Part shown: one piece after another, positions 1 to 64,000 of the stretch
How positions within the stretch are numbered: the first letter of the stretch is position 1
Layout of the letters: each line of letters opens with the position of its first letter
Assembly: GCA_905181595.1 (NCBI GenBank)
Contig: CAJIYI010000001.1
Span: 3,551-67,550 of the forward strand
DNA: 64,000 bases
Direction: 5' to 3'
From: an uncultured SAR86 cluster bacterium
GTDB lineage: Bacteria > Pseudomonadota > Gammaproteobacteria > Magnimaribacterales > D2472
The notes under the pieces: model-generated
The model's input: only the letters and a program-made list of their open reading frames with translations
The model's database searches: none
Told to the model about the DNA's origin: nothing
Position numbers and translations under genes: made by a program

Positions 1-29
1 TCGATGACCTAATTGATCAAGGCCTAACT

Positions 30-1097
30 ATGGACCTTGCATACGATTACTTTTTTAGTGGTCCTGATCATGCTTTTGATCCAAGCCGAGCAGTTGCACA
101 ATTAGACTACTCAAAAAATAGCTCATGGGCAGCTTTGCCATTGATGAAAGATGAAGCAGACATGATTCCTGAGGGTGAGAGCGGAATAGATCAAAACAAC
201 TCTCCAGTCGATGTATTTTTTGTGCATCCAACTGGTTACCTCAAAGGCGATCACTGGACAGATCCACTGGAAGAAAAATCAGCAACCATGGAGAACACCC
301 AATGGATGATGGCAAATCAGGCAAGTGCTTACAATGGATGTTGCAGTGTCTATGCCCCTCATTATCGTCAAGCATCAATTTACAGTTATTTTGGTAGCGA
401 TGAGCTTAGAGCAGAAGTCCACAATTTTGTTTATCAAGATGTTAAAAAATCATTCGAGTATTTTATTGAGAATTTTAGTAATGGCCGCCCATTTATTATT
501 GCCAGTCACAGCCAAGGAACACACCATTCAATTCGCTTATTAGCCGAGGAGATCGACTCATCGGGCTTATACCCAAGAATGGTAGGGGCTTATATTATTG
601 GCGGGATGATATCCAAAGACTGGATGAGTAAAATGGAAAATATTGGGGTATGTGATAGCGCTGAGCAGCTTGGATGTTTGGTTCACTGGGACACAATGAA
701 TGTTGCGCAGATCAACAAAGACCTGCCTGTATATTCAAACAACATATGCGTTAACCCCATTACCTGGAAAAATGAAGGCTCTCTCTCAGAGCTTCAAGAT
801 GCCAAAGGTGCTGTGCATGTTTCGGGAGAATTTAATTTAGAATTTTCAGGGGATGACGGGCCAACAGATCAGATATTTACTCCTTTAGGAGCCCCTGTAA
901 AGAAATATGTTCAGGCCCAATGCAAAGATGGGGCGCTATTTGCCTCGGATCAAACAGGCACAAGATTTCAAACATTTGGTGGTTCAGGCGGAAATTACCA
1001 TGGCTTAGATTACGCTCTCTTTTATATGGACATTAGAGAAAATGCTAAGTTAAAAGTCTCAACGTATCTAAATTCTTTAGAAGCGCAGCAGAAATAA
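30..1097 (+). CDS. DUF3089-like alpha/beta-hydrolase-fold protein
   Basis: 355-aa ORF. It has YAPHYRQA and the nucleophile-elbow-like IIASHSQG, a pattern I associate with DUF3089. The family call is from memory of the motifs. Confidence 0.55.
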   Translation: MDLAYDYFFSGPDHAFDPSRAVAQLDYSKNSSWAALPLMKDEADMIPEGESGIDQNNSPVDVFFVHPTGYLKGDHWTDPLEEKSATMENTQWMMANQASAYNGCCSVYAPHYRQASIYSYFGSDELRAEVHNFVYQDVKKSFEYFIENFSNGRPFIIASHSQGTHHSIRLLAEEIDSSGLYPRMVGAYIIGGMISKDWMSKMENIGVCDSAEQLGCLVHWDTMNVAQINKDLPVYSNNICVNPITWKNEGSLSELQDAKGAVHVSGEFNLEFSGDDGPTDQIFTPLGAPVKKYVQAQCKDGALFASDQTGTRFQTFGGSGGNYHGLDYALFYMDIRENAKLKVSTYLNSLEAQQK

Positions 1098-1100
1098 ATT

Positions 1101-1427
1101 ATGTCTTCTTACCTAGCCCTGCTTGGAGCCATTATATTTGAGGTCATGGGCACTTTATTGCTGCCCGCCACAAAAGAATTTACATCAACCATTCCTACCA
1201 TTGCTATGAGTGCTAGCTATATAGCATCATTTTATTTTTTAACTTTGGCACTTAAAACAATTCCCTTGGCCATAGTTTATGCATGTTGGAGCGGCGTCGG
1301 CATTATGGCGATAGCCATACTATCTTATTTTATTTATGGGCAGAGCCTAAGCTGGCAGTCTATCTTGGGAATATTCTTAATAATAAATGGAGTTATTCTT
1401 GTTAATATATACTCCACCAATCCATAA
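1101..1427 (+). CDS. SMR-family small multidrug efflux protein (EmrE/SugE-like)
   Basis: 108 aa with four hydrophobic helices. A membrane-embedded Glu sits in IIFEVMGT, equivalent to EmrE Glu14. Confidence 0.8.
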   Translation: MSSYLALLGAIIFEVMGTLLLPATKEFTSTIPTIAMSASYIASFYFLTLALKTIPLAIVYACWSGVGIMAIAILSYFIYGQSLSWQSILGIFLIINGVILVNIYSTNP

Positions 1428-1441
1428 AACAGGAGCACATT

Positions 1442-2140
1442 ATGTCTTCAGAAATCGCAACTCTAAGCCAAGAAAATAATGTTTCAATTATTCAGCTAGA
1501 TGATGGAAAAGCGAATGCATTTTCTTATGAAATGCTGACCAGGTTCAACGAACTGCTTGCAGAGGTTCCAAGAGATTCAGGTGCCTTGATTATCACCGGG
1601 AGAGATGGATTATTTTCAGGTGGTTTTGATCTTAAGACCCTTGCCACCGGCGATATGGAAAAAATCCAAAAGATGGTCACCTTAGGCTACAAAACTTTAT
1701 TAGATCTTTATGGCTTTGATAGGCCTATCATTGCTGCAGTTTCGGGCCATTCAATTGCGCTTGGTTTATTTGTAACATGCTGTGCAGATTATAGAATTGC
1801 AATAGATGGCCAATACATATGCCAGGCAAATGAAGTAAGAAATAATATGGATATTCCAATCCAAATCATGGAAATATTAAAGGCCAGAGTAAATAAAAAT
1901 TATTTTTATCCTGCTGTTTATCATTCAGACGCATATTCTATGAAAGATTCTATTGCGGTTGGTTTCATTGATGAGGTTGTTGCAGAAGATAAGTTTATGG
2001 AGAGGGTCATGGAGAAGGCCGTTGAACTATCCTCTCTTCCACATCCTTTTTATGTCAAGACCAAACATTTTGCTCAAGAGGATGTAATGCAAAAGATAGC
2101 AGATGCCATTGAGAAATACGAAAAATTAACGGCAAGTTAA
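1442..2140 (+). CDS. enoyl-CoA hydratase/isomerase (crotonase) family protein
   Basis: 232 aa. It has the crotonase oxyanion-hole pattern LFSGGFDLK and AAVSGHSIALG. Confidence 0.75.
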   Translation: MSSEIATLSQENNVSIIQLDDGKANAFSYEMLTRFNELLAEVPRDSGALIITGRDGLFSGGFDLKTLATGDMEKIQKMVTLGYKTLLDLYGFDRPIIAAVSGHSIALGLFVTCCADYRIAIDGQYICQANEVRNNMDIPIQIMEILKARVNKNYFYPAVYHSDAYSMKDSIAVGFIDEVVAEDKFMERVMEKAVELSSLPHPFYVKTKHFAQEDVMQKIADAIEKYEKLTAS

Positions 2141-2161
2141 AATTCCTTTAAACTAACTTTA

Positions 2162-2753
2162 ATGAAACAAAATAAAACATTTATTCCAGATCACTTGATT
2201 GCAAATAGACCAAAGGTTTTAAAGCTGATTGGTAAATTAGCCATGAAGGTTACTGGCTGGAAAACAGTTGGTCATTTCCCGAAAAGATGAGAGGGTGTTA
2301 TTGGTGGCTGGGCCTCACACTTCAAATTGGGATTTTGTTCTTGCGATGTCCCTTATTCTCAGCCTTGATGTTAACTTCCACTGGATTGGCAAACACTCTG
2401 TTTTTAAAAAGGGCTTTAGAAGATTGCTAAGAAAAATGGGAGGCATTCCTGTTAACAGAGCAAACCCCGCCGCTCTCAAGCAAGAAATTCAGAATGTAAC
2501 TGATAAATATAAAGGCTTTCTAATTGTTATAGCTCCCGAGGGGACAAGGCAGAAAGTTAAAAGGCTCAAGTCAGGGTTCCTAAGAATTGCGAATGAAACT
2601 AATAGCCAAATTATGATGGCAGGAATTGATTTCTCAAACAAAACTATTGAGCTTGGCGATTTTTTTAGTCCAACTGGTAACGTAGAACAGGATCTAGAAA
2701 GCATCAGGGAGTATTTTTCAAATTTTTCAGGCAAAAGACCTGAGTTTTTTTAA
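2162..2753 (+). CDS. lysophospholipid/glycerol-3-phosphate acyltransferase family protein (apparent frameshift)
   Basis: The HX4D acyltransferase motif PHTSNWD and the EGTR motif APEGTR lie in ORF 2268..2753. The N-terminus (MKQNKTF...GWKTVGHFPKR) is in another frame starting at ATG 2162. The junction is near 2280-2290 in the ccc/aaaa runs. Confidence 0.6.
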
Positions 2754-2779
2754 AGAAAGCAAAGCCTAGGGGCAAAGGG

Positions 2780-4238
2780 ATGTTAAAAAAATTATTACTT
2801 TCATTCGTTTTGATTATTGGCGCACTGCTTTCAATAGCCCTTGTCAGAACTCTCATGCACTCTGCACCAGAGCCAACAGTCAATGTGGGTGTAACCGCTG
2901 ACATTGATGGCGAAGCTGCAACCAATAATCTGGCTGCATCTATTAGGTTTAAGACTATTTCTCATCAAGATAAAGAGAAATTTTCACCCCAAGAATTTGA
3001 AGGTTTTATTAAATGGGCTGCCGATACTTATCCTGAATTTCATTCAGCAATGCAGCTCGAGATGCTTGAGTACACTTTGCTTTTTAAATGGGAGGGCAGC
3101 GACAACAGCCTTGCACCCATTCTATTAACTGCACATTACGATGTAGTCCCTGTTATTCCAGGCACCGAGAGTATTTGGGAAGAGGAACCTTTTGCTGGAG
3201 TAATTTCAAACAATAGAATCTGGGGCAGAGGGGCGTTGGATGACAAAAGCGGTGTCGTTGGGATGATGGAGGCAGCAACTTATTTAATTAAAAACAACTT
3301 TCAGCCTACCAGGACTGTTTACTTTAGTTTTGGTCATGACGAAGAGATTGGTGGTGGTGGAGCGGCCCAGGTTACAGAAAAACTTAAACAAGAGGGAGTT
3401 CAACTTCAATGGTCTCTTGATGAGGGCTCGTTCGTAAGTAGAGGATTTTTTCCGGGTGTGGATAAGTTGGTTGCGGCTATTAACGTAGCTGAAAAAGGAA
3501 TTATGAACCTATTAATTGTTGCAAAAGCAAAAGGTGGGCACTCTTCAACACCTCCCGAAGAAAACAGCCGTGAACATTCTTGCGGATGCTCTCATCAAGC
3601 TAGAAAATGAGCCGCTTCCTGGAAGCCTAGAAGGCTTAAGTGCGGTTATGTTTGATGAAGTCAGCAAACACATGCCATTTGGATACCGTTTTCTTTTTGC
3701 AAATAGATGGCTTTTTGGAGGCTTACTAGACAGCCAGATGTCTTCTACCCCATTAATTAATGCAATGATTAGAACAACCACGGCGCCAACGATGCTAAAT
3801 GGAAGCATCAAGAGCAATGTTTTGCCAATTGAAGCCACAGCACTTATTAATTTTAGACTTCATCCCAGAGACTCTATTGAGAGCGTTACCGAGCATGTAA
3901 GAAGAGTCGTTGGATCTGATCAAGTAGAAGTTCGGACTTTGGGAGGCATGGAGGCATCGGGCGTTTCTTCTTGGGAATCGCCTGGCTATGAAATCATCTC
4001 ATCTTCTTTGAGCAAAGTTTATGGTGAGGTTGTGTCAGTTCCAGGCATTATGATTGCAGCCTCTGATACACGCCACTATTCAAAAGTTGCAGACAATTCT
4101 TTTAGATTTAATCCATTTAGCATCGTTCCAGAAGACATGACTGGATTCCATGGAACAAACGAAAGCATTGCCGTAGATAGTTTTATTGCCGGCATTAAAA
4201 CCTATGTTGATATTATCAACGAAGGATCGAGCAACTAA
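2780..4238 (+). CDS. M20/M25/M40 family metallopeptidase, carboxypeptidase S-like (apparent frameshift)
   Basis: Motifs HYDVVP, GRGALDDK, GHDEEIGG and GGHSSTPP are present. Two ORFs (2780..3610 and 3516..4238) join as GGHSSTPP/KTAVNILADAL near 3557-3565. The N-terminus is a hydrophobic anchor. Confidence 0.8.
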
Positions 4239-4243
4239 TTAGC

Positions 4244-4975
4244 ATGGAAGCCTCAAGCCTGGCTTTAAAAGTTTATTTAATCCTTGGATTTGAGTTGGCA
4301 GTTCTTTATGGCTGTATGTTTTTCGTTGTTCGCCAATGCAAAAAGGCGTTTTATGCCAACACTACATTTTTAGGCATTTCATTTGCCGAGGCTGTAAATC
4401 AAAACAGGCAGACCGACATAGCAATAGTTCAGAGCAATGGCACAACTCACTTCTTTTTCTTTTTAATTTTATTCGCCATCTTTTCACTCTGGGCAGCAAC
4501 TGCCGTTATTATTTTTTCTACCTCTTTTATACAAATTGTATTTATGACCCTTAGTGCAATTGGCTACGGTTTAGTTATAGGCTTTATTGTTATGGACATG
4601 GATGAAAATGATGGCATGACAGGTCTAAAGCTTGCGACCTTAACAAGTGCTGCAATGTTTATCGTAGTTGCTGTGACCGGAATTAACTTTGCAAATCCAA
4701 TTTTTATAACGATAGTTACGGCTTTAATTTTAATTCTACTTTTTTCAGAGTTTGTTTCTATGTTTAAGAAAATTTCCCGAGGGTATGCAAGAAAAAAAGC
4801 CATAGCGGGAATTATTACTTTCTCCCTGTCATTGCTTGTTTCAATTAGCTCGGTCAATATAAGTGCTGATCAAGGTTTAAATAACTGGGATACAGCTATT
4901 TCTCATGCCTTTGATATGTACCTAAATATTATTAATATCATTTTGTATTTTTTAGAACTAATGGGTAATAGCTAG
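4244..4975 (+). CDS. hypothetical multi-pass membrane protein
   Basis: 243 aa with 6-7 hydrophobic segments. No diagnostic motif was recognised. Confidence 0.5.
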   Translation: MEASSLALKVYLILGFELAVLYGCMFFVVRQCKKAFYANTTFLGISFAEAVNQNRQTDIAIVQSNGTTHFFFFLILFAIFSLWAATAVIIFSTSFIQIVFMTLSAIGYGLVIGFIVMDMDENDGMTGLKLATLTSAAMFIVVAVTGINFANPIFITIVTALILILLFSEFVSMFKKISRGYARKKAIAGIITFSLSLLVSISSVNISADQGLNNWDTAISHAFDMYLNIINIILYFLELMGNS

Positions 4976-4982
4976 TATTTTT

Positions 4983-5489
4983 ATGGCAATCAACTCAAAG
5001 TTTAAAATGTTAGTGCTTAGCCATGACGGCGCTCATGATGACCAGCTTCAAAAAATTTATGATTTAAATCAAGCCAACACCCCAGAAGTTGGATCGTTAG
5101 AATCTAAGAAGCATTTAACTAAATTATTAGAGCTCAGCGCATATAATTTATTGATATTAAACGGTGATGAGGTGATTGGATTTATTATTTGCATGAGAGA
5201 GGGCTCAGATTACGGCTCGGAAAATTATAAATTTTTTAGCAAAAAACTTAAGAAATTTTTGTATGTAGATAGGGTTGCAATCGACAAAAAATATAGAAGA
5301 GAGGGTCTTGGCAAGGCTATTTATGATGATATTTTTATCCAAGCTAAAAAGGAGAGCCTGCCCATTGCGCTAGAGGTCAATACTCAACCCATTAACCAGC
5401 CATCATTAAATTTTCATGAGAAGCTGGGCTTTGACGAGGTTGGAGCGAAAGATTTCTCTGATCACAGCGTTGCTTACTTTATAAAATAA
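4983..5489 (+). CDS. GNAT family N-acetyltransferase (COG3818-like)
   Basis: Acetyl-CoA motif A is YVDRVAIDKKYRREGLGKAIY. The ALEVNTQPINQPSLNFHEKLGF tail is typical of this GNAT subgroup. Confidence 0.75.
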   Translation: MAINSKFKMLVLSHDGAHDDQLQKIYDLNQANTPEVGSLESKKHLTKLLELSAYNLLILNGDEVIGFIICMREGSDYGSENYKFFSKKLKKFLYVDRVAIDKKYRREGLGKAIYDDIFIQAKKESLPIALEVNTQPINQPSLNFHEKLGFDEVGAKDFSDHSVAYFIK

Positions 5490-5495
5490 CTTTTT

Positions 5496-6224
5496 ATGAA
5501 ATTTTTAAAATATCTCCCAATCCTTTTATTAACCTTAGGTGCTTGCAATGGACCGACCCCATCCAAAGTTCAGCTCAGTGATTTTCAAGACAACGTTTCG
5601 GTAAAAATATCAGGCGCGCGTCTTATTGACTTACCAATGGGGATGCAACCCTTGGAATCAAATCTGCTTAATGCCAATGAAATTACAGTGGCAGCTCATG
5701 GGGGTTCCAGCGAAGGGTATGAGTGGGTATATCCGCTGAAGACTTTAGACACTCCAACGAATGAAGTATTTTTTTACAGATGGCCAGACAATGGGTGTTA
5801 CAAAGATTCTGGGGACAGACTAATTGAAGAATTAGAAAATCTTTTAAACCAAAACATTCAAATTAAAAAAGTTACCCTGATTGGTCACAGCTATGGAGGC
5901 ATTTTGGTAACCCACCTCTTAAATAATTGGAAAAATACGGTTACCCTTGATGCACACATTATTGCATCGCCGCTTCAAGGCAACACCTCTTTGAATACAT
6001 TATGTGGCTATAAGCCTGAGGTAAATTTAAAGCCCATGGCTAATTTGTTTGAGTGGAGAACGCAACAAGATCTAGACAGTGCATTTAAAGATCTCCCAAA
6101 GAATCCTCAAAACATTGAAATATCAGGAAGTTTTGTCACAGTTTTGCCAGACACATACAAGGGCCATCGACTTGGACACAACTGGTCAATCAGCTGGGTT
6201 GCAGATCAATTAAAGAAACCTTAA
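5496..6224 (+). CDS. lipoprotein, alpha/beta-hydrolase (lipase/esterase-like)
   Basis: The signal peptide carries the lipobox LTLGAC. The serine nucleophile elbow is LIGHSYGG. Confidence 0.6.
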   Translation: MKFLKYLPILLLTLGACNGPTPSKVQLSDFQDNVSVKISGARLIDLPMGMQPLESNLLNANEITVAAHGGSSEGYEWVYPLKTLDTPTNEVFFYRWPDNGCYKDSGDRLIEELENLLNQNIQIKKVTLIGHSYGGILVTHLLNNWKNTVTLDAHIIASPLQGNTSLNTLCGYKPEVNLKPMANLFEWRTQQDLDSAFKDLPKNPQNIEISGSFVTVLPDTYKGHRLGHNWSISWVADQLKKP

Positions 6225-6283
6225 AACTCCTATTTAATATCCCTTAGTCTTCCTGTAAGCTCTACAAAAAACTAAAATACACC

Positions 6284-7258
6284 ATGTCATTACCTAAAAT
6301 TTTACAAAATAATCTTTCAATTCCAGTAATTGGATCGCCTCTTTTTTTATGTTCTGGACCAGAGCTAGTGATTGCTCAGTGCAAGGCTGGGATCGTTGGA
6401 TCTTTTCCTGCATTGAATGCAAGACCGCAACCAGTTCTTGATGAATGGATCATTAGAATCAAGGAAGAGCTTGCTCAAGCGAAATTAGACAACCCCGAGC
6501 TTCCGATTGCGCCGTTTGCAGTTAATCAAATTTGTCATGCTTCAAACGATCGATTGATGGCGGACATGGAATCATGTGTTAGACATGAAGTGCCAATTAT
6601 TATCACTTCCTTGCGACCACCTGAAGAAATTGTTACAGCAGCTCATTCATATGGCGGTCTTGTTTATCACGACGTGATAAGCGTGAGACATGCAAAAAAA
6701 GCAGCAGAACAAGGCGTTGATGGACTTATTTTAGTTTGCTCTGGTGCAGGTGGACATGCTGGAACCTTGTCACCTTTTGCGTTGGTTAGAGAAGTAAGAG
6801 AATTCTTTGATGGCACCATTATTCTTTCTGGAGCTATCAGTTCAGGCAGTGCTGTGGCATCTAGCTTGGCACTGGGAGCTGACCTGGCTTATATGGGCAC
6901 GCGATTTATCGCAACCGAAGAAGCCAATGCAGACAAGGAATATAAAGACATGTTGATAGAAAGTGCCGCGCATGACATCGTCTATTCATCTTTATTCACT
7001 GGGGTTCACGGAAACTATCTTGGGCCATCCATTGAAAAGGCTGGACTTGATCCAGTTAACCTTCCAGAGGCTGATAAAAGTTCTATGAATTTTGGTTCAG
7101 GCGGAAACACTGAAGCCAAAGCTTGGAAAGATATCTGGGGATCTGGTCAAGGGATAGGTTCTATAAAAGATTCGCCAACTGTTCAAGTCCTTGTTGATCA
7201 ACTCAAGCAGGAGTATCTAGCGGCGACCGAAGACTTTAAAGCAAAATCAGTTTATTAA
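6284..7258 (+). CDS. nitronate monooxygenase / NAD(P)H-dependent flavin oxidoreductase (NMO family)
   Basis: 324 aa. It has GSFPALN, CSGAGGHAG and YMGTRF, which are characteristic of 2-nitropropane dioxygenase-like enzymes. Confidence 0.8.
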   Translation: MSLPKILQNNLSIPVIGSPLFLCSGPELVIAQCKAGIVGSFPALNARPQPVLDEWIIRIKEELAQAKLDNPELPIAPFAVNQICHASNDRLMADMESCVRHEVPIIITSLRPPEEIVTAAHSYGGLVYHDVISVRHAKKAAEQGVDGLILVCSGAGGHAGTLSPFALVREVREFFDGTIILSGAISSGSAVASSLALGADLAYMGTRFIATEEANADKEYKDMLIESAAHDIVYSSLFTGVHGNYLGPSIEKAGLDPVNLPEADKSSMNFGSGGNTEAKAWKDIWGSGQGIGSIKDSPTVQVLVDQLKQEYLAATEDFKAKSVY

Positions 7259-7270
7259 CCTAATTGATAT

Positions 7271-7688
7271 TTACAGGTCTCCGTCTTTTCGGTGTTCACT
7301 TCTGTCTACCTCAAACTTTTCCCCGTATCTGGCTTCAAGTTTATCTTGGTTTTCTTTAATCACTTCGTAAGGATCAAGTTTTAGGGCCATACAAGCAGTA
7401 GCCCAGTACCACATGATGTCGCCCAACTCTCGTTTCATATGATAAATATTATCTTCATTTGCAGGCTTTCCTTGGAGAAACATTTTTTTAACTATTTCAA
7501 CAAACTCCCCTGTTTCGCTGCCTAAGCCAAGAGCCGCAGTAAGAAGTCTTGCAGATTCAATTGGCGATGAAGAATCGATTTCCTTCATTCTTTCATCTAA
7601 GCTCGATTGATTCATGACTTGGCTCACTGGTTACTTTGGTTACAAAGTCCCCATAGCTGTTTAAAAAATTTCTTGCTTCTTCACTCAT
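7271..7688 (-). CDS. MazG-like nucleoside triphosphate pyrophosphohydrolase, phage-type (apparent N-terminal frameshift)
   Basis: The MazG core is GLGSETGEFVEIVKK...RELGDIMWYW in ORF 7271..7627, which starts at GTG. An N-terminal helix (MSEEARNFLNSYGDFVTKVTSEPS) reads from ATG 7688 in another frame. That ATG overlaps the upstream glycosyltransferase stop as ATGA. Confidence 0.7.
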
Positions 7689-8699
7689 AAAATTCTCCTA
7701 TTTTTTATTGGGTTTTTTTTCCAATCTATTGATACCAAAAAAGTAGACTCAGTTGCCTGCTCTAAATCTATACCTTTTTGTTTTTTAAATCTATTCCACT
7801 GATCGATTGCATAATCATCTAAAGATCTTTCGGAGCCAAGACCCATTGAGCCCTCTATATTTTCAGCAAATAAATCATCAAGCCTATCCAAACTTTTCTT
7901 TTCTAGCTCATTCCACTTAATGGCTCTATTTTTATCATCTTCAGGATCCCAATGCAGCTTCCTGGGAATATTACTGACATCTGTATAGAGGTGGAACAAA
8001 GGGACATCTGGAATATGAAAAAATGAAAAACCATGCGTAAAAGCTCTAAGAGCCATAGATAACTCCTCGCCATAGAAATAATAATTGGGATCATAAGGTA
8101 TGTCCTCAACAAATCTTCCTCGAGTAAATATGCAGCCTGCTGCCATTAAGTAGGCATGAGTAATGTCCGTGTACTTTGTAGGAATACCTATTTGCCTAGA
8201 AAATGATCCGCGAGAAAACAGGCTATCTTTTCTGTAAGTAATAACTTGAGTATGTTTGTCTCCGGTATTGAGTTCAAATCAAGCCTTTGTCAAAATCTAG
8301 AACTTTGAAGCTTCTAGGATAAGAAGTAATAATTGGTTTCGCAAAATAGTTATCATTAATTTGCTCAGCTTCAATTTTTAATAATGCCTCTTCAAACAAT
8401 ACATCCCAATTTGGCAAGAACTGCGTATGTGAATCAATTTGTAAAAAATAATCCTCGCCTTGATAGAAACTTTGAGCTCTGTGCCTTGCCCAGCATGGAC
8501 CTTTTGAAAAGACCGGATCCACATGCTCATATCTGACTTGCTTTTCAAAGGTTAAATCTTCTATATTCACAGGGTTGTCTGATTGATCACAGATACTAAA
8601 AATTAATTCATCTTTGTTTGTAGCGTTGTTATAGGCACCAAAGATGGTCGAAACAAGCAGCGGGTCTTGATAGGATGCGATTGAAATAAATATGCTCAT
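7685..8699 (-). CDS. GlcNAc-transferase-family glycosyltransferase (Skp1-Hyp GlcNAc-transferase/PF11397-like; apparent frameshift)
   Basis: N-terminal half: MSIFISIASYQDP...GPCWARHRAQSFYQGEDYFLQIDSH..WD. C-terminal half: AAGCIFTRGRFVEDIPYDPNYYFYGEELSMALRAFTHGF. The downstream frame is open up to about 8272, so one indel near 8272-8285 joins both halves. No signal peptide. Confidence 0.6.
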
Positions 8700-8744
8700 T
8701 TTGTATGCGTTTTGTTCTTTGTTAGCATACAATTATTTCAACCT

Positions 8745-9386
8745 ATGAATACAGAATACCCAAAAAAAATTGCTGAAAATGTCACCATGTACTCAGGTGA
8801 TCCAATCTTATATGTGGTTGATAATTTTGTAAGTGACTTAGAATGCGAAGCCTTTGTAGAAGCATCACAGGGCAAGCTTCAACCATCTACTGTTATTAGC
8901 CCAGATCAGCATATTCAACATGAAAGCAGAACCAGTGATAATTGTTGGATAGAGCATGATGCTAATGATATTGTTCATGAGGTCAGTAAAAGGCTCTCAA
9001 TTTTGACGCAAATACCTATTCGTAATGCTGAACAGTACCAACTCGTCTTTTATAAAAAAGGCGCTCAATACAAACCTCATTTTGATTCATTTGATTATGA
9101 GACAGAGGACGGAAAGAAAAACTGGGAACCAGGCGGACAACGCATGGTAACTGTTTTAGCTTATCTCAATGATGTGGAAGAGGGCGGTGGAACAGATTTC
9201 CCTGAACTTGGTGTAACTGTGACAGCAAAAAAAGGCGATGTTGTTGTTTTCCATAACACTTTATCTGAAACCCCTGCACCCAAGCATCCTAAAATTCATC
9301 CAAAATCTTTGCATGCCGGAATGCCCGTTCTCAAAGGTGAAAAGTGGATGGTTAATTTATGGTTTAGAGAAAATCTACGCTACTAG
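8745..9386 (+). CDS. prolyl 4-hydroxylase-like 2OG-Fe(II) oxygenase
   Basis: The facial triad is HFDSFD (HxD) plus the distal His in LHAGMPV. The 2OG-binding Lys is in GEKWMVNLWF. No signal peptide. The first ATG is at 8745, and the track ORF starts at TTG 8712. Confidence 0.8.
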   Translation: MNTEYPKKIAENVTMYSGDPILYVVDNFVSDLECEAFVEASQGKLQPSTVISPDQHIQHESRTSDNCWIEHDANDIVHEVSKRLSILTQIPIRNAEQYQLVFYKKGAQYKPHFDSFDYETEDGKKNWEPGGQRMVTVLAYLNDVEEGGGTDFPELGVTVTAKKGDVVVFHNTLSETPAPKHPKIHPKSLHAGMPVLKGEKWMVNLWFRENLRY

Positions 9387-10229
9387 TTATTTTAACTTCA
9401 AAGAATTCTGGCTTGTCACAATATTAAACAAATGATCTTGCGCTTCAGGCTTAAGCTGCGCAACGCCTACTGCCAAAACATCAATAATGGCCATGTAAGC
9501 TAGCCTTGAAGTTAGCGGTCTCGTCAAACGAGCATTTTCACCAACATCGATGTCTAAAGCTATGTCACAAATTCTCGAAAGCGGAGTTCCAGAAGGCATT
9601 AAGCCAATCACTATCACCCCAAAACTTTTAACCGTTTTAATGCTCTCTACTAAAGCAGCGGTATTTCCCGATTGAGAGATGGCGACCACTACATCTTTCT
9701 TGTTCAGTGAGTTTGCAGACATGAACTGAATGTGAGGATCAGAAATACATGAAGATGGAATTTTTAATCTAAAAAACTTGTGCTGGGCATCCATGGCCAC
9801 TGGCACTGAGCCACCAAAGGCATAAAACTCAACCCTCTTGGCATTAGCCAAAGTCTCAATAGCTTCTTCTACCACCTCTTGGTTTAACTGAGATCGTACA
9901 TTTAATATCTCACTAATAGTGCTATCGAAGACTTTTTCAGTCACCTCTTGAATGCTGTCATTGGGATCAATTTCATATGAATTAAAATAATTATCTGCTG
10001 CTAACTGTTGAGCTAGCGTCAGTTTAAATTTCTGAAATCCATTAAACCCAATGGCCTGACAAAACCTAATAAGTGTTGGCTCGCTAACACCGATTGCACC
10101 TGAGGCCTGAGCAGTGGTCAATTCAATAATATCGTCAGGCTTATTTAAAACAAACTCTGCGACCTTTACCTCAGATTTTCTTAAATCGGGCAAAGCATTT
10201 TTAATTTCTCTCAATAATTTAGTTTGCAT
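9387..10229 (-). CDS. RpiR/MurR-family transcriptional regulator (HTH + SIS domain)
   Basis: The N-terminal HTH_6 pattern is KVAEFVL...AQASGAIGVSEPTLIRFCQAIGFNGFQKFK. The C-terminal SIS pattern is VVVAISQSGNT. Confidence 0.85.
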   Translation of the reverse strand: MQTKLLREIKNALPDLRKSEVKVAEFVLNKPDDIIELTTAQASGAIGVSEPTLIRFCQAIGFNGFQKFKLTLAQQLAADNYFNSYEIDPNDSIQEVTEKVFDSTISEILNVRSQLNQEVVEEAIETLANAKRVEFYAFGGSVPVAMDAQHKFFRLKIPSSCISDPHIQFMSANSLNKKDVVVAISQSGNTAALVESIKTVKSFGVIVIGLMPSGTPLSRICDIALDIDVGENARLTRPLTSRLAYMAIIDVLAVGVAQLKPEAQDHLFNIVTSQNSLKLK

Positions 10230-10271
10230 AAGGGTTAGAATAGGCTTCTTAGATTAAAAAATGAACCCCCC

Positions 10272-12447
10272 ATGGATGTTTCTCACATATTAGAAAATTT
10301 AAACGATCCTCAGCGTGAGGCCGTAACATCTGAAGATAAAAGTTTGCTTGTATTGGCAGGCGCTGGGTCTGGTAAAACTCGGGTATTGGTTCATCGCATT
10401 GCTTGGAATGTTGAAGCCATGGGCATTAATCCCTCGTCGATTATCGCAGTAACCTTTACAAATAAAGCAGCCAAAGAAATGCAATCACGCATTCAAGAAT
10501 TACTGCAGTCTCCTGGTGGAGACATGTGGTGCGGAACCTTTCATGGTTTGGCACACAGAACCTTAAAAAGATTTTACAAAGAAGCAGGATTAATTTCTGG
10601 CTTTACTATCTTAGACAGCGATGATCAATTGCGTATTGTTAAGCGCTTAACCAAAGAAGCCGGTCTTGATGATGCCGCATGGCCACCCAAACAGATTCAA
10701 TGGCAAATTAATGGCTGGAAAGACGAGGGCATCAGAGCCGACGATGTTTCTGATAAGGGTGATTTTTATGCTCAGACAGTCAAAGGCATTTACAAGCATT
10801 ACGAAGAAGCTTGCGCCAACGATAGTCTGGTAGATTTTGCAGAGCTGCTGCTTAGAGCCTATGAGTTGGTTAAATCTAACAAAACAGTGAAAGAGTTTTT
10901 TCACAATCGATTTAAGGCAGTGTTGGTGGATGAGTTTCAGGATACCAATACCATTCAGTACAACTGGCTCAAAGAGATTGCATCAGACGCTGCAACGATC
11001 ACAGCCGTTGGTGATGACGATCAGTCTATTTATGGGTGGAGGGGCGCCAAGGTAGAAAATATTTCATCTTTTGAATCAAGCTTTGAAGGCTCAAAAGTCA
11101 TTCGCCTTGAGCAGAACTATCGCTCCACCAGCGTGATCTTGGGTGCAGCCAATGCCTTGATAGACAACAATCAAACTCGCCTAGGCAAAAACTTGTGGAC
11201 TGATTCTTTAGAAGGCGAGCGCATCACTCTTTATCAAGCCTACAACGAACAAGACGAGGCAAGATTTATAGCGGGAGTTCTTAAAAGCTGGATGGAAGGC
11301 GGAGAGTTATTTAGTGATGCAGGAATTGTTTATCGATCCAATGCCCAATCAAGAGCTCTTGAGGAAGCGCTGCTTAGAGTGAATATTCCTTATCGAATCT
11401 ACGGCGGTCTGCGTTTCTACGAGCGCATGGAAATTAAAAATGCCATGAGCTACCTAAAAGTTATTTTTAACCCGCATGACAATCCTGCCTTTGAGCGCTC
11501 TATTGCAAATCCTACTCGAGGGATTGGTGTTAAGTCACAAGCAAAAATTCGTGATACTGCCAAGGCTTACAATCTTTCTTACATTAAAGCAGCAGCCAAA
11601 CTGCACGACGAAGGCAAGATGGGTGGCAAAGCCGGTCAAGGCCTCAATGCATATTTAGCTCTTATCAGTGAATGCATTGGGCTGCTAGACACCATGCCGC
11701 TGTCTGAGTTGATGGACATGATCATTCAAAAATCAGGGCTGTATCAATACCACAAAAAAGAAGCTGGCGAGAAGGGCAAGACTAGAATAGAAAATTTAGA
11801 AGAGCTGGTGACTTCGGCCAAAAACTTTGAGCAATCTTTTGAAAGTGAAAAATCTCACAAAGAAATTGCTGAAATTTTTCTCGATACTGTCTCTCTTGAT
11901 TCTGGAGATACTCAAGCCGATGAATTTCAAGATGCGGTGCAGCTCATGACTCTGCATTCTGCCAAAGGCTTAGAGTTTCCTTTGGTGTTTATTACAGGTC
12001 TGGAAGAAAGTTTGTTCCCGCACGGTCGATCCATTGAATCTCCCTCTCAATTAGAGGAAGAGAGAAGGCTTTGTTATGTTGGCATTACGCGGGCCATGAA
12101 AAAACTTTACCTGACTCACGCAGAATCCAGGCGACTCCATGGTTCAGATGTATTTAATCCGCCGTCACGATTTTTAAAAGAAATTCCTGCTGTCTTTATT
12201 GAAGAGGTCAGACCCAGGGCTTCGGTGAGCACGCCTTACGTTCGAACCGCTAAAAAATCTAAAATGGATTTTAAGGATGAAGTTGGAATAGGCCTTAGGA
12301 CAAAAAGTAGTACACCCTACCTTTGGGCTAGGAGTCGTTCTAAACTATGAGGGATCGGGTGAATCTGCAAGGGTTCAAATTAATTTTGAGAAAGCCGGCA
12401 GCAAGTGGCTGGTTCTGGCGTTTGCAAAACTGGAGACATTGGGATGA
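10272..12447 (+). CDS. uvrD: DNA helicase II UvrD (apparent C-terminal frameshift)
   Basis: The N-terminus is near-identical in pattern to E. coli UvrD (LNDPQREAV..LVLAGAGSGKTRVLVHRIAW). The conserved tail HPTFGLGVVLNYEGSGESARVQINFEKAGSKWLVLAFAKLE is in another frame and ends at TGA 12445-12447. The junction is at the A5 run 12302-12306. Confidence 0.9.
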
Positions 12448-13541
12448 AACATTTTTTAATTTCAGGGCTGGCACTTTGTTTTTTAAGCAGCTGCGGAGCT
12501 CCAGAAGAGACTGCCGCTGGAGTTGCTCCTGTCAAAAATTATTCTTGGTCCATGGTGACAACTTGGCCAAAAAATTATCCAGGCTTAGGCATGGCGCCCG
12601 AGCGATTCAGTCAATTAGTTGAAGAGATGTCACAAGGTCAATTAAAGGTAACGGTTTATGGAGCGGGTGAATTGGTTCCTGCCATGGGCGTATTTGATGC
12701 AGTGTCTGGCGGCTCAGTAGAGATGGGTCACGGCGGAGCTTATTACTGGAAGGGGAAGGTTCCAGCAGCACAATTTTTTGCAGGCGTGCCTTTTGGTTTT
12801 ACGGCCGATGAGATCAATGCCTGGGTAAACAGAGGAGGCGGACTAGAGCTTTGGGAAGATCTGTACCGTCCTTTTAATTTAAAGCCTTTGCCTGGCGGCA
12901 ACACCGGCACCCAAATGTTTGGTTGGTTTAACAAAGAAATTAATTCGCTAGAAGATATCAAAGGATTAAAAATGCGTTTTCCTGGTTTTGGTGGAGAGGT
13001 CTTCAAAAGAGCTGGCGGCATACCAGTCAATATTCCTGGCGGAGAGCTTTACACCGCAATGCAAACCGGGACCATTGATGCGGTTGAATGGGTAGGCCCA
13101 TACAACGATTTAGCTTTTGGTTTTCAGCAAGTAGCCAAATACTACTATTATCCTGGTTGGCATGAGCCCGGCTCCATGCTTGAATTTACGATTAACATTG
13201 ATGCTTGGGATACATTGCCTCCTCATTTGCAGGCAATAGTTACCACAGCTGCCAAGGCTGTGAACCAAGACTTATTAGATGAATACACTGCTTCTAACAA
13301 TCGAGCCTTACAAGATTTAATTGAGAATCACGATGTCCAGCTCAGAGAACTGCCCAAAGATGTCATCAATGAATTTAGAATTATTTCTGAGGAGATTTTA
13401 GAGACTTCCGCTGCAAACGATCCCGATGTTAAAAAAGTCTACGACTCATTTAAAACTTTCCTAGCAGAGGTCAAAGGCTTTCATGCCATTGCCGAGGATG
13501 CATTTGTAGAGGCCCGAACAAACAGTGACGGCGACTCCTAA
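12444..13541 (+). CDS. dctP: TRAP transporter substrate-binding protein (DctP family, COG4663-like), lipoprotein
   Basis: The internal Met at 12444 gives MKHFLISGLALCFLSSC, which carries a lipobox. This ATG overlaps the uvrD stop. The body is typical of TRAP periplasmic components. Confidence 0.8.
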   Translation: MKHFLISGLALCFLSSCGAPEETAAGVAPVKNYSWSMVTTWPKNYPGLGMAPERFSQLVEEMSQGQLKVTVYGAGELVPAMGVFDAVSGGSVEMGHGGAYYWKGKVPAAQFFAGVPFGFTADEINAWVNRGGGLELWEDLYRPFNLKPLPGGNTGTQMFGWFNKEINSLEDIKGLKMRFPGFGGEVFKRAGGIPVNIPGGELYTAMQTGTIDAVEWVGPYNDLAFGFQQVAKYYYYPGWHEPGSMLEFTINIDAWDTLPPHLQAIVTTAAKAVNQDLLDEYTASNNRALQDLIENHDVQLRELPKDVINEFRIISEEILETSAANDPDVKKVYDSFKTFLAEVKGFHAIAEDAFVEARTNSDGDS

Positions 13542-14130
13542 GTTCATTCAGTTAGGCAATCAAGCCTACGCAGACACCTATGAGAAAATGCGCTCACTGG
13601 TTCAAGCAGATTCCTTTGATGATGAGATCTGGTTGCTTGAGCACGACGCAGTTTTTACACTGGGCACTGCAGCCGATCCCTCGCATGTTTTAAATCCTGG
13701 AAATATTCCAATCGTTCAAACCGACAGGGGTGGCGAGGTTACTTTTCATGGTCCAGGGCAATTGGTTATTTATTTTCTTTTGGACATTAAGACAAAGAAG
13801 ATAGGTCCCAAGGCATTGGTCGCCAATTTACAAAACCTTATTCAAAATATTCTGCAACATTACTCCATAGAGAGTTCCTTTGTTGAAGGCGCACCTGGCG
13901 TTTATGTGGGGGAGAAAAAAATTGCTTCCATTGGCCTTAGAATCTCCAAAGGCCGAACTTACCACGGCATTAGTTTAAACGTGGACATGGATCTGGAGCC
14001 TTTTAGCCGGATTAACCCTTGCGGGTATGAAGGCTTAGAAGTCACGCAAATTAGTCATTTTGATTCAAATGTCACCATGGAAGGAGTAGAATCAGTCGCA
14101 ACAGAAGAGTTAAAAAAATTATTTAAGTAA
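13525..14130 (+). CDS. lipB: octanoyltransferase LipB
   Basis: [16 protein letters not shown] and the [12 protein letters not shown] motifs are present. It lies directly upstream of lipA. Confidence 0.9.
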
Positions 14131-15113
14131 TGGAAATTATCCCCACTCAAAAAATTGTTAATCGCGATGGCATCAAGGCTGTAAAAAATGGTCAGAAAGC
14201 CAATCAGTATTCTTCTATTCCCAATCAAAAAAAACCAGATTGGATCAGGGTCAAAGCTACCTTTGATGCAAACTTCAAGGCGGTCAAAAAACAAGTTCAA
14301 GACAAACGTCTCAACACAGTATGCGAAGAGGCCATGTGCCCAAACATCTCAGAATGTTGGTCAGCTGGAACAGCAACCTTTATGTTGATGGGATCGGTCT
14401 GCACCAGAGCTTGCAAGTTTTGTTCGGTCGATACAGGCAACCCAAAAGGCTGGTTAGATCTAGATGAGCCAATGCACACGGCCAAAGCTGTAAAGACCAT
14501 GGGCCTTAAGTACGTTGTTTTAACCTCGGTTAACAGAGACGATTTGGAAGATGGCGGAGCAGAGCACTATGCTCAAACTGTTAAGGCGATTAAAGAACTC
14601 AATCCAGACACTGCAGTTGAAGCTTTAACACCAGACTTTAAAGGCCTCTCTTCTTCTATTGATACTTTGGTCAATTGTGGACTAGAAGTTTTTGCTCAAA
14701 ACGTAGAAACAGTCAAACGACTCACTCACCCAGTCAGAGATATTAGAGCAGGATACGAGCAAACTCTTGAAGTCTTGGCAGAATCCAAAAGAATCAACCC
14801 AAAGGTTCTGACCAAAACAAGTTTAATTTTAGGTTTAGGCGAAACAGATGCAGAAATAGAAGAGACCATGGATGATCTAATTGCCAACAAAGTAGATATC
14901 TTAACGCTGGGTCAATACCTCAGACCCACCTTGAATCACTTACCTGTCGAGCGATGGGTGACCCCGAAAGAATTTGAGAGATATAGAGTGATTGGATTAG
15001 CTAAAGGTTTTCTAGAAGTTGTTTCTGGGCCAATGGTTCGCTCAAGCTATAGAGCCGAAAGAGCATTAGAGAAAAATAACGCAGGCCTTTCTGTGGTTAA
15101 TGCGCAAAGTTAA
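14130..15113 (+). CDS. lipA: lipoyl synthase LipA
   Basis: It has the radical-SAM cluster [10 protein letters not shown] and the auxiliary cluster [13 protein letters not shown]. The start overlaps the lipB stop as TAATG. Confidence 0.95.
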
Positions 15114-15333
15114 AAATAACTACAAACAAGACGCCTGTTCCTAGAACACCAAGAACACATATCACCCAATCCACCAAAAAAACTTTAAACAGTTTCGACC
15201 AAACACCTTGGTCACTCTGATCTGATTGAAGTTCTTTTTTGAAGACTTCCATGGCTGCATATTTAAACCATGAAAAAGTTACTAAAAATGTAATGGCACC
15301 AAAAGCAAAAAGTAGAGAGTTAGAATTCAGCAT
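15097..15333 (-). CDS. hypothetical small membrane protein
   Basis: 78 aa with two hydrophobic helices. It lies immediately downstream of dctM on the same strand. No family recognised. Confidence 0.35.
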
Positions 15334-15355
15334 TTAGTTATTTTAAAGCCTCTGA

Positions 15356-16684
15356 TTAAAGAACAAAAGCAGGAAAGACAATGACCGCTAAAAGTACTGC
15401 TAATTGAATAATAATAAAGGGCACGACACCTTTATAAATATCTGTAGTCTTAATGCTTTCATCTGCAACTCCTCTTAAATAGAAGAGAGAGAAACCAAAA
15501 GGTGGCGTTAGAAAGAAGTCTGAAGATTGATGGCCATGAGTATTCCCAGCCAAACAGGATCAAACCCCATCATCAAAAGTGGCGGAGCGACCAAAGGAAT
15601 AATCACATAGCAGATCTCTATGAAATCTAAGATAAATCCAAAAAGGAAAATTGCCAGCAAGACAAACAGAAGGGCAGTGTATTTCCCGCCAGGCATCATC
15701 TCAAAGATTTGATCTACCAATAGATCGCCACCCACTCCCCTAAAGATTAAAGAAAAAATAGATGCGCCAATCAAAATACAAAAGATCATGGTGGTAACTG
15801 TTGCAGCTTTGTAGCTAGTCTCTCTTAGCAGGTCTAAATTAAAGCTCCCGTTGAGACTGGTAATAATTAATGCACCAAAAGCACCCACACCAGCAGCCTC
15901 TGTTGGGGTTGCGATGCCAGCAATGATTGAGCCCAAGACAACAAATATTAAGAGTTGCTGGCGGCAGCAGGGTTTTAAGAATATTGGCTTCACCCTCGAT
16001 TCCCTCTAATGGCGCGAATTGTTTATTTCGATTAATAAAGATGGCATAAATTAAGTAACCAACAACAATTAAGATTCCTGGAACGATTGCACCTACAAAC
16101 AAATCACCCACTGAGACTGTCTCTTGAGAAAAGATGCCCATGTTATTTTGAGCTCTTTGATAGGCGTTCGACATAACATCGCCAAGAAGCACCAGTGCAA
16201 TAGAGGGAGGAATGATTTGACCCAAAGTTCCAGTCGCAGCCACTAATCCAGAAGAGAATTCTTTGCTGTAGCCTTGCTTGAGCATTGCCGGCAAGGACAT
16301 TAGGCCCATGGTGACAACCGTTGCACCAACGATCCCTGTGCTTGCAGCCAAAAGTGCTCCAACAATAATGATTGAGATGCTTAATCCAGAATTAGTGTTC
16401 TTAAAAACCAGCGCCATGTCTTTAAGCATTTTGGCTGCAATTCCCGATCTCTCAAGGACAACGCCCATAAAGACAAACAAGGGAACCGCTAACAAGGTTT
16501 GATTGTTCATGATCCCAAAAATTCTCATGGGAATCGTTTTAAATAAATTGGGGTCAAAGAAATCGAAGGATGCACCCAAGAGCGCAAATAAAATTGAGGT
16601 TCCTGCAAGGGTAAAAGCGACAGGGTAGCCAAGCAGCAAGGCCATGCAAACCATGACAATTAAAATAATAGGAATTATTTCCAT
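15356..16684 (-). CDS. dctM: TRAP transporter large permease DctM (two apparent frameshifts)
   Basis: Three consecutive ORFs (15839..16684, 15508..15993, 15356..15553) read through as one DctM. The joins are ...LKTLLPPA/LLIFVVLGSIIAGIATPTEAAG... and ...AINLQTSF/LTPPFGFSLFYLRGVA. Confidence 0.85.
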
Positions 16685-17127
16685 AGCTTATGCAGCTCCT
16701 TCAATCCGGCTATCCCAAGAACCATTGGAAATAAAAATATAAAAGACTTTTGAATGAATACGGTGCTTAGCCCACCTGGCTCAGTTGAAATTTCTTTGAC
16801 AGCCCAAGACGCTGAAATAAAATCGATGGAATAGTAACCAATGACTCCAAGCATAGGAGCGAGTAAAAATACTACTCCAAAACTGTTAACCATTTTCTGA
16901 TATTGGGGCGAAGCGTTGCGGTAAAAAATATCTACTCTGACATGTTCGTCTTGAGAGTATGCCCAGCCAGCACAACCCAAGAAAATTAATGCATGTACAT
17001 ATAAAGCCAGCTCTTGAATATCGGCTCGACCCATGCCAAAAAAATATCGACTAACCACAACTATCATGACCAATAAAAGCAGCACCGGAAGCAAGCGGGC
17101 AAAAAAACGGCCAAAGAAATCATTCAT
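16675..17127 (-). CDS. dctQ: TRAP transporter small permease DctQ
   Basis: 150 aa with four TM helices. Its end overlaps the start of dctM. Confidence 0.75.
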   Translation of the reverse strand: MNDFFGRFFARLLPVLLLLVMIVVVSRYFFGMGRADIQELALYVHALIFLGCAGWAYSQDEHVRVDIFYRNASPQYQKMVNSFGVVFLLAPMLGVIGYYSIDFISASWAVKEISTEPGGLSTVFIQKSFIFLFPMVLGIAGLKELHKLWK

Positions 17128-17166
17128 GCTATGTATATTAATAGAGAATTGTTTAAAATAAGAAAT

Positions 17167-17934
17167 ATGTTAATTTTATTATCGCCAGCAAAAACACTAG
17201 ATTACAGCAAAGACTTTGATGTAAAGCCTACTGCGCCTGCATTTTTGTCTGATTCTTCTAAGCTAATTAAAGAGCTCAAAACAAAAGAGCCTAAGGACAT
17301 AGCAACCCTAATGGGGCTAAGCGATAACCTTGCGACATTGAATTTTGATCGCTATCAATCTTGGAAAGCAGCCAAATCTATTAGCAGCGACAGCAAACCT
17401 GCGCTCTTTGTTTTTCAGGGAGATGTTTACCAGGGACTGAAAGCCGAAACATTTAACAAAAAAGACATAGCGTTTGCCCAAAAACATTTACGCATTCTCT
17501 CAGGTCTATACGGAGAACTCAGACCTCTTGACGTCATCAAACCCTATCGATTAGAAATGGGAACCAAGCTGCCTACCAGCAAAGGAAAAAATCTCTATGA
17601 GTTTTGGGGCAATAAGATTCAAGAAAATCTTTTAAAGGAACTGAAGGCGAATAAATCTGAGCTGATAGTCAACCTAGCTTCCAAAGAATACTTTAGTGTT
17701 GTTGGCTCTTTGCCTAAGAACATTGAGGTTGTTGCTCCGGTATTTAAAGACCTTAAAAATGGTGAATATAAGCTTATTAGTTTCTATGCAAAAAAAGCCA
17801 GAGGCTACATGAGCAACTGGATCATCAAGAACAAAGTCACTGCAGCAAAAGACCTAGTGAAATTTAAAGAAGAGGGCTACAAATACTCTAAAAAGCTTTC
17901 AACCCCTGAAGAGCCAGTATTTTTAAGGGACTAA
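17167..17934 (+). CDS. yaaA: peroxide stress protein YaaA (UPF0246/DUF328)
   Basis: The canonical N-terminus MLILLSPAKTLDY starts at the internal Met 17167. LRILSGLYGELRPLD is also present. Confidence 0.85.
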   Translation: MLILLSPAKTLDYSKDFDVKPTAPAFLSDSSKLIKELKTKEPKDIATLMGLSDNLATLNFDRYQSWKAAKSISSDSKPALFVFQGDVYQGLKAETFNKKDIAFAQKHLRILSGLYGELRPLDVIKPYRLEMGTKLPTSKGKNLYEFWGNKIQENLLKELKANKSELIVNLASKEYFSVVGSLPKNIEVVAPVFKDLKNGEYKLISFYAKKARGYMSNWIIKNKVTAAKDLVKFKEEGYKYSKKLSTPEEPVFLRD

Positions 17935-18787
17935 CCCGTCTTTTTCCCAGAACGAATGTAGTTGGCTCAAGGTCATCATAGTTAGCTTGTGATTTCTCCA
18001 TAAAAGCTTTCATTGCAGCTTCCATGTCTTGGCCGCTAATCAATGATGAATTCCATGCTGCATGATAATCCAGAGATTCTCTCACGCTGTGATCACGAGC
18101 ATAATTTATTTGTTTCTTAATCACCCTTGTTATTAGTGGTGACTTGGATGCAATTTCTTGTGCCAAAGCCAAAGAGCCTTGTTCAAGATCTTCAAGAGAA
18201 TCAAAGACTTTATTGATAAAGCCTAATTCGCGAGCCTCATCTGGAAGAAATTTTCTGCCGGTGTAGGCCAAGCTCTCTGACAACCCCAATAGGAATTAAT
18301 GTTGGCAATCTTTGCGAGCGTCCCCACATCTGCTGCCAGACCCAATGTCTACTTCTGCAATTTTAAAGAAAGCGTCGGATGAGCAATGTCTAATGTCGCA
18401 AGCTGCAACCATATCAATCCCACCACCAACACACGCACCTTGAATGGATGCAATGGTTGGCATTCTGCATTCTTCTAAGGCTGTAAATGTATCCTGCAGC
18501 TCTAACACTTCGTGATAAAAAGTTTCTCTCATACGGGCTGGATCTTTTTTAACGCCATCTTTTTTGGCTGGAGCAAAATTAGCTAAGTCCATTCCTGCAT
18601 TAAAATGCTTGCCTTCGCCCTTGAGCAAAATGACCCTTGCTGCTGCATTTTTATCTAGCTCTTTAATAATTTCGGGCAACTCTTTCCAGAACAGACGAGT
18701 CATTGAATTAAATTCATCGGGACGGTTCATGACCACATGGGCCACGTGATCTTTTACGGTCACATCAAAACATGTGTACTTACTCAT
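17888..18787 (-). pseudogene. enoyl-CoA hydratase/isomerase, dienoyl-CoA isomerase-like, disrupted by clustered indels
   Basis: The N- and C-terminal ORFs share one frame and are separated by a TAA. The conserved DIG-LAADVGTL-QRLPTLI segment can only be read by hopping through the other two frames within 18290-18345. Confidence 0.7.
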
Positions 18788-18944
18788 TTGAACTAGCTCC
18801 TTCTTTAAGATCTTTCACAATTTCTCTTAAGTTATCAACCAACTCAAAAGTTTTGTGATGCGGCAACACGACTTTTCTGTCGGTGCTTAACTTTTTAAGG
18901 CCGTTATCTAACTCATCCAATTTACTGATTATTTCTTTGCTCAT
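18780..18944 (-). CDS. hypothetical 54-aa protein
   Basis: An ORF below the track cut-off: MSKEIISKLDELDNGLKKLSTDRKVVLPHHKTFELVDNLREIVKDLKEGASSNE. Its stop overlaps the ATG of the downstream crotonase gene by a few bases. Coding status is uncertain. Confidence 0.3.
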   Translation of the reverse strand: MSKEIISKLDELDNGLKKLSTDRKVVLPHHKTFELVDNLREIVKDLKEGASSNE

Positions 18945-18990
18945 AGCTACAATAGGTTACGTTTACAAAAAATTATAATGGCTTGAATCT

Positions 18991-19844
18991 ATGAAAGCAC
19001 GTCTCTTACAAACTTTATTTTCTGCGCAGGTTATTTTTTGCAGTACATTTATTGTTGCAGCCGAATCAAACAAAGACATAAGGGCACTTCAAGAGCAAAA
19101 CATCATGTCGGTTTTATTTCAGCAAACCTCGGCAGAGAGGCTGGCTGCAAGCCTCCAAACATTCGAAACAGCAAAACATGCTTTAGACAAAGCGCTTAGC
19201 AGATCCAACTTGGAGTGCATTGCCAGGGCAAACAAAGTATCAAAATAAAAAGCCTGCCATCATTCTTGATGTCGATGAAACAGTCTTAGATAACTTGGCC
19301 TATCAGGCACGCGGAATTTTAGATGGAACAAGCTATCCAACAGGTTGGATTGCCTGGGGCAATGAAGTGGCTGCAACAGAGGTTCCTGGAGCAAAAGACT
19401 TTTCTAAACTATGCCCAATCTAAAGGCGTGACTATTTTTTATATTACCAACAGGGTTGCAGAACTCAAAAATGCCACTCAACAAAATCTTACAAAGCTTG
19501 GAATACCTTGGGATCAATCAAAGGACACTATTTTAATGCGCGGAGAAAACGACTGGGGAAGCGATAAAGGTTCTAGACGCAGTCTTGTTTCAGAAGAACA
19601 CAGAGTGCTGATGCTTATTGGAGATAACCTTGGCGATTTTGTGGATGCAAAAGATAACCTTGTGACTCCAGATCAAAGAAAGGATATGGTCCAGGCTTAC
19701 AAAGAATATTGGGGCACCAAATGGTTCATGCTTCAAAATACAACTTACGGCGACTGGGAAGGCGCTTTATACAACTTTGATTATTCCTTGTCTCCAGATG
19801 AGGTGCACGAGACTCGCATAAATTCTTTGCAACCCTCAAGATAA
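18991..19844 (+). pseudogene. class C acid phosphatase / 5'-nucleotidase lipoprotein e(P4) family (HAD), two apparent frameshifts
   Basis: Three ORFs join to give the motifs KPAIILDVDETVLDN, YITNR and GDNLGDF. The junctions are near 19198 and at the T4 run 19400-19403. Confidence 0.75.
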
Positions 19845-19848
19845 CCCC

Positions 19849-20986
19849 ATGAAAAAATACTTACTGCTGTTTAGGTGTTGTCATTCTTTCATCTTGCCAA
19901 GATGGAACTGTGGTTGAGGAGGCAGTTTTGATTGGCACAGAAACCAATGCAGCTGAAACCTTAGAGCAAAATCCAAACATCAAAGCTAAGAACATCATTT
20001 TATTTATTGGTGATGGCATGGGACCCAATCAAGTTGCTTTAGCAAGATTTGCTGTTGGCGGAGCAAACCATCGACTCTCGTTTGAAAATTTTCCTGTCAC
20101 CGGCATTGTTTTGAATCACTCGGCTGAGAATCTCTATACATGACTCAGCTGCAGCTGCGACCGCATGGGCCGCCGGAGTTAAGACAAAAAATGGCTATCT
20201 TGTCTGTTGATTCTGATAATAAATTCTTGCCAACCATCCCAGAGCTTTTAAGCACTAAGGGCTATTTAACCGGCTTGGTCGCAACTTCTTCGATCACGCA
20301 TGCGACCCCAGCAGCTTTTTATGCTCACATTAAAAGTCGCTCCAAGCACAAGCAAATTGCTCAAATGCTTGTTGAATCAGACATAGCTATCGCTTTAGGC
20401 GGAGGCTCCGAATTTTTTAAATTGCCGTTATCAGATCAAACAATACATCTAATCGAAAATGGGCAGTCCCTGGACCAAGACAAGCTGGCTCAGCATGCAA
20501 GGGTGCTTGGACTATTTGGCTGAAGATGGGTCTGGACAGAAGATTGTCTCCACCGACGCAACTTAAAATGACAGGGAACAGCATTAGATTTTCTTGATTC
20601 TAAAACATCGAATTGCTCAGGATTCTTTTCTCATGTCGGAGGGCAGCCAAATTGATTGGGCTGGCCATGACAATAACGTGAAGTACATGCTCGCTGAGTT
20701 TGCTGACTTTGATGATTCGGTTGCAGCCGCAATAGAATTCGCAAAGCAGGACAAAGAAACTTTGATTTTAGTTACTGCAGATCATGCGACTGGAGGCTTG
20801 GTTTTGCAAAAACCTAGAGGCTCTAGCGTTAGAGCTCAATGGACAACGACAAGTCATGATTTATCATCAATTAATATTTATGCCTATGGACCAGGAGCAG
20901 AAAAATTTTCTGGTGTCATGGACAACACTGAAATTTTTGATCGTATGTTAGCAAGTTCTGGACTACGAGAACCTAGATTCAAATAA
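19849..20986 (+). pseudogene. phoA: alkaline phosphatase (PhoA family) lipoprotein, heavily frameshifted
   Basis: Motifs FIGDGMG, DSAAAATAWAAGVKTKNG, ITHATPAAFYAH, GFF-LMSEGSQIDWAGHDNN and TADHATGG are recovered only by switching frame about 7 times. The switch points are near 19870, 20139, 20200, 20522, 20535, 20575 and 20630. The corrected N-terminus carries the lipobox ILSSC. Confidence 0.75.
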
Positions 20987-21629
20987 TTGCGTCAACTAGC
21001 TCTGCAAGGGTAGGGTAGGTGACCACCCCATTGGCTAAATTTTTCGTCCTACCAGGGTTAATCCAATAAACCTGCCCAACACCAGCATTAACTGCTGAGT
21101 TTACGACCTTAAAATTATCATCAATAAAAATCGAGTTTTTCAGATTTACTTTTAAATACTGGCCGGCAAGAGCCCAAAATTCTTTTTGCTCTTTTGCGTA
21201 GCCTAAATGCATGCTGCAAATGTGTGAGTCAAAGTAATCAAGAAAGTTTGCAGACTCAGACTTAAAATCAAATAACCTAGGATCGCCGTTAGTAAGAATA
21301 TATTTAGGATTGCTTAGAGAGGCAATTTTTTTTAAGGCATCTTCGGACCCTTTTAAAAATGAACATCTCTCTTCTTGGTTTTTAATGATCTCCAAAGAAT
21401 CAATGCCCAACAGTTCATCCCAATAATTCAGGTCATACCAGTTTAAACTGGCTTCCTGATCGCTCATCATGGACTTTATATCAGCTTTAACTTCAGTGCT
21501 TGATTTGCCTGTTTCAAGAGCCAATGTATTTGGTAGCCAATCTGTCCAAAACTTCATGTCGTAGTTCAGATCTAGAATAACCCCATCAAGATCTGAGAGA
21601 ATAGCAGTGGTAGAATTGAATTTTGTCAT
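20979..21629 (-). CDS. HAD-superfamily hydrolase (YrfG GMP/IMP nucleotidase-like)
   Basis: HAD motif I is AILSDLDGVILDLNYDMKFW, and motif IV is FIDDN. Confidence 0.6.
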   Translation of the reverse strand: MTKFNSTTAILSDLDGVILDLNYDMKFWTDWLPNTLALETGKSSTEVKADIKSMMSDQEASLNWYDLNYWDELLGIDSLEIIKNQEERCSFLKGSEDALKKIASLSNPKYILTNGDPRLFDFKSESANFLDYFDSHICSMHLGYAKEQKEFWALAGQYLKVNLKNSIFIDDNFKVVNSAVNAGVGQVYWINPGRTKNLANGVVTYPTLAELVDAII

Positions 21630-21641
21630 TAAAAGAACACT

Positions 21642-22460
21642 ATGCAGTCTAAAAATTTAGAACTTATTATCTCTCAATTAGAAGACTTAACCTTAAGTTT
21701 ATTTCCTGAAATATTAAAAATTTATGAAGACAAAGATTTTAAGACCAGGCATAAAAAAGATGGATCGCCAGTCACTAAGGCTGACATGCTTGGCCATAAG
21801 TTAATTCTCAAGTTTTTAAATAAGCATTACCCTGACATTCCGATTGTTTCAGAGGAGAGTTTCACGCAAAAAGGCTATAAACCGGCAAAAGAGTTCTGGT
21901 TGGTCGATCCTATTGATGGAACCAAGGAATTTGTTAATCGCTCGGGTGAATTCACAACCAATATTGCATTAATTCAAAATGGTCATCCGGTCCTAGGCGT
22001 GGTTGGAGCACCAGCAATCAATAAGATTTGGTCTGGTATTTCAGCTCATACACCCAAAACTACCAAATTAAAGGCAGCAGCTTCAAGTTCTGCATTGAAA
22101 ATAGTGATGAGTAAAAGCCACAAAACAGTCATAGATACAGCTTTTTTGAACTTTTTAGATAAAAACGGCAAAAAAGTAAAAATTATTAGCAAGGGCAGCT
22201 CTCTAAAAATATGTACTTTGGCAGACAAAAAAGCAGATATTTACCCTAGATTTGGTCCAACGTCAGAGTGGGATATTGCTGCAGCTGATGCGGTTCTTAG
22301 GTCAAATGGCGGTGGTATTTTTCAGATAGAAACGCTGGAACCCCTTGAATATGGAAAAAAAGATAGCATATTAAACCCTATGTTCATTGCGATAAGTAAT
22401 TTGAACGAAAAAAAGGCAATATTGTCTTTAATAAGAGGTTTTAGTAAAAATTTGCTATAA
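21642..22460 (+). CDS. cysQ: 3'(2'),5'-bisphosphate nucleotidase CysQ (inositol monophosphatase family)
   Basis: It has IVSEES, WLVDPIDGTKEF and a C-terminal WD motif (SEWDIAAADAVL). Confidence 0.85.
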   Translation: MQSKNLELIISQLEDLTLSLFPEILKIYEDKDFKTRHKKDGSPVTKADMLGHKLILKFLNKHYPDIPIVSEESFTQKGYKPAKEFWLVDPIDGTKEFVNRSGEFTTNIALIQNGHPVLGVVGAPAINKIWSGISAHTPKTTKLKAAASSSALKIVMSKSHKTVIDTAFLNFLDKNGKKVKIISKGSSLKICTLADKKADIYPRFGPTSEWDIAAADAVLRSNGGGIFQIETLEPLEYGKKDSILNPMFIAISNLNEKKAILSLIRGFSKNLL

Positions 22461-22512
22461 TTATTTAATAAGATAACCTTAGGTTATAATATAATATTAA
22501 TAAAATTTATAT

Positions 22513-23373
22513 ATGGGTACTGATTTACAGACAATAACGCTATCGACACCAGGCAAGGATATAGAATCCTATTTGTCTTGCGTCCATGCGATCCCCATCC
22601 TGACCCCAGAACAGGAAAAAGAACTTGCTCACAAACTTTTCGATAACAATGATCTTGAGGCTGCACGTCAACTGGTCCTTTCTCATTTAAGATTTGTTAT
22701 TCATATTTCACGCTCTTACTCAGGCTATGGTTTGCCTTTGGCTGACATTATCCAAGAAGGAAACATTGGTTTAATGAAAGCAGTGGATCGATTTGATCCA
22801 AATAAAGGTGTCAAAGTAGTATCTTTTGCTGTGCATTGGATCAAAGCGGAGATTCATGAGTACATCTTAAAAAATTGGAGAATGGTTAAGATTGCGACTA
22901 CCAAGGCGCAAAGAAAATTATTCTTTAATCTTAGAAGCAAGAAGAAAACACTCGACTGGTTAACCAAGGAAGAGGCAGAGCAGATTGCCAAAGACTTAAA
23001 TGTTGAGGTTAAGGATGTCTTGCACATGGAGAACCGACTGACCTCCCATGATGCGGCCTTTGATGGCCCTGTTGGAAGTGATGATGAGAGCGACATTATG
23101 TCCCCATCTCAATACCTAGAAGATAAGTCCTTTAGCCCAGAGATTTTGGTTGCTGAACAAGAAGTTGCCGATCATAACTCTGAAGAGCTAACCATGGCAT
23201 TGTCCCAGCTTGATGAAAGAAGCAAAGATATTATTGCAAGAAGATATTTGGCCGATCAAAAAGAAACACTTCACGATTTAGCAGACGAATATAACGTTTC
23301 TGCAGAAAGAATTAGACAAATTGAAAATGGTGCTTTGAAAAAACTTAAAGCTGCTATGTCTAACGCTGCCTAA
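22513..23373 (+). CDS. rpoH: RNA polymerase sigma-32 factor RpoH
   Basis: Region 2 is IQEGNIGLMKAVDRFDP, the RpoH box is TKAQRKLFFNLR, and region 4 is VSAERIRQIE. Confidence 0.95.
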   Translation: MGTDLQTITLSTPGKDIESYLSCVHAIPILTPEQEKELAHKLFDNNDLEAARQLVLSHLRFVIHISRSYSGYGLPLADIIQEGNIGLMKAVDRFDPNKGVKVVSFAVHWIKAEIHEYILKNWRMVKIATTKAQRKLFFNLRSKKKTLDWLTKEEAEQIAKDLNVEVKDVLHMENRLTSHDAAFDGPVGSDDESDIMSPSQYLEDKSFSPEILVAEQEVADHNSEELTMALSQLDERSKDIIARRYLADQKETLHDLADEYNVSAERIRQIENGALKKLKAAMSNAA

Positions 23374-23523
23374 TTCAGGCAATTCTCTTCATCCCAGGAA
23401 AGATCAATCAATCAAGATAAACCATATCTCGCAAGCTTTGTTAAAAGGTTAGGGCGAATAACTTCCGCTCAAAAAGAGGCGCTCGAGACACTTGATGAAT
23501 TTCACCTTCAAGATTCTTCCCAG

Positions 23524-24063
23524 TTGCTTGGTTTGGTCTCAGACTACAAAAAAGTGATTCTAGAAATAGGATTTGGTAACGGTGAAAATACTGCTTTTTT
23601 AGCAACCAAGAATCCTGATGCGTTAATCGTAGCCTCAGAGGTATATAAATCAGGTATTGGCAGCTTGCTTGCCTCTATTGACAAGAATTCGTTTCGGCAC
23701 ATTAAGATTTTTGATGATGATATCCGCGAGCTTTTATTGAATCTTTCAGAACCTCTCTTTCATGAAATCTATATCATTTGCCCAGATCCATGGCCCAAAG
23801 CCAGGCATCACAAACGTAGATTAGTTAATAAAGTATTTTTAGAGAACCTACATACAGTTATGTACCCAGGCGGGACTATTTACATCTCAACCGACTGGGA
23901 GAATTATGCTGAATTTATTGAAGAAGAGACCCCTAAGCTCAAGGATGAGTTTATGGCTAAAAAGATTTCTAACGACGGCATGCCTATTACTCGATTTCAA
24001 GCCCGCGCCATGAGAGAAGGTCGAGAAATTTATACCTACCTGCTGACAACTTTAAAAAAATAA
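23524..24063 (+). CDS. trmB: tRNA (guanine46-N7)-methyltransferase TrmB (true start upstream, unresolved)
   Basis: It has LEIGFGNGE and ICPDPWPKARHHKRR. The conserved N-terminal SFVKRLGRITSAQKEAL lies upstream of the first canonical start (TTG 23524), in the same open frame back to 23374. Confidence 0.85.
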   Translation: MLGLVSDYKKVILEIGFGNGENTAFLATKNPDALIVASEVYKSGIGSLLASIDKNSFRHIKIFDDDIRELLLNLSEPLFHEIYIICPDPWPKARHHKRRLVNKVFLENLHTVMYPGGTIYISTDWENYAEFIEEETPKLKDEFMAKKISNDGMPITRFQARAMREGREIYTYLLTTLKK

Positions 24064-25155
24064 CTTTATGGTTTCGTTGAGATATTGATAGCCGCGATCC
24101 GTTGCACCAATTTTATTTTTTAACAGCAATCCCTCAGACACTCCTACCTCATATTTTTTCCAGAAACTCTCAGGCAGTAATGTGTTGATTTGATCTTGGC
24201 TGATACCATTTTTTATTCTTAATAAATTCATGGCTAGATCCATGTCCAGCTCATCACCTTGAACAACAGTGCGGTCAGTCATTGTTTGTTTTTTTATGTA
24301 GCCATTTAGGGGCTTAATTTTTCTAAATCTTGAAATCTCTTCATCCAGAGTAATTTTGCTATGAGCTCCAGGACCTACTCCCAAGAAATCACCAAATTTC
24401 CAGTAATTAACATTGTGGTTACTTTCGAACCCTGCTTTTGACCAGGAAGATACTTCGTATTGCTTAAAGCCATTTAACTCTAAGACTTCTCGAGCTATGT
24501 GCTCCATGTTTTCAATGACTTCCTCGCTGGGGAGCTTAAGCTCCTTTTTATAGAAGATGGTATTGGGCTCAATGGTTAGCTGATACAAGGAGAGATGGTT
24601 GGCTTTTGAGGCAATAAATTGTTCTAGGGAATCTTTAAACGAAGCCTCAGTTTGATGTTCGATGCCATACATTAGATCAATGGTTACATTTGTATCCTGC
24701 AAAAGATTTACAGCTTTTATCCCGGAAGCTTTGTCATGATTTCTACCAAGCGCTATAAGTTCTTTGTCATGATAACTTTGCAAACCTAATGAGAATCTAT
24801 TAATACCAAGTTTTGTTAGGCTTTGTATCTTTTCTTTCGTCACATCTCTTGGGTTCATCTCAAAGGTTATTTCTATATTCTCATCCCAAGGACATTGCTT
24901 AATACCCTCTAAAATTTCTTCCATAGCATCAATAGATGTTAACGAGGGAGTACCGCCGCCAAAATAGATGCTTGAGAATTTTCTCCCATTTATCAAGGAG
25001 GCTGAATCCTTTAGGTCTTGAGCAATGGCCTTGGCTAGCTCTTGATCTTGCTGATTTACTGGATCGGTGGTGATTGAAAAATCACAATATGGGCATTGAA
25101 CCTCACACCATGGAAGGTGGACATAGAGACTTAGGGGTGGATTATTGAGAGACAA
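24052..25155 (-). CDS. hemW: radical SAM heme chaperone HemW (HemN-like)
   Basis: LYVHLPWCEVQCPYCDF gives the CX3CX2C cluster, and GGGTPS is present. The synteny with rdgB matches Pseudomonas. Confidence 0.9.
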   Translation of the reverse strand: MSLNNPPLSLYVHLPWCEVQCPYCDFSITTDPVNQQDQELAKAIAQDLKDSASLINGRKFSSIYFGGGTPSLTSIDAMEEILEGIKQCPWDENIEITFEMNPRDVTKEKIQSLTKLGINRFSLGLQSYHDKELIALGRNHDKASGIKAVNLLQDTNVTIDLMYGIEHQTEASFKDSLEQFIASKANHLSLYQLTIEPNTIFYKKELKLPSEEVIENMEHIAREVLELNGFKQYEVSSWSKAGFESNHNVNYWKFGDFLGVGPGAHSKITLDEEISRFRKIKPLNGYIKKQTMTDRTVVQGDELDMDLAMNLLRIKNGISQDQINTLLPESFWKKYEVGVSEGLLLKNKIGATDRGYQYLNETIKLFF

Positions 25156-25771
25156 AATTTTTAATTTTCTGCCTGAGAGTTTCAGCGGCTTTGCCTCTAT
25201 GACTTAATTTAGCTTTTTCTTCATTGGGCATTTGAGCCAAGGAAAGATTAGAGCCTAGAGGATAAAACATCGGGTCGTAACCAAAACCATTCATTCCTTC
25301 TGAAGTAATTTTAATGGTTCCTTCAAGCATTCCGGTTGCAACCAATGGAAATGGATCTGAAGGCGCATTGAGCATTACCAGCACGCACACAAAAAAAGCC
25401 TGAGTTTCATCCACATCAATTTTAATTAACTCTTTTTTTAGGTGCTCTCTGTTTTCCTCATCGCTCGCATCCGCTTTAGCGTATCTTGCAGAGTGCAAGC
25501 CAGGCATATTATTTAAAGCCGGAACGATTAGTCCTGAGTCATCCCCTAAGGCGCTAAGCCCAGAAGCATGAGCAGCAAAACGTGCTTTATGTAGGCTATT
25601 CTCAAAAAAAGTTTGACCAACTTCCTCCTCTGGAATAATCCCAAAAGTTTCTTGAGACAGTATTTCAAAATCTGGAAGCAGAAGAGTGAATTCTTTTAGT
25701 TTTCCTGGGTTGCTTGTGGCAATGAGGAGCTTGGGTTTACTTTCCAAGGAGGTACACTGCCTCTGCAGCAA
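25142..25771 (-). CDS. rdgB: dITP/XTP pyrophosphatase RdgB
   Basis: It has LLIATSNPGKLKEF, GDDSGL and FGYDPMF..SHRGKA. The start is uncertain, since a TTG at 25747 would reduce the overlap with metW. Confidence 0.9.
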   Translation of the reverse strand: MLQRQCTSLESKPKLLIATSNPGKLKEFTLLLPDFEILSQETFGIIPEEEVGQTFFENSLHKARFAAHASGLSALGDDSGLIVPALNNMPGLHSARYAKADASDEENREHLKKELIKIDVDETQAFFVCVLVMLNAPSDPFPLVATGMLEGTIKITSEGMNGFGYDPMFYPLGSNLSLAQMPNEEKAKLSHRGKAAETLRQKIKNFVSQ

Positions 25772-26327
25772 ATAAGTTGGGCGAGTAATCAGTCAGCCAT
25801 GAAGTGTTACCGCGCTTATTGAGGTAGACTTTTTTCAAAATCTTAAAACCCTCTGTTTCACACAGCTCTTCAAAATCAGCAATGGTACATAGATGAAGAT
25901 TTTTAGTTTCATACCATCTTGCCGGCAATTGAGATGAAGAGGGCATTTTGCCTTTTAAGAGACCGGTTCTAAGCTCCCAATTCCCAAAGTTAGGTAGGGT
26001 AATCACACATTGATTGGCAACTTCTAAAATATTTTGCAATGCTTCTTTGGGTTTTCTAAGGCATTGAATTGAACTCGCCATGATTGCTGTATCGAAATCC
26101 ATATTTTTATACTCAAGAAGTCCTTGATCAATATCTTGCTGCACAACAGAGATACCGTTCTTAATGCAGCTATGAATTTTATCCGGATCATTCTCTACTC
26201 CATAACCTATGATTGATTTTGAGTCAGCCAAAGATTTTAGTAACGATCCATCGCCACAACCAAAATCTATGACTTTTGAGTTATCAGCAACCCATTCAGT
26301 AACGATCTGTTCGAGAGATTTATTCAT
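25737..26327 (-). CDS. metW: methionine biosynthesis protein MetW
   Basis: 196 aa. The methyltransferase-like motif is VIDFGCGDGSLL. It lies directly downstream of metX. Confidence 0.9.
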   Translation of the reverse strand: MNKSLEQIVTEWVADNSKVIDFGCGDGSLLKSLADSKSIIGYGVENDPDKIHSCIKNGISVVQQDIDQGLLEYKNMDFDTAIMASSIQCLRKPKEALQNILEVANQCVITLPNFGNWELRTGLLKGKMPSSSQLPARWYETKNLHLCTIADFEELCETEGFKILKKVYLNKRGNTSWLTDYSPNLFAAEAVYLLGK

Positions 26328-27420
26328 CGCTTTCTAAAAAATTTTTTAAACTTGACGCATATTCATCAGAATGAAATAAGAAGCTGTCGTGGCCATAATC
26401 ACCCTCAAGTTCAACATAAGAACTCCGAACCCCGGCTTTAATTGCAGAAAGCTGTATGTCTTTGCCGTATTCTTTTGGGAATAACCAGTCTGAATTAAAA
26501 GAAGCTATGAAAAGTTTGGCTTTTATTTGCTTAAAGCATTTTACTAAATCTTGCTCAAAATCTTTGGCCGGATCGAAACTGTCCATGGCTTTGGTCATTA
26601 ATATATAACTGTTTGCATCGAATGTTTCAGCAAATTGCTCACCCTTGTACTGCAAATAATTCTCAACCTCATAACTAACTTCTTCATCTATTTTTGTTTC
26701 AGGACTTTGGAGCTTTCTACCAAATCTTTTACGCATATTAGCTTCAGATAGGTAGGTAATATGTCCGAGCATGCGAGCAGCCTTCAGACCTTTTTTGGGC
26801 TTAATATTTTGCAGATGATAATCTCCCTCAGCAAAGTTCTCATCCTTTCGAATAATTTCTCTTGCCACCTCATTGAGCGCAATGTTTTGAGAGCTAATTT
26901 TTGATGAGGCAGCAATAATTGCAGCCTTTTTAATTAGGGTTGGATAAGAGATTGACCATTGCAGAGCTTGCATGCCACCCAAACTTCCCCCTGCAACCAT
27001 TTCCCATGCAGGTATTTTTAAATACTCTAATAAAGTTTTTTGTGCATTAACCCAGTCCTTGACTGAGACTTCAGGAAAAGATGCTCCATACATTTGATTG
27101 GTTTCTGGGGAAATCGAAATAGGACCAGACGATCCATCACACCCACCCAAATTATTAACAGATACAACAAAATATTTAGATGTATCAATGGTCTTGTCGT
27201 CCCCTATTATCTGATCCCACCAGCCTGGCTTTCCGCCCTCTGTTTTTGTTCCGGCGGCATGGTGATTTCCAGAAAAAGCATGACAGACTAATACTGCATT
27301 ATCTTTGTTTTGATTAAGCTCACCATAGGTCTCTATCATCAACTCAAAACCAGATAAGGTTGAGCCTGATTCAAGTTTGATTGTTTCATCAAAGGTAAGT
27401 TTTTCAGTATGAGTCTTCAT
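26320..27420 (-). CDS. metX: homoserine O-acyltransferase MetX
   Basis: It has NAVLVCHAFSGNHHAAG, GGSLGGMQAL and the C-terminal GHDSFL. Confidence 0.9.
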   Translation of the reverse strand: MKTHTEKLTFDETIKLESGSTLSGFELMIETYGELNQNKDNAVLVCHAFSGNHHAAGTKTEGGKPGWWDQIIGDDKTIDTSKYFVVSVNNLGGCDGSSGPISISPETNQMYGASFPEVSVKDWVNAQKTLLEYLKIPAWEMVAGGSLGGMQALQWSISYPTLIKKAAIIAASSKISSQNIALNEVAREIIRKDENFAEGDYHLQNIKPKKGLKAARMLGHITYLSEANMRKRFGRKLQSPETKIDEEVSYEVENYLQYKGEQFAETFDANSYILMTKAMDSFDPAKDFEQDLVKCFKQIKAKLFIASFNSDWLFPKEYGKDIQLSAIKAGVRSSYVELEGDYGHDSFLFHSDEYASSLKNFLESDE

Positions 27421-27932
27421 ACCATTGAACTTATAATTTGAATAAAAGATGTATTAATAAGATTTAGCAACATTAAACCAATAATGGGGGTGAAATCTAA
27501 ACCGCCCATGGGAGGAACAAATTTTCTTATGGGTTGCAAGATTGCTCCTGACATTTCTTCGACTATCTGAAGCAGAGGGTGATTGTTTCCTGGAGCAACC
27601 CAGCTTAGGATAACGGACCCAATAACACAGTAAAATAAAATTCTGAAACAAGAGTTAATTACATTTATTATTGAAATAAACAACAATGTTAAAGGCTCAT
27701 ACCCACTCGAGTAGGCAAGATATAAAGAGACAAACTGAAGAAGAAAAGCTAGGGCTAAAGCTGCTAGAAGTGGGTTGAGGAAAAAAAATATTGATTTAGA
27801 GATTGGCTCTAGGTAGGTAGCAAATATTTTTACTATAGGATTGAAGTAATTAATCCTAAATAGCCGAAACATTGCAAGAATTACAAATGCATAACTTGCA
27901 AAGCTGAGTATGATTGTGAGTGTTCCGGTCAT
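27417..27932 (-). CDS. yggT: YggT family membrane protein
   Basis: It has ILSWV...ILQPIRKFVPPMGGLDFTPII. Its position between proC and metX is as in Pseudomonas. Confidence 0.8.
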   Translation of the reverse strand: MTGTLTIILSFASYAFVILAMFRLFRINYFNPIVKIFATYLEPISKSIFFFLNPLLAALALAFLLQFVSLYLAYSSGYEPLTLLFISIINVINSCFRILFYCVIGSVILSWVAPGNNHPLLQIVEEMSGAILQPIRKFVPPMGGLDFTPIIGLMLLNLINTSFIQIISSMV

Positions 27933-27950
27933 CTTATTCCTATTAAAATG

Positions 27951-28738
27951 TTAGTTTTCATCGCTTATTTGAATAGATCTTTCTTTTGCTGCTCGAAATG
28001 CATCCTTAAAGATAGACTCTATTTTACTGCCCTCAAGAGACTCTAGTCCTGCTTGAGTTGTTCCGCCGGGTGATTTTATCTTATTTATTAATATTTCAAA
28101 ATCACGCTCTTTTCCAAACAAATCTCCAAGGCTGCTTACAAAGTCTTGAAAAATATTGATGGCATGCTCATCACTCTGCCTTTGTTTATTGCCTTCAGCT
28201 CTTCGAGATATATATTTAACACTTGAAATAGGAAAGCTTGGCCGCTGCCAATGATGCTGGTGAAGGCATGAATATCATCTTCATTTTCCATAACCATAAT
28301 GTGACCCACTCGCTCAAATAAATCACATGCATTTTTGAAGGCAGGAGCTTCCTGATCTTCAGCATAAAGAGCAGTAATGCCCTTATTATATGCCGAGGCA
28401 GTGTTGGGCATTGATCGGATGATTGAGGCTGAAGTTGGGTATTTTGAAATCCCAATGCCAGCAACTACAGTTAAAATATTTGAATGAGGAGCAAGGTCTT
28501 CAATCTTTTGAGCAACAACAAGAGCATCTTTAGGCTTCACTGCTAACACAATTAAATCAAATATATCCTCTGACAAGCATTCGAATGATGCCACGGTAAT
28601 TTTCTGACTTTTAAGTAGGTCTATTTTTTCTTGATTCCGTTCAATGCAAACTATTGCTTCAGGTGGCAACTGAGATTTAAGCAAGCCATCAATAATAGCT
28701 TGAGCAATATTACCGCCGCCTACAAAACATATTTTCAT
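27951..28738 (-). CDS. proC: pyrroline-5-carboxylate reductase ProC (apparent frameshift)
   Basis: The N-terminus MKICFVGGGNIAQAI is in ORF 28136..28738. The conserved C-terminus ...KSPGGTTQAGLESLE... is in another frame and ends at TAA 27951-27953. The junction is near 28190. Confidence 0.85.
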
Positions 28739-29421
28739 AGCCTTGGTCCCAAAAGAGTCTCACCAATTCTGACCATAGAGGAGCCCGCAACAATTGCTTC
28801 TTCGTAATCACCAGATGTTCCCAAGGATAGCTCGGTGCAATGCGGTAAAATTTCTTTTAACGAACTTTGAAGGGATTGAATGTTTGCGTAAGTTTTCAAT
28901 TTATCTTTATCTGAAGCATTAATATTTGGCATAAACATTAATCCTCTAAGTTCCAGATTGGAACAATGAGAATTAATCTCTCTCGCAAAAGTTAACACAT
29001 CTTCAGTCTTTACTCCTGATTTAGTCGGCTCATTATCAATGTTAACTTGTATTAGCACGGACATATTTTTATTCAAATGCTCGCAAGCCTGATTGAGCTT
29101 GCTGGCAACTTTCATGCGGTCAATTGAATGAACCCAATCAGCCGCTTCGGCGATGAGCTTCAGTTTATTTGTTTGAATGGGCCCAATGAAATGCCAAATG
29201 ATATCTGTGGGGCAGGAGCCTACTTTTTGATGCAGTTCTTGCGCATAATTTTCACCAAAATCTCTGACACCATTGTCGTAAGCTTCTTGGATGATTTCAG
29301 TGGATTGTAATTTAGATACAGCAATCACTTTTACAGATTCAGCAGATTGGTTGATGCCTGAACAAGCAAGATCAATATTAGCCTGAACTGCTTGAACTCT
29401 GGACTCTATGCTTTGATACAT
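28735..29421 (-). CDS. yggS: PLP-binding protein YggS (PLP homeostasis)
   Basis: VKVIAVSK carries the PLP lysine. FGENYAQE, WHFIGPIQTNK and LSLGTSGDY are also present. Confidence 0.9.
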   Translation of the reverse strand: MYQSIESRVQAVQANIDLACSGINQSAESVKVIAVSKLQSTEIIQEAYDNGVRDFGENYAQELHQKVGSCPTDIIWHFIGPIQTNKLKLIAEAADWVHSIDRMKVASKLNQACEHLNKNMSVLIQVNIDNEPTKSGVKTEDVLTFAREINSHCSNLELRGLMFMPNINASDKDKLKTYANIQSLQSSLKEILPHCTELSLGTSGDYEEAIVAGSSMVRIGETLLGPRL

Positions 29422-29942
29422 TTTTTAATTAACAATGGCTGGCGATTATTTTTAACCATAACCTCCCTTGCATTGTTAACCTCTGATTTAGTTTTATAAG
29501 GCCCAGACATTACTCTAAAAAGAGTTTTTCCAGGCATTGATGAGCTAAAGGTTCTTTCGACATAGGCTTCTATGTCGAGAGTGAGCATAAGACCAAGTTG
29601 TTCTTGAGCATATATGCGCTTTCCATAAGTTTCGATTTGCAATAAATACTCGCAATTTTCTGCAGTGACAATGCCCTCTAATTCGATTAGCACAGTATCC
29701 TTTTCTAAGTCCGTTGGATAGAAGAATTCAACGGTTGGATTCGTCACGTGCCCCCGCAAATTTTTTACATCTGTCTGCAAAAGAAATTGAGATGAAACAA
29801 AAAGGATTGCTGCCATCCCAGCAACAATAAAAAAGTGCTTAATCTTTAAGGGTTGATTGAGTTCTCTTCTTGCGCGAAGAGTTGCTGTTCCCTTGTTGGA
29901 CTTTGATTTATTGACAGGATGTTTTTTTGCAAAATCTTTCAT
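29406..29942 (-). CDS. membrane-anchored SPOR-domain-like protein
   Basis: It has a basic N-terminus, one TM helix, and the C-terminal LFRVMSGPYKTKSEVNNA pattern. It sits downstream of argS, where a SPOR-domain protein sits in Pseudomonas. Confidence 0.45.
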   Translation of the reverse strand: MKDFAKKHPVNKSKSNKGTATLRARRELNQPLKIKHFFIVAGMAAILFVSSQFLLQTDVKNLRGHVTNPTVEFFYPTDLEKDTVLIELEGIVTAENCEYLLQIETYGKRIYAQEQLGLMLTLDIEAYVERTFSSSMPGKTLFRVMSGPYKTKSEVNNAREVMVKNNRQPLLIKKCIKA

Positions 29943-29947
29943 GGGAC

Positions 29948-31672
29948 TTACATTTGATCTAAAGGCTCTATGCCAAGCAACTCTAAAGCTGAGCCTAGAA
30001 CATCTTTAACGACAGCGAGCGATCTCATAATATTGATTTGTTCGGCTTCTTCAGCATTTAAAATATTTACATCATTGTAAAAGTGATGAAAGCCTTGAGC
30101 TAAATCCCTTAGGTAATAAACAATTAGATGAGGATGAAGGTTTTCTCCCGCATTGTGTACGACAAAAGAAAAGTTAAGGGCTAATTGAATTAGCTCGTCA
30201 CAAGCATGGAAGTTTTCAATATCAGAGAATGCGTTCGGTAGGGTTTTTCCCAAGCCAACATATTTTTTCTGAACTGAGCAAATTCGCGCATGCGCGTATT
30301 GAACATAGTAATAAAGATTGTCCTTAGAGTTTGTTCTGGCAACTCCGATATCAAAATCTAAGTGTTGATCCGCTTGCTTAGACAGATAATAAAAACGCGA
30401 AGCGTCTGGACCAATGTCATCAATTAATTGCTTTAGGGTATAAAAGTTTCCACTGCGAGTAGACATTTTAACTTTTGCGCCATCCTCAAAAAGGTTAGCA
30501 AATTGAACAAGTTGAACTTGCATTTGTTGTTTTTTGTAACCAAAGGCTTCAATTGTTGCCTCAATTCTCTTGATGTAGCCATGATGATCAGAGCCCCAAA
30601 CATTAATAATGGTACTAAAGCCTCTGTCTAATTTATTTTTGTGGTACACCAGGTCTGCGGATAAATAGGTGCCTCTGCCATCTTCTCTGATAATGACCCG
30701 ATCTTTGTCGTCACCAAATTTTGTTGACTCTAACCAGACCGCCCCATCTTTTTCGTACGTATGATTTTTTTGTAATTTTTGGATGGCAAGAGATATTTCA
30801 GATTGATTGTCAGATAGATTCCCCAAAGAGGACTCAAAAAACCAATGATCAAAATTGACTTTGAATTCAGTTAAATCAGCCTTAATAGATTGAATAACGT
30901 AGGCCAAGCCCTGAGCTCTTATTAAAGACCAGCTTTCAACATGAGCAGATTGAATGCGAGTGATCAATTCATCAATCTGGGCCTCTGGATCTTCAGGCAG
31001 TTTGCTTCGAAGTGTTTCTTTATTTATTTCTTCAGCTTTTAAATCCAAAGAAATAGAGTCAGCAATATCCAGAACATACCCACCTTTATAAGCAGAGCCT
31101 GGGAAAGTGTCTTCATCAAAGCATGTAAATTTTCTTAAAAAAATGCTGCAAGCTAAAATATCAATTTGCCTTCCAGCGTCATTAACATAATATTCTCTCT
31201 CAACCTCATGCCCAAGATGTTCCAGTATTCTTCCAATCGCATCCCCATAAGCAGCGCCTCTTCCATGGCCGACGTGCAGTGGTCCAGTTGGATTAGCAGA
31301 GACAAATTCAATTTGGATTTTTTGTTTAGTTGTTTGCTCGGGGTCTGGAATTAGTTTCAAGCCTACCTCGGCCTGCTGTAAAAATGCTGGCTGAGTTAAA
31401 AAGATATTAACAAAACCAGGACCTGCAACCTCAACCTTTTGTATGCCCTCAATGCCTTCAAGGGACAGTGCTAACTGAGCAGCTAACTCTTTTGGATTTT
31501 TTTTTGCAATGTTAGATGCAATCAGGCAAAGATTTGTTGTCCAGTGACCTTTATCCAGAGAATCTGAAAGATTAAGTTTGTGCTTTAAAATTAAAAGATT
31601 TTTTTGATCGCTTGCGAGATCTAAGACATCGTCAATGAAATTATTTAGCGCTAATGATATTTGAGTAAACAA
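29948..31672 (-). CDS. argS: arginine--tRNA ligase ArgS
   Basis: The HIGH motif is in SANPTGPLHVGHGR, and MSTRSG is the KMSK equivalent. 574 aa. Confidence 0.95.
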   Translation of the reverse strand: MFTQISLALNNFIDDVLDLASDQKNLLILKHKLNLSDSLDKGHWTTNLCLIASNIAKKNPKELAAQLALSLEGIEGIQKVEVAGPGFVNIFLTQPAFLQQAEVGLKLIPDPEQTTKQKIQIEFVSANPTGPLHVGHGRGAAYGDAIGRILEHLGHEVEREYYVNDAGRQIDILACSIFLRKFTCFDEDTFPGSAYKGGYVLDIADSISLDLKAEEINKETLRSKLPEDPEAQIDELITRIQSAHVESWSLIRAQGLAYVIQSIKADLTEFKVNFDHWFFESSLGNLSDNQSEISLAIQKLQKNHTYEKDGAVWLESTKFGDDKDRVIIREDGRGTYLSADLVYHKNKLDRGFSTIINVWGSDHHGYIKRIEATIEAFGYKKQQMQVQLVQFANLFEDGAKVKMSTRSGNFYTLKQLIDDIGPDASRFYYLSKQADQHLDFDIGVARTNSKDNLYYYVQYAHARICSVQKKYVGLGKTLPNAFSDIENFHACDELIQLALNFSFVVHNAGENLHPHLIVYYLRDLAQGFHHFYNDVNILNAEEAEQINIMRSLAVVKDVLGSALELLGIEPLDQM

Positions 31673-31675
31673 AAA

Positions 31676-32236
31676 TTAAACCCTTCCCGAGTATTCCCCT
31701 GATCTAGTGTCCACCTTGATTTTCTCTCCCTCTTCAACAAACAAAGGAACTTGAATCGTTACACCGGTCTCTAACTCTGCTGGCTTAGTTGCACCTGAGA
31801 CAGTGTCTCCTTTGATGCCTGGATCAGATCTAGAAATGGTTAATTCTACAAACGCAGGTGGCTCTACAGTGATCGGCTCATCATTCCAAATAACCACTTC
31901 GCAAGTTTCTTGGCCTATAAGCCATTTTTTTGCATCAGCAACCACTTTTTCAGTTATTCCAATTTGCTCAAAAGTTGTGGAATTCATAAAATGCCAGAAA
32001 TCACCATCTGAATACAGATAACTCATTTCAACCGTGCTCACATCTGCCTCTTCTACAGACTCACCAGATTTATATGTTTTATCGATCACCTTATCGGTCA
32101 TTAAGTTTCTAAATTTCACACGCATGACCGCTTGCCCTTTACCTGGCTTATGAAACTCATGCTCTATAATGGAACAAGGTTGCCCGCTGATGATAATTTT
32201 GAGACCGTTTTTAAATTGGCTTGTTGATATTTTCAT
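31676..32236 (-). CDS. efp: elongation factor P
   Basis: FKNGLKI...HKPGKGQAVMRVKFRNLMT is present. The modification-loop residue is Lys (KPGKGQA). Confidence 0.95.
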   Translation of the reverse strand: MKISTSQFKNGLKIIISGQPCSIIEHEFHKPGKGQAVMRVKFRNLMTDKVIDKTYKSGESVEEADVSTVEMSYLYSDGDFWHFMNSTTFEQIGITEKVVADAKKWLIGQETCEVVIWNDEPITVEPPAFVELTISRSDPGIKGDTVSGATKPAELETGVTIQVPLFVEEGEKIKVDTRSGEYSGRV

Positions 32237-32281
32237 TGTGTGATTTACTTTCTTTTTGTATTAATTATGGAGTTTGTTCGG

Positions 32282-34114
32282 ATGCATAAATTATTATTAT
32301 CTACTGTATTGCTTTCTATTGTCGTTATTTCTTCTTGTTCAAGTCAACAAGCTCCTGCCTTAAATGAATCTGACGTAGAAACATTTTTAGAGCGAGTTGA
32401 GCTAGAAGACAAAACCCTCGGCCCCGTAGCAAGCTCAGCTTACTGGCTACAAGCTAATTTTATCACTTATGATTCTCAGAAAGTAGTTGCAGATTATGGA
32501 AAAAGATTTCAACTTCTGGCTCTAGAGCGAGCAAGACAAGCATCTACCTTTGATGATGTTGAAGTTTCAGAGGAAAACAGAAGAAAGCTCAATCTAATCA
32601 AAAACTCCTTTGTCATGCCATCGCCTTTGGACGATACCTTGGCAGGAGAGATTGCCAATATCATGGCAGAGCTTGATGCGATGTATGGGGCTGGGCAACA
32701 TTGTTTTGGCGAGGGTGATTGCTATGACTTAGAAGCATTTGAAGGGGTTATTGATAATTCTAGAGACCCGGATGAACTATTAAAAGCATGGGAAGGCTGG
32801 AGAAATATTGGCACGCCCATGAAAGACAAATATTTAAGAATGGTTGAAATTGGTAATCTGGGTGCAAAAGATCTTGGTTATGAAGGCCTTACTGATCTGT
32901 GGTTTAGTCAATACGACATGCCGGCAGAAGAATTTTTAGCTGAAACTGACAGAGTATGGGACGAGCTTAAGCCTTTGTATGATGCATTGCATTGCCATGT
33001 CAGAAGTGAACTTTCAGAGCATTATGGCGAAGAAGTTGTTTCAAAAGAGGGCGTATTGCCTGCCCATGTTTTAGGAAATATGTGGGGCCAATCTTGGGCC
33101 AATGTATATGATTTGGTATACACACCAGATAATCCCAATGCATCCAGTGGAATTGACTTAACAAAGATTTTAGAAGAAAAAAATATCGATGAAATAGAGA
33201 TGACAAAAATTGCAGAAAATTTCTTCATCTCCCTTGGCTTTCAACCGCTGCCCGATACTTTCTGGGAGAGATCTCTTTTTGTAAAGCCGCAAGATCGTAG
33301 CGTCGTGTGCCATGCATCTGCGTGGAATCTTGATGCGGATGCAAATGACCTTAGAATAAAAATGTGCATTGAAAGAAATGCTGAAGATTTCTCAACCATT
33401 CATCACGAGCTCGGGCATATTTTTTACTATCAAGCATATAACAGCACGCAACCTAGCGTATTTCAGAGCGGAGCCAATGACGGCTTTCATGAGGCGGTAG
33501 GTGACTTATTGTCTCTTTCAATCACTCCTGAGTATTACAATAAAATTGGTTTAATTTCAGAGGCTGAAGCCAAAGATGCAACATCAGATCCAATATCTCT
33601 TCTTATGCAACAAGCATTACAAGGAGTTGTTTCAGTTCCATGGACCTTGATGCTAGATAAGTGGAGGGCTGGAGTTTTTTCAGGTGAAACCTCTGAGTCA
33701 GAGCTCAATAATTCTTGGTGGGAACTAAGAGAGTACTATCAAGGAATAGGAGTGCCAAGAGAAAGGGGAGCAGATGCATTTGATCCAGGTGCAAAATACC
33801 ATATTCCTGGAAATACTCCGTACACAAGATATTACTTAGCACAAATTCTCCAATATCAATTTCATGAATCACTTTGCAATCAAATGGGTTTTGAAGGACC
33901 TTTGCACGAGTGCTCTATTTACGACAATGAGCTTGCCGGTAAAAAGTTAAGAGCAATGCTTTCTCTAGGGCAAAGCCAAGAGTGGCAAGTGGCTCTTGAG
34001 GCGCTCACAGGAACACGTTCTCTCAGCGGTAAATCAATGTTAAATTATTACAAACCGCTCAAGGATTGGTTGGATGTTCAAAACACTGATCGTACTTGTG
34101 GATGGGAGGGATAA
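32282..34114 (+). CDS. M2 family peptidyl-dipeptidase A (angiotensin-converting-enzyme-like), lipoprotein
   Basis: The zinc motif is HHELGHIFY, with the downstream EAVGD glutamate spaced as in ACE. The internal Met 32282 gives MHKLLLSTVLLSIVVISSC, which carries a lipobox. Confidence 0.8.
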   Translation: MHKLLLSTVLLSIVVISSCSSQQAPALNESDVETFLERVELEDKTLGPVASSAYWLQANFITYDSQKVVADYGKRFQLLALERARQASTFDDVEVSEENRRKLNLIKNSFVMPSPLDDTLAGEIANIMAELDAMYGAGQHCFGEGDCYDLEAFEGVIDNSRDPDELLKAWEGWRNIGTPMKDKYLRMVEIGNLGAKDLGYEGLTDLWFSQYDMPAEEFLAETDRVWDELKPLYDALHCHVRSELSEHYGEEVVSKEGVLPAHVLGNMWGQSWANVYDLVYTPDNPNASSGIDLTKILEEKNIDEIEMTKIAENFFISLGFQPLPDTFWERSLFVKPQDRSVVCHASAWNLDADANDLRIKMCIERNAEDFSTIHHELGHIFYYQAYNSTQPSVFQSGANDGFHEAVGDLLSLSITPEYYNKIGLISEAEAKDATSDPISLLMQQALQGVVSVPWTLMLDKWRAGVFSGETSESELNNSWWELREYYQGIGVPRERGADAFDPGAKYHIPGNTPYTRYYLAQILQYQFHESLCNQMGFEGPLHECSIYDNELAGKKLRAMLSLGQSQEWQVALEALTGTRSLSGKSMLNYYKPLKDWLDVQNTDRTCGWEG

Positions 34115-34987
34115 TGAAACACTTAACTAATTTAGCTATCGCTGCTGGAGTTTTTATTTTTACAAAACTTTATGCTGATGCAATTTCTTTTAACAGCATT
34201 GAGTTATCAGGAGTGAATTTGGTTGGTCACCTCTTGGTCCTGATCTTTGTCATTCAATGGATTGCATATATTCCAGCTTTTATATTTAAAACTGAAAAAT
34301 TTTATGATTTAACAGGCAGCCTTACTTATATAGCTGCTATTTCATTTGCTTTATATTCCACCAATACTCTCTCAAAGCCTTGATCTGGGTAGCCTAATCA
34401 TAGGCGCTGCAATTATCGTCTGGGCGGTAAGACTGGGCTCATTTTTATTTATGAGAGTTCACAAAGATAAAAAAGATGGACGATTTGATACTATCAAAAC
34501 TTCCTTCTCTCAATTTTTTATGACATGGACTTTGCAAGGCATGTGGGTTTTTATATGCTCATCTGCAGCATTGGTTGCAATCGCCAATCCAACAGGCGTG
34601 CCGATAAACATTGTATTTATAATAGGCCTGGCACTATTTATTTTAGGCTTTGTGGTTGAGATCATTGCTGATAATCAGAAGTCTGCGTTTCGATCCATTC
34701 CTGAGAACAAAGATGTTTTTATTAATGAAGGATTATGGGCAAGGTCCAGACACCCAAATTATTTCGGTGAAATCACTTTATGGACTGGCATTACTGTAAT
34801 GGGCATATCTACTTTTGAAGGCATGAACTATTTAGCACTTTTCTCACCAATATTTTCATATCTATTACTGAACTATGTCAGTGGTGTGAGAATGTTAGAG
34901 TATAGAGGGCACAAAAAATGGGGGCATCTTGATGCTTATGTAACCTACAAGAAATCTACTCCCAAATTCATCCCAAAAATTTTTTAA
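34114..34987 (+). CDS. DUF1295 (steroid 5-alpha-reductase-like) membrane protein (apparent frameshift)
   Basis: GLWARSRHPNYFGEITLWTG is present. ORFs 34096..34383 and 34346..34987 join near 34370. ATG 34114 overlaps the M2 peptidase stop as TAATG. Confidence 0.7.
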
Positions 34988-35153
34988 GATTTACTAAAAT
35001 GTTTTTAAATAAGACGCATAAATCTTTACATTTTTTTCCGTTACTTAATAACACTAAATAATGCAAATTAGGTACAATGACAGTGCAAAAAAAGTTTGAA
35101 TAATTTCACAACACTAGTTAGACTAGTGAACCATTTTTCTAGGGAGAAAAAAA

Positions 35154-35906
35154 ATGTTAAATAAAAGTTTATTAACTTTGGCTATGCTTACTACATTTGT
35201 AGCTGCATCAGAGATGGAAGCAATTCTTGAGGTTGGCAGAGATAACACAGAGTTATCTGCGCAATCACAGGGCAAAATTGATGCTACAGACTCAGCAACC
35301 GATAAATTGATCAATGAGTTTAAAGTGGTATCAAAACAGGTTGAAGGGCTAAAGCTTTACAACGCTCAAAAAAGAATCCAGATTCAGGCTCAGCTTGATT
35401 TAATGGATCAATACGACGAACAGCTTGTTCAAGTTGTAATCATGCAAAGACAAGTCCCGCCTCTAGCTCAAAGAATGCTAGCTGGCCTAGAAAAATACGT
35501 AAAACTTGATACACCTTTTCACATAGAAGAAAGATTGCAAAGACTAGATTTAGTTAGAGCGTCTTTGTCTAATCCAAAAGTTACTGCTTCAGAGCAGGTT
35601 AGACAAATTCTTGAGGCTTATAACATCGAAGGCGAGTATGGAAGAAAGCTTGATGCATATGACGAGACTATTGTTCTTGATGGCAAGGAAATGGTTGTGA
35701 ATATCCTAAGGGTTGGAAGACTGGGAATGTTCTTCCAAACTAAAGACGAAAGAAAAACAGGTTATTACGATACTGAGCTTGGTTCATGGGAAGAGCTTTC
35801 AGGAAGCTATAGAGTTCAAGTCAGAGATGGTATTAGAATGGCTCAAAAATTAGCACCAATGGATATCATGATGCTGCCGATTGTCTACAGAGGAGAAGCT
35901 TCATGA
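35154..35906 (+). CDS. DUF3450 / TtpB-like periplasmic protein of TonB2-type system
   Basis: It has a signal peptide and a coiled-coil body. It is the first gene of a ttpB-ttpC-exbB-exbD-tonB-ttpD-like array. Confidence 0.6.
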   Translation: MLNKSLLTLAMLTTFVAASEMEAILEVGRDNTELSAQSQGKIDATDSATDKLINEFKVVSKQVEGLKLYNAQKRIQIQAQLDLMDQYDEQLVQVVIMQRQVPPLAQRMLAGLEKYVKLDTPFHIEERLQRLDLVRASLSNPKVTASEQVRQILEAYNIEGEYGRKLDAYDETIVLDGKEMVVNILRVGRLGMFFQTKDERKTGYYDTELGSWEELSGSYRVQVRDGIRMAQKLAPMDIMMLPIVYRGEAS

Positions 35907-37282
35907 AAAATTTAAATAAATATTTACTGTCTTTTGCTTTAATTGGAACAATTTCAGTATTTGCGCAAGACGTTGTTGAAGGTGAGGCTACTACTACGCA
36001 AGCTTTACTTCAAATGGTTTTAGAGGGCAGAACATCTGAGCAAACAGCTAACTCAAAAAGAGAGGCTGACTTTGGAGCGACTAAAAATAAGCAAGCTGCA
36101 AAATTAGCAGCTGAAAAAAGAGAGCTCGCTAGACAAGAAAAAATTGCAGACACCCTTGAAAAGGAATACAAAGCAAATGAATCTATATTAGTTGTTAAAG
36201 AGACTGCTTATAAGAAAGAGCTTGGTTCATTGGTTGAGCTTTTTGGACATTTGCAGAGCTCAGCTGGTGAAGCTAGTGCTCTTTTTGCTGACTCACTATC
36301 ATCAGGTCAATATGGCAGAGACAGAGAAACTTTTCTAAACAACCTATCTTCTAAGATGTCTAGTGCAACTGAGTTGCCAACAATTAGAGAGCTTGAAGGT
36401 CTCTGGTATGAGCTTCAAAGAGAAATGGTTGCGGGATCAGAGGTTGTAACATTTAACGCTAACGTCATCACTCTTGAAGGTGACTCAGTTGTATGTGCTG
36501 TGACCAGAGTTGGTTTATACAATGCAATTTGTGATGGAAAATATCTTGAGTACATTAGCAGCAAAGGACAGTATGCATTCTTAGGTAAGCAGCCAGAAGG
36601 TCGTTACGTCAGTACTGCAAAAAAACTATCTAAAGCCGATGCAGGCGATGTTGTTAAATTTGGTGTAGATCCTACGGGACCAGTTGGCGGAAGCTTGCTT
36701 GCTAATTTAATTCAAAACCCAAGCCTCATGGAGAGAGTTCATCAAGGACGTGAAGTTGGTTACATCATCATCTTTGTTGGTCTGATAGGTATCAGCATAG
36801 CTTTTTGGAAGCTATTCCAGCTATACACTATGGGCGTAGCAGTTAAGAAACAAGCCACATCAAAAACTCATGATCAATCTAATCCACTGGGCAGAGTTCT
36901 GGCAGTTGGTGAAAAACACATGAGCAAGGATATCGAGACGCTTGAGTTAAGATTGGCTGAGGCAATCATGGCTGAAAGACCTGATATCGAGCGCGGCATC
37001 AATGTTGTAAAAATAATTTCAGTTGTTGCACCTTTGGCTGGACTTCTAGGAACAGTTACAGGGATGATTGTTACCTTCCAACAAATTACTTTGTTTGGAA
37101 CGGGCGATCCAAAAATTATGGCTGGTGGTATTTCCCAGGCTCTAGTTACGACTGTTTTAGGTCTAGTAGTTGCAATTCCAACAACGCTTTTACATTCTTT
37201 TGCTAATTCTTCAGCAAGAGGCATTATTAATGTTCTCGAAGAACAAAGCACAGGAATCGTAGCAGAACATTCTGATAAATAA
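35903..37282 (+). CDS. TtpC-like large MotA/TolQ/ExbB proton-channel protein
   Basis: 459 aa. A long periplasmic N-terminal part precedes a C-terminal ExbB-type channel (APLAGLLGTVTGMIVTFQ..GISQALVTTVLGL). Confidence 0.75.
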   Translation: MKNLNKYLLSFALIGTISVFAQDVVEGEATTTQALLQMVLEGRTSEQTANSKREADFGATKNKQAAKLAAEKRELARQEKIADTLEKEYKANESILVVKETAYKKELGSLVELFGHLQSSAGEASALFADSLSSGQYGRDRETFLNNLSSKMSSATELPTIRELEGLWYELQREMVAGSEVVTFNANVITLEGDSVVCAVTRVGLYNAICDGKYLEYISSKGQYAFLGKQPEGRYVSTAKKLSKADAGDVVKFGVDPTGPVGGSLLANLIQNPSLMERVHQGREVGYIIIFVGLIGISIAFWKLFQLYTMGVAVKKQATSKTHDQSNPLGRVLAVGEKHMSKDIETLELRLAEAIMAERPDIERGINVVKIISVVAPLAGLLGTVTGMIVTFQQITLFGTGDPKIMAGGISQALVTTVLGLVVAIPTTLLHSFANSSARGIINVLEEQSTGIVAEHSDK

Positions 37283-37291
37283 TTAGAGATA

Positions 37292-37816
37292 ATGTTCTAC
37301 GCAATTACTGAAGCATTTAATACCCTCAGAGACTTTATGTCCGCTGGGGGAAGTGTGCTTTGGTTGATTGCAATCCTAGCAGGCTTCATGTGGGCAATAA
37401 TATTAGAAAGAATTTGGTACTTTAATGCAGGTCACAAAGTCTATATGCAAGATATTCGGTCTGAATGGGAAGCAGTAGGCGATCACACAACATGGAGAGC
37501 GCAGCAAATCAAAGATAAGCTTACCTCTCAAGCAAAGACTGAAGTTAACAAATATTTACCTCTTATTAATACATGTGTTGCTCTTGCACCCCTTTTTGGG
37601 TTGCTTGGAACAGTTACAGGCATGATCGAGGTCTTTCAGGTCATGGCTTTTACAGGTGGTGGTGATGCAAGATCTATGGCTGGAGGAGTTTCAAAAGCTA
37701 CGCTTACCAACTATGGCCGGTATGACAACAGCTCTATCTGGAGTTTTTGCTACCATATACCTTACATCGGCTAAAAATAGAGAAGAAAATTCAATCAAAG
37801 AAATAATTAAAAGTTA
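37292..37816 (+). CDS. exbB: ExbB/TolQ proton channel (apparent C-terminal frameshift)
   Basis: APLFGLLGTVTGMIEVF is present. The last TM helix (PTMAGMTTALSGVFATIYL...) is in another frame and ends at TAA 37814-37816. The junction is near 37705. Confidence 0.8.
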
Positions 37817-37830
37817 AATAGGAGAATATC

Positions 37831-38241
37831 GTGAGAAGAAACGCTATATCAAGTGCAGTACAAGACGAAGAAGCTGAAATTAATATGACTCCCATGCTTG
37901 ATGTTGTGTTCATCATGCTTATCTTTTTTATTGTTACAGCCAACTTTATCAAAGAGCCTGGCCTAGAAATTAATAGACCAGATGCAAGCACAGCTGAAAC
38001 TCAAGAAAATGCTGCAATATTGATTGCAATTGGTGCTTCTGGAGAAATATGGATGGACGGAAGAAGAATTGACGCCCGCCAAGTTAAAGCAAATGTTGTT
38101 AAGCTTTTAGCAGATAATCCTCAGGGATCAGTTGTGATTCAAGCAGATGAAAAAGCAATGGCTGATACTATTATTAAAGTAATGGATGGCGCTAGAGAAG
38201 CTGGCGTATTTAACATTTCGCTTGCATCAGAGCCAAAATAG
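37831..38241 (+). CDS. exbD: biopolymer transport protein ExbD/TolR
   Basis: INMTPMLDVVFIMLIFFIV is the TM helix. GTG start preceded by AGGAG. 136 aa. Confidence 0.85.
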   Translation: MRRNAISSAVQDEEAEINMTPMLDVVFIMLIFFIVTANFIKEPGLEINRPDASTAETQENAAILIAIGASGEIWMDGRRIDARQVKANVVKLLADNPQGSVVIQADEKAMADTIIKVMDGAREAGVFNISLASEPK

Positions 38242-38250
38242 AGAATCATA

Positions 38251-38969
38251 TTGAATACTGCTGCTAATAGTTTAAATTCTGCTTCGCAAATCTTATCGAA
38301 GATTGTTACTCCGTTGGCAGACCTTTATTACAAAGCATTTAATTTTAATAAATATTTAGCAGGCGTTGGCTTTGCTTCTCTTATAACTCTCTCTCTTTTC
38401 TTTTTGATGGTTGCGTTGATATCTCTTGGGGATGCTGGCATTCCGGAGGACAATTCAAGGAAGCTTGGTGATGTCATCATGCCAGATAGAGACATTGATA
38501 CTCTTATTTGATAACGTTGATAAGCCTGAAGAGCCTGAAGAACAACCCGAAGACATTGCTCAGCCAGAATTAGACCTAGCACCTATAGCTGGGATGGACG
38601 TGAGTCTTCCAAAACCAAAAGCTAACTTTGCAAGCAGCGGCTCATTTTTTAGAGACGGCGAATATATTCCACTGTTTAAAGTTACTCCCATTTATCCAAG
38701 AAGAGCTCAAGAGCGAGGTATCATGGGATATGCGGTTGTGGCATTCACTATTACGGAAACTGGAACCGTAGAAAATGCTGAGGCTCTTGAAGGAATGTGT
38801 GGAGATCCTCACGAATCCTGAAACAGTATTTAGAGCATGTTCTATTTTTAATTCAGCAGCTAAACGTGCATCAGTAAAACTGAAGTACAAACCAAAGATT
38901 GTTGATGGAAAAGCTGTCAGAGTTGATAATGTTCCTCATAAGTTTACTTTTATCTTGGAGGAAGACTGA
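38251..38969 (+). CDS. tonB: energy transducer TonB (two apparent frameshifts)
   Basis: It has an N-terminal TM helix, the acidic/Pro linker KPEEPEEQPEDIAQPE, and a C-terminal domain (YPRRAQERGIMGYAVVAF...KYKPKIVDGKAV). These are spread over three frames with junctions near 38505 and 38810. Confidence 0.75.
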
Positions 38970-40473
38970 TGCCTAAAATAATTGCTCGCAATACATTTGT
39001 CTTACTTGCCTTAGGTTTTACATTAAGCGTAACCGATCTTTCTGCACAAAGCAGAGCGGATGAACCATCTGTTGGTGGAAGCTCCCAAAAAACTGGAAAA
39101 ACAAGATCATACAAAAAAGCTAGAGTACTTCAACCTTCAACTGCAAAGAAGATTGTAAAAATAGTAGAGGCCCTTGAAAGACAAAAGACTGTTAGGGTCC
39201 CAGATCCATTGAACGAAGGTCAATTTATTGAAAAAGAAGAAGACGATCCTGATTTTGTAGAAGCAAATTCATCCTGACAGAATTGCTCAATCGAAAAGAT
39301 GAGATGAGAAGTTATGATCGCTCAGTTATGTGGAATTACTGGGGTTACATTTATTTCAGTGCAGAAGATTATGATAGAGCCATGGGTGCTTATGAAAATC
39401 TTCTTCAGGAACCAGAAGCAACAGTCCCATTAAGAACTTCATCATTATTAACTTTAGCTCAGCTTAACCTTGTAAAAGAAAATTGGGACAAAGGTATTGC
39501 CTTAATTCTTCAGTGGATGGATGAGGTAGAGAATGTTACTGCTCAGTCTCATGCATTGTTAGGACAAGCATATTTTCAAAAGAAAGACTTTGTTCGAGCT
39601 AGAAAATCAGTAGAAGAGGCAATTAGAATTGCTGAAGAAGTTGAGGAGTATAGGCCTAAAGAAAATTGGTATGTATTATTGGCAGCATCGCTGTACGAAC
39701 TAAAAGAAGCTAAAGTCATTAGTCAGCTTTATGCTTTAGAGCAGCAAGTATTAATTTATGAAATTCTTGTTAACTACTATCCTAAGAAATCATACTTTAT
39801 TCAATTGGGCGGCACATATGCTCAAATGGAAAGAGAGGAAGACTACATGCTGGTTCTTAAAGCTGCATACGAAAAAGATTTTCTTGATAAGGAAAGTGAG
39901 TATCAGGCTTTAGCTCAGTTGCTTCTTCTTAACAAAAATCCTTATTGGGCTGCTCAAGTCTTGGTTGCCGGCCAAAATAAAAAAATAACTATTAAAGATG
40001 AGAAAACTGGCGAAGAGGAGACCTTCCCCGTCATCAAAGAAAGTGAGAAAAACTTAAAGCTCTTGGGAGATGCATGGAGAATGGCGCAGGAAATTGATAA
40101 AGCCATTCCTGTTCTTGAAAAGGCAGCTAAATTGTCTAAAGATGGAGATCTTTATGTTCTATTAGGCAACCTCTATTTATATGAAGATAGAATGGAAGAC
40201 TCCATTCGAGCGATCGAAAATGCCTTAAAAAAATCTAAGATTAAAAGTAGATCACAGGCTCAATTAGTTTTAGGCCAAGCTCATTTTGAATTAGAAAATT
40301 TTGACGAAGCAAAAAAACAATTTAGGTTAGCCGCTAGAGATGAAAACAAGCGAATTAAAAAGACTGCTAATTCTTGGATCAAGTATGCTGAGAATGAGGC
40401 AATTAGAGTTCAAAATCTTAATCTCAGAAGAGAGTTTATTGAGAAATCTAACGCTGAATCTAAAAAGAGCTAA
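38969..40473 (+). CDS. TPR-repeat protein, TtpD-like (apparent frameshift)
   Basis: It has a signal peptide (FVLLALGFTLSVTDLSAQ) and TPR-like repeats throughout. ORFs 38969..39277 and 39283..40473 join near 39265. It is the last gene of the TonB cluster. Confidence 0.6.
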
Positions 40474-40973
40474 TTCTTTAAATAAGTCTCAATCTTAAAG
40501 TTATATTCGTTGTCGGCATCTTTGGTGTGTGACTCATCTGAAATCATAGTCCAGTCTGTTAAATCAATATCAGGATAGAAAATATCACCTGTAATCTCGC
40601 AATCAACCCTAGTTAAGACTAATTTATTAACAATTAAGATACTCTCCTCGAATACACGGCCGCCACCAATCAGCACCACTTCATCATCTAATTCATTTTC
40701 TTTATTCCAGTTTTCTGCTGCAGCAATACCTTCTTCTAGGCTTCTGACTACCTCGATGCCTTCCTGATGAAGCATTGAAGATGAGATAACAATATTTTGT
40801 CTGTTTGGCAGAGGTCTTCCTATAGAATCAAAAGTTTTTCTGCCCATCACGATGGCTTTATTTTGCGTGTAAGAACTAAAGTGCTTGAGATCTCTTTTTA
40901 ATGTCCAAGGAAGGTCATTGTTGACCCCAATTACCGAATTATTTGAAAGTGCTACTAAGTGAGAAATATTCAT
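40470..40973 (-). CDS. folA: dihydrofolate reductase FolA
   Basis: The internal Met gives MNISHLVALSNNSVIGVNNDLPW. GRKTFDSIGRPLPNRQNIV and LIGGGRVF are present. The ATG at 40973 is 1 nt after the thyA stop. Confidence 0.9.
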   Translation of the reverse strand: MNISHLVALSNNSVIGVNNDLPWTLKRDLKHFSSYTQNKAIVMGRKTFDSIGRPLPNRQNIVISSSMLHQEGIEVVRSLEEGIAAAENWNKENELDDEVVLIGGGRVFEESILIVNKLVLTRVDCEITGDIFYPDIDLTDWTMISDESHTKDADNEYNFKIETYLKN

Positions 40974-40974
40974 C

Positions 40975-41841
40975 TTAAATTGCCATTGGGGCTTTAATTG
41001 CTGGATGAGAATCATATCCATCTAAAATAAAATCATCAATTGATAGGGTCTCGAGATCTTCAATAGATTCTATGTTTGGCATGATCAGTGAGGGCAACTT
41101 TTTTGGCTCTCTTGCTATCTGTTCTTTTGCTTGCTCAATACTATTTTTATAGATATGTGCATCACCGAACGTGTGAACAAAGTCTCCAGGCTCTAAGTTA
41201 AGAATATTTGCCAGAATAGATAACAGAAGGGCATAACTCGCAATGTTAAATGGAACTCCTAGGAACATATCAGCACTCCGCTGATACATTTGGCAGGAGA
41301 GTCGACCATTTGTTGAGACATAAAATTGTGACATAACATGGCAGGGTGGAAGAGCCATCTCATCTATTTTTTCTACATTCCATGCGCTTAATATATGTCT
41401 TCTCCCCATAGGATTAGAGCGAAGTCCATCAATGAGTTCTTGGATTTGATCTTTGCCTCCCCAATCTCTCCATTGGACCCCATATATTGGGCCAAGTTTT
41501 TTTACGGTCTCTGAGTTTGCATAGCCGAGTTCCACGCCTTGATTGTCAGCATTATCAGTCCAAATTGTAGAAAATTTCTCTAGGTCTGTTAGCTCTTCTC
41601 TGCTTTTTTGAAACCTTATTTCTGCAAGCCGACGCTCGTCATCTGAGCCCTCTAAAAACCATAGTAATTCTGAGACCACACCCTTCCAAGCAAGTTTTTT
41701 CGTGGTTACGGCAGGAAAACCATCTTGAAGATTGAAGCGAAGTTGATGCCCAAATGAGGATAAAACTCCGGTTTCAGTTCTGTCATCACGACTTTCACCG
41801 TTTTCAAGGATATCTTTTAATAGATCTAGATACTGCTTCAT
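40975..41841 (-). CDS. thyA: thymidylate synthase ThyA
   Basis: It has MKQYLDLL, LPPCH with the active-site Cys, QRSADMFLGVPFNIASY and GDAHIY. Confidence 0.95.
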   Translation of the reverse strand: MKQYLDLLKDILENGESRDDRTETGVLSSFGHQLRFNLQDGFPAVTTKKLAWKGVVSELLWFLEGSDDERRLAEIRFQKSREELTDLEKFSTIWTDNADNQGVELGYANSETVKKLGPIYGVQWRDWGGKDQIQELIDGLRSNPMGRRHILSAWNVEKIDEMALPPCHVMSQFYVSTNGRLSCQMYQRSADMFLGVPFNIASYALLLSILANILNLEPGDFVHTFGDAHIYKNSIEQAKEQIAREPKKLPSLIMPNIESIEDLETLSIDDFILDGYDSHPAIKAPMAI

Positions 41842-42632
41842 GCTTTTTTAATCGATGTGGTAAGTAATATCAGCCCAATAATAAACATCGGAATGCTTAG
41901 CAATTGGCCCATGCTTAATTGTAATGTAATAAATCCCATGTGTGCATCAGGCTGTCTAAAGAACTCAATAAAAAATCTAATGGCTCCATATCCCATGAGA
42001 AAAGAGCCGCTAATGATCCCAGTTTTAGTGGTATTTTTTCCAATCCACATCAGCAATATAAACAGAATCACTCCTTCAAATAATGCTTCATATAATTGAG
42101 AGGGATGTCTTGTTAGCCCATATGGATCTGTAGGGAAGATAAAGCCCCAACTCCCATCTGTAGGTCTGCCATACAGCTCTCCATTCAGAAAGTTACCAAT
42201 TCTGACCAGACCAAGACCGATCGGCATGGCAGCACAAATTGCATCTGCAAGACGTAAAAAAGATATGGAGTGTTTGACGGAATAGACATATAGACTAACA
42301 ATCACTCCCATTAAGCCTCCATGAAAACTTAGCCCGCCTTCCCAAACAAAAAAAAGACTTAGAGGATTTGCTGCCAATTGATCTAAGCCATAAAAAAACA
42401 TGTAGCCAACTCTGCCGCCAAGCATGGCACCAAATATTAAGCCATACAGAAAAACAATGTCATTTGTTTGCTCTTCGCTTAAGCCTAACCCAAGAATAAT
42501 AGGATGCGTTTTAAGATATTGAAAAATTAATACAGCAGAAAGCACCCATGTCACCGCATAGTATTGAATTTTAATAAAACCAAAATCTATCAGACTTGGG
42601 TTATTAAAAAATTCAGAGAGTTCTACTATCAA
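41838..42632 (-). CDS. lgt: prolipoprotein diacylglyceryl transferase Lgt
   Basis: IQYYAV, FHGGLMG, RIGNFLNGELYGRPT and HPSQLYEA are present. Confidence 0.9.
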   Translation of the reverse strand: MIVELSEFFNNPSLIDFGFIKIQYYAVTWVLSAVLIFQYLKTHPIILGLGLSEEQTNDIVFLYGLIFGAMLGGRVGYMFFYGLDQLAANPLSLFFVWEGGLSFHGGLMGVIVSLYVYSVKHSISFLRLADAICAAMPIGLGLVRIGNFLNGELYGRPTDGSWGFIFPTDPYGLTRHPSQLYEALFEGVILFILLMWIGKNTTKTGIISGSFLMGYGAIRFFIEFFRQPDAHMGFITLQLSMGQLLSIPMFIIGLILLTTSIKKA

Positions 42633-43432
42633 CTGATCATTACCATGACACCAACCATGATTAAAAATATACCAAACATTCTTTTTAGTGTTACTTCCGA
42701 CAGAGAATGACTCAAGTTTGCTCCAACCTTAGCGGTCAGAATGCTGGCAAATGAAATGGCTGCAACCGCAGGCCAGAAAACAAATCCAGATGTAAAGTTG
42801 GGAAGATCTGAGTTTCCTTGTCCAAATAACATATATCCTAAAGCTCCTGCTATAGCTATAGGGACGCCACACGCTGCCGCTGTCCCAATTCCTTTTCTAA
42901 TATTATAGCCTCCAGCAATCATCAAAGGAGTGGTGAAAGAGCCACCTCCAATTCCAATGATCGATGATAGAAAACCAATCCAAGATCCGTGAAGTGGAGC
43001 TGTAACATTGGAAATAGATAAAGTTTTTTTAGTTTTGTTGATAATGAATTGTGAGTAACTAAAGACCATTTCAACCCCAACAGCAAAAAGAAATATTGTA
43101 ATAATTAATTTTAAATCATTGCTTTCCAGCGAGGTTGCATACTTAGATCCAACCAGAGCTCCAACAACCATTCCAATGGATAGAGGTGTTACAAGAGGCC
43201 ATTCAACACTATGTTTTAAATGATGGGAATAAGCTGAAGACAGGGCAGAGAAAAAAATACTGGTTAAAGAGGTGCCAATGGCTAAGTAAATAACTATAGA
43301 TGCTTCAAAACCCATGCCATAGAAAATGAACATAAGAGCGGGAACTAAGACAGAACCTCCTCCAATACCAAACATGCCAGCCAGCAGACCAGTAGATGCA
43401 CCAAGAGCCAAAAAGATAACAATATCAATCAT
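42629..43432 (-). CDS. TauE/SafE (DUF81) family anion exporter
   Basis: 267 aa with eight TM helices. It has the duplicated GIGGGS motif (GMFGIGGGSVLVP and IIGIGGGSFTTP). Confidence 0.75.
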   Translation of the reverse strand: MIDIVIFLALGASTGLLAGMFGIGGGSVLVPALMFIFYGMGFEASIVIYLAIGTSLTSIFFSALSSAYSHHLKHSVEWPLVTPLSIGMVVGALVGSKYATSLESNDLKLIITIFLFAVGVEMVFSYSQFIINKTKKTLSISNVTAPLHGSWIGFLSSIIGIGGGSFTTPLMIAGGYNIRKGIGTAAACGVPIAIAGALGYMLFGQGNSDLPNFTSGFVFWPAVAAISFASILTAKVGANLSHSLSEVTLKRMFGIFLIMVGVMVMIS

Positions 43433-43907
43433 TGGCTATGGCAATATATGTTGGAAGAAACTCATTTAGCACTTTTGCGTAAACATCTTTTTTGAATGGC
43501 ACAATATGGGATAAGGGATACCAAAAGCTCACCCATTTATGGTCAACAAATTCTTGCTCTACTTCATTTAAAAGATTTATTTCTAGTTCAGCCCTAGCTT
43601 TAAATAAAAACCATTTTTGAGTCTGCCCTTTAAACCGCTTCATGCTTTCAGATCTTTTTTGGTATTTTTTTGGTAAATCATAGTGATACCAATGAGAGCT
43701 TTTTTGAATAATTTTTACATCTTTTTGTTTAATGCCGACTTCTTCAAAAAGTTCTCTATGTGCAGCTGCTCTAGGAGATTCTCCGGTATCAATTCCGCCT
43801 TGAGGAAATTGCCATGTTTGTTGATCCTTTCTTCTGCAGACCAATAATTGATTCTCTTGATTCAACACAATTAAGCCAACATTTTTTCTATAAGATTTAT
43901 CATTCAT
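43425..43907 (-). CDS. rppH: RNA pyrophosphohydrolase RppH (NudH)
   Basis: YRKNVGLIV is present, and the Nudix box is WQFPQGGIDTGESPRAAAHRELFEEVG. Confidence 0.9.
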   Translation of the reverse strand: MNDKSYRKNVGLIVLNQENQLLVCRRKDQQTWQFPQGGIDTGESPRAAAHRELFEEVGIKQKDVKIIQKSSHWYHYDLPKKYQKRSESMKRFKGQTQKWFLFKARAELEINLLNEVEQEFVDHKWVSFWYPLSHIVPFKKDVYAKVLNEFLPTYIAIAND

Positions 43908-43923
43908 GTTAGATTAACCCCTT

Positions 43924-44592
43924 ATGAGTAAGCCTGCTTTAGTAATTTTTGATTTAGATAATACCATTTTAAACGGTGATTCAGATTATGCGATGATTAA
44001 TTATCTGGTTCATACTCAAGCCCTTGATGAGAGTGCAGGAAAACAAAATCAAATATTTATTGAGGACTATCAAAGGGGCGAACTAGATTTTGATGCCTAT
44101 ACAACCTTTGCCTTAAGTGCATATATTGGGATGACTCGCACAGAGATTAATGAATACATGCGTCCATTTGTCACAAAGGTAATAGAGCCAATGATCAATA
44201 CTCTTGCACTCAAGATCATCCATGATCACGGTGATAGCGGGGATACCATTCTTCTTGCAAGTGCAACGAATGAACTTATTGTTCAGCCAATAGCAAAAAG
44301 ATTAGATATTCAAAATGTGATTGGCACGCAAGTAAAATTTATAAATGATAAATGTACAGGAGAATATATTCCTCCATCGGCTCTTGGTGAAGGCAAACTG
44401 CAGCTTGTTCAGCAATGGATGCAAAAAAATAATTTCGATGATTTTAGTGGCGTAACATTTTACTCAGATTCGATTAATGATTTGCCGCTTTTAGAGGCTG
44501 TAGACTTTCCCAAGGCTGTAAACCCAGATGCGATGCTTGAGAAGATATCTTTAGAGCGAGGCTGGGAAATTATTGATCTGCCTATACTCTAG
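43924..44592 (+). CDS. HAD-IB family hydrolase (SerB-like)
   Basis: [15 protein letters not shown] is present, with LASATNE as motif II and [11 protein letters not shown] as motif IV. Confidence 0.7.
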
Positions 44593-47438
44593 GCTTCGTC
44601 TTTAAAGTCAGACATTGATGGGCAGGTGCACATCAAGTTGCGATCCCCATAAACATTATCAACTCTTCCAATTGGGGGCCAATATTTATTTTTAGCGCCA
44701 TTATCTGCAGGATAAGCAGCAACAGATCGAGGGTATTTATACCTCCATTGATCTCCAGTGACTACCTGAGCACAATGTGGGGCATTCCTGAGAGGGCTAT
44801 CTTCCATTGCATATATATTGTCTTCAACGTCCTGTATTTCCTTTCTGATGCTAATCATCGCTTCAATAAATCTATCAAGCTCGACGAGGGATTCACTTTC
44901 AGTGGGCTCAATCATTAATGTGCCAGGAACAGGAAAGGACATTGTTGGGGCATGGAACCCAAAATCTACCAAACGCTTGGCTATGTCGTCTACTTCAACT
45001 CCGCAAAGCTCCTTTAAAGGTCTAATATCTATAATGCACTCATGAGCAATGAGCCCATTTTGACCTGTGTACAAAACTTTGTAGTGCGGGCTGAGTCTTT
45101 GAGCAATATAGTTAGCGCTTAAAATGGCTACTTGAGTGGCTCGTCTTAAGCCAGTTGCACCCATCATTTGGATATACATCCAGCTGATCGGTAAGATAGA
45201 AGCGCTGCCAAAATTTGTTCCAGAAACAGGCCCAACATTATTCGATGAAGCATCATAGGTTAATGGATCAGTGGGCATGTGAGGCACTAAATCTTTTACC
45301 ACTCCAATTGGTCCAACGCCTGGTCCGCCACCTCCATGAGGAATGCAGAATGTTTTATGAAGGTTTAAATGTGATACATCTCCCCCAAATTCTCCAGGTT
45401 TGCATAATCCAACCATTGCATTTAGATTTGCGCCATCGATGTAAACCTTACCGCCATGGGCATGAATAATCTCGCATACATCTGTAACTGTTGCTTCAAA
45501 GACTCCATGGGTAGAAGGGTAGGTAATCATGATTGCGGCTAACTCATCAGAGTATTTTGCAGCTTTATCTGTGAGATCTTCCAAATCAATGTTTCCTTTT
45601 TTATCGCAACTTACTGGAATTACTTTCATGCCAGCCATTTGTGCCGATGCTGGATTAGTTCCATGAGCTGACTCAGGAATTAAGCAAATTTTTCTCTGCT
45701 GGTCACCGTTTGCTCTGTGAAATGCATCGATGGCTAGCAGGCCAGCATACTCACCCTGAGAACCAGCATTTGGCTGTAATGATATCGCTGAGTAACCGGT
45801 GATTGTTGCCAATTTCTTTTCAAGGTCACTAATAAGTATTTGATACCCTTGCGTTTGCTCCTTTGGAGCATAGGGATGGATATTTGAAAATTCTTCCCAT
45901 CCCACAGGGATCATTTCTGAGGTTGCATTAAGCTTCATTGTGCATGAGCCCAGAGGGATCATTGCTCTATCCAAAGCTATGTCTTTGTTGCAAAGATTTT
46001 TTATGTAACGCAACATTTCTGTTTCAGTTCTGTATAAATGAAATACAGGGTGAGTTAAATAAGCCGAGGTTCTCTCAAGTGCATTAGGTATTCCATATTT
46101 GTTATCGCTTGGGGTCGAGGTATCAAAGTTAGCAAATAAACTGGCCAGCTCTTCAACATCAACTTGTGATGTAGTTTCATCCAATGAAATACTGACTAAG
46201 TTCGAGCTGATACATCTAATATTAATTTTTTTGGCTTGAGCGGCTTTAATAATGTCATTTGTATAGCTCTGAGCATCAATGCAGATGGTGTCAAAAAATG
46301 CATTAGAGGTGATTTCAAATCCTTGCTCATTAATTTTTTTAGCTAGCCATACAGTGTGTGCATTGATTGACTTAGCAATGTGCTTGAGACCTTCGGGCCC
46401 ATGATAAGCCGCATAAAAACCAGCCATGATTGCTAACAATGCTTGGGCTGTGCAGATGTTACTTGTGGCTTTCTCTCTTCTGATGTGCTGTTCTCTGGTT
46501 TGCAGGGCTAAGCGATATGCTGTCTTCCCATGCTCATCGATAGAAGCACCGACCAATCTGCCTGGCAATGATCTCTTGTAAGCTTCTTTGGTTGCCATAA
46601 ATGCTGCATGAGGCCCACCAAATCCAAGAGGCACCCCAAATCTTTGCGAACTTCCAATAGCAATATCAGCCCCAAGCTCCCCAGGACTTTTTATTAGAGT
46701 GAGCGCCATCAAATCTGTTGCCATAATTGCCAGCCCATTGTGACTGTGCAGGTTTGAAATAGCCGCTGTAAAATCACAAATTTCTCCGTGATTATTTGGG
46801 TACTGAATTAGGGCTCCAAAATAAGTTTCTTCAGACAGGCTTTCAAGCGTTCCAGGGTCTCCAACCACCACCTCAATTCCTATTGGCTTTGCTCTCGCGC
46901 TCACCACCGCAATGGTTTGGGGAAAGCAATTCTCATCAATAAAAAATTTTTGAGATTTAGATTTTCCTACTCGAGAAGCAAGCGTCATGGCTTCAGCTGC
47001 AGCTGTTGATTCATCAAGAAGAGAAGCATTGGCAATCTCTAGACCGGTAAGGTCTCCCACCATGGTTTGAAAATTAATTAATGCCTCCAGTCTTCCTTGT
47101 GCAATCTCTGGTTGATAGGGAGTGTAGGAGGTGTACCATCCAGGGCTTTCAAATACGTTTCTTAAGATAACCTTTGGAGTAATGGTGCCAAAGTAGCCTT
47201 GTCCGATAAAAGATCTAAACACTTGATTCTTTTCTGCGATCTTCTGTAATGCTTGCAGAGCCTCTTCTTCTGTCATGGGCTCATCCATCTCAAGATCTTC
47301 CCCAACAAAAATATTTTCAGGCAAGACAGCTTTTGAAAAATCTTCTATATTTTTATAGCCTAGCTCAGCAAGAAGACCATCGACATCGGATTGATTTAAA
47401 CCAATATGCCTGCGAGCAAAATTATTGTAATTATCCAT
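44589..47438 (-). CDS. gcvP: glycine dehydrogenase (decarboxylating) GcvP, single-chain
   Basis: 949 aa. [15 protein letters not shown] and [16 protein letters not shown] (with the PLP Lys) are present. It follows gcvT-gcvH. Confidence 0.95.
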
Positions 47439-47496
47439 AAATATTTAAAAGTCTTAACGATTCAACAGCTTCGAGTCAGCTGTTTGCATAACGGGG

Positions 47497-47883
47497 CTAA
47501 TCTTCACAGACCTCGCTGTAATCTTCTGGTGACAAAAGGTTGTCTGTCTCACTTAAATCCGATGGCATCATTTTGTAAAACCAACCATCTTCGTACGGAG
47601 AGGAATTAATAATCTCTGGCTGATCTTCCAGGATAGAATTGATCTCTGTGACTTCACCAGAAATTGGAGAGTAAACATCAGATGCTGCTTTTACCGACTC
47701 TACAATTGCAGCGTCAGTTTCAGCGTCTATTGATTGACCTATGTCTGGAAGTTCTACAAAAACAATATCTCCCAACAAGTCTTGCGCATGATCACTAATG
47801 CCTATTGTTACAGAGCCATCAGGCTCTACTCGAACCCACTCATGTGAAGAAAGAAATTTTAAATCGCCTGGAATGTCACCCAT
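47497..47883 (-). CDS. gcvH: glycine cleavage system H protein
   Basis: SHEWV is present, and the lipoyl-lysine motif is VESVKAASDVYSPISGEV. Confidence 0.95.
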   Translation of the reverse strand: MGDIPGDLKFLSSHEWVRVEPDGSVTIGISDHAQDLLGDIVFVELPDIGQSIDAETDAAIVESVKAASDVYSPISGEVTEINSILEDQPEIINSSPYEDGWFYKMMPSDLSETDNLLSPEDYSEVCED

Positions 47884-47885
47884 GG

Positions 47886-48956
47886 CTATATTTTACCTTG
47901 TCTCAGGAATCTAGGGGACACAAAATCAATATTTAAGGCTTTATTTCTGATCATAACCTGGCCTTTGTCCCCGTGCCCTTGATCAACTCGAGCTAAACCG
48001 ATGCTGGCCTCAAGAGTTGGGGAATAAGTTCCGCTCAAAATAATACCTTTGCCTTGCTCATGTGTGATTTCATAACCTGGCCTTAGCACTCCACGATCCT
48101 TTAAAAGAACTCCAATAATTTTTTGACTTATCTCTTTATCAACTTTTAATAAGGCATTTTTACCAATAAAATCTCTGGCTTCATCCTTCATGTCTATGGT
48201 CCAAGCTAGGTTAGATTCATAAGGATGATTGTTAATTGTCATGTCGTTGCCATAGAGGTTCAGCCCAGCTTCAAGCCTTAGGGTATCTCTTGCGCCCAGA
48301 CCGATGGGCGTACATCCTTCAGCTAAAGCTTTTTCCCATAGATTGACTATGACATCATTGGGAACAATTAACTCAAGACCGTCTTCTCCTGTGTATCCTG
48401 TTCGGGCATAAAGATGCTCATCTGAAAACATACATCCAAATGGCTCAAGATTTTCTACCAAAGAAGAAATTTCATTCATGGCCAGTATTTTTTTCATTGC
48501 CTCTGGCCCTTGGATGGCCAAAATTCCCATGTCCATTCTTTCCACAACCTCCACACCAAAATCTACAGCATGTTTTTTATACCAATCAAAATTCTGCTCC
48601 CGCGTTGAACAATTAGACACAAGTCTAAATTTATCGTTTGCATGGTAAATAATTAGATCATCTAAAATACCACCATCTTCATTTAGCAAGACACCATAAA
48701 GCGCCTTATTTTCATTGGCAATTTTTTTAATGTCATTGGCAAAAATCTTTTCAAAAAAACCTATTTGATCTCCTCCATTAAAATCAAATACAGCCATGTG
48801 GGATACATCAAAAATACCAGCAGTTTCTCTCACCGCATGATGCTCTTCTATCAAGGACGAATAAGTAATTGGCATCTCCCATTGAGCAAAGTTCACCATT
48901 TTTGCACCTAAATTAATATGTGAAGAGTGCAGGGCAGTATTTTTGGGTTGAATCAT
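47886..48956 (-). CDS. gcvT: aminomethyltransferase GcvT
   Basis: It has TALHSSHINLGAKMVNFAQWEMP, FDVSHM and TGYTGEDG. Confidence 0.95.
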   Translation of the reverse strand: MIQPKNTALHSSHINLGAKMVNFAQWEMPITYSSLIEEHHAVRETAGIFDVSHMAVFDFNGGDQIGFFEKIFANDIKKIANENKALYGVLLNEDGGILDDLIIYHANDKFRLVSNCSTREQNFDWYKKHAVDFGVEVVERMDMGILAIQGPEAMKKILAMNEISSLVENLEPFGCMFSDEHLYARTGYTGEDGLELIVPNDVIVNLWEKALAEGCTPIGLGARDTLRLEAGLNLYGNDMTINNHPYESNLAWTIDMKDEARDFIGKNALLKVDKEISQKIIGVLLKDRGVLRPGYEITHEQGKGIILSGTYSPTLEASIGLARVDQGHGDKGQVMIRNKALNIDFVSPRFLRQGKI

Positions 48957-49055
48957 TGCTTGTATCTATTGCTGAGTAAGTCGAAGAACATAATAATATT
49001 TTAATGTATTTAGGATGAGTTGAGCTTTAACTTTTCAAGAACTTTGTGATATCCT

Positions 49056-49076
49056 AAATGAGAATGATTCTCATCA
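49056..49076. promoter_or_regulatory. Fur-box-like palindrome upstream of FTR1 permease
   Basis: ATGAGAAT-G-ATTCTCAT at 49058-49074 has perfect 8-bp arms. By hand alignment, about 11 of 19 positions match GATAATGATAATCATTATC. It lies 23 nt upstream of the iron permease ATG. Confidence 0.45.
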
Positions 49077-49096
49077 TATAAAAAAAAGGAAATAAC

Positions 49097-49939
49097 ATGG
49101 CTGAATTTATAATTGTTTTCAGGGAAGTGCTAGAGGCCTCTTTGGTTGTGGGAATTATTTATCTGTTAATAGAAAAAACTAAACAGAACGAGCATTTTTC
49201 TCAGCTATGGTATGGAGTGTTTGCATCAATTTTAGCGAGTATTGCGGTGGGCTATCTGGTCATTCAGGCTAAGAATTCCTTAGGAAATAATTCCACTCAA
49301 GCTCTATTTGAAGCCGTATTCTTATATTTAACAGCATTCTTAATTTGGTATGTCATTTTCTGGCTTTCAAAAAATGTCAGCGATAAAAAAGTCCTTGAAG
49401 GCCAAGCACTTAATGCAATGGAATTATCGTCGTGGGGAATATTCTTTGTAGTATTTTTTGCCATCTTAAGAGAAGGTTTTGAAACAGCCATCTTTTTAAT
49501 TTCTAGCTTCTCCATTACAGGTACTTTTTCATACCTAGGGTTTTTCTCTGGGGCTGTTCTAGCAATCTTAATTGGCTACTTAATTGTTGCGCAGGGCAGA
49601 AAGGTTGATCTCAAAAGTGTTTTTAAATATACAACTCTCTTACTTGTATTTCTTTCAGCTGGAATGATTGCTTACGGAACTCATGAAGCAGAAGAGTACT
49701 TGGTGAAATCAGGCCAAATGGAAAAATCTGAAATCTACCGAGTATGGAATGTATTAGAGCCCACCGAAGTAACTCCAGGGGCCGGCAAGACATCTCATAT
49801 CCTGCATGACAAAGGGACAATTGGGGTTTTTCTTAAAGGCTTTTTTGGCTACAACAGCAATCCAAATATCATAGAAGTTGTCTTGTGGGTTTTAGCCTTG
49901 ATGTTTGGATTAAACATGTGGAGACGTTTTTATTATTAA
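49097..49939 (+). CDS. FTR1/EfeU-family high-affinity iron permease
   Basis: Two REXXE iron-binding motifs are present, REVLE in TM1 and REGFE in TM4. The protein is a multi-pass membrane protein. Confidence 0.8.
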   Translation: MAEFIIVFREVLEASLVVGIIYLLIEKTKQNEHFSQLWYGVFASILASIAVGYLVIQAKNSLGNNSTQALFEAVFLYLTAFLIWYVIFWLSKNVSDKKVLEGQALNAMELSSWGIFFVVFFAILREGFETAIFLISSFSITGTFSYLGFFSGAVLAILIGYLIVAQGRKVDLKSVFKYTTLLLVFLSAGMIAYGTHEAEEYLVKSGQMEKSEIYRVWNVLEPTEVTPGAGKTSHILHDKGTIGVFLKGFFGYNSNPNIIEVVLWVLALMFGLNMWRRFYY

Positions 49940-50830
49940 CTAGGAGTCTAGTTGGTCCATATTCTTAATTGCTTTATCCATCTGCCTTTCTCGTGTGGCG
50001 TGCTCATTTACAGCCTTTAGCATGGCATCAGTTTTTTTCTGGAGTTCCTCGGTAGAACCTCCAAAATTTTCAAACTCTTTTTTTAGTTTTCCAAACTCTT
50101 GCATGATTTCGCTTGCTCTCTCATTGAGGGCGAGAGTCCTAAAGCCCATATGAACACTGATTAAATAAGCCGCTAGAGAATTTGGACCCATGATTAATAC
50201 TCGGTGATCTCTAAAGATTTGCTCTCTAATATTATCTATGGAGTCTATAAGCTGCATGAGAGATTCGCTTGGTATATACATTATCCCTAGATCTACTGTC
50301 ACCCCAGACTGCATGTATTTACCTTTAATGTCTGCAGCGTCTTTTTGAATATGTCTTCGAATAGCATCCATACAACTTTTAATTAATGGAGAGTCACTGG
50401 TATCAACAGCAGTGAGATAGTTATCAAATAAACCAGAAGGAAACTTAGCATCAATAGGCAAGAGCAAACCCTCAGGCAACTTGATTGCAAACTCAACTCT
50501 TTTGCCTGTACCAGATATAACTTCTGCGTTGGCAATAAATTGATCAGCATGGAAAATATCTCTGATGATGGCCTCTAATGACCACTCTCCAAATTTACCA
50601 GCTAGCGTTCCCCCTGATAAATAACGGTTAAGCTTGCCAAGAGGGTCATGAAAAGATCGAATATCTTCTGATAAATTAGACAGTTTAGTTTCTTGCCTTT
50701 CTACAGCCTTATCTAAATCCCTAAAGGATTCCTTGGAACTTACTTTTTCAGGGTCAGCTCTGAGATTTAGATAAATTAAGATACCTAATAGAAAGATTAT
50801 TACGATCAAAAGGATGGATATGTATGCCAC
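49940..50830 (-). CDS. rmuC: DNA recombination protein RmuC
   Basis: It has an N-terminal TM helix and the motifs LPIDAKFP, IMYIPSESL and VLIMGPNSL. At 296 aa it is shorter than E. coli RmuC. Confidence 0.8.
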   Translation of the reverse strand: MAYISILLIVIIFLLGILIYLNLRADPEKVSSKESFRDLDKAVERQETKLSNLSEDIRSFHDPLGKLNRYLSGGTLAGKFGEWSLEAIIRDIFHADQFIANAEVISGTGKRVEFAIKLPEGLLLPIDAKFPSGLFDNYLTAVDTSDSPLIKSCMDAIRRHIQKDAADIKGKYMQSGVTVDLGIMYIPSESLMQLIDSIDNIREQIFRDHRVLIMGPNSLAAYLISVHMGFRTLALNERASEIMQEFGKLKKEFENFGGSTEELQKKTDAMLKAVNEHATRERQMDKAIKNMDQLDS

Positions 50831-50879
50831 TGATTACTTTATCCTATAAAATATATTTACCAATATAGCTAATGATACT

Positions 50880-52088
50880 ATGGAAAAATCTTTGGAATCT
50901 AAATTTGCTGCTTTAAAGTCTAAGGGCTTTCAGATTGACCTGACCAGAGGAAAGCCAGGTTCTGATCAGCTAGACCTGTCTAATGAGATGCTCAGTGCTC
51001 CAGTATCTTCACAAAGCTCAAGCGGTATTGATATCCGTAACTACGGCGAACCTTTGGGTATTCCTGAAGCAAGAGCGCTGGGCGCCAGTCTTTTATCCTC
51101 GCCTACAGAAACCACTTTAGTAGGAGAGCAGTCTAGTCTTTTGCTCATCTACCAATTAATACTTTCAAACTACTTATTTGGCTTGAAAACACCCTGGAAA
51201 GATCAGGGTAACCTTAAATTTATTTGTCCTGTACCAGGTTTTGATAGGCACTTTAGGTTATTAGAAGACTTTGGCATTGAAATGCTTACCATTCCATTGA
51301 ATGGCACAGGAATAGATCTAGATGCATTCCATGCATTGCTTGCAGAGCATGAAAATATCAAGGGCATTATGTGTGTGCCCCGACATTCTAATCCAACAGG
51401 CGACACCTACAGCGATGAAAACATTATTTCGATCATAGAGGCTGGCAAGGCTTATTCAGAAGAGTTCCTATGTATATTTGATCATGCTTATTTATTGCAT
51501 GACTTTTTGCCATCGCCAAGCCAAACGCCAGTTTGGGAGCTTGCAACTCAATTAGATGCCAAGGATCAAGTGGCAGTCTTTTGCTCATTTTCGAAAGTTA
51601 CATTTGGCGGTGGTGGCCTAGCTTTTGCTGCTGCAGGAAAAAAACTTTTTGATTTGCTGTCTAGGCAAAGAGCCTCAATGATTGTTTGTTCAGATAAAGT
51701 TAATCAAAAGCGACATCTTGAATTTTTAAAAGATAAGGCAGGGGTTATAGAGCATATGAAAAAACATGCTGAGATTGTTCGCCCTAAATTTGAGGTTGCG
51801 TTCGATGCTCTTGATGCCTTAAGTCCAGAAATTGGAACTTATCAAAAGCCTACTGGTGGGTATTTTATCTCCTACGACGCCAAGAGACCTATTGCCAAAA
51901 GAGTCATCCAGCTTTGTAAGGAAGTGGGAGTGCTTATAACCCCAGCGGGCTCAACTTACCCCCATTTTCATGATCCTCTGGATTCAAATATTCGTCTGGC
52001 TCCTACGTTTCTTGGAGTTGAGGATTTACAGGATGCAATGGAGGTTTTTGTCACGGCAATAATGCTTGCCCATCAAGAACTAGACTAG
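50880..52088 (+). CDS. PLP-dependent aminotransferase (class Ic aspartate aminotransferase-like)
   Basis: It has DLTRGKPGSDQLDL, CPVPGFDRHF, SNPTG and SFSK (candidate PLP Lys). The pattern recalls the Corynebacterium AspT-type family. The subclass call is from memory. Confidence 0.65.
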   Translation: MEKSLESKFAALKSKGFQIDLTRGKPGSDQLDLSNEMLSAPVSSQSSSGIDIRNYGEPLGIPEARALGASLLSSPTETTLVGEQSSLLLIYQLILSNYLFGLKTPWKDQGNLKFICPVPGFDRHFRLLEDFGIEMLTIPLNGTGIDLDAFHALLAEHENIKGIMCVPRHSNPTGDTYSDENIISIIEAGKAYSEEFLCIFDHAYLLHDFLPSPSQTPVWELATQLDAKDQVAVFCSFSKVTFGGGGLAFAAAGKKLFDLLSRQRASMIVCSDKVNQKRHLEFLKDKAGVIEHMKKHAEIVRPKFEVAFDALDALSPEIGTYQKPTGGYFISYDAKRPIAKRVIQLCKEVGVLITPAGSTYPHFHDPLDSNIRLAPTFLGVEDLQDAMEVFVTAIMLAHQELD

Positions 52089-52429
52089 TTGATAGCCCTA
52101 GCAACGGGCATAAATTTCCCATTCTCAAAATGAGAGAACAAGTTTTGTATTTCAGGGTGTCTGGGCAATTCTTCTGAGTCATCTTTTAACAAATTTTGTT
52201 CAGACACATAGGCAATATAAAAAATCTCTCCATTTTCAGCAAACAGATGATAAAAAGGCTGCTCTTTAATTGGTCGAATAGAAGAGGGAATAGATTGGTA
52301 CCATTCTTCTGTATTATTGAACTCTGGATCCACGTCAAATATGACGCCTCGAAAATCTAGGTAGCGATGTTTCACTATTGCACCAATAGCAAACTTTGTT
52401 TCAACGAGCTCTTGTTTTATATTGTCCAT
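52085..52429 (-). CDS. hspQ: heat shock protein HspQ (hemimethylated DNA-binding YccV domain)
   Basis: FAIGAIVKHRYLDFRGVIFDVDPEF and PFYHLF are present. Confidence 0.85.
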   Translation of the reverse strand: MDNIKQELVETKFAIGAIVKHRYLDFRGVIFDVDPEFNNTEEWYQSIPSSIRPIKEQPFYHLFAENGEIFYIAYVSEQNLLKDDSEELPRHPEIQNLFSHFENGKFMPVARAIN

Positions 52430-52467
52430 GTAGATAATTAAATCATACCAAGTTTAAGGAACAAATA

Positions 52468-52785
52468 ATGCTAGTTTCAACCACCCCATCAATTGAAGGC
52501 AAAAGTATTCAAACCTATCACGGCATAGTAACGGGGAGCACCGTTAGAGCAAGACACATAGGAACAGATATCCTTGCGACTCTAAAAAATATAGTAGGTG
52601 GAGAGCTTAAAAGCTATTCAATTTTATTAACAGCTGCCCGAGAAGAGGCGATGGAAAGAATGATTGCTAATGCAGCCGAGCTAAATGCCAATGCAATTAT
52701 TAATTTTAGATATCAAACCTCAACCATAGCCCCAGGTGCATCAGAGGTTATTGCCTATGGAACTGCGGTAACGCTTGGTGATTGA
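52468..52785 (+). CDS. ybjQ: YbjQ family protein (UPF0145)
   Basis: 105 aa. The motifs are TTPSIEGKSIQTYHGIVTG, NIVGGE and ANAIINFRY. Confidence 0.85.
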   Translation: MLVSTTPSIEGKSIQTYHGIVTGSTVRARHIGTDILATLKNIVGGELKSYSILLTAAREEAMERMIANAAELNANAIINFRYQTSTIAPGASEVIAYGTAVTLGD

Positions 52786-53401
52786 TTCAATCAAAGTTTT
52801 TGGTGAGCGTCACTCTGGAACCAATGCCATAGGGTATTTTGCTGGCAAGAATTTTGACCTCCAATTTAAACATTACAATTTTTTAGGCTGGAAGCATCGC
52901 CTGGCACCGGAGCAAGAAGAATGGTCAAAGTTTGATGTAGAAAGCTGTTTATTTATCTTTTGTTTAAGAAACCCATATTCTTGGCTGCAGGCAATGCATA
53001 AAGAGCCATACTATGAACATTATCCAAAAATAAAAGAGTTAAGTTTTGAGGATTTCTTAAAGTTTTCCATAGAAGATTATGAAAACTCTATTGCTATGTG
53101 GAATAAAAAAAATTTAAGTTATCAGCGTATGGCAAAAGAAGTACCTAATTCAATCATTATTAACGTAGAAGAATTTCACAGCTCCCAAGAAAAAATTCAT
53201 GCAGATTTGCAGCAAGTTTTGGGTGTAGATAACTCACCTGTTATTCCGATGAATGAATATGTGAATGGAAGGGGCCGGCATACCGATAAAGATATTCAGT
53301 CTGCATTAGCTATTCCAAGCTTTAAAAAAAATATCACAGAACTGATCCATGCCTTTTTATCTGATGAAGTTATGGAACAATGTAATTACATAAAAGTTTA
53401 A
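52775..53401 (+). CDS. sulfotransferase-fold-like protein (tentative)
   Basis: FGERHSGTN resembles the PAPS 5'-phosphosulfate-binding loop, and CLRNPYSW resembles the 3'-phosphate RNP motif. It has an alternative TTG/GTG start that overlaps the ybjQ stop. Confidence 0.4.
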   Translation: MVIDSIKVFGERHSGTNAIGYFAGKNFDLQFKHYNFLGWKHRLAPEQEEWSKFDVESCLFIFCLRNPYSWLQAMHKEPYYEHYPKIKELSFEDFLKFSIEDYENSIAMWNKKNLSYQRMAKEVPNSIIINVEEFHSSQEKIHADLQQVLGVDNSPVIPMNEYVNGRGRHTDKDIQSALAIPSFKKNITELIHAFLSDEVMEQCNYIKV

Positions 53402-53416
53402 AACTAAGAGAAAAAT

Positions 53417-53641
53417 ATGAACAAAACAGAGAAAGCTGCGTTTAGAGAAAGCGTCATAGTTGTCATGATGGGAATGGTTATAAACTTTCCTCTTCAAACA
53501 TTCCTGCTGTGGCTAACAATAGATAATTGGAGCTGGACCAATACTTTATTAATTTCTATTTTTACACAATCTATTTTGACGGTGGTTGCTTTGGTTAGGG
53601 TCTTTTCAATTCGCATGAGATTTACCAGGGGTAAATTTTAA
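53417..53641 (+). CDS. hypothetical small membrane protein
   Basis: 74 aa with two hydrophobic helices and a basic C-terminus. No family recognised. Confidence 0.35.
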   Translation: MNKTEKAAFRESVIVVMMGMVINFPLQTFLLWLTIDNWSWTNTLLISIFTQSILTVVALVRVFSIRMRFTRGKF

Positions 53642-55062
53642 GAATTTTTTACTGCAAGTTTGGCTTTTATTTCAGCATGTAACTTTTTGGTAATCTTATA
53701 TCTAGCGTAAAAGAACACAGCGATCAGTCCCCAAATCATAGCAAAAGGCCCATCAATGAGACCTAATTTAAAAAGGGTTTCTTCTGCAATTTCTCCTGGC
53801 ACCGCTTTGCTCGGAAACGCAATAAAATCCAGCGCAACTCCTGCAATGACATGGCCAATGCCATTAGATGTTTTGCTAAATAAACTTCTGGCCGCATAAA
53901 AAACACCTTCTTGTCTAACGCCTGTATTCAGCTCATGCTCATCTGCAATATCTGCTAGTGCTGACATCACGCTAATATGCAAGATAGACCCACATGCTGA
54001 TGCAATAGATCCAAAAATAACGATCATGACAACCAAATCCCATGAGCCCCTCTCAGGCGCCAATCCGAGTAACGCAATATTAGCTGATGCAGACCAAAAA
54101 ATTGTGAGACCAAAAACTGTTGACACAATCACAACAGGCTTATCAAATCGTTCATGCAATTTTGCTGCCGCAATAAAACCAAAAGCATAACCAAGAATAT
54201 TATTGATTATCAGCCATCCAATTTGCTGAGGAGCCAGCTCATAAAAAAATGTCCCCATATAAATTGCCATAGTTTCATGAGTGCCAATCAGCATGGAAAG
54301 AAAAAACATCCCAACCAATATTCGAGCATAATTTCTGTTACTTATTGCCCCAAGAATGTCTTGAAATAAGTCTCTCAAACGAACTTTTTCACCATCATGT
54401 TTGGGTTGTTTTAAATAAGGGATACGATCTTTGGTGAAATATGCTGAAGAGAGAATGCAGATTGAAATCAATGCCATGCTAAAAATTGCTATGGGTGTAT
54501 AGGACTCTTGGTACAGCTGTCCGCTTTGCTCACCAGCAAAGAATGGAAAGATTAAAAACCAAACAAATATATGCATGATAATTACGCCCATGTAGCCAAA
54601 GAGATTGTTGTAACTCATGACCCGACTGCGCTCTATGTAGTCATCAGACAGCTCAGCCCCTAGAGCTAAATGGGGCACTGTAAAAAGCGTGATGCTTAGT
54701 CTTAAAATAATGGTAGAAAAAATAAGCCACCCAAATAGACCATATTCAGACAATCCATCTGGAGGAAAGAACATGAGATATATCGCAATAACTGTTGGGA
54801 AGGGTGCAGCAAACATAAATGGATGCCTGCGACCAAGCTTAGACACATAACGATCAGAGATAGAGCCCATCACAGGATCAGAAATAGCATCAAAAATAAT
54901 GGCGATTAAAACAGCAAGACCAGTTAACGATCCAGAAAGACCCAACACTTGGTTATAAAAAAAGAAGGTGAGGCCAGCAAACACCCAATTAGTAACACCT
55001 TCACCTGTAGCACCAATACCAAAAGCTAATTTAGTTTTTAGGGTTAGTTGTTCTGTGCTCAA
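53638..55062 (-). CDS. MFS transporter, glycoside-pentoside-hexuronide (GPH):cation symporter family
   Basis: 474 aa with about 12 TM helices. The N-terminal pattern KLAFGIGATGEG...FFFYNQVLGLS...DPVMGSISDR is typical of MelB/GPH-type carriers. Confidence 0.75.
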   Translation of the reverse strand: MSTEQLTLKTKLAFGIGATGEGVTNWVFAGLTFFFYNQVLGLSGSLTGLAVLIAIIFDAISDPVMGSISDRYVSKLGRRHPFMFAAPFPTVIAIYLMFFPPDGLSEYGLFGWLIFSTIILRLSITLFTVPHLALGAELSDDYIERSRVMSYNNLFGYMGVIIMHIFVWFLIFPFFAGEQSGQLYQESYTPIAIFSMALISICILSSAYFTKDRIPYLKQPKHDGEKVRLRDLFQDILGAISNRNYARILVGMFFLSMLIGTHETMAIYMGTFFYELAPQQIGWLIINNILGYAFGFIAAAKLHERFDKPVVIVSTVFGLTIFWSASANIALLGLAPERGSWDLVVMIVIFGSIASACGSILHISVMSALADIADEHELNTGVRQEGVFYAARSLFSKTSNGIGHVIAGVALDFIAFPSKAVPGEIAEETLFKLGLIDGPFAMIWGLIAVFFYARYKITKKLHAEIKAKLAVKNS

Positions 55063-55114
55063 ATCGATCCTTTTAATTCATTCTAGCCTTGAAAGGTTGT
55101 TTAGGTAAAATAAC

Positions 55115-55906
55115 TTGATGGAATTTAAAATGTACCAAGTGGATGCATTTGCCTCGAAATTATTTTCAGGCAATCCAGCTGCCGTTGTGATTTTAGAATC
55201 TCCACTTTCAGAAGATTTGATGCAGTCAATAGCATTAGAAAATAATCTATCTGAGACAGCTTTTATAAATATTAATGAGAGCCCAATACCCATTAGATGG
55301 TTTACTCCAACTTTAGAAGTAGATCTGTGTGGGCATGCAACCATGGCGAGTGCAAAAATACTCTTTGAGCATTTTCCTGATATTGCTGGAAGTGAGATTA
55401 GTTTTAGCTCAAAAAGTGGAATCTTAAAAGTTAGTAAAAATGCAGAGGATATTTGCCTCAATTTTCCAGCCGATGATCCAGAGCTTCAGGAAATGGATGC
55501 ATTATTTGCTGAGGCTCTTGGCAAATCACCCATTGAAATATTGAGGGGCACGGATGATTTTCTAGCAGTATTTGAGACTGAGCAACAAATTCAAACCATG
55601 AATCCAGACTTTACAAAATTAGCCAAGATAAATTCACGAGGAGTAGTCATATCCGCACCGGGAAATGATGTGGACTTTGTTTCTCGGTGTTTTTTCCCTC
55701 AAACAGGTGTTGATGAAGATCCTGTAACCGGTTCCGCTCATACTATGCTCATTCCATACTGGGCAAAGCAGTTAGATAAAATTGAGTTTAAAGCACATCA
55801 ATTGTCAGCTCGGGGAGGGGCCTTAGATTGCAAGTTAATAAATAATCGCGTTTTGATCTCTGGCAAGAGCGTTATTTATTTTGAAGGAATGATTTCAATC
55901 ATTTAA
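55115..55906 (+). CDS. PhzF-family isomerase
   Basis: It has YQVDAFASKLFSGNPAAVV, SETAF, CGHATMA and TGSAH. Confidence 0.85.
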   Translation: MMEFKMYQVDAFASKLFSGNPAAVVILESPLSEDLMQSIALENNLSETAFININESPIPIRWFTPTLEVDLCGHATMASAKILFEHFPDIAGSEISFSSKSGILKVSKNAEDICLNFPADDPELQEMDALFAEALGKSPIEILRGTDDFLAVFETEQQIQTMNPDFTKLAKINSRGVVISAPGNDVDFVSRCFFPQTGVDEDPVTGSAHTMLIPYWAKQLDKIEFKAHQLSARGGALDCKLINNRVLISGKSVIYFEGMISII

Positions 55907-55937
55907 ACTTAAATTTTAATAATTTCGGAGAGAATTT

Positions 55938-56309
55938 ATGACTACTTATATTATTTGCGCTTTGCTGCTTGCTTTACTTCAAACTTGGCTGATACCCGCA
56001 GCTTTCAACATGAAAAATTTTCCTTGGCTAGGTTCTAATAGAGATGAGTCTATGCCCCATGAGCCATCGGTAATGGCCGGTAGAGCCATGAGAGCAAACA
56101 CAAATTTACAGGAAACTCTGCCAATATTTTTAGCCTTGGCATTGCTATCCATGCAGTTATCAGTCGATGTGACTGGGCTGGCATGTTGGTGGCTTGCTTT
56201 TAGAGTTGGGCATCTTGTTACATACATTGCTGGTTTCGCAAGACTAAGAACATTGTTATGGCTTGGTTCCGTTGTTTCTTTGGTAATGATGGCGCTAGAG
56301 TTAATCTAA
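55938..56309 (+). CDS. MAPEG-family membrane protein
   Basis: 123 aa with 3-4 TM helices. RAMRANTNLQETLPIFLAL resembles the MAPEG signature. Confidence 0.5.
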   Translation: MTTYIICALLLALLQTWLIPAAFNMKNFPWLGSNRDESMPHEPSVMAGRAMRANTNLQETLPIFLALALLSMQLSVDVTGLACWWLAFRVGHLVTYIAGFARLRTLLWLGSVVSLVMMALELI

Positions 56310-56331
56310 GACAGAAAAATTTTACTGCCAT

Positions 56332-56359
56332 AAAAAAAGGGAGCTGAGCTCCCTTTTTT
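56332..56359. terminator. bidirectional rho-independent terminator
   Basis: AAAAAAA-GGGAGCTGAGCTCCC-TTTTTT. A GC-rich hairpin is flanked by an A-run and a T-run, between convergent genes. Confidence 0.65.
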
Positions 56360-56389
56360 ATTGGATAAAATATTATCCTAAGTTATCTT

Positions 56390-57502
56390 TTAGCCGTTAG
56401 GATTAATTAAGAACTTTGCACCTGTTGCTTGTTTGGCATACACCATTAAAGCCTCAAGAGTTAAGGCTTCCTCTAAAGAAACTTCTTGGGTATACGTGCT
56501 GGCAAAAGTTGTTTTAATTTCATTGGCAACCCTAGCTTGAAGCGCACCCACTTTTTCAAATCCAACTTTTCCTAGGAATGGTGTTAATAAAAATCCACCA
56601 ATGCCCCAATACATTCCAAAAGTACGATTATTTGGCAAAGTAATTCCGGACTGATTTAACGCACCGTAGATATAGACTTGCTTGTGTTGAGTTGAGCCAT
56701 AGGGGCTATACTCAGTTGCATTTTTTCTTGCTGCAACTTCCATGCAGGTTAGGATCTTTCCGGCTAATTCGCCCCCACCAGTAGCATCAAATGCAAGAGT
56801 GGCTTTGGTTTCTGTGATCGCCGCAGTTAGCTGCTCCATGAAATCATCATCAGAGGAATTACACACAAATTGTGCGCCAATGGATTTTAATAAATCAACG
56901 TGCTCTTGTTTTCGAACAATGTTAACAAGCTGTACCCCATCATCCACACATATTTTGACAAGCATTTGGCCTAAATTAGAGGCAGCAGCTGTATGAACAA
57001 GCGCCGTATGTCCTTCCATTTTCATAGTCTCTACCATGCCAAGAGCAGTCAGCGGATTGACAAAACTTGATGCGCATTCACGAGGCTCTGTGCCTTCATT
57101 CATCACCATACAACTTGCTGCCGGAAGACATCTATATTGCGAGTACATTCCCCCACCAACAACGCTAACAACCTTGCCCATCAATTCTTGAGCATCAGCT
57201 CCAGCCTCGACAACAATCCCAGAGCCTTCGTTTCCAACTGGCATAGGAATATTTAGCCTTGGCTTCATAGCCCCCATAATTGCCTCTGGAACATCCATAG
57301 TAATTTTTGAGTCTTCAGCTTTGAGAGTATTGATATCACCAGGCCCAAGCAATAGACCTAAATCAGAAGGATTAATTGGTGTTGCTTGAATCTCAATTAA
57401 TACCTCATTGTCCTTTGGTATAGGACGCTCGGATTCAGTAATAGCAATTTCAAGTTTTCCTTGATCAGTAACGGTAGAAGTAATTTGTTTATTTGTAGTC
57501 AT
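56390..57502 (-). CDS. medium-chain dehydrogenase/reductase, quinone-oxidoreductase-like
   Basis: VLIEIQATPINPSDL and a Rossmann segment HTAAASNLGQM are present. The Met at 57502 is preceded by GGGGA, whereas the track start at 57520 lacks an SD sequence. Confidence 0.65.
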   Translation of the reverse strand: MTTNKQITSTVTDQGKLEIAITESERPIPKDNEVLIEIQATPINPSDLGLLLGPGDINTLKAEDSKITMDVPEAIMGAMKPRLNIPMPVGNEGSGIVVEAGADAQELMGKVVSVVGGGMYSQYRCLPAASCMVMNEGTEPRECASSFVNPLTALGMVETMKMEGHTALVHTAAASNLGQMLVKICVDDGVQLVNIVRKQEHVDLLKSIGAQFVCNSSDDDFMEQLTAAITETKATLAFDATGGGELAGKILTCMEVAARKNATEYSPYGSTQHKQVYIYGALNQSGITLPNNRTFGMYWGIGGFLLTPFLGKVGFEKVGALQARVANEIKTTFASTYTQEVSLEEALTLEALMVYAKQATGAKFLINPNG

Positions 57503-57596
57503 TTTTTCCCCTGAAGGCATTCAATAGTAATATATACAAAGAACTATACAGGTTAGAGCATGCTTTAAGTCAAGCGGTAGAGGCAGAAAAGATATT

Positions 57597-58427
57597 ATGA
57601 AAAATTTAAATGGAAAAGTGATTGCGTTAACGGGAGCTGGCTCTGGAATTGGAAGATGTCTTGCAATTCAATTAGCTCAGCACGGCAGCCATCTCTCACT
57701 TTCAGATGTTGATGAAGCTGGGTTAAAAGAGACCAAGGAATTACTATCACAAGATATTGTTGTGAGCACACATATAGTAGATGTAGCTGATCGTGAACAA
57801 GTTTACGCTTGGGCTGAAAACACAGTTAAAGATCATGGGCATGTAGACTGCATTATTAATAATGCAGGCGTTACATCTATTGCAAGCATTGAAGAGATTC
57901 GTTATGAAGATTTTAACTGGGTATTTAACGTAGTCTTTTATGGAGTTCTCTATGGAACCAAAGCTTTTTTGCCGCACCTAAAACAACGCCCTGATGCACA
58001 CATAGTTAATATTTCTAGTGTTAATGGTTTTGTTGCAACCCCAAGGAATGGTGCTTATGCCTGTGCCAAGCATGCAGTTAAAGCCTTGAATCAAACTCTT
58101 CAACAAGAATTAAGAAATACTTCTGTGAATATTACATCTGTCCATCCGGGTGGAGTGAAAACTAACATAGCTCGCAATGCTAGAAGCTATGATTCTAAGG
58201 AGATCCATCAAGAACAAATTGTGAGCTTCGAGCAGATAGCAGGAACATCAGCGGAAAAAGCAGCATCAATTATTATTAAAGGCATATTAAAAAATCGTAA
58301 ACGTCAGCTTGTAGGTTTTGATGCAATTGTTATTGATGCTTTATCTCGTATTTTTCCTCAAAAGTTTTCAGACATGCTTGGTTTTTTGCATGACCGTGTT
58401 AGGCGCAAACGCATGAAAAATACTTAA
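57597..58427 (+). CDS. short-chain dehydrogenase/reductase (SDR)
   Basis: The motifs are TGAGSGIGR, NNAG and the catalytic YACAKHAV (YxxxK). Confidence 0.85.
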   Translation: MKNLNGKVIALTGAGSGIGRCLAIQLAQHGSHLSLSDVDEAGLKETKELLSQDIVVSTHIVDVADREQVYAWAENTVKDHGHVDCIINNAGVTSIASIEEIRYEDFNWVFNVVFYGVLYGTKAFLPHLKQRPDAHIVNISSVNGFVATPRNGAYACAKHAVKALNQTLQQELRNTSVNITSVHPGGVKTNIARNARSYDSKEIHQEQIVSFEQIAGTSAEKAASIIIKGILKNRKRQLVGFDAIVIDALSRIFPQKFSDMLGFLHDRVRRKRMKNT

Positions 58428-58434
58428 AATATTT

Positions 58435-59599
58435 ATGAATAATCTTTCTAATCGAGTTGGCATTATTGGAGGAGGGATAGCTGGCCTCACTCTTGGCTGT
58501 ACTTTATTAAAAGAAGGGATTCCAGCTGTTATTTTTGAACAATCATCAGAAGAAAAATCTCATGGGGCTGCAATCTCTCTTTCTCAAAACGCACTGCGTC
58601 TATTAGACAGAATCAATATTTTCAGTAATTTAAAAGATCAATCATTTGTTAATACCAAAGCCTCAATCAACAGCCCTCAACACGCAATTTGTGAATTTAA
58701 AACTCCTGAAGTATTAACCACTCGCAGACAAACATTAATGACTTTGCTTCTAGAGCAATACATGAGCCTGGGAGGAGAAATTTTTTATAAGCATACTTTT
58801 AAAAGCTTTGATCAAAGTAACTGTGAAGCTACTTTCGAGAATAATGAAAAATACTCTCTTAGCCATTTAGTGGCATGCGATGGAATTCGATCTTCAATTC
58901 GAGAGCAGTTTTTTACCCCAAATCAAAAGCCACGATATAGTGGTTATAGCGCATGGCGAGGGATAGGCAAATCCAATCTTCAAAATGTACATTTTGCCTT
59001 AGGTCCCGGCAGTCATATTGTTTCTTATCCTATTAATAATGAGGGCGATGTTAGTTTTGTGGCCTGCACCAAAGAAGAATATGAATTTACAGAATCCTGG
59101 AAAGAGGAGGGTTCATACAATGATTTATTGGATGATTTTTCAATCTATGATCCAAAGATTTTTCCTGTCATTGAAGATTCAATGAAATTATATAAATGGG
59201 GCATATACATAAGACCTCCGCTTAAATCGATGATTGCCCATAACTTAACCTTGGTTGGTGATGCCGCTCATCCCATGGTTCCATTTTTAGGGCAGGGCGC
59301 TTGCATGGCTATCGAAGATGCTTATGCATTTGGGATACTATGCAAAATACACAAATGGTGATTTTGCTGAGGCTCAAAAGGTATTCAATGCCGTAAGAAG
59401 GTCTCGAACTAAAAAAATTCAGAGAAGCTCGATGATGCAAGGAAAAATCTATCACATGAAAAATCCATTACTTGTTGCTGCGCGTAATGCCGCCATGCGA
59501 TACACAAATATCCCAGGCAATGATTTAAAGAGTATTCATGACTATGATGTGGAAGACGCAATTAAAATTCATATAAATAATGAGCGGCACACACCCTGA
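58435..59599 (+). CDS. FAD-dependent aromatic-ring monooxygenase (salicylate hydroxylase/UbiH-like; apparent frameshift)
   Basis: The motifs are GIIGGGIAGLTLG, CDGIRSSIR and GDAAHPMVPFLGQGACMAIEDA. ORFs 58435..59361 and 59318..59599 join near 59340. Confidence 0.75.
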
Positions 59600-59699
59600 G
59601 ATCTTTCCTTAATGAAGCAGGGGTAATTTTAGTTAGGTAATATTGACATCATTTATGCCAATATATAACCTAAGATAATAAAAATAAGGAAATAAAGAA

Positions 59700-61782
59700 A
59701 TGAAACTTAGCAAATCTTTTATCGGGCTGGTGACTGTCTCAACAATTTTTATGCTTTATGCATCTGGTTTATACACAAACTTTCAAAGTGACTCAGCGCT
59801 TGAAATTGTAGATTTTTCTATTGCTAAACCTGCAAGCGAAAAAAATATTCCATCAAATCCAGATCGTGTACCTCTTTATGGAGACCTGCATGTTCATACC
59901 AAATATTCTTTTGATGCATATATTTTTGGAGTGACTGCTACTCCATATGATGCATACAAATATGCAATTGGCGAGGCCATTAAGCATCCTCTGGGATTTG
60001 ATATGAAATTAAAAGAGCCTTTGGACTTTTATGCAGTGACCGATCATGGTTTTTACATGGGAATGATAGAAAATTATGCTGATACTTCCTCAAAGATGTC
60101 TAAGAATGAATGGACCAAGCCAATGCATAATCTTAATAGGCCTGAAAATGTTACGGTTGAATCTCTTGGTGCAAGAGCCGATCTCTTTAGCTCTGTCCTG
60201 ACTCAAGCTATCATCAAGCCATACCCATATTGGCATCCAAAAGTTTGGAAAGCTTGGCTCACAAACAATATTCAAGTAGCCCTCCAATCATTTGATTATG
60301 ATGTACATAAATCAGCTTGGGCAGATGTTGCAAATGCTGCCGAAGAATTCAATGACCCTGGAAAGTTTACAACCTTTATTGGCTATGAATTTACAACTTC
60401 TACAGATGTCGAGGGCGGTAATTTGCACAGAAATGTTATTTTTAACTCTTCAGATGCTCCGATTAGACCTTGGACTAGAATTGATTCTATAAATCCAGAG
60501 GATCTATGGACATGGATGGATGGTTTAAGAGATCAAGGCGTGGACTCTTTAGCGATGCCTCACAACAGCAACGGCTCTAATGGACAAATGTTTGAAGTAG
60601 AAACATTTAGAGGTAGTGCAATCAGCAAAGAATATTCTGAAAAGCGAATGAGAAATGAACCTGTTGTCGAAATCACTCAAATTAAAGGAACTTCTGATAC
60701 CCACCCCTTACTCTCACCGGACGATGAATGGGCAGATTTTGAAATCATGGATAAAAGAGTTGGAAGCAGACCTCCTACTTACAGCATGCCTCAAGGAGGT
60801 TATGTAAGAGATGCATTTTTAAGAGGGCTAACATTGGAATGGAAAGGCCAAGGCAACCCTTATAAATTTGGTGTAATTGGATCAAGTGATACACATACTG
60901 GTGCTGGAGGTTTTGATGAGGATAATTATTGGTCAAAAGCTGGAGTGTTGGATGGAACTGATATGGGCAGAGGAAGTGTGCCTCTTACTCAAGATCGAAT
61001 TGATCAGCTTGATAAATATGCTGATGTTTATGATCAGCCCATAAGCATTCAAGAAATTGGTGGCCAAACCTATGCAGATGTTGGATTTGATCAATGGGGC
61101 GCATCAGGCTTAGCAGTTGCCTGGGCAGAAGAGAATACTCGCGATTCGATATTTAAAGCTTTTAAAAGAAAAGAAACATTTGCAACAACTGGCACCAGAA
61201 TGGCAGTCAGGTTCTTTGCTGGCTTTGACTTGGAATCAATTGATTTGGAGTCTGAAGAAATGGTAAAGAATGCTTATGCCAAGGGCGTAACCATGGGCGC
61301 TGATTTATTTGGTAACAACGATCAAGCTCCACAATTTTTAGTTTGGGCTCAACGCGATAAGCTTGGAGCTCCACTTCAAAGAGTTCAAATTATCAAGGGA
61401 TGGGTTGAAAATGCATCTGGAACACCAAAAGAACAAGTTTATGATGTTGCCTGCTCAGATGGTCTTACGGTTGATCCAATCACGAATCGTTGCCCAGATA
61501 ATGGCGCAAGAGTAAACATTAATGACTGCTCTATTTCAAATGATGTTGGTGCGGTAGAGCTAAAAACTACTTGGGACAGATCCAGAGTTTGATCCAACCA
61601 TTAAGGCTTTCTACTATGTAAGAGTTCTGGAGAATCCAACTTGTCGATGGTCAACATGGGATGCTATTAAGGCTGGAGTTTCGCCAAGACCTGATCTTCA
61701 TAAAACAATACAAGAGCGTGCATGGTCATCACCCATTTGGTACATACCAGAAGCTAGCGAATTAGATATTATTCCTTTATAA
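59700..61782 (+). CDS. DUF3604 domain protein (PHP-like putative metallo-phosphoesterase), exported (apparent frameshift)
   Basis: It has an N-terminal hydrophobic signal or anchor. [14 protein letters not shown] is an HxH PHP-type motif. The conserved tail [29 protein letters not shown]...WSSPIWY is in another frame and ends at TAA 61780-61782. The junction is near 61578. Confidence 0.7.
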
Positions 61783-61797
61783 GTTTTAGGACTACCA

Positions 61798-62598
61798 ATG
61801 AATCTTAGGATAATTGTATTTTTTATAATTGGGTTAGTAATATTTTTACTTGATATTGGTTTGAATTCCCAAGAGGATTCAAAAGATATTTACGTATCTG
61901 ATCAAGAATTAACCAGTTTATTGTCTGCTTGGCAATCTCAAGTTGGAAGGCCTCCAAGCGATGAAGAAATAGTCAATATCATCAATAATCTTGTTCAAGA
62001 AGAGATTCTTTACAGGGAAGCTTTGCTATTAGGGCTAGATCAAGAGGATAGGATCATCAAAAGACGATTGGCTCAGAAAATTACTTTTTTAAAACAAGAA
62101 ACTATACCTACTGAACCGTCAGAGTCAGAGTTGCAAGAATTCTTTGAAACCAATAAATCAAATTACTTTATGCCAGCTACCTATTCTTTTACGCATCATT
62201 ATTTTTCCAAAGAGTCGAATGCGAAAGAGCGTGCAAACTTAGCTTTTAATGCTTTGACTGAAAATGGAATCGAACCAACCGGAGATCCATTTTTTCTTGG
62301 CAAGAATTTCTATCAAAATACAGCTGCAGAAATTGATAGAAACTTTGGGCCGTCTTTTTTATCTGCATTAAAGGCAATAGACTTAAATCAATGGTCGGGT
62401 CCTCACTCATCAGCTTTTGGAGAGCATTTAGTGTATTTTAAAAATACTTCAGCTGGATTTTTACCGGCATGGGAAAAAGTGAAGGGCGCGGTTACCCAAG
62501 ATTACCTTACTCAAGCTCAAGACGATGCCATCAAAAACTACCTTAAAGAAATTAAATCTGAATACAGAGTAATTATTAATCCCAATTACCAATTCTAA
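61798..62598 (+). CDS. membrane-anchored PPIC/SurA-like chaperone-domain protein (tentative)
   Basis: It has an N-terminal TM helix. The EILYREALLLGLDQEDRIIKRRLAQKITFL pattern is seen in Rotamase_2-type proteins. No catalytic motif was verified. Confidence 0.4.
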   Translation: MNLRIIVFFIIGLVIFLLDIGLNSQEDSKDIYVSDQELTSLLSAWQSQVGRPPSDEEIVNIINNLVQEEILYREALLLGLDQEDRIIKRRLAQKITFLKQETIPTEPSESELQEFFETNKSNYFMPATYSFTHHYFSKESNAKERANLAFNALTENGIEPTGDPFFLGKNFYQNTAAEIDRNFGPSFLSALKAIDLNQWSGPHSSAFGEHLVYFKNTSAGFLPAWEKVKGAVTQDYLTQAQDDAIKNYLKEIKSEYRVIINPNYQF

Positions 62599-63552
62599 TG
62601 TTCTCAAGACTTGGTACTTTTTTTATATTAATCTTTTGTTCTTCTTCACTTTTTTCTCATGAATTTAATCCCGCTCACTTAGTTGTAAATGAGAGTGAGG
62701 AAAATATTTATGAAGTTAAGTGGATGTATCCCTCAAAAAATATTGGCTCCAGAGGAGAGGTATTTTTTCCAACGAACTGTGCAAGAGAGAGTGGAGTACC
62801 TCTGCAGCAGGGCAAATATCTAGTTGAAAAAATTAGCCTTACTTGCGATCAATCTCTTAAAGGTCTAGCCATAGAGGTTAGAAACTTAAGTGTGCTAACA
62901 GATGCCCTTGTTACCATCACCCACTTGAATGGAGAAGTATTTGAGGGCTTGCTCAATGTAAAAAAATCATCTACTTACGGTTCCTTTAAAAGAGCAGGTT
63001 TACCCTTTGGCTTACTTTACTTTGGGCGTAGATCATTTAATGAGCGGCAAGGACCATATCTTGTTTATTTTAGGCTTGCTGTTTTTGGTATCGGGTCTTT
63101 TTAATGCAATCAAAACCATTACAGCCTTTACCCTAGCGCACAGCATTACTCTGGGTCTTTCTGTGTTTGAATTGGTATCATTGCCTCAAGCTAGCGTCGA
63201 GGCAATTATTGCATTAACAATTATTTATCTAGCAATTGAAATTAGTACTCAGAAGCGATACTCAGCCACTCCTTGGCTTATTGCTTTTGGGTTTGGGTTG
63301 CTGCATGGACTGGGTTTTGCGAATGCTTTAACAGGTATTGGCATTGGTAATGAGCAGCTTTTTCTGTCCCTATTATTTTTTAACTTGGGCATAGAGGCTG
63401 GACAGTTATTGCTCCTTCCCATATTTGGTTCTCTGATCTGGGTAGCCGATAGATATAATTATTACAATCAAGCCGCCACACTGACATCATTGATTTTAGG
63501 TGGCATGGGCTTCTTCTGGCTTATCGATAGAACCATTAGCATTTTAGGCTAA
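62598..63552 (+). CDS. HupE/UreJ_2 family membrane protein (apparent frameshift)
   Basis: The signal peptide ends ...SSSLFS/HEFNPAH, giving a His-rich mature N-terminus. The membrane domain has GVDHLMSGKDHILFILGLL and GLLHGLGFA. The junction is at the A7 run 62960-62966. Confidence 0.65.
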
Positions 63553-63560
63553 GAAAAAAT

Positions 63561-64000
63561 CTAAAGAAATTGTTGATAATCTATTGGAGTATTTTTATCT
63601 ATGCTTTTTGTGGCAGGGGGCATTGGGTATTTAAGACCAGTTGCGCAATTAAATAGCATAGCTGTTTCATCTGGACTAATAATGTTTTTCTCAATGGCCA
63701 GTTGATATCCAGCTGCAGTAGCCGCTCCTTCAGGGCAAAGCAGCAAACCATCCTCTTGAGAGACTAGGTTTCTTGTATTGATAATATGCTCGTCATCTAC
63801 AGCAAGAGCACATCCATTTGATTCTCTAATTGCTTCTAAAATTAGAAAATCACCTATTGCAGCAGGGACTCTAATACCCGATGCGACAGTGCTAGCATTT
63901 TCCCATAATGGCGCATGACTCAACCCTTCGTTAAAAGCATTTACAATGGGCGCGCATCCAGTAGATTGAACGGCTATCATTTTTGGTAATTTACATTTCA
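63561..64000 (-). CDS. thrC: threonine synthase, C-terminal part (gene continues beyond window end)
   Basis: VQSTGCAPIV...GIRVPAAIGDFLILEAIRESNG..AVDDEHI...EGLLLCPEGAATAAG is present. The frame remains open to position 64000. Confidence 0.7.
   Translation of the reverse strand, partial: KCKLPKMIAVQSTGCAPIVNAFNEGLSHAPLWENASTVASGIRVPAAIGDFLILEAIRESNGCALAVDDEHIINTRNLVSQEDGLLLCPEGAATAAGYQLAIEKNIISPDETAMLFNCATGLKYPMPPATKSIDKNTPIDYQQFL

Follow-up and report, generated by a model that had tools for sequence, protein, structure and literature searches.

A candidate module for proline hydroxylation and O-glycosylation conserved in SAR86 bacteria

The window analyzed here, a 64,000-nucleotide stretch of DNA from an uncultured SAR86 cluster bacterium, carries three neighboring genes that raise the question of whether a bacterium may hydroxylate a proline of a cytoplasmic protein and then glycosylate it. 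They encode a prolyl 4-hydroxylase (P4H), a glycosyltransferase (GT), and a MazG-like NTP pyrophosphohydrolase. In Dictyostelium, Toxoplasma, and Pythium, the P4H PhyA and Gnt1, a GT60 UDP-GlcNAc:hydroxyproline (Hyp)-polypeptide alpha-GlcNAc-transferase, make up the protist Skp1 pathway. To our knowledge, Hyp O-glycosylation of cytoplasmic proteins has so far been characterized in protists only, on Skp1, as an oxygen sensor. We know of no Skp1 in bacteria, and the target of a bacterial system must therefore differ from that of the protist pathway. A preliminary description of the window regarded the three genes as a Skp1-type module of cytoplasmic Hyp O-glycosylation or, alternatively, as a phage-derived island, and pointed to frameshifts that could mean that the genes are dead.

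The P4H gene (positions 8745 to 9386, plus strand) is intact and encodes 213 amino acids. The Pfam profile scan matched the protein to PF13640 with 57.2 bits (cutoff 27), and the HxD, distal His, and Lys residues expected of a P4H-like 2-oxoglutarate (2OG)-Fe(II) oxygenase are all present, as described earlier for the frame starting at 8745. His112-x-Asp114, His190, and Lys200 aligned with their counterparts in Chlamydomonas P4H-1 (2JIG). The two histidines and the aspartate are predicted to bind Fe(II), and Lys200, located ten residues past the distal His, is predicted to bind the C5 carboxylate of 2OG. A PDB sequence search gave full-length matches to Chlamydomonas P4H-1 (5e-30, over residues 13-207), human C-P4H alpha-2 (7ZSC; 5e-28), Bacillus anthracis P4H (3ITQ; 2e-27), and PBCV-1 P4H (5C5T; 2e-19). 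The Chlamydomonas, PBCV-1 (vCPH), and B. anthracis enzymes and the human C-P4H domain share both the HxD...H...K residues and the N-terminal region with the SAR86 protein. No similarity to PHD2, PhyA, or PPHD was detected, the PDB matches at E<=1 being collagen-type P4Hs and P4H-TM only, and the 2OG-binding residue is Lys200, where an Arg is expected in PHD/PhyA/PPHD-type enzymes. Judged from its sequence, the SAR86 P4H belongs to the collagen/plant/viral type and not to the PhyA/PHD type. The public collection lists an identical protein in 346 blocks.

No hydrophobic signal was visible by eye at the N-terminus of P4H, GT, or MazG, which agrees with the earlier claim that P4H bears no signal peptide. 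The plant, algal, and animal collagen-type P4Hs work in the secretory pathway on Pro-rich repeats, whereas the SAR86 P4H has no visible signal peptide and no Pro-rich neighbor; no Pro-rich or collagen-like ORF that could be a candidate substrate was found in the window. Unlike the other collagen-type P4Hs compared here, it is encoded next to, and genetically linked with, a transferase of GT60. The SAR86 P4H, predicted to be cytoplasmic, shares its bacterial origin and putative location with the prolyl hydroxylase PPHD of Pseudomonas, which acts on EF-Tu, but PPHD is of the PHD type and was missing from the PDB matches of the SAR86 P4H at E<=1. We know of no glycosyltransferase partner of PPHD. 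NCBIfam contained no model for P4H, GT, or MazG, and PADLOC returned a generic 2OG-domain match alone, leaving a role in defense without support.

The GT gene, on the minus strand, begins at 8699, with 45 nt between it and the divergent P4H start, and its intact alleles encode 333 amino acids (7698 to 8699 in the window, where the copy is broken by indels). The frame-corrected protein matched PF11397 with 150.3 bits (cutoff 21) in the Pfam profile scan, and the same domain is carried by all 120 of the listed close homologues. Thus, the family assignment of the preliminary description held, and the GT does not fall into an unrelated family. The protein possesses a DxH motif (Asp89-Ser-His91) that is invariant across two alignments (A1 and A2). 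DxH is the variant of the DxD motif in GT27 and GT60 (PMC7185993), and both the motif and polypeptide O-glycosylation are common to the two families (PMC7185993; PMC8724618). The PDB sequence search found neither a structure matching the GT nor a reference structure of Gnt1. In the AlphaFold model (pLDDT 90, pTM 0.92), the best 49 Foldseek matches in the PDB were all GT27 polypeptide GalNAc-transferases, with E-values from 6e-10, TM-scores of about 0.5-0.6 on the query, and identities of 13-18%. The GT would be a retaining GT-A enzyme with DxH that resembles polypeptide GalNAc/GlcNAc-transferases. It shares the DxH motif and, in the model, the GT-A fold with the mucin-type GT27 enzymes, which are protein O-glycosyltransferases, and is predicted to act likewise, but it is devoid of the lectin domain and the membrane anchor and is classified elsewhere in CAZy and Pfam (GT60/PF11397).

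MazG (7271 to 7688, minus strand; 138 amino acids in intact alleles) is a phage-type, single-domain NTP pyrophosphohydrolase. We assigned it by a profile match together with the metal-binding motif EXXE-(12-28)-EXXD: the protein matched PF03819 with 33.7 bits (cutoff 22; Pfam profile scan) and PHROG 229 with 1.7e-41, and carries an intact E58xxE61...E87xxD90, the two halves being 25 residues apart. All of the three Pfam matches predicted beforehand, namely PF13640, PF11397, and PF03819, were thus recovered, and the MazG-like gene lies at 7688-7271 as first proposed. No significant match to this protein was found in the PDB sequence search. It is 54-62% identical to the MazG proteins of cyanomyophages, marine viruses, and jumbo rhizobiophages. 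The MazG of the cyanomyophages S-PM2, S-SM2, and P-SSM2 shares PHROG 229 (54-57% identity), the single domain of about 130-140 amino acids, and EXXE...EXXD with the SAR86 protein. On the other hand, the SAR86 gene is chromosomal and in an operon with the GT, while the phage gene belongs to the replication module. For the cyanophage MazG, dGTP and dCTP are the preferred substrates, and (p)ppGpp is not hydrolyzed (PMC6850273). The idea that cyanomyophage MazG consistently sits beside a P4H-like gene was dropped, as the neighboring ORFs in S-SM2 were not P4H-like by HMM.

The GT and MazG copies in the window are frameshifted, as the preliminary description stated, but in place of its two frameshift zones we found five private 1-nt indels by comparison with five independent assemblies about 97.5% identical to the window. 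The GT is broken by +T at 8279, +A at 7806, -G after 7770, and -G after 7703, and MazG by +T at 7615. Five indels within 665 nt, against about 0.45 expected from 13 per 19.4 kb, is what true pseudogenes in this strain could produce. The rest of the evidence makes decay of the two genes highly improbable. The five indels are found in the window alone. The 333-aa GT is intact in 15 of 16 same-population loci (L001-L006 and nine of the ten loci L177-L186) and the 138-aa MazG in all 16, the single broken GT copy (L180) being broken at positions other than those in the window; both genes are intact in nineteen near-identical public contigs. The first 19.4 kb of the window contains 13 private indels, compared with 4-5 per comparison assembly, and housekeeping genes are affected as well: UvrD is truncated by a private indel (12295) and DctM is frameshifted. 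RpiR and a peptidase are split at random in the comparison assemblies themselves. In the reference frame, substitutions fall mostly at third codon positions, with synonymous to non-synonymous codon differences of 28:5 for MazG, 9:1 for GT, and 3:0 for P4H. An exact look-up of the truncated MazG ORF of the window returned no record, as would be expected if the frameshift is private. As the indels are private, the substitutions mostly synonymous, and housekeeping genes frameshifted too, the frameshifts are most probably errors of assembly or sequencing and the genes not pseudogenes. The suspicion of dead genes also fails on dN/dS, which is 0.03-0.08 for P4H, GT, and MazG.

The same indels bear on the GT-MazG junction. 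Those at 7703, 7770, and 7806 alter the C-terminus of GT and produce the overlap of TGA (7685-7687) with ATG (7686-7688) that had been read as translational coupling; the overlap is an artefact of the window. Alignment to L001-L006 places the true GT stop codon TAG at 7698-7700, separated by a 9-nt spacer (7689 to 7697, minus strand) from the ATG of MazG (7688-7686). A Shine-Dalgarno sequence, AGGAG (7699-7695, minus strand), overlaps this stop codon. In the 50 SAR86 loci compared, 3-56 nt separate the two genes, which overlap in none, and GGAG precedes the ATG in most. On the other side of the GT, the 45-nt intergenic region common to the divergent P4H and GT genes (8700 to 8744) holds a conserved ATAATTGTAT(G/C)(C/T)TA-like element, which recurs in most SAR86 loci, and the two start codons are separated by approximately 20-50 nt across these loci. 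A scan for sigma-70 promoters and terminators gave counts not above those in shuffled sequence, and 8700 to 8744 is therefore a putative promoter region only.

Conservation was assessed in 80 species-representative genome loci with a relative of the GT. P4H was divergently adjacent to GT in 52 of them, and MazG lay downstream of GT in all 50 P4H-GT loci that extend past the GT. The complete P4H-GT-MazG arrangement was found in 50 of the 80 species-level loci, all of which are SAR86-like, and the GTs of the conserved loci are 44% to 86% identical to the query. The site of the trio is constant across SAR86 lineages, with LipA-LipB-DctP-UvrD-RpiR on one side and NMO on the other. Synteny extends over the entire SAR86 region, so that adjacency by itself says little for a common function. 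Nevertheless, the trio is unbroken where its flanks change, namely in L022, which lacks RpiR and NMO, and in L030 and L031, in which the left flank is different; unrelated genes (0-3 kb) are inserted outside the trio only. The genes in the variable 0-3 kb MazG-NMO interval were considered as additional members of the trio and rejected, being unrelated dehydrogenases. The remaining 28 loci, including those of a sister clade of SAR86 GTs, have no P4H within 6 kb of the GT, and the linkage to MazG was seen in SAR86 alone.

PF11397 and PF13640 are also linked outside SAR86. In Burkholderiales, both domains reside in single polypeptides (P0160, P0271-P0274, P0277, and P0279), the P4H half of which aligned over the full length with the SAR86 P4H at 3e-18. 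About 60 giant proteins of Alphaproteobacteria/Rickettsiales combine 4-5 PF11397 domains with a peroxiredoxin and PF13640/PF13661, and in the viral contigs L095, L096, and L098, a PF13640 gene is located 1-3 kb upstream of GT. In a rough NJ tree, the linked GTs were spread over at least four separate clades. Conversely, P4H is absent from 77 of 80 viral loci with the GT family. The solo GTs in these and in 28 of the 80 genome loci imply that the GT family needs no neighboring hydroxylase. In the viral loci, P4H was found in 3 of 80 and MazG beside the GT family in none of 80.

We consider it somewhat more probable than its negation that the trio is a functional, vertically inherited SAR86 module for proline hydroxylation and O-glycosylation in the cytoplasm. 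P4H and GT would be transcribed divergently from the common intergenic region of approximately 45 nt, and MazG, encoded on the GT strand, would follow GT with a ribosome-binding site of its own. The P4H, using O2 and 2OG in the cytoplasm, would convert a specific peptidyl proline of some protein to 4-hydroxyproline, and the GT60 enzyme, likewise cytoplasmic, would then place a sugar on the Hyp hydroxyl, which by analogy to the family may be alpha-GlcNAc from UDP-GlcNAc. MazG would be a (d)NTP pyrophosphohydrolase expressed along with them. Its link to P4H and GT is the least certain step, and it may be a mere house-cleaning enzyme sharing the operon. The Hyp O-glycosylation put forward in the preliminary description is partly supported as a whole, by the adjacency in 52 of 80 loci, the PF11397-PF13640 fusions in Beta- and Alphaproteobacteria, and the restriction of the best structural matches of the GT model to GT27.

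The other readings have to be weighed against the same evidence. An unlikely but by no means negligible one is that GT and P4H act separately, the GT60 enzyme on Ser/Thr of a protein or on another kind of acceptor, for instance a glycan or a small molecule, and P4H on an unrelated protein, their adjacency being historical. The solo GTs and the overall synteny of the SAR86 region fit this reading, as do the Ser/Thr pp-alpha-GlcNAc-transferases among the characterized members of GT60 (PMC8724618). Fusions of PF11397 to methyltransferases also exist, other PF11397 genes have GT2/GT4 neighbors reminiscent of glycan pathways, and the Burkholderiales fusion is itself adjoined by a second PF11397 gene and GT4 genes, a setting that resembles glycan assembly. 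Separate action is harder to reconcile with the repeated fusion of the two domains, seen in separate GT clades and in no fewer than two proteobacterial classes, with a trio that is kept where the flanks change, and with the PhyA-Gnt1 fusions of protists as a precedent (PMC6437050).

Phages figure in two further readings. Modification of nucleotides or nucleic acids, in which a base or nucleotide is hydroxylated by the oxygenase and then glycosylated by GT while MazG depletes the competing canonical (d)NTP, as happens in the hypermodification of phage DNA, would suit a phage-type MazG with the dGTP and dCTP preference known in cyanophages (PMC6850273). It would also suit the PF11397-like GTs of the jumbo phages XacN1 and Xoo-sp13, which sit beside genes for carbamoyltransferase, NUDIX, RNaseH, and DNA polymerase, and the viral oxygenase-GT clusters that adjoin DNA polymerase A and a PD-(D/E)XK nuclease. 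We regard it as improbable: the oxygenase is homologous to peptidyl prolyl hydroxylases over its full length (5e-30), PF13640 was the sole match in the Pfam scan, which reported no TET/JBP or AlkB family, the modeled GT is structurally most similar to polypeptide transferases, and the conserved genes flanking the stable chromosomal site include no restriction, DNA-kinase, or polymerase partner. The phage-derived island of the preliminary description, mobile now or recently gained with phage auxiliary genes, draws on the 54-62% identity of MazG to its phage relatives, the PF11397 relatives encoded in more than 583 IMG/VR contigs, and the P4H-like genes in 297 phage records. This origin is scarcely tenable given a site between RpiR/UvrD and NMO that SAR86 lineages share even where GT identity drops to about 44%, and a GC content of the trio (0.37-0.39) matching that of the window (about 0.39). 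Scans of the window with Rfam and for tRNAs gave no match, and neither phage structural nor integrase genes were found within 10 kb on each side of the trio in L001-L006 (gene calls, Pfam), where the neighbors are housekeeping genes. None of the 80 viral loci contains the trio, viral GTs are at most 42% identical to the query, and only four cultured phages carry a GT relative, at 28% identity. The window is SAR86 chromosome, and the trio is not a phage island.

Returning to the hydroxylation/O-glycosylation module, we can compare it with the Skp1 pathway. In each, a 2OG/Fe(II) prolyl hydroxylase that is soluble and cytoplasmic is accompanied by a soluble transferase of PF11397/GT60, as far as the SAR86 proteins can be judged from sequence, and the DxH GT-A catalytic motif is alike in protist Gnt1 and the SAR86 GT. 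The genes for PhyA and Gnt1 are fused in many protists (PMC6437050), while in SAR86 those for hydroxylase and GT lie side by side, and other Proteobacteria have them fused. The term "Skp1-type" suits the family of the transferase but not the hydroxylase, which is of the collagen/plant/viral type with Lys and without detectable similarity to PhyA, PHD2, or PPHD, in contrast to the PHD/PhyA-type hydroxylase of the Skp1 pathway. Unlike in that pathway, a MazG gene is attached in SAR86, and no further GT, such as an elongating one of the PgtA/AgtA or Glt1/Gat1 type, was found within 10 kb of the trio in L001-L006. In the literature on SAR86 P4H, PF11397/GT60, and Gnt1/Skp1 in prokaryotes and phages, we found no such bacterial pairing described.

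We tentatively propose, at rather less than even odds, that SAR86 and those Alpha-, Beta-, and Gammaproteobacteria with fused or adjacent PF13640 and PF11397 possess a cytoplasmic, O2- and 2OG-dependent system of proline hydroxylation and Hyp O-glycosylation whose substrate is a bacterial protein. PhyA/Gnt1 would thereby gain a first bacterial counterpart, which may also be related to it in evolution, built on a collagen-type hydroxylase and functionally tied to MazG in SAR86. In the surface ocean, SAR86 ranks among the heterotrophic bacterial lineages of highest abundance. If the proposal is true, there would be a new bacterial post-translational modification, conserved and under strong purifying selection, which would potentially respond to oxygen and 2OG. 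A prokaryotic relative of the P4H-GT60 pairing, gene fusion included, would be suggested, and a testable function would be available for thousands of proteins so far annotated only as "GlcNAc-transferase family protein," including the giant multidomain proteins of Alphaproteobacteria/Rickettsiales.

According to the ORF listing and the three-frame translation of the window, P4H (8745-9386, plus strand) is intact and encodes 213 aa. GT starts at 8699 on the minus strand, divergent from P4H and 45 nt apart, and is read in two frames, while the MazG-like gene, ending at 7271 on the minus strand, has its N-terminal helix in a different frame. In Pfam, the frame-corrected GT, MazG and P4H scored 150 bits to PF11397 'GlcNAc', 33.7 bits to PF03819 and 57 bits to PF13640, respectively, bearing out the three families predicted in the preliminary description. 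No N-terminal hydrophobic signal was seen in P4H, GT or MazG by eye. The genes around the trio are of housekeeping type (nitronate monooxygenase [NMO], RpiR/SIS regulator, UvrD, DctP and LipB/LipA), the GC content of the window is uniform (~0.39), and tRNA and Rfam scans of the window gave no match. The divergent P4H/GT intergenic region (8700-8744; equivalents in loci L010-L084) spans ~20-50 nt and bears, in most SAR86 lineages, a conserved ATAATTGTAT(G/C)(C/T)TA-like (or AATTATACTATTT) element; this could act as a -10 or operator common to both genes, which would imply very short leaders.

Six long contigs ~97.5% identical to the window (L001-L006) carry intact GT (333 aa) and MazG (138 aa). 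In the alignment, five single-base indels, all outside long homopolymers, were private to the window: insertions of T at 7615 and 8279 and of A at 7806, and deletions of G after 7703 and after 7770. Over the first 19.4 kb (1-19390), the window has 13 private indels versus 4-5 in each of four near-identical comparison assemblies. These indels are locally clustered, 7615-8279 holding five of them and 17961-18339 four; they include sites at 2281, 12295, 15510 and 15948, shorten UvrD (692 aa versus 724 aa) and split acyltransferase, DctM and enoyl-CoA hydratase. Random splits were found in the comparison assemblies as well (RpiR and a peptidase), and GT was broken in one of 10 further contigs (L180), at positions other than those in the window. 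The synonymous to non-synonymous codon differences of the window, counted in the reference frame, were 28:5 for MazG, 9:1 for GT and 3:0 for P4H. From the excess of private indels, the random splits elsewhere and the synonymous substitutions, we attribute the frameshifts to errors of assembly, although very recent decay retains a small probability. The possibility of dead genes raised earlier is improbable, as the indels are private to the window, the substitutions are overwhelmingly synonymous and both genes are intact in L001-L006.

The overlap between a TGA and the MazG ATG, formerly taken as translational coupling, is a product of these indels. GT itself ends at a TAG (7698-7700), the MazG ATG lies 9 nt further on, and AGGAG overlaps this stop. 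Among 50 SAR86 genomes, the GT-MazG spacer is 3-56 nt, and GGAG precedes the MazG start in most. This arrangement fits an operon in which MazG would have a ribosome-binding site to itself, rather than overlapping stop and start codons. MazG is strongly phage-type (1.7e-41 to PHROG 229; 54-62% identity to MazG of cyanomyophages, marine viruses and jumbo rhizobiophages), and its EXXE...EXXD motif is intact. Cyanophage MazG hydrolyses dGTP and dCTP but not (p)ppGpp (PMC6850273).

When one genome per species was scanned, 442 loci with a GT relative emerged, of which the best 80 were examined. P4H was divergently adjacent to GT in 52 of the best 80, all SAR86-like, with GT identities of 44-86% to the query, and MazG lay directly downstream of GT in all 50 P4H-adjacent loci extending past GT; the proposed adjacency is therefore conserved in relatives. 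The syntenic site comprises LipA-LipB-DctP-UvrD-RpiR, P4H<>GT-MazG, a variable 0-3 kb and NMO. The trio is kept together without RpiR and NMO (L022) and with a different left flank (L030/L031), and the variable insertions are unrelated dehydrogenases, never inside the trio. Between divergent alleles, dN/dS was 0.03-0.08 for each trio gene. Judged by the conserved chromosomal site and these ratios, the trio is a vertically inherited, selected module, and we reject the phage-derived island that had been offered as an alternative.

In a SAR86 population that is near-clonal in other respects, strong allelic mosaicism was observed at the trio (7271-9386 versus L177-L186). The comparison of L179 with L182 gave a dS of 1.9 for GT, against 0.018 for NMO next to it and 0.008 for P4H; the window MazG shows ~9% nucleotide divergence from most relatives, and the window GT and P4H ~1% or less. 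This pattern suggests frequent single-gene replacement by homologous recombination.

Because synteny in SAR86 alone is a weak argument, the P4H-GT60 linkage was sought outside SAR86, with the GT family sampled by representatives (3847 clusters at E<=1e-3). PF11397 and PF13640 were found joined in single polypeptides. The Burkholderiales fusions (e.g., Ramlibacter) are 520-645 aa long, and their P4H half aligns full-length to SAR86 P4H (3e-18). In Alphaproteobacteria and Rickettsiales, ~60 giant proteins of 1300-2500 aa possess 4-5 PF11397 domains each, together with an AhpC/TSA peroxiredoxin domain and PF13640 and PF13661 (Tpa1-like) oxygenase domains. In three podovirus-like viral contigs, PF13640 genes lie 1-3 kb upstream of GT. 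The P4H-linked GTs fell into at least four separate clades of a rough neighbour-joining tree. The repeated fusion is the strongest available argument for the proposed two-step mechanism, in which P4H would hydroxylate first and GT60 would glycosylate second.

The giant proteins (L174, 8001-13130; L175/L176, 8001-14096; P0122-P0124 and P0330-P0395 from Alphaproteobacteria/Rickettsiales MAGs) are annotated solely as 'GlcNAc-transferase family protein', and in two divergent genomes the gene is directly upstream of class-I lysyl-tRNA synthetase. The Burkholderiales fusion gene was viewed on L169 (162-6423), L172, L173 and the P0160 contig, and lies 3' of acetyl-CoA synthetase in three contigs. Its downstream neighbours are either a JmjC/Cupin_8 oxygenase and an acyltransferase_3 or another PF11397 gene (methyltransferase-fused in L172), which on the P0160 contig is accompanied by a GT4. 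This neighbourhood hints at a multi-step glycan. In the podovirus-like viral contig L098 (3661-6999; IMG/VR 3300044707_000101), DNA polymerase A and a PD-(D/E)XK nuclease are preceded by a gene run encoding a TPR protein, an unassigned 236-aa product, a pair of PF13640 oxygenases and one PF11397 GT.

Some points stand against a hydroxylation-glycosylation reading. No P4H was found within 6 kb of GT in 28 of the best 80 of the 442 loci, nor near GT in 77 of 80 viral loci; the 28 include GTs of a SAR86 sister clade, several copies from Burkholderiales and one from Porticoccaceae. The MazG link was seen in SAR86 only. Other PF11397 proteins are methyltransferase fusions or have GT4 and another GT60 gene as neighbours. 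Among the characterised GT60 enzymes, some act on Ser/Thr (PMC8724618), and a search of the window for substrates yielded no candidate. The sister-clade GTs (L056-L077) are 40-47% identical, without P4H or MazG nearby; that of L077 (6001-6999) sits between a yqgE-like gene and ggt (gamma-glutamyltranspeptidase). The two complete genomes sampled had one locus each among the best 80, one trio-type and one solo-type, compatible with mutual exclusivity. The solo GT of Porticoccaceae bacterium nBUS_09 (L047, 6001-6999), amid housekeeping genes ~3 kb from efp, is nested in the SAR86 trio clade of the neighbour-joining tree and may represent horizontal transfer of GT alone.

A nucleic-acid modification module, for which MazG and the phage GTs encoded near DNA polymerases speak, is disfavoured by the nature of both enzymes. 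P4H is clearly a peptidyl-P4H homologue, matching solved peptidyl prolyl 4-hydroxylases full-length (Chlamydomonas P4H-1, 5e-30; human C-P4H alpha-2 catalytic domain, 5e-28; B. anthracis P4H, 2e-27; PBCV-1 P4H, 2e-19) with the catalytic residues His112-x-Asp114, His190 and Lys200 present; 346 blocks in the public collection list the identical protein. No solved relative of GT was detectable by sequence, but its AlphaFold model (pLDDT 90, pTM 0.92) is predicted to adopt a polypeptide-transferase fold, all of its top 49 PDB matches being GT27 polypeptide GalNAc-transferases. The DxH motif, which characterises GT27 and GT60 (PMC7185993), is invariant in the alignments as Asp89-Ser-His91. The closest named GT homologues are of SAR86 cluster bacteria. 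The jumbo phages XacN1 (Xanthomonas phage; L007, 5992-9709) and Xoo-sp13 (L008, 5995-9690) encode PF11397-like GTs of 450-457 aa, 28% identical to SAR86 GT, immediately upstream of a carbamoyltransferase gene, with genes for NUDIX, RNaseH and DNA polymerase close by; this cluster may serve DNA or nucleotide hypermodification.

The Skp1-type pairing put forward in the preliminary description holds for the transferase family, PF11397, but not for the hydroxylase. As PHD2, PhyA and PPHD had no entry at E<=1 in the search of solved structures, we regard P4H, on homology, as collagen/plant-type and not Skp1/HIF/EF-Tu type. The SAR86 module appears to share the transferase family, cytoplasmic location and gene linkage/fusion with the protist PhyA/Gnt1 pair. 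On the other hand, its hydroxylase is from a different P4H clade, no elongating transferases are evident in SAR86, with no further GT within 10 kb of the trio in L001-L006, and bacteria are not known to have Skp1; thus, it is not a member of the PhyA/Gnt1 pathway. Literature searches gave no account of P4H-GT60 pairing in SAR86 or in bacteria generally. Altogether, there is good support for the trio as a genuine module, conserved and under selection, of a globally abundant bacterium, for which hydroxylation followed by glycosylation would be an attractive and testable mechanism.

Follow-up and report, generated by a model that had tools for sequence, protein, structure and literature searches.

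[quoted passage not shown] Our preferred interpretation, held at about even odds, is that these helpers would serve the folding and the metalation of the DUF3604 enzyme once it has been exported.

Organization and Conservation of the Locus

The trio occupies positions 59700..63552 on the forward strand of the window (the whole stretch of 64,000 nucleotides of contig CAJIYI010000001.1 analysed here), and the families were assigned by Pfam profiles (Table 1). The first-pass annotation had described three tightly packed genes on the same strand, with a 15-nt gap between the first two and an overlap of the last two at 62598, and the sequence bore out each of these points: gene 1, once corrected, stops at 61782, 15 nt ahead of the ATG of gene 2 (61798), and the overlap of genes 2 and 3 at 62598 reads TAATG. 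The products of intact relatives are 693, 266, and 317 aa long for genes 1, 2, and 3, respectively. Upstream of gene 1, promoter-like elements were all that could be recognized in six aligned regions.

Table 1. Features of the three-gene locus, in positions of the window.
Feature	Position	Strand	Remarks
Promoter-like TTGACA-N15-TATAAC, 5' of gene 1	59643..59669	+	Candidate read from the sequence; without listing in the consensus scan
AAGGA ribosome-binding site, gene 1	~59687-59691	+	Read from the sequence
Gene 1, predicted exported DUF3604 hydrolase with PHP-like metal site	59700..61782	+	Two frames here: 59700..61592 and 61564..61782
Extra base splitting gene 1	within 61573..61577	+	Three-way alignment: window TTGGGACAG, L200 TTGGACAG, L175 TTGGGAAG
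Gene 2, membrane-anchored SurA/PEB4/PrsA-like chaperone with parvulin (Rotamase_2) domain	61798..62598	+	PF13145; intact, 266 aa
Gene 3, predicted HupE_UreJ_2 permease	62598..63552	+	PF13795; two frames here: 62598..63104 and 63007..63552
CAT codon of the predicted mature N-terminal His (SLFS|HEFNPAH), gene 3	62658..62660	+	Sequence
Extra base splitting gene 3	within 62970..62973	+	Three-way alignment: window ATCATCTACTT, L200 ATCATCT-CTA, L175 ATCACTA-CTT

The co-occurrence of the three families, suggested as a check in the first-pass annotation, was clear. Both partners were found no more than 3 kb from the DUF3604 gene in 30 out of 80 loci, the parvulin gene by itself in 2, and the HupE gene by itself in none. 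The 80 loci are unrelated, and with the three families side by side in 30 of them, the arrangement is far beyond chance. The loci with both partners belonged to Gammaproteobacteria (13/46), Alphaproteobacteria (14/20), Acidimicrobiia (1/1), and Acidobacteriota (2/5), and among the sampled gammaproteobacterial genomes, HupE_UreJ_2 was present in 15 of the 16 with a strong DUF3604 hit vs. 60 of the 234 others. In SAR86 relatives, the trio appeared in three different flanking contexts, and it was also found in cultured strains, namely Hyphomonas oceanitis SCH89 (L155), Pacificimonas pallii WHA3 (L151), and Alteromonas sp. D210916BOD_24 (L160). A literature search yielded no paper describing the trio, and none for HupE_UreJ_2/PF13795/DUF4331.

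The description of the module as self-contained was too strong, as the parvulin-HupE pair was also found without DUF3604 and most DUF3604 paralogues, several of which are present in a streamlined SAR86 genome of 1.4 Mb, are located elsewhere. About 60% of the DUF3604 loci showed no partners nearby. The partner-linked proteins do not make up one subfamily of DUF3604, as linkage is scattered on the tree and requires at least 16 changes (two loci, L047 and L078, are wrongly labelled as unlinked in this tree). Loci L097 and L098 lack a HupE gene after the parvulin gene, and a substitute permease was discarded for them, the next genes being dapA and smpB.

Frame Breaks and the Integrity of the Locus

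Compared with two relatives, L175 and L200, in which all three genes are intact at a DNA identity of ~95%, the window has a single additional base in gene 1 and another in gene 3, and each of them splits its gene. The product of gene 1 is 98.4% identical in amino acids to the intact 693-aa protein of L200 (P0123) at a DNA identity of 95%, which argues for purifying selection. As ileS and valS, both essential, are interrupted the same way in this assembly, errors of the assembly are the most likely cause of the breaks, and the organism itself probably has a functional module. Homopolymer errors do not account for all the breaks, as the gene 1 site is the only one within a G run.

It is unlikely, in our view, that the breaks are instead true and very recent inactivating mutations in the monooxygenase, DUF3604, and HupE_UreJ_2 genes of a locus that is being lost in this strain. 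The distribution of the breaks would fit such a loss, with three of them within a block of four adjacent genes (monooxygenase, DUF3604, HupE_UreJ_2 hit) and 13 other syntenic genes intact, a concentration with a chance of ~4% for breaks distributed in proportion to gene length, and some DUF3604 paralogues of the genome are also heavily broken, while its PhoA is broken as well. However, the same kind of break is seen in the essential ileS and valS, the frames downstream of the breaks are open and 94-98% identical to those of the relatives, and the assembly, in 2 contigs, has a completeness of only 87.6%, as expected if errors break marker genes.

These breaks also bear on an earlier suggestion, in which the module was taken for a phosphate-scavenging phosphoesterase system, an alternative organophosphate hydrolase replacing a PhoA and an acid phosphatase that looked degraded in the window. 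Since the module genes, ileS, and valS carry the same single-base breaks, this degradation is largely a property of the assembly, and by the same criterion, the module's own genes would be degraded as well. The PhoA remnant (19985-20953) does look like more than a single-base error, with several frames and missing profile segments, and to our knowledge, all characterised PHP-superfamily enzymes hydrolyse phosphoesters. However, no pst, pho, or phn family, nor any other phosphate-acquisition family, was among the 25 commonest families in the 114 genes flanking the module, which is kept in many genomes regardless of their PhoA status. No convincing Pho box was found upstream of gene 1 either: a TGACA...TGCCA repeat was rejected, as its spacing is 12 bp, it overlaps the -35 element, and it is common to close relatives only. 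The phosphate-scavenging idea is thus without support, and we regard it as quite unlikely.

The Exported DUF3604 Protein

Both frames of gene 1 matched PF12228 above its curated cut-off (20.4 bits), the first (630 aa) with 629.6 bits over profile positions 2-534 and the shifted one with 96.7 bits over positions 534-591, the last 58 of the profile. Gene 1 had been annotated as an exported protein of about 690 aa with an HxH motif; the family and the motif, which spans residues 61-74, were confirmed, and the length is that of the 693-aa protein of the relatives, the copy in the window being split. The metal ligands of PHP type that had been suspected there proved invariant in an alignment of 72 diverse DUF3604 sequences (H64, H66, D72, D115, H116, E230, H243, H288, N289, D397, and H399), in which four cysteines (C585, C598, C610, and C648) were also nearly invariant. 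Among these, H64, H66, D72, H116, E230, H243, H288, D397, and H399 are present in the copy from the window.

The ligand motifs follow the order found in PHP proteins (HxH, D/H, H, E, H, H, DxH), and in the AlphaFold2 model of a relative (P0121, pLDDT 93.4) they are placed on successive beta-strands, with the ligands on alternating strands and helices. A Foldseek search of this model against the PDB gave no match with E < 1e-3; the PHP domain of RNase AM (7ug9) was a weak match at rank 13 (E 0.042, probability 0.85, TM(target) 0.43). The PHP profile PF02811 did not match DUF3604 at E values up to 10, nothing relevant was found with the DUF3604 profile among PDB sequences, and hhalign against the alignment of the DnaE PHP domain, used as the single comparator because these streamlined genomes have no other PHP protein, gave a probability of 3%, with the first two motifs as the only ones aligned. 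The assignment of DUF3604 to PHP, from motifs and a weak fold match, is therefore a weak one, and sequence homology between both is not statistically established. A functional reading of the C-terminal beta-sandwich from its likeness to the lipid-binding RhoGDI/UNC119 was discarded, the match being weak (E ~0.02).

In its order of ligand motifs (HxH, D, DH, E, H, H, DxH), DUF3604 resembles trinuclear PHP phosphoesterases such as E. coli YcdX, with its helper YcdY, and RNase AM/YciV (7ug9). Gene 1 may encode a phosphoesterase. As here, the helper of YcdX is a neighbouring protein. In contrast to these enzymes, DUF3604 proteins are ~690 aa long, have large insertions and an additional beta-sandwich with cysteines, are exported, and show no homology to the PF02811 profile. 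DUF3604 is mentioned in the literature, in no case with a functional study.

Regarding export, the N-terminus of gene 1 in the window resembles a signal anchor or an SPase-I signal, and most relatives have a lipoprotein signal. Among 79 DUF3604 N-termini, one was Tat-like and at least 32 contained a lipobox. Judging from these N-termini, the enzyme leaves the cytoplasm via Sec or as a lipoprotein, and not via Tat, so that its metal would have to be acquired outside that compartment.

The Membrane-Anchored Chaperone

Gene 2 starts with a hydrophobic N-terminal anchor and matched Rotamase_2 (PF13145) with 40.4 bits (E 6e-10; cut-off 27). The profile of its family aligned with PEB4 (Cj0596, PDB 3rfw) across the whole periplasmic part (E 9e-10), and also with SurA (1m5y; 1.7e-7), HP0175 (3.4e-7), and PrsA (4e-5), in agreement with the first-pass annotation, which had noted the transmembrane anchor and a SurA/PPIC-like sequence. 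As in these proteins, SurA-N-like helices surround the parvulin domain, and the pattern His...D...S..G.H is largely kept, with S205, G208, and H210 conserved in the family and the first His and the Asp of GDPF mostly so. By these profile matches, gene 2 encodes a SurA/PEB4/PrsA-type chaperone with a putative prolyl isomerase activity. Its N-terminal transmembrane anchor, its translational coupling to a permease, and its link with one particular client family set it apart from PEB4, HP0175, SurA, and PrsA.

The HupE_UreJ_2 Permease

The second frame of gene 3 matched HupE_UreJ_2 (PF13795) with 146.8 bits (E 5.5e-43; cut-off 24.5 bits) and PF04955 weakly (E 1.2e-5), and the first frame (168 aa) gave no Pfam match. 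The product would consist of a signal peptide, with a cleavage site predicted by eye (SLFS|HEFNPAH), followed by HEFNPAH, and it contains LGVDHLMSGKDH, with VDHLMSGKDH in the window. The HupE/UreJ_2 type, the HEFNPAH start, and the DH..GKDH motif thus agree with what had been annotated before, where the break in this gene was left unmentioned. Of the 33 homologues in alignment A5, at least 90% have the mature N-terminal His, as do 11 of the 13 HupE_UreJ_2 copies linked to a parvulin gene. The same 33 sequences conserve H146-x5-D152-H153, H181, E201, H236, N262, E266, and Q269; the HX5DH motif among them belongs to the first membrane helix, and the further His and Glu residues to later helices. 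The HX5DH motif is essential in HupE. Gene 3 belongs to the same clan as HupE/UreJ permeases (PF04955; HupE from Rhizobium leguminosarum) and shares this motif with them; unlike them, it falls into the sister family PF13795, has an extra periplasmic domain, and is not found beside hydrogenase or urease genes.

In the AlphaFold2 model of a relative (P0241, pLDDT 87.9), a beta-sandwich (residues 26-127) precedes seven long helices, which make up the predicted membrane domain. A signal peptide, a mature His, a periplasmic beta-sandwich, a linker, and a PF13795 domain also make up the anglerase Ang-1/Ang-2-HupE/UreJ-2 proteins (Franco Cairo et al., Nat Commun 2025, PMC12537917), in which a related domain binds Cu and Ni via His1 with Kd values of 74 and 220 nM. 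In contrast to the ~175 aa of the anglerase domain, the N-terminal domain encoded by gene 3 spans no more than about 115-130 aa, with its own start (HE[FV][NR]PA) and two conserved cysteines, and it has no detectable sequence similarity to RbAng-1a (PDB 9GCE), which was absent from phmmer (E <=1) and PDB profile (E <=10) searches. Searching PDB sequences with the gene 3 profile gave nothing relevant, and a Foldseek search of the model against the PDB gave no significant match, 9gce being a weak one at rank 3 (E 0.11, probability 0.82, TM(target) 0.33). Neither DUF3604 nor a parvulin partner figures in the neighbourhood lists of the anglerase paper (PMC12537917). From the sequence, the model, and this analogy, gene 3 is predicted to encode a His-tipped metal permease with an anglerase-like layout for metal capture by an N-terminal His.

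Proposed Folding and Metalation of an Exported Enzyme

Taken together, these genes could work in the following way. The DUF3604 protein would be made with a Sec-type signal, exported unfolded, and folded outside the cytoplasm into a large barrel, with a PHP-like cluster of His, Asp, and Glu for two or three metal ions, and a C-terminal beta-sandwich that contains cysteines. The gene 2 protein, anchored in the inner membrane through a single helix and with an inserted parvulin domain, would hold and fold the enzyme at the membrane surface. The free N-terminal His on the periplasmic beta-sandwich of gene 3 would bind a transition metal and hand it to the folding enzyme, or the channel may supply the metal from the cytoplasm; we infer the hand-over, the direction of transport, and the identity of the metal. 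A module for metal delivery and folding had already been proposed in the first-pass annotation, and it remains a reasonable idea, with which the conserved unit, the ligands, the export type, the chaperone, and the His layout agree.

[quoted passage not shown] Both would have in common that enzymes exported unfolded receive their metal by way of an integral membrane metal transporter. However, MeeF and MeeY belong to an unrelated family, which serves clients in general and uses Mn, and their operon includes neither a chaperone of their own nor a client gene.

The partnerless loci and the scattered linkage of DUF3604 count against the folding and metalation reading, as does the published model for HupE/UreJ-2 proteins, which is one of metal capture and uptake into the cell and not of delivery to periplasmic clients (PMC12537917). 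This model favours an alternative based on metal acquisition, in which a metallophore or metal-organic phosphoester would enter via an outer-membrane receptor and undergo periplasmic hydrolysis by DUF3604, the gene 3 protein would catch the released metal with its His-tipped domain and import it as a permease, and the chaperone would do no more than fold the enzyme. TonB-dependent receptors in fact outnumber every other family beside the module, with 8 of the 114 flanking genes, and one is located directly upstream of it in a SAR86 relative (L010). In addition, members of the HupE family are known as Ni/Co importers. However, receptors make up only ~7% of the neighbours examined in organisms that are rich in them anyway (18 hits in this genome of 1.4 Mb), and neither metallophore-synthesis nor metal-regulator genes were seen near the module. 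Furthermore, the dedicated chaperone always accompanies the permease beside DUF3604, which the acquisition model does not explain, and we consider this model improbable.

Returning to the folding and metalation reading, the type of N-terminal domain in HupE_UreJ_2 proteins varies with the type of partner: domains of ~130 aa starting with HE[FV][NR]PA would go with a parvulin chaperone as adaptor and DUF3604 as client, and those of ~164 aa starting with HKPSDS with a TPR protein as adaptor and DUF4331 as client. Tentatively, and with more doubt than confidence, we suggest that long-form HupE_UreJ_2 permeases may be the shared hub of a modular and widespread system for the maturation of exported metalloproteins, in which the subtype of the His-tipped domain would co-vary with adaptor and client, and the permease would not merely import metal but deliver it outward, for clients that fold at the membrane.

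The supply of metal to enzymes exported unfolded is poorly understood, with few systems known, TerC among them. The operon described here joins the large uncharacterised family DUF3604 with a dedicated chaperone and a predicted metal-capturing permease, and through it the function of DUF3604, the part played by HupE/UreJ-2 proteins of the anglerase type, and periplasmic metalation become directly accessible to genetics, with bench tests feasible as the trio is present in cultured Hyphomonas, Pacificimonas, and Alteromonas.

Layout of the trio and origin of the frame breaks

The first-pass annotation had described a DUF3604 (PF12228) gene, a parvulin-like gene and a HupE_UreJ_2 (PF13795) gene closely packed on one strand, which was confirmed, except that a frame break in gene 3 had gone unmentioned. 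The 15-nt spacing that separates genes 1 and 2, the TAATG in which gene 2 overlaps gene 3 and every one of the claimed motifs ([21 protein letters not shown] and DH..GKDH) were borne out by the sequence.

Coordinates of the features discussed, in the window unless a contig (C1, C2) or locus (L) is named; G000 is the genome holding the window, G016 another genome
Feature	Location	Strand	Remarks
Trio	59700..63552	+	three closely packed genes
Gene 1, first frame	59700..61592	+	630 aa; DUF3604 629.6 bits, profile positions 2-534 (Pfam)
Gene 1, second frame	61564..61782	+	last 58 DUF3604 profile positions, 96.7 bits (Pfam)
Gene 2	61798..62598	+	266 aa; N-terminal hydrophobic helix; Rotamase_2 E 6e-10
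Gene 3, first frame	62598..63104	+	signal peptide and N-terminal domain; no Pfam match
Gene 3, second frame	63007..63552	+	HupE_UreJ_2 E 5.5e-43
Extra base, gene 1	within 61573-61577		three-way alignment with L175, L200
Extra base, gene 3	within 62970-62973		three-way alignment with L175, L200
Extra base, monooxygenase gene	59350		three-way alignment
FAD_binding_3 monooxygenase	58435-59599		308 + 93 aa
PhoA remnant (PF00245)	19985-20953		G000:C1:23535-24503
ileS	G000:C1:497791-500566		807 + 131 aa
valS	G000:C1:348177-350661		679 + 187 aa
Further DUF3604-type loci	G000:C1:333077-334906, C1:688801-690599, C1:1043006-1044697, C2:54670-56148		
Second parvulin-like/HupE_UreJ_2 pair	L014 7016-9497		G000:C1:311015-313496
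DUF3604/HupE_UreJ_2 fusion	G016:C2:46141-46476		333 aa
72-aa ORF	L012 7780-7998, L013 6413-6631		no Pfam match

Single extra bases interrupt genes 1 and 3 and the monooxygenase gene directly upstream of them. Two close relatives with 95% DNA identity to the window, a 4.6-kb metagenome contig (L175) and NCBI genome GCA_028341375.1 (L200, 98% protein identity in gene 1), carry the trio unbroken, with products of 693, 266, and 317 aa, and the monooxygenase is unbroken in relatives too (382 aa in L009, 395 aa in L200). Past each break, the reading frames are still open, with 94–98% identity to the relatives. Elsewhere in the assembly, rpoB is unbroken (1359 aa), and ileS and valS each lie broken across two adjacent frames; as both are essential genes that no cell can do without, indel errors must be present in the assembly, which consists of 2 contigs and yet is only 87.6% "complete". 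Given the open frames, the split essential genes and this completeness, the breaks in and near the module are most likely assembly errors, although the three are clustered near it and 13 other syntenic genes are unbroken.

Conservation of the trio

In a sample of 250 genomes of Gammaproteobacteria, with each family represented once or twice, 75 encoded HupE_UreJ_2 and 16 showed a strong DUF3604 match; HupE_UreJ_2 was present in 15 of these 16, compared with 60 of the 234 others, and in 13 genomes both genes lay within 3 kb on one contig. A scan with one genome per species, in which partners were searched with custom HMMs, gave 80 DUF3604 loci, distributed over Gamma- and Alphaproteobacteria, Acidimicrobiia, Acidobacteriota, Myxococcota, Binatia, and further groups. 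Both partners were found within 3 kb in 30 of them and the parvulin-like gene alone in two, with no case of HupE_UreJ_2 alone. The trio is thus a conserved unit. The usual gene order is DUF3604 (often as a tandem duplicate), parvulin, HupE, with parvulin-HupE-DUF3604 in a few loci; in SAR86-like contigs, gene 2 homologues were always flanked by the other two genes, in three different contexts.

Partner linkage is dispersed across the DUF3604 tree, requiring at least 16 changes, so that paralogues lacking linked partners are common and may be served in trans by the helper genes. The 1.41 Mb genome holding the window has five DUF3604 loci and, in addition, a distant relative of 752 aa; only the module locus has the partners. 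The four further loci comprise an intact one (614 aa), two broken ones (11 in-frame stops in one of them) and the distant relative, which keeps the ligand motifs GDLHVHT, NDH, GWEWT, IPHG, and SSDNHG.

Other arrangements were also detected. The open frame in G016 fuses DUF3604 positions 3–54 to HupE_UreJ_2 positions 91–154, as if a deletion had taken out the greater part of a trio. One SAR86-related lineage (L012, L013) has the extra 72-aa ORF between the DUF3604 and parvulin-like genes, and upstream a PepSY_TM gene and a 361-aa gene with no family assigned. Halieaceae (L107, L111) have tandem DUF3604 genes that lack the helper pair; next to come after them are genes for an FMO-like monooxygenase and a metallo-beta-lactamase-fold protein.

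The DUF3604 protein

An alignment of 72 diverse DUF3604 sequences bore out the PHP-type ligands of gene 1: it shows no variation at H64, H66, D72, D115, H116, E230, H243, H288, N289, D397, and H399, and hardly any at four cysteines of the C-terminal part. The ligands follow the order of the trinuclear sites of the PHP superfamily (YcdX and related enzymes). In the confident AlphaFold2 model of an intact relative (pLDDT 93.4), they lie where successive beta-strands of a barrel end, and a beta-sandwich comes after the barrel. A common origin with PHP is unproven: the Pfam model for PHP gave no match to DUF3604, hhalign against the DnaE PHP domain (the sole one in related genomes) gave a probability of 3%, the Foldseek match to the PHP domain of RNase AM was weak (E 0.04, probability 0.85), and searches of PDB sequences found no related solved structure.

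Only one of 79 DUF3604 N-termini fits the loose Tat pattern searched, whereas at least 32 carry a lipobox, and the SAR86 forms show a plain hydrophobic signal or anchor. These N-termini indicate that DUF3604 is exported unfolded and must then receive its metal outside the cytoplasm. According to a 2026 preprint, neither metal binding nor activity has been reported so far for DUF3604.

The partner proteins

A profile of 33 gene 2 family members aligned with Campylobacter PEB4 (3rfw) along the entire periplasmic portion (E 9e-10) and also matched SurA, HP0175, and PrsA. The most conserved region corresponds to SurA-N-like helices (EEILYREA..LGLD..D.IIRRRL.QK), and the parvulin part conserves W199, G201, P202, S205, G208, and H210. 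Judged by sequence, the description that suits gene 2 best is that of a membrane-anchored SurA/PrsA-type chaperone, with possible prolyl isomerase activity.

In 33 gene 3 homologues, the histidine right behind the predicted signal peptide is at least 90% conserved, the N-terminal domain has two conserved cysteines, and the membrane helices conserve H146-x5-D152-H153, H181, E201, H236, N262, E266, and Q269, among others. The model (pLDDT 87.9) predicts a beta-sandwich (26–127) and seven long helices (137–316) forming the HupE_UreJ_2 membrane domain. The same layout is found in the "anglerases" Ang-1 and Ang-2 (Franco Cairo et al. 2025, PMC12537917; crystal structure PDB 9GCE). These HupE/UreJ-2 proteins, which likewise combine an N-terminal His with a beta-sandwich domain, are reported to bind Cu and Ni via a mono-histidine brace, and the domain is proposed to pass metal into the permease. 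However, the gene 3 domain is shorter, shows no detectable sequence similarity to 9GCE, and its model matches that fold weakly (E 0.11); gene 3 would thus be anglerase-like in working, not a member of Ang-1. The main rival to the folding-and-metalation reading of the trio, a metal-acquisition pathway, seems rather improbable.

In 80 HupE_UreJ_2 loci from the gammaproteobacterial class sample, the first upstream gene was Rotamase_2 in 13 of 56 and TPR in about 12 of 56, and the second was DUF3604 in 9 of 39 and DUF4331 in 5 of 39. The mature N-terminal domain differs in start and length according to the partner: AHE[VF][RN]PA and about 130 aa with parvulin, AHKPSDS and about 164 aa with TPR/DUF4331, and AHG[VM].E and 25–28 aa in short forms. 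The second pair in G000, with no DUF3604 gene nearby, comprises a SurA_N/Rotamase_2-like 434-aa ORF (GNAT-like N-terminal part) overlapping a 396-aa HupE_UreJ_2 with mature start AHNRSES. Together, these partner types, the matching domain types and the second pair suggest that HupE_UreJ_2 may serve as a general hub whose adaptors and clients can be exchanged.

A luciferase-like monooxygenase gene overlaps the end of this second pair by 4 nt. Another recurrent architecture, which combines an exported DUF4331 protein and a TPR protein with a long HupE_UreJ_2 (mature HKPSDS), was found in Gammaproteobacteria (L023, L049, L071, L077, L057, L036), and direct checks confirmed both TPR-DUF4331-HupE and DUF4331-TPR-HupE arrangements; our literature search found no paper with the terms "DUF4331" or "PF14224".

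Substrate and overall reading

The idea that the module replaces degraded phosphatases found no support, as nothing in its neighbourhood indicates phosphate scavenging. The commonest families among 114 flanking genes were TonB-dependent receptors (8), flavin monooxygenases (6), amidohydrolases, enoyl-CoA hydratases, and dehydrogenases, and we saw no credible Pho, Zur or Fur box upstream. The PhoA remnant is spread over at least three frames, contains in-frame stops and lacks profile segments 212–259 and 323–380. It is damaged beyond the single-base errors seen elsewhere, and may be truly decayed or lie within a poor assembly stretch; it is irrelevant to the module, which is conserved in many genomes.

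The component families were already known, and no paper describing their combination was found. The present analysis adds the assembly-error evidence, the near-absence of Tat signals, the genome-level co-occurrence figures and the co-variation of N-terminal domain and partner. Without its phosphate part, the original proposal of metal delivery and folding stands as the best-supported reading, and we give about even credence to the trio being a folding-and-metalation module.
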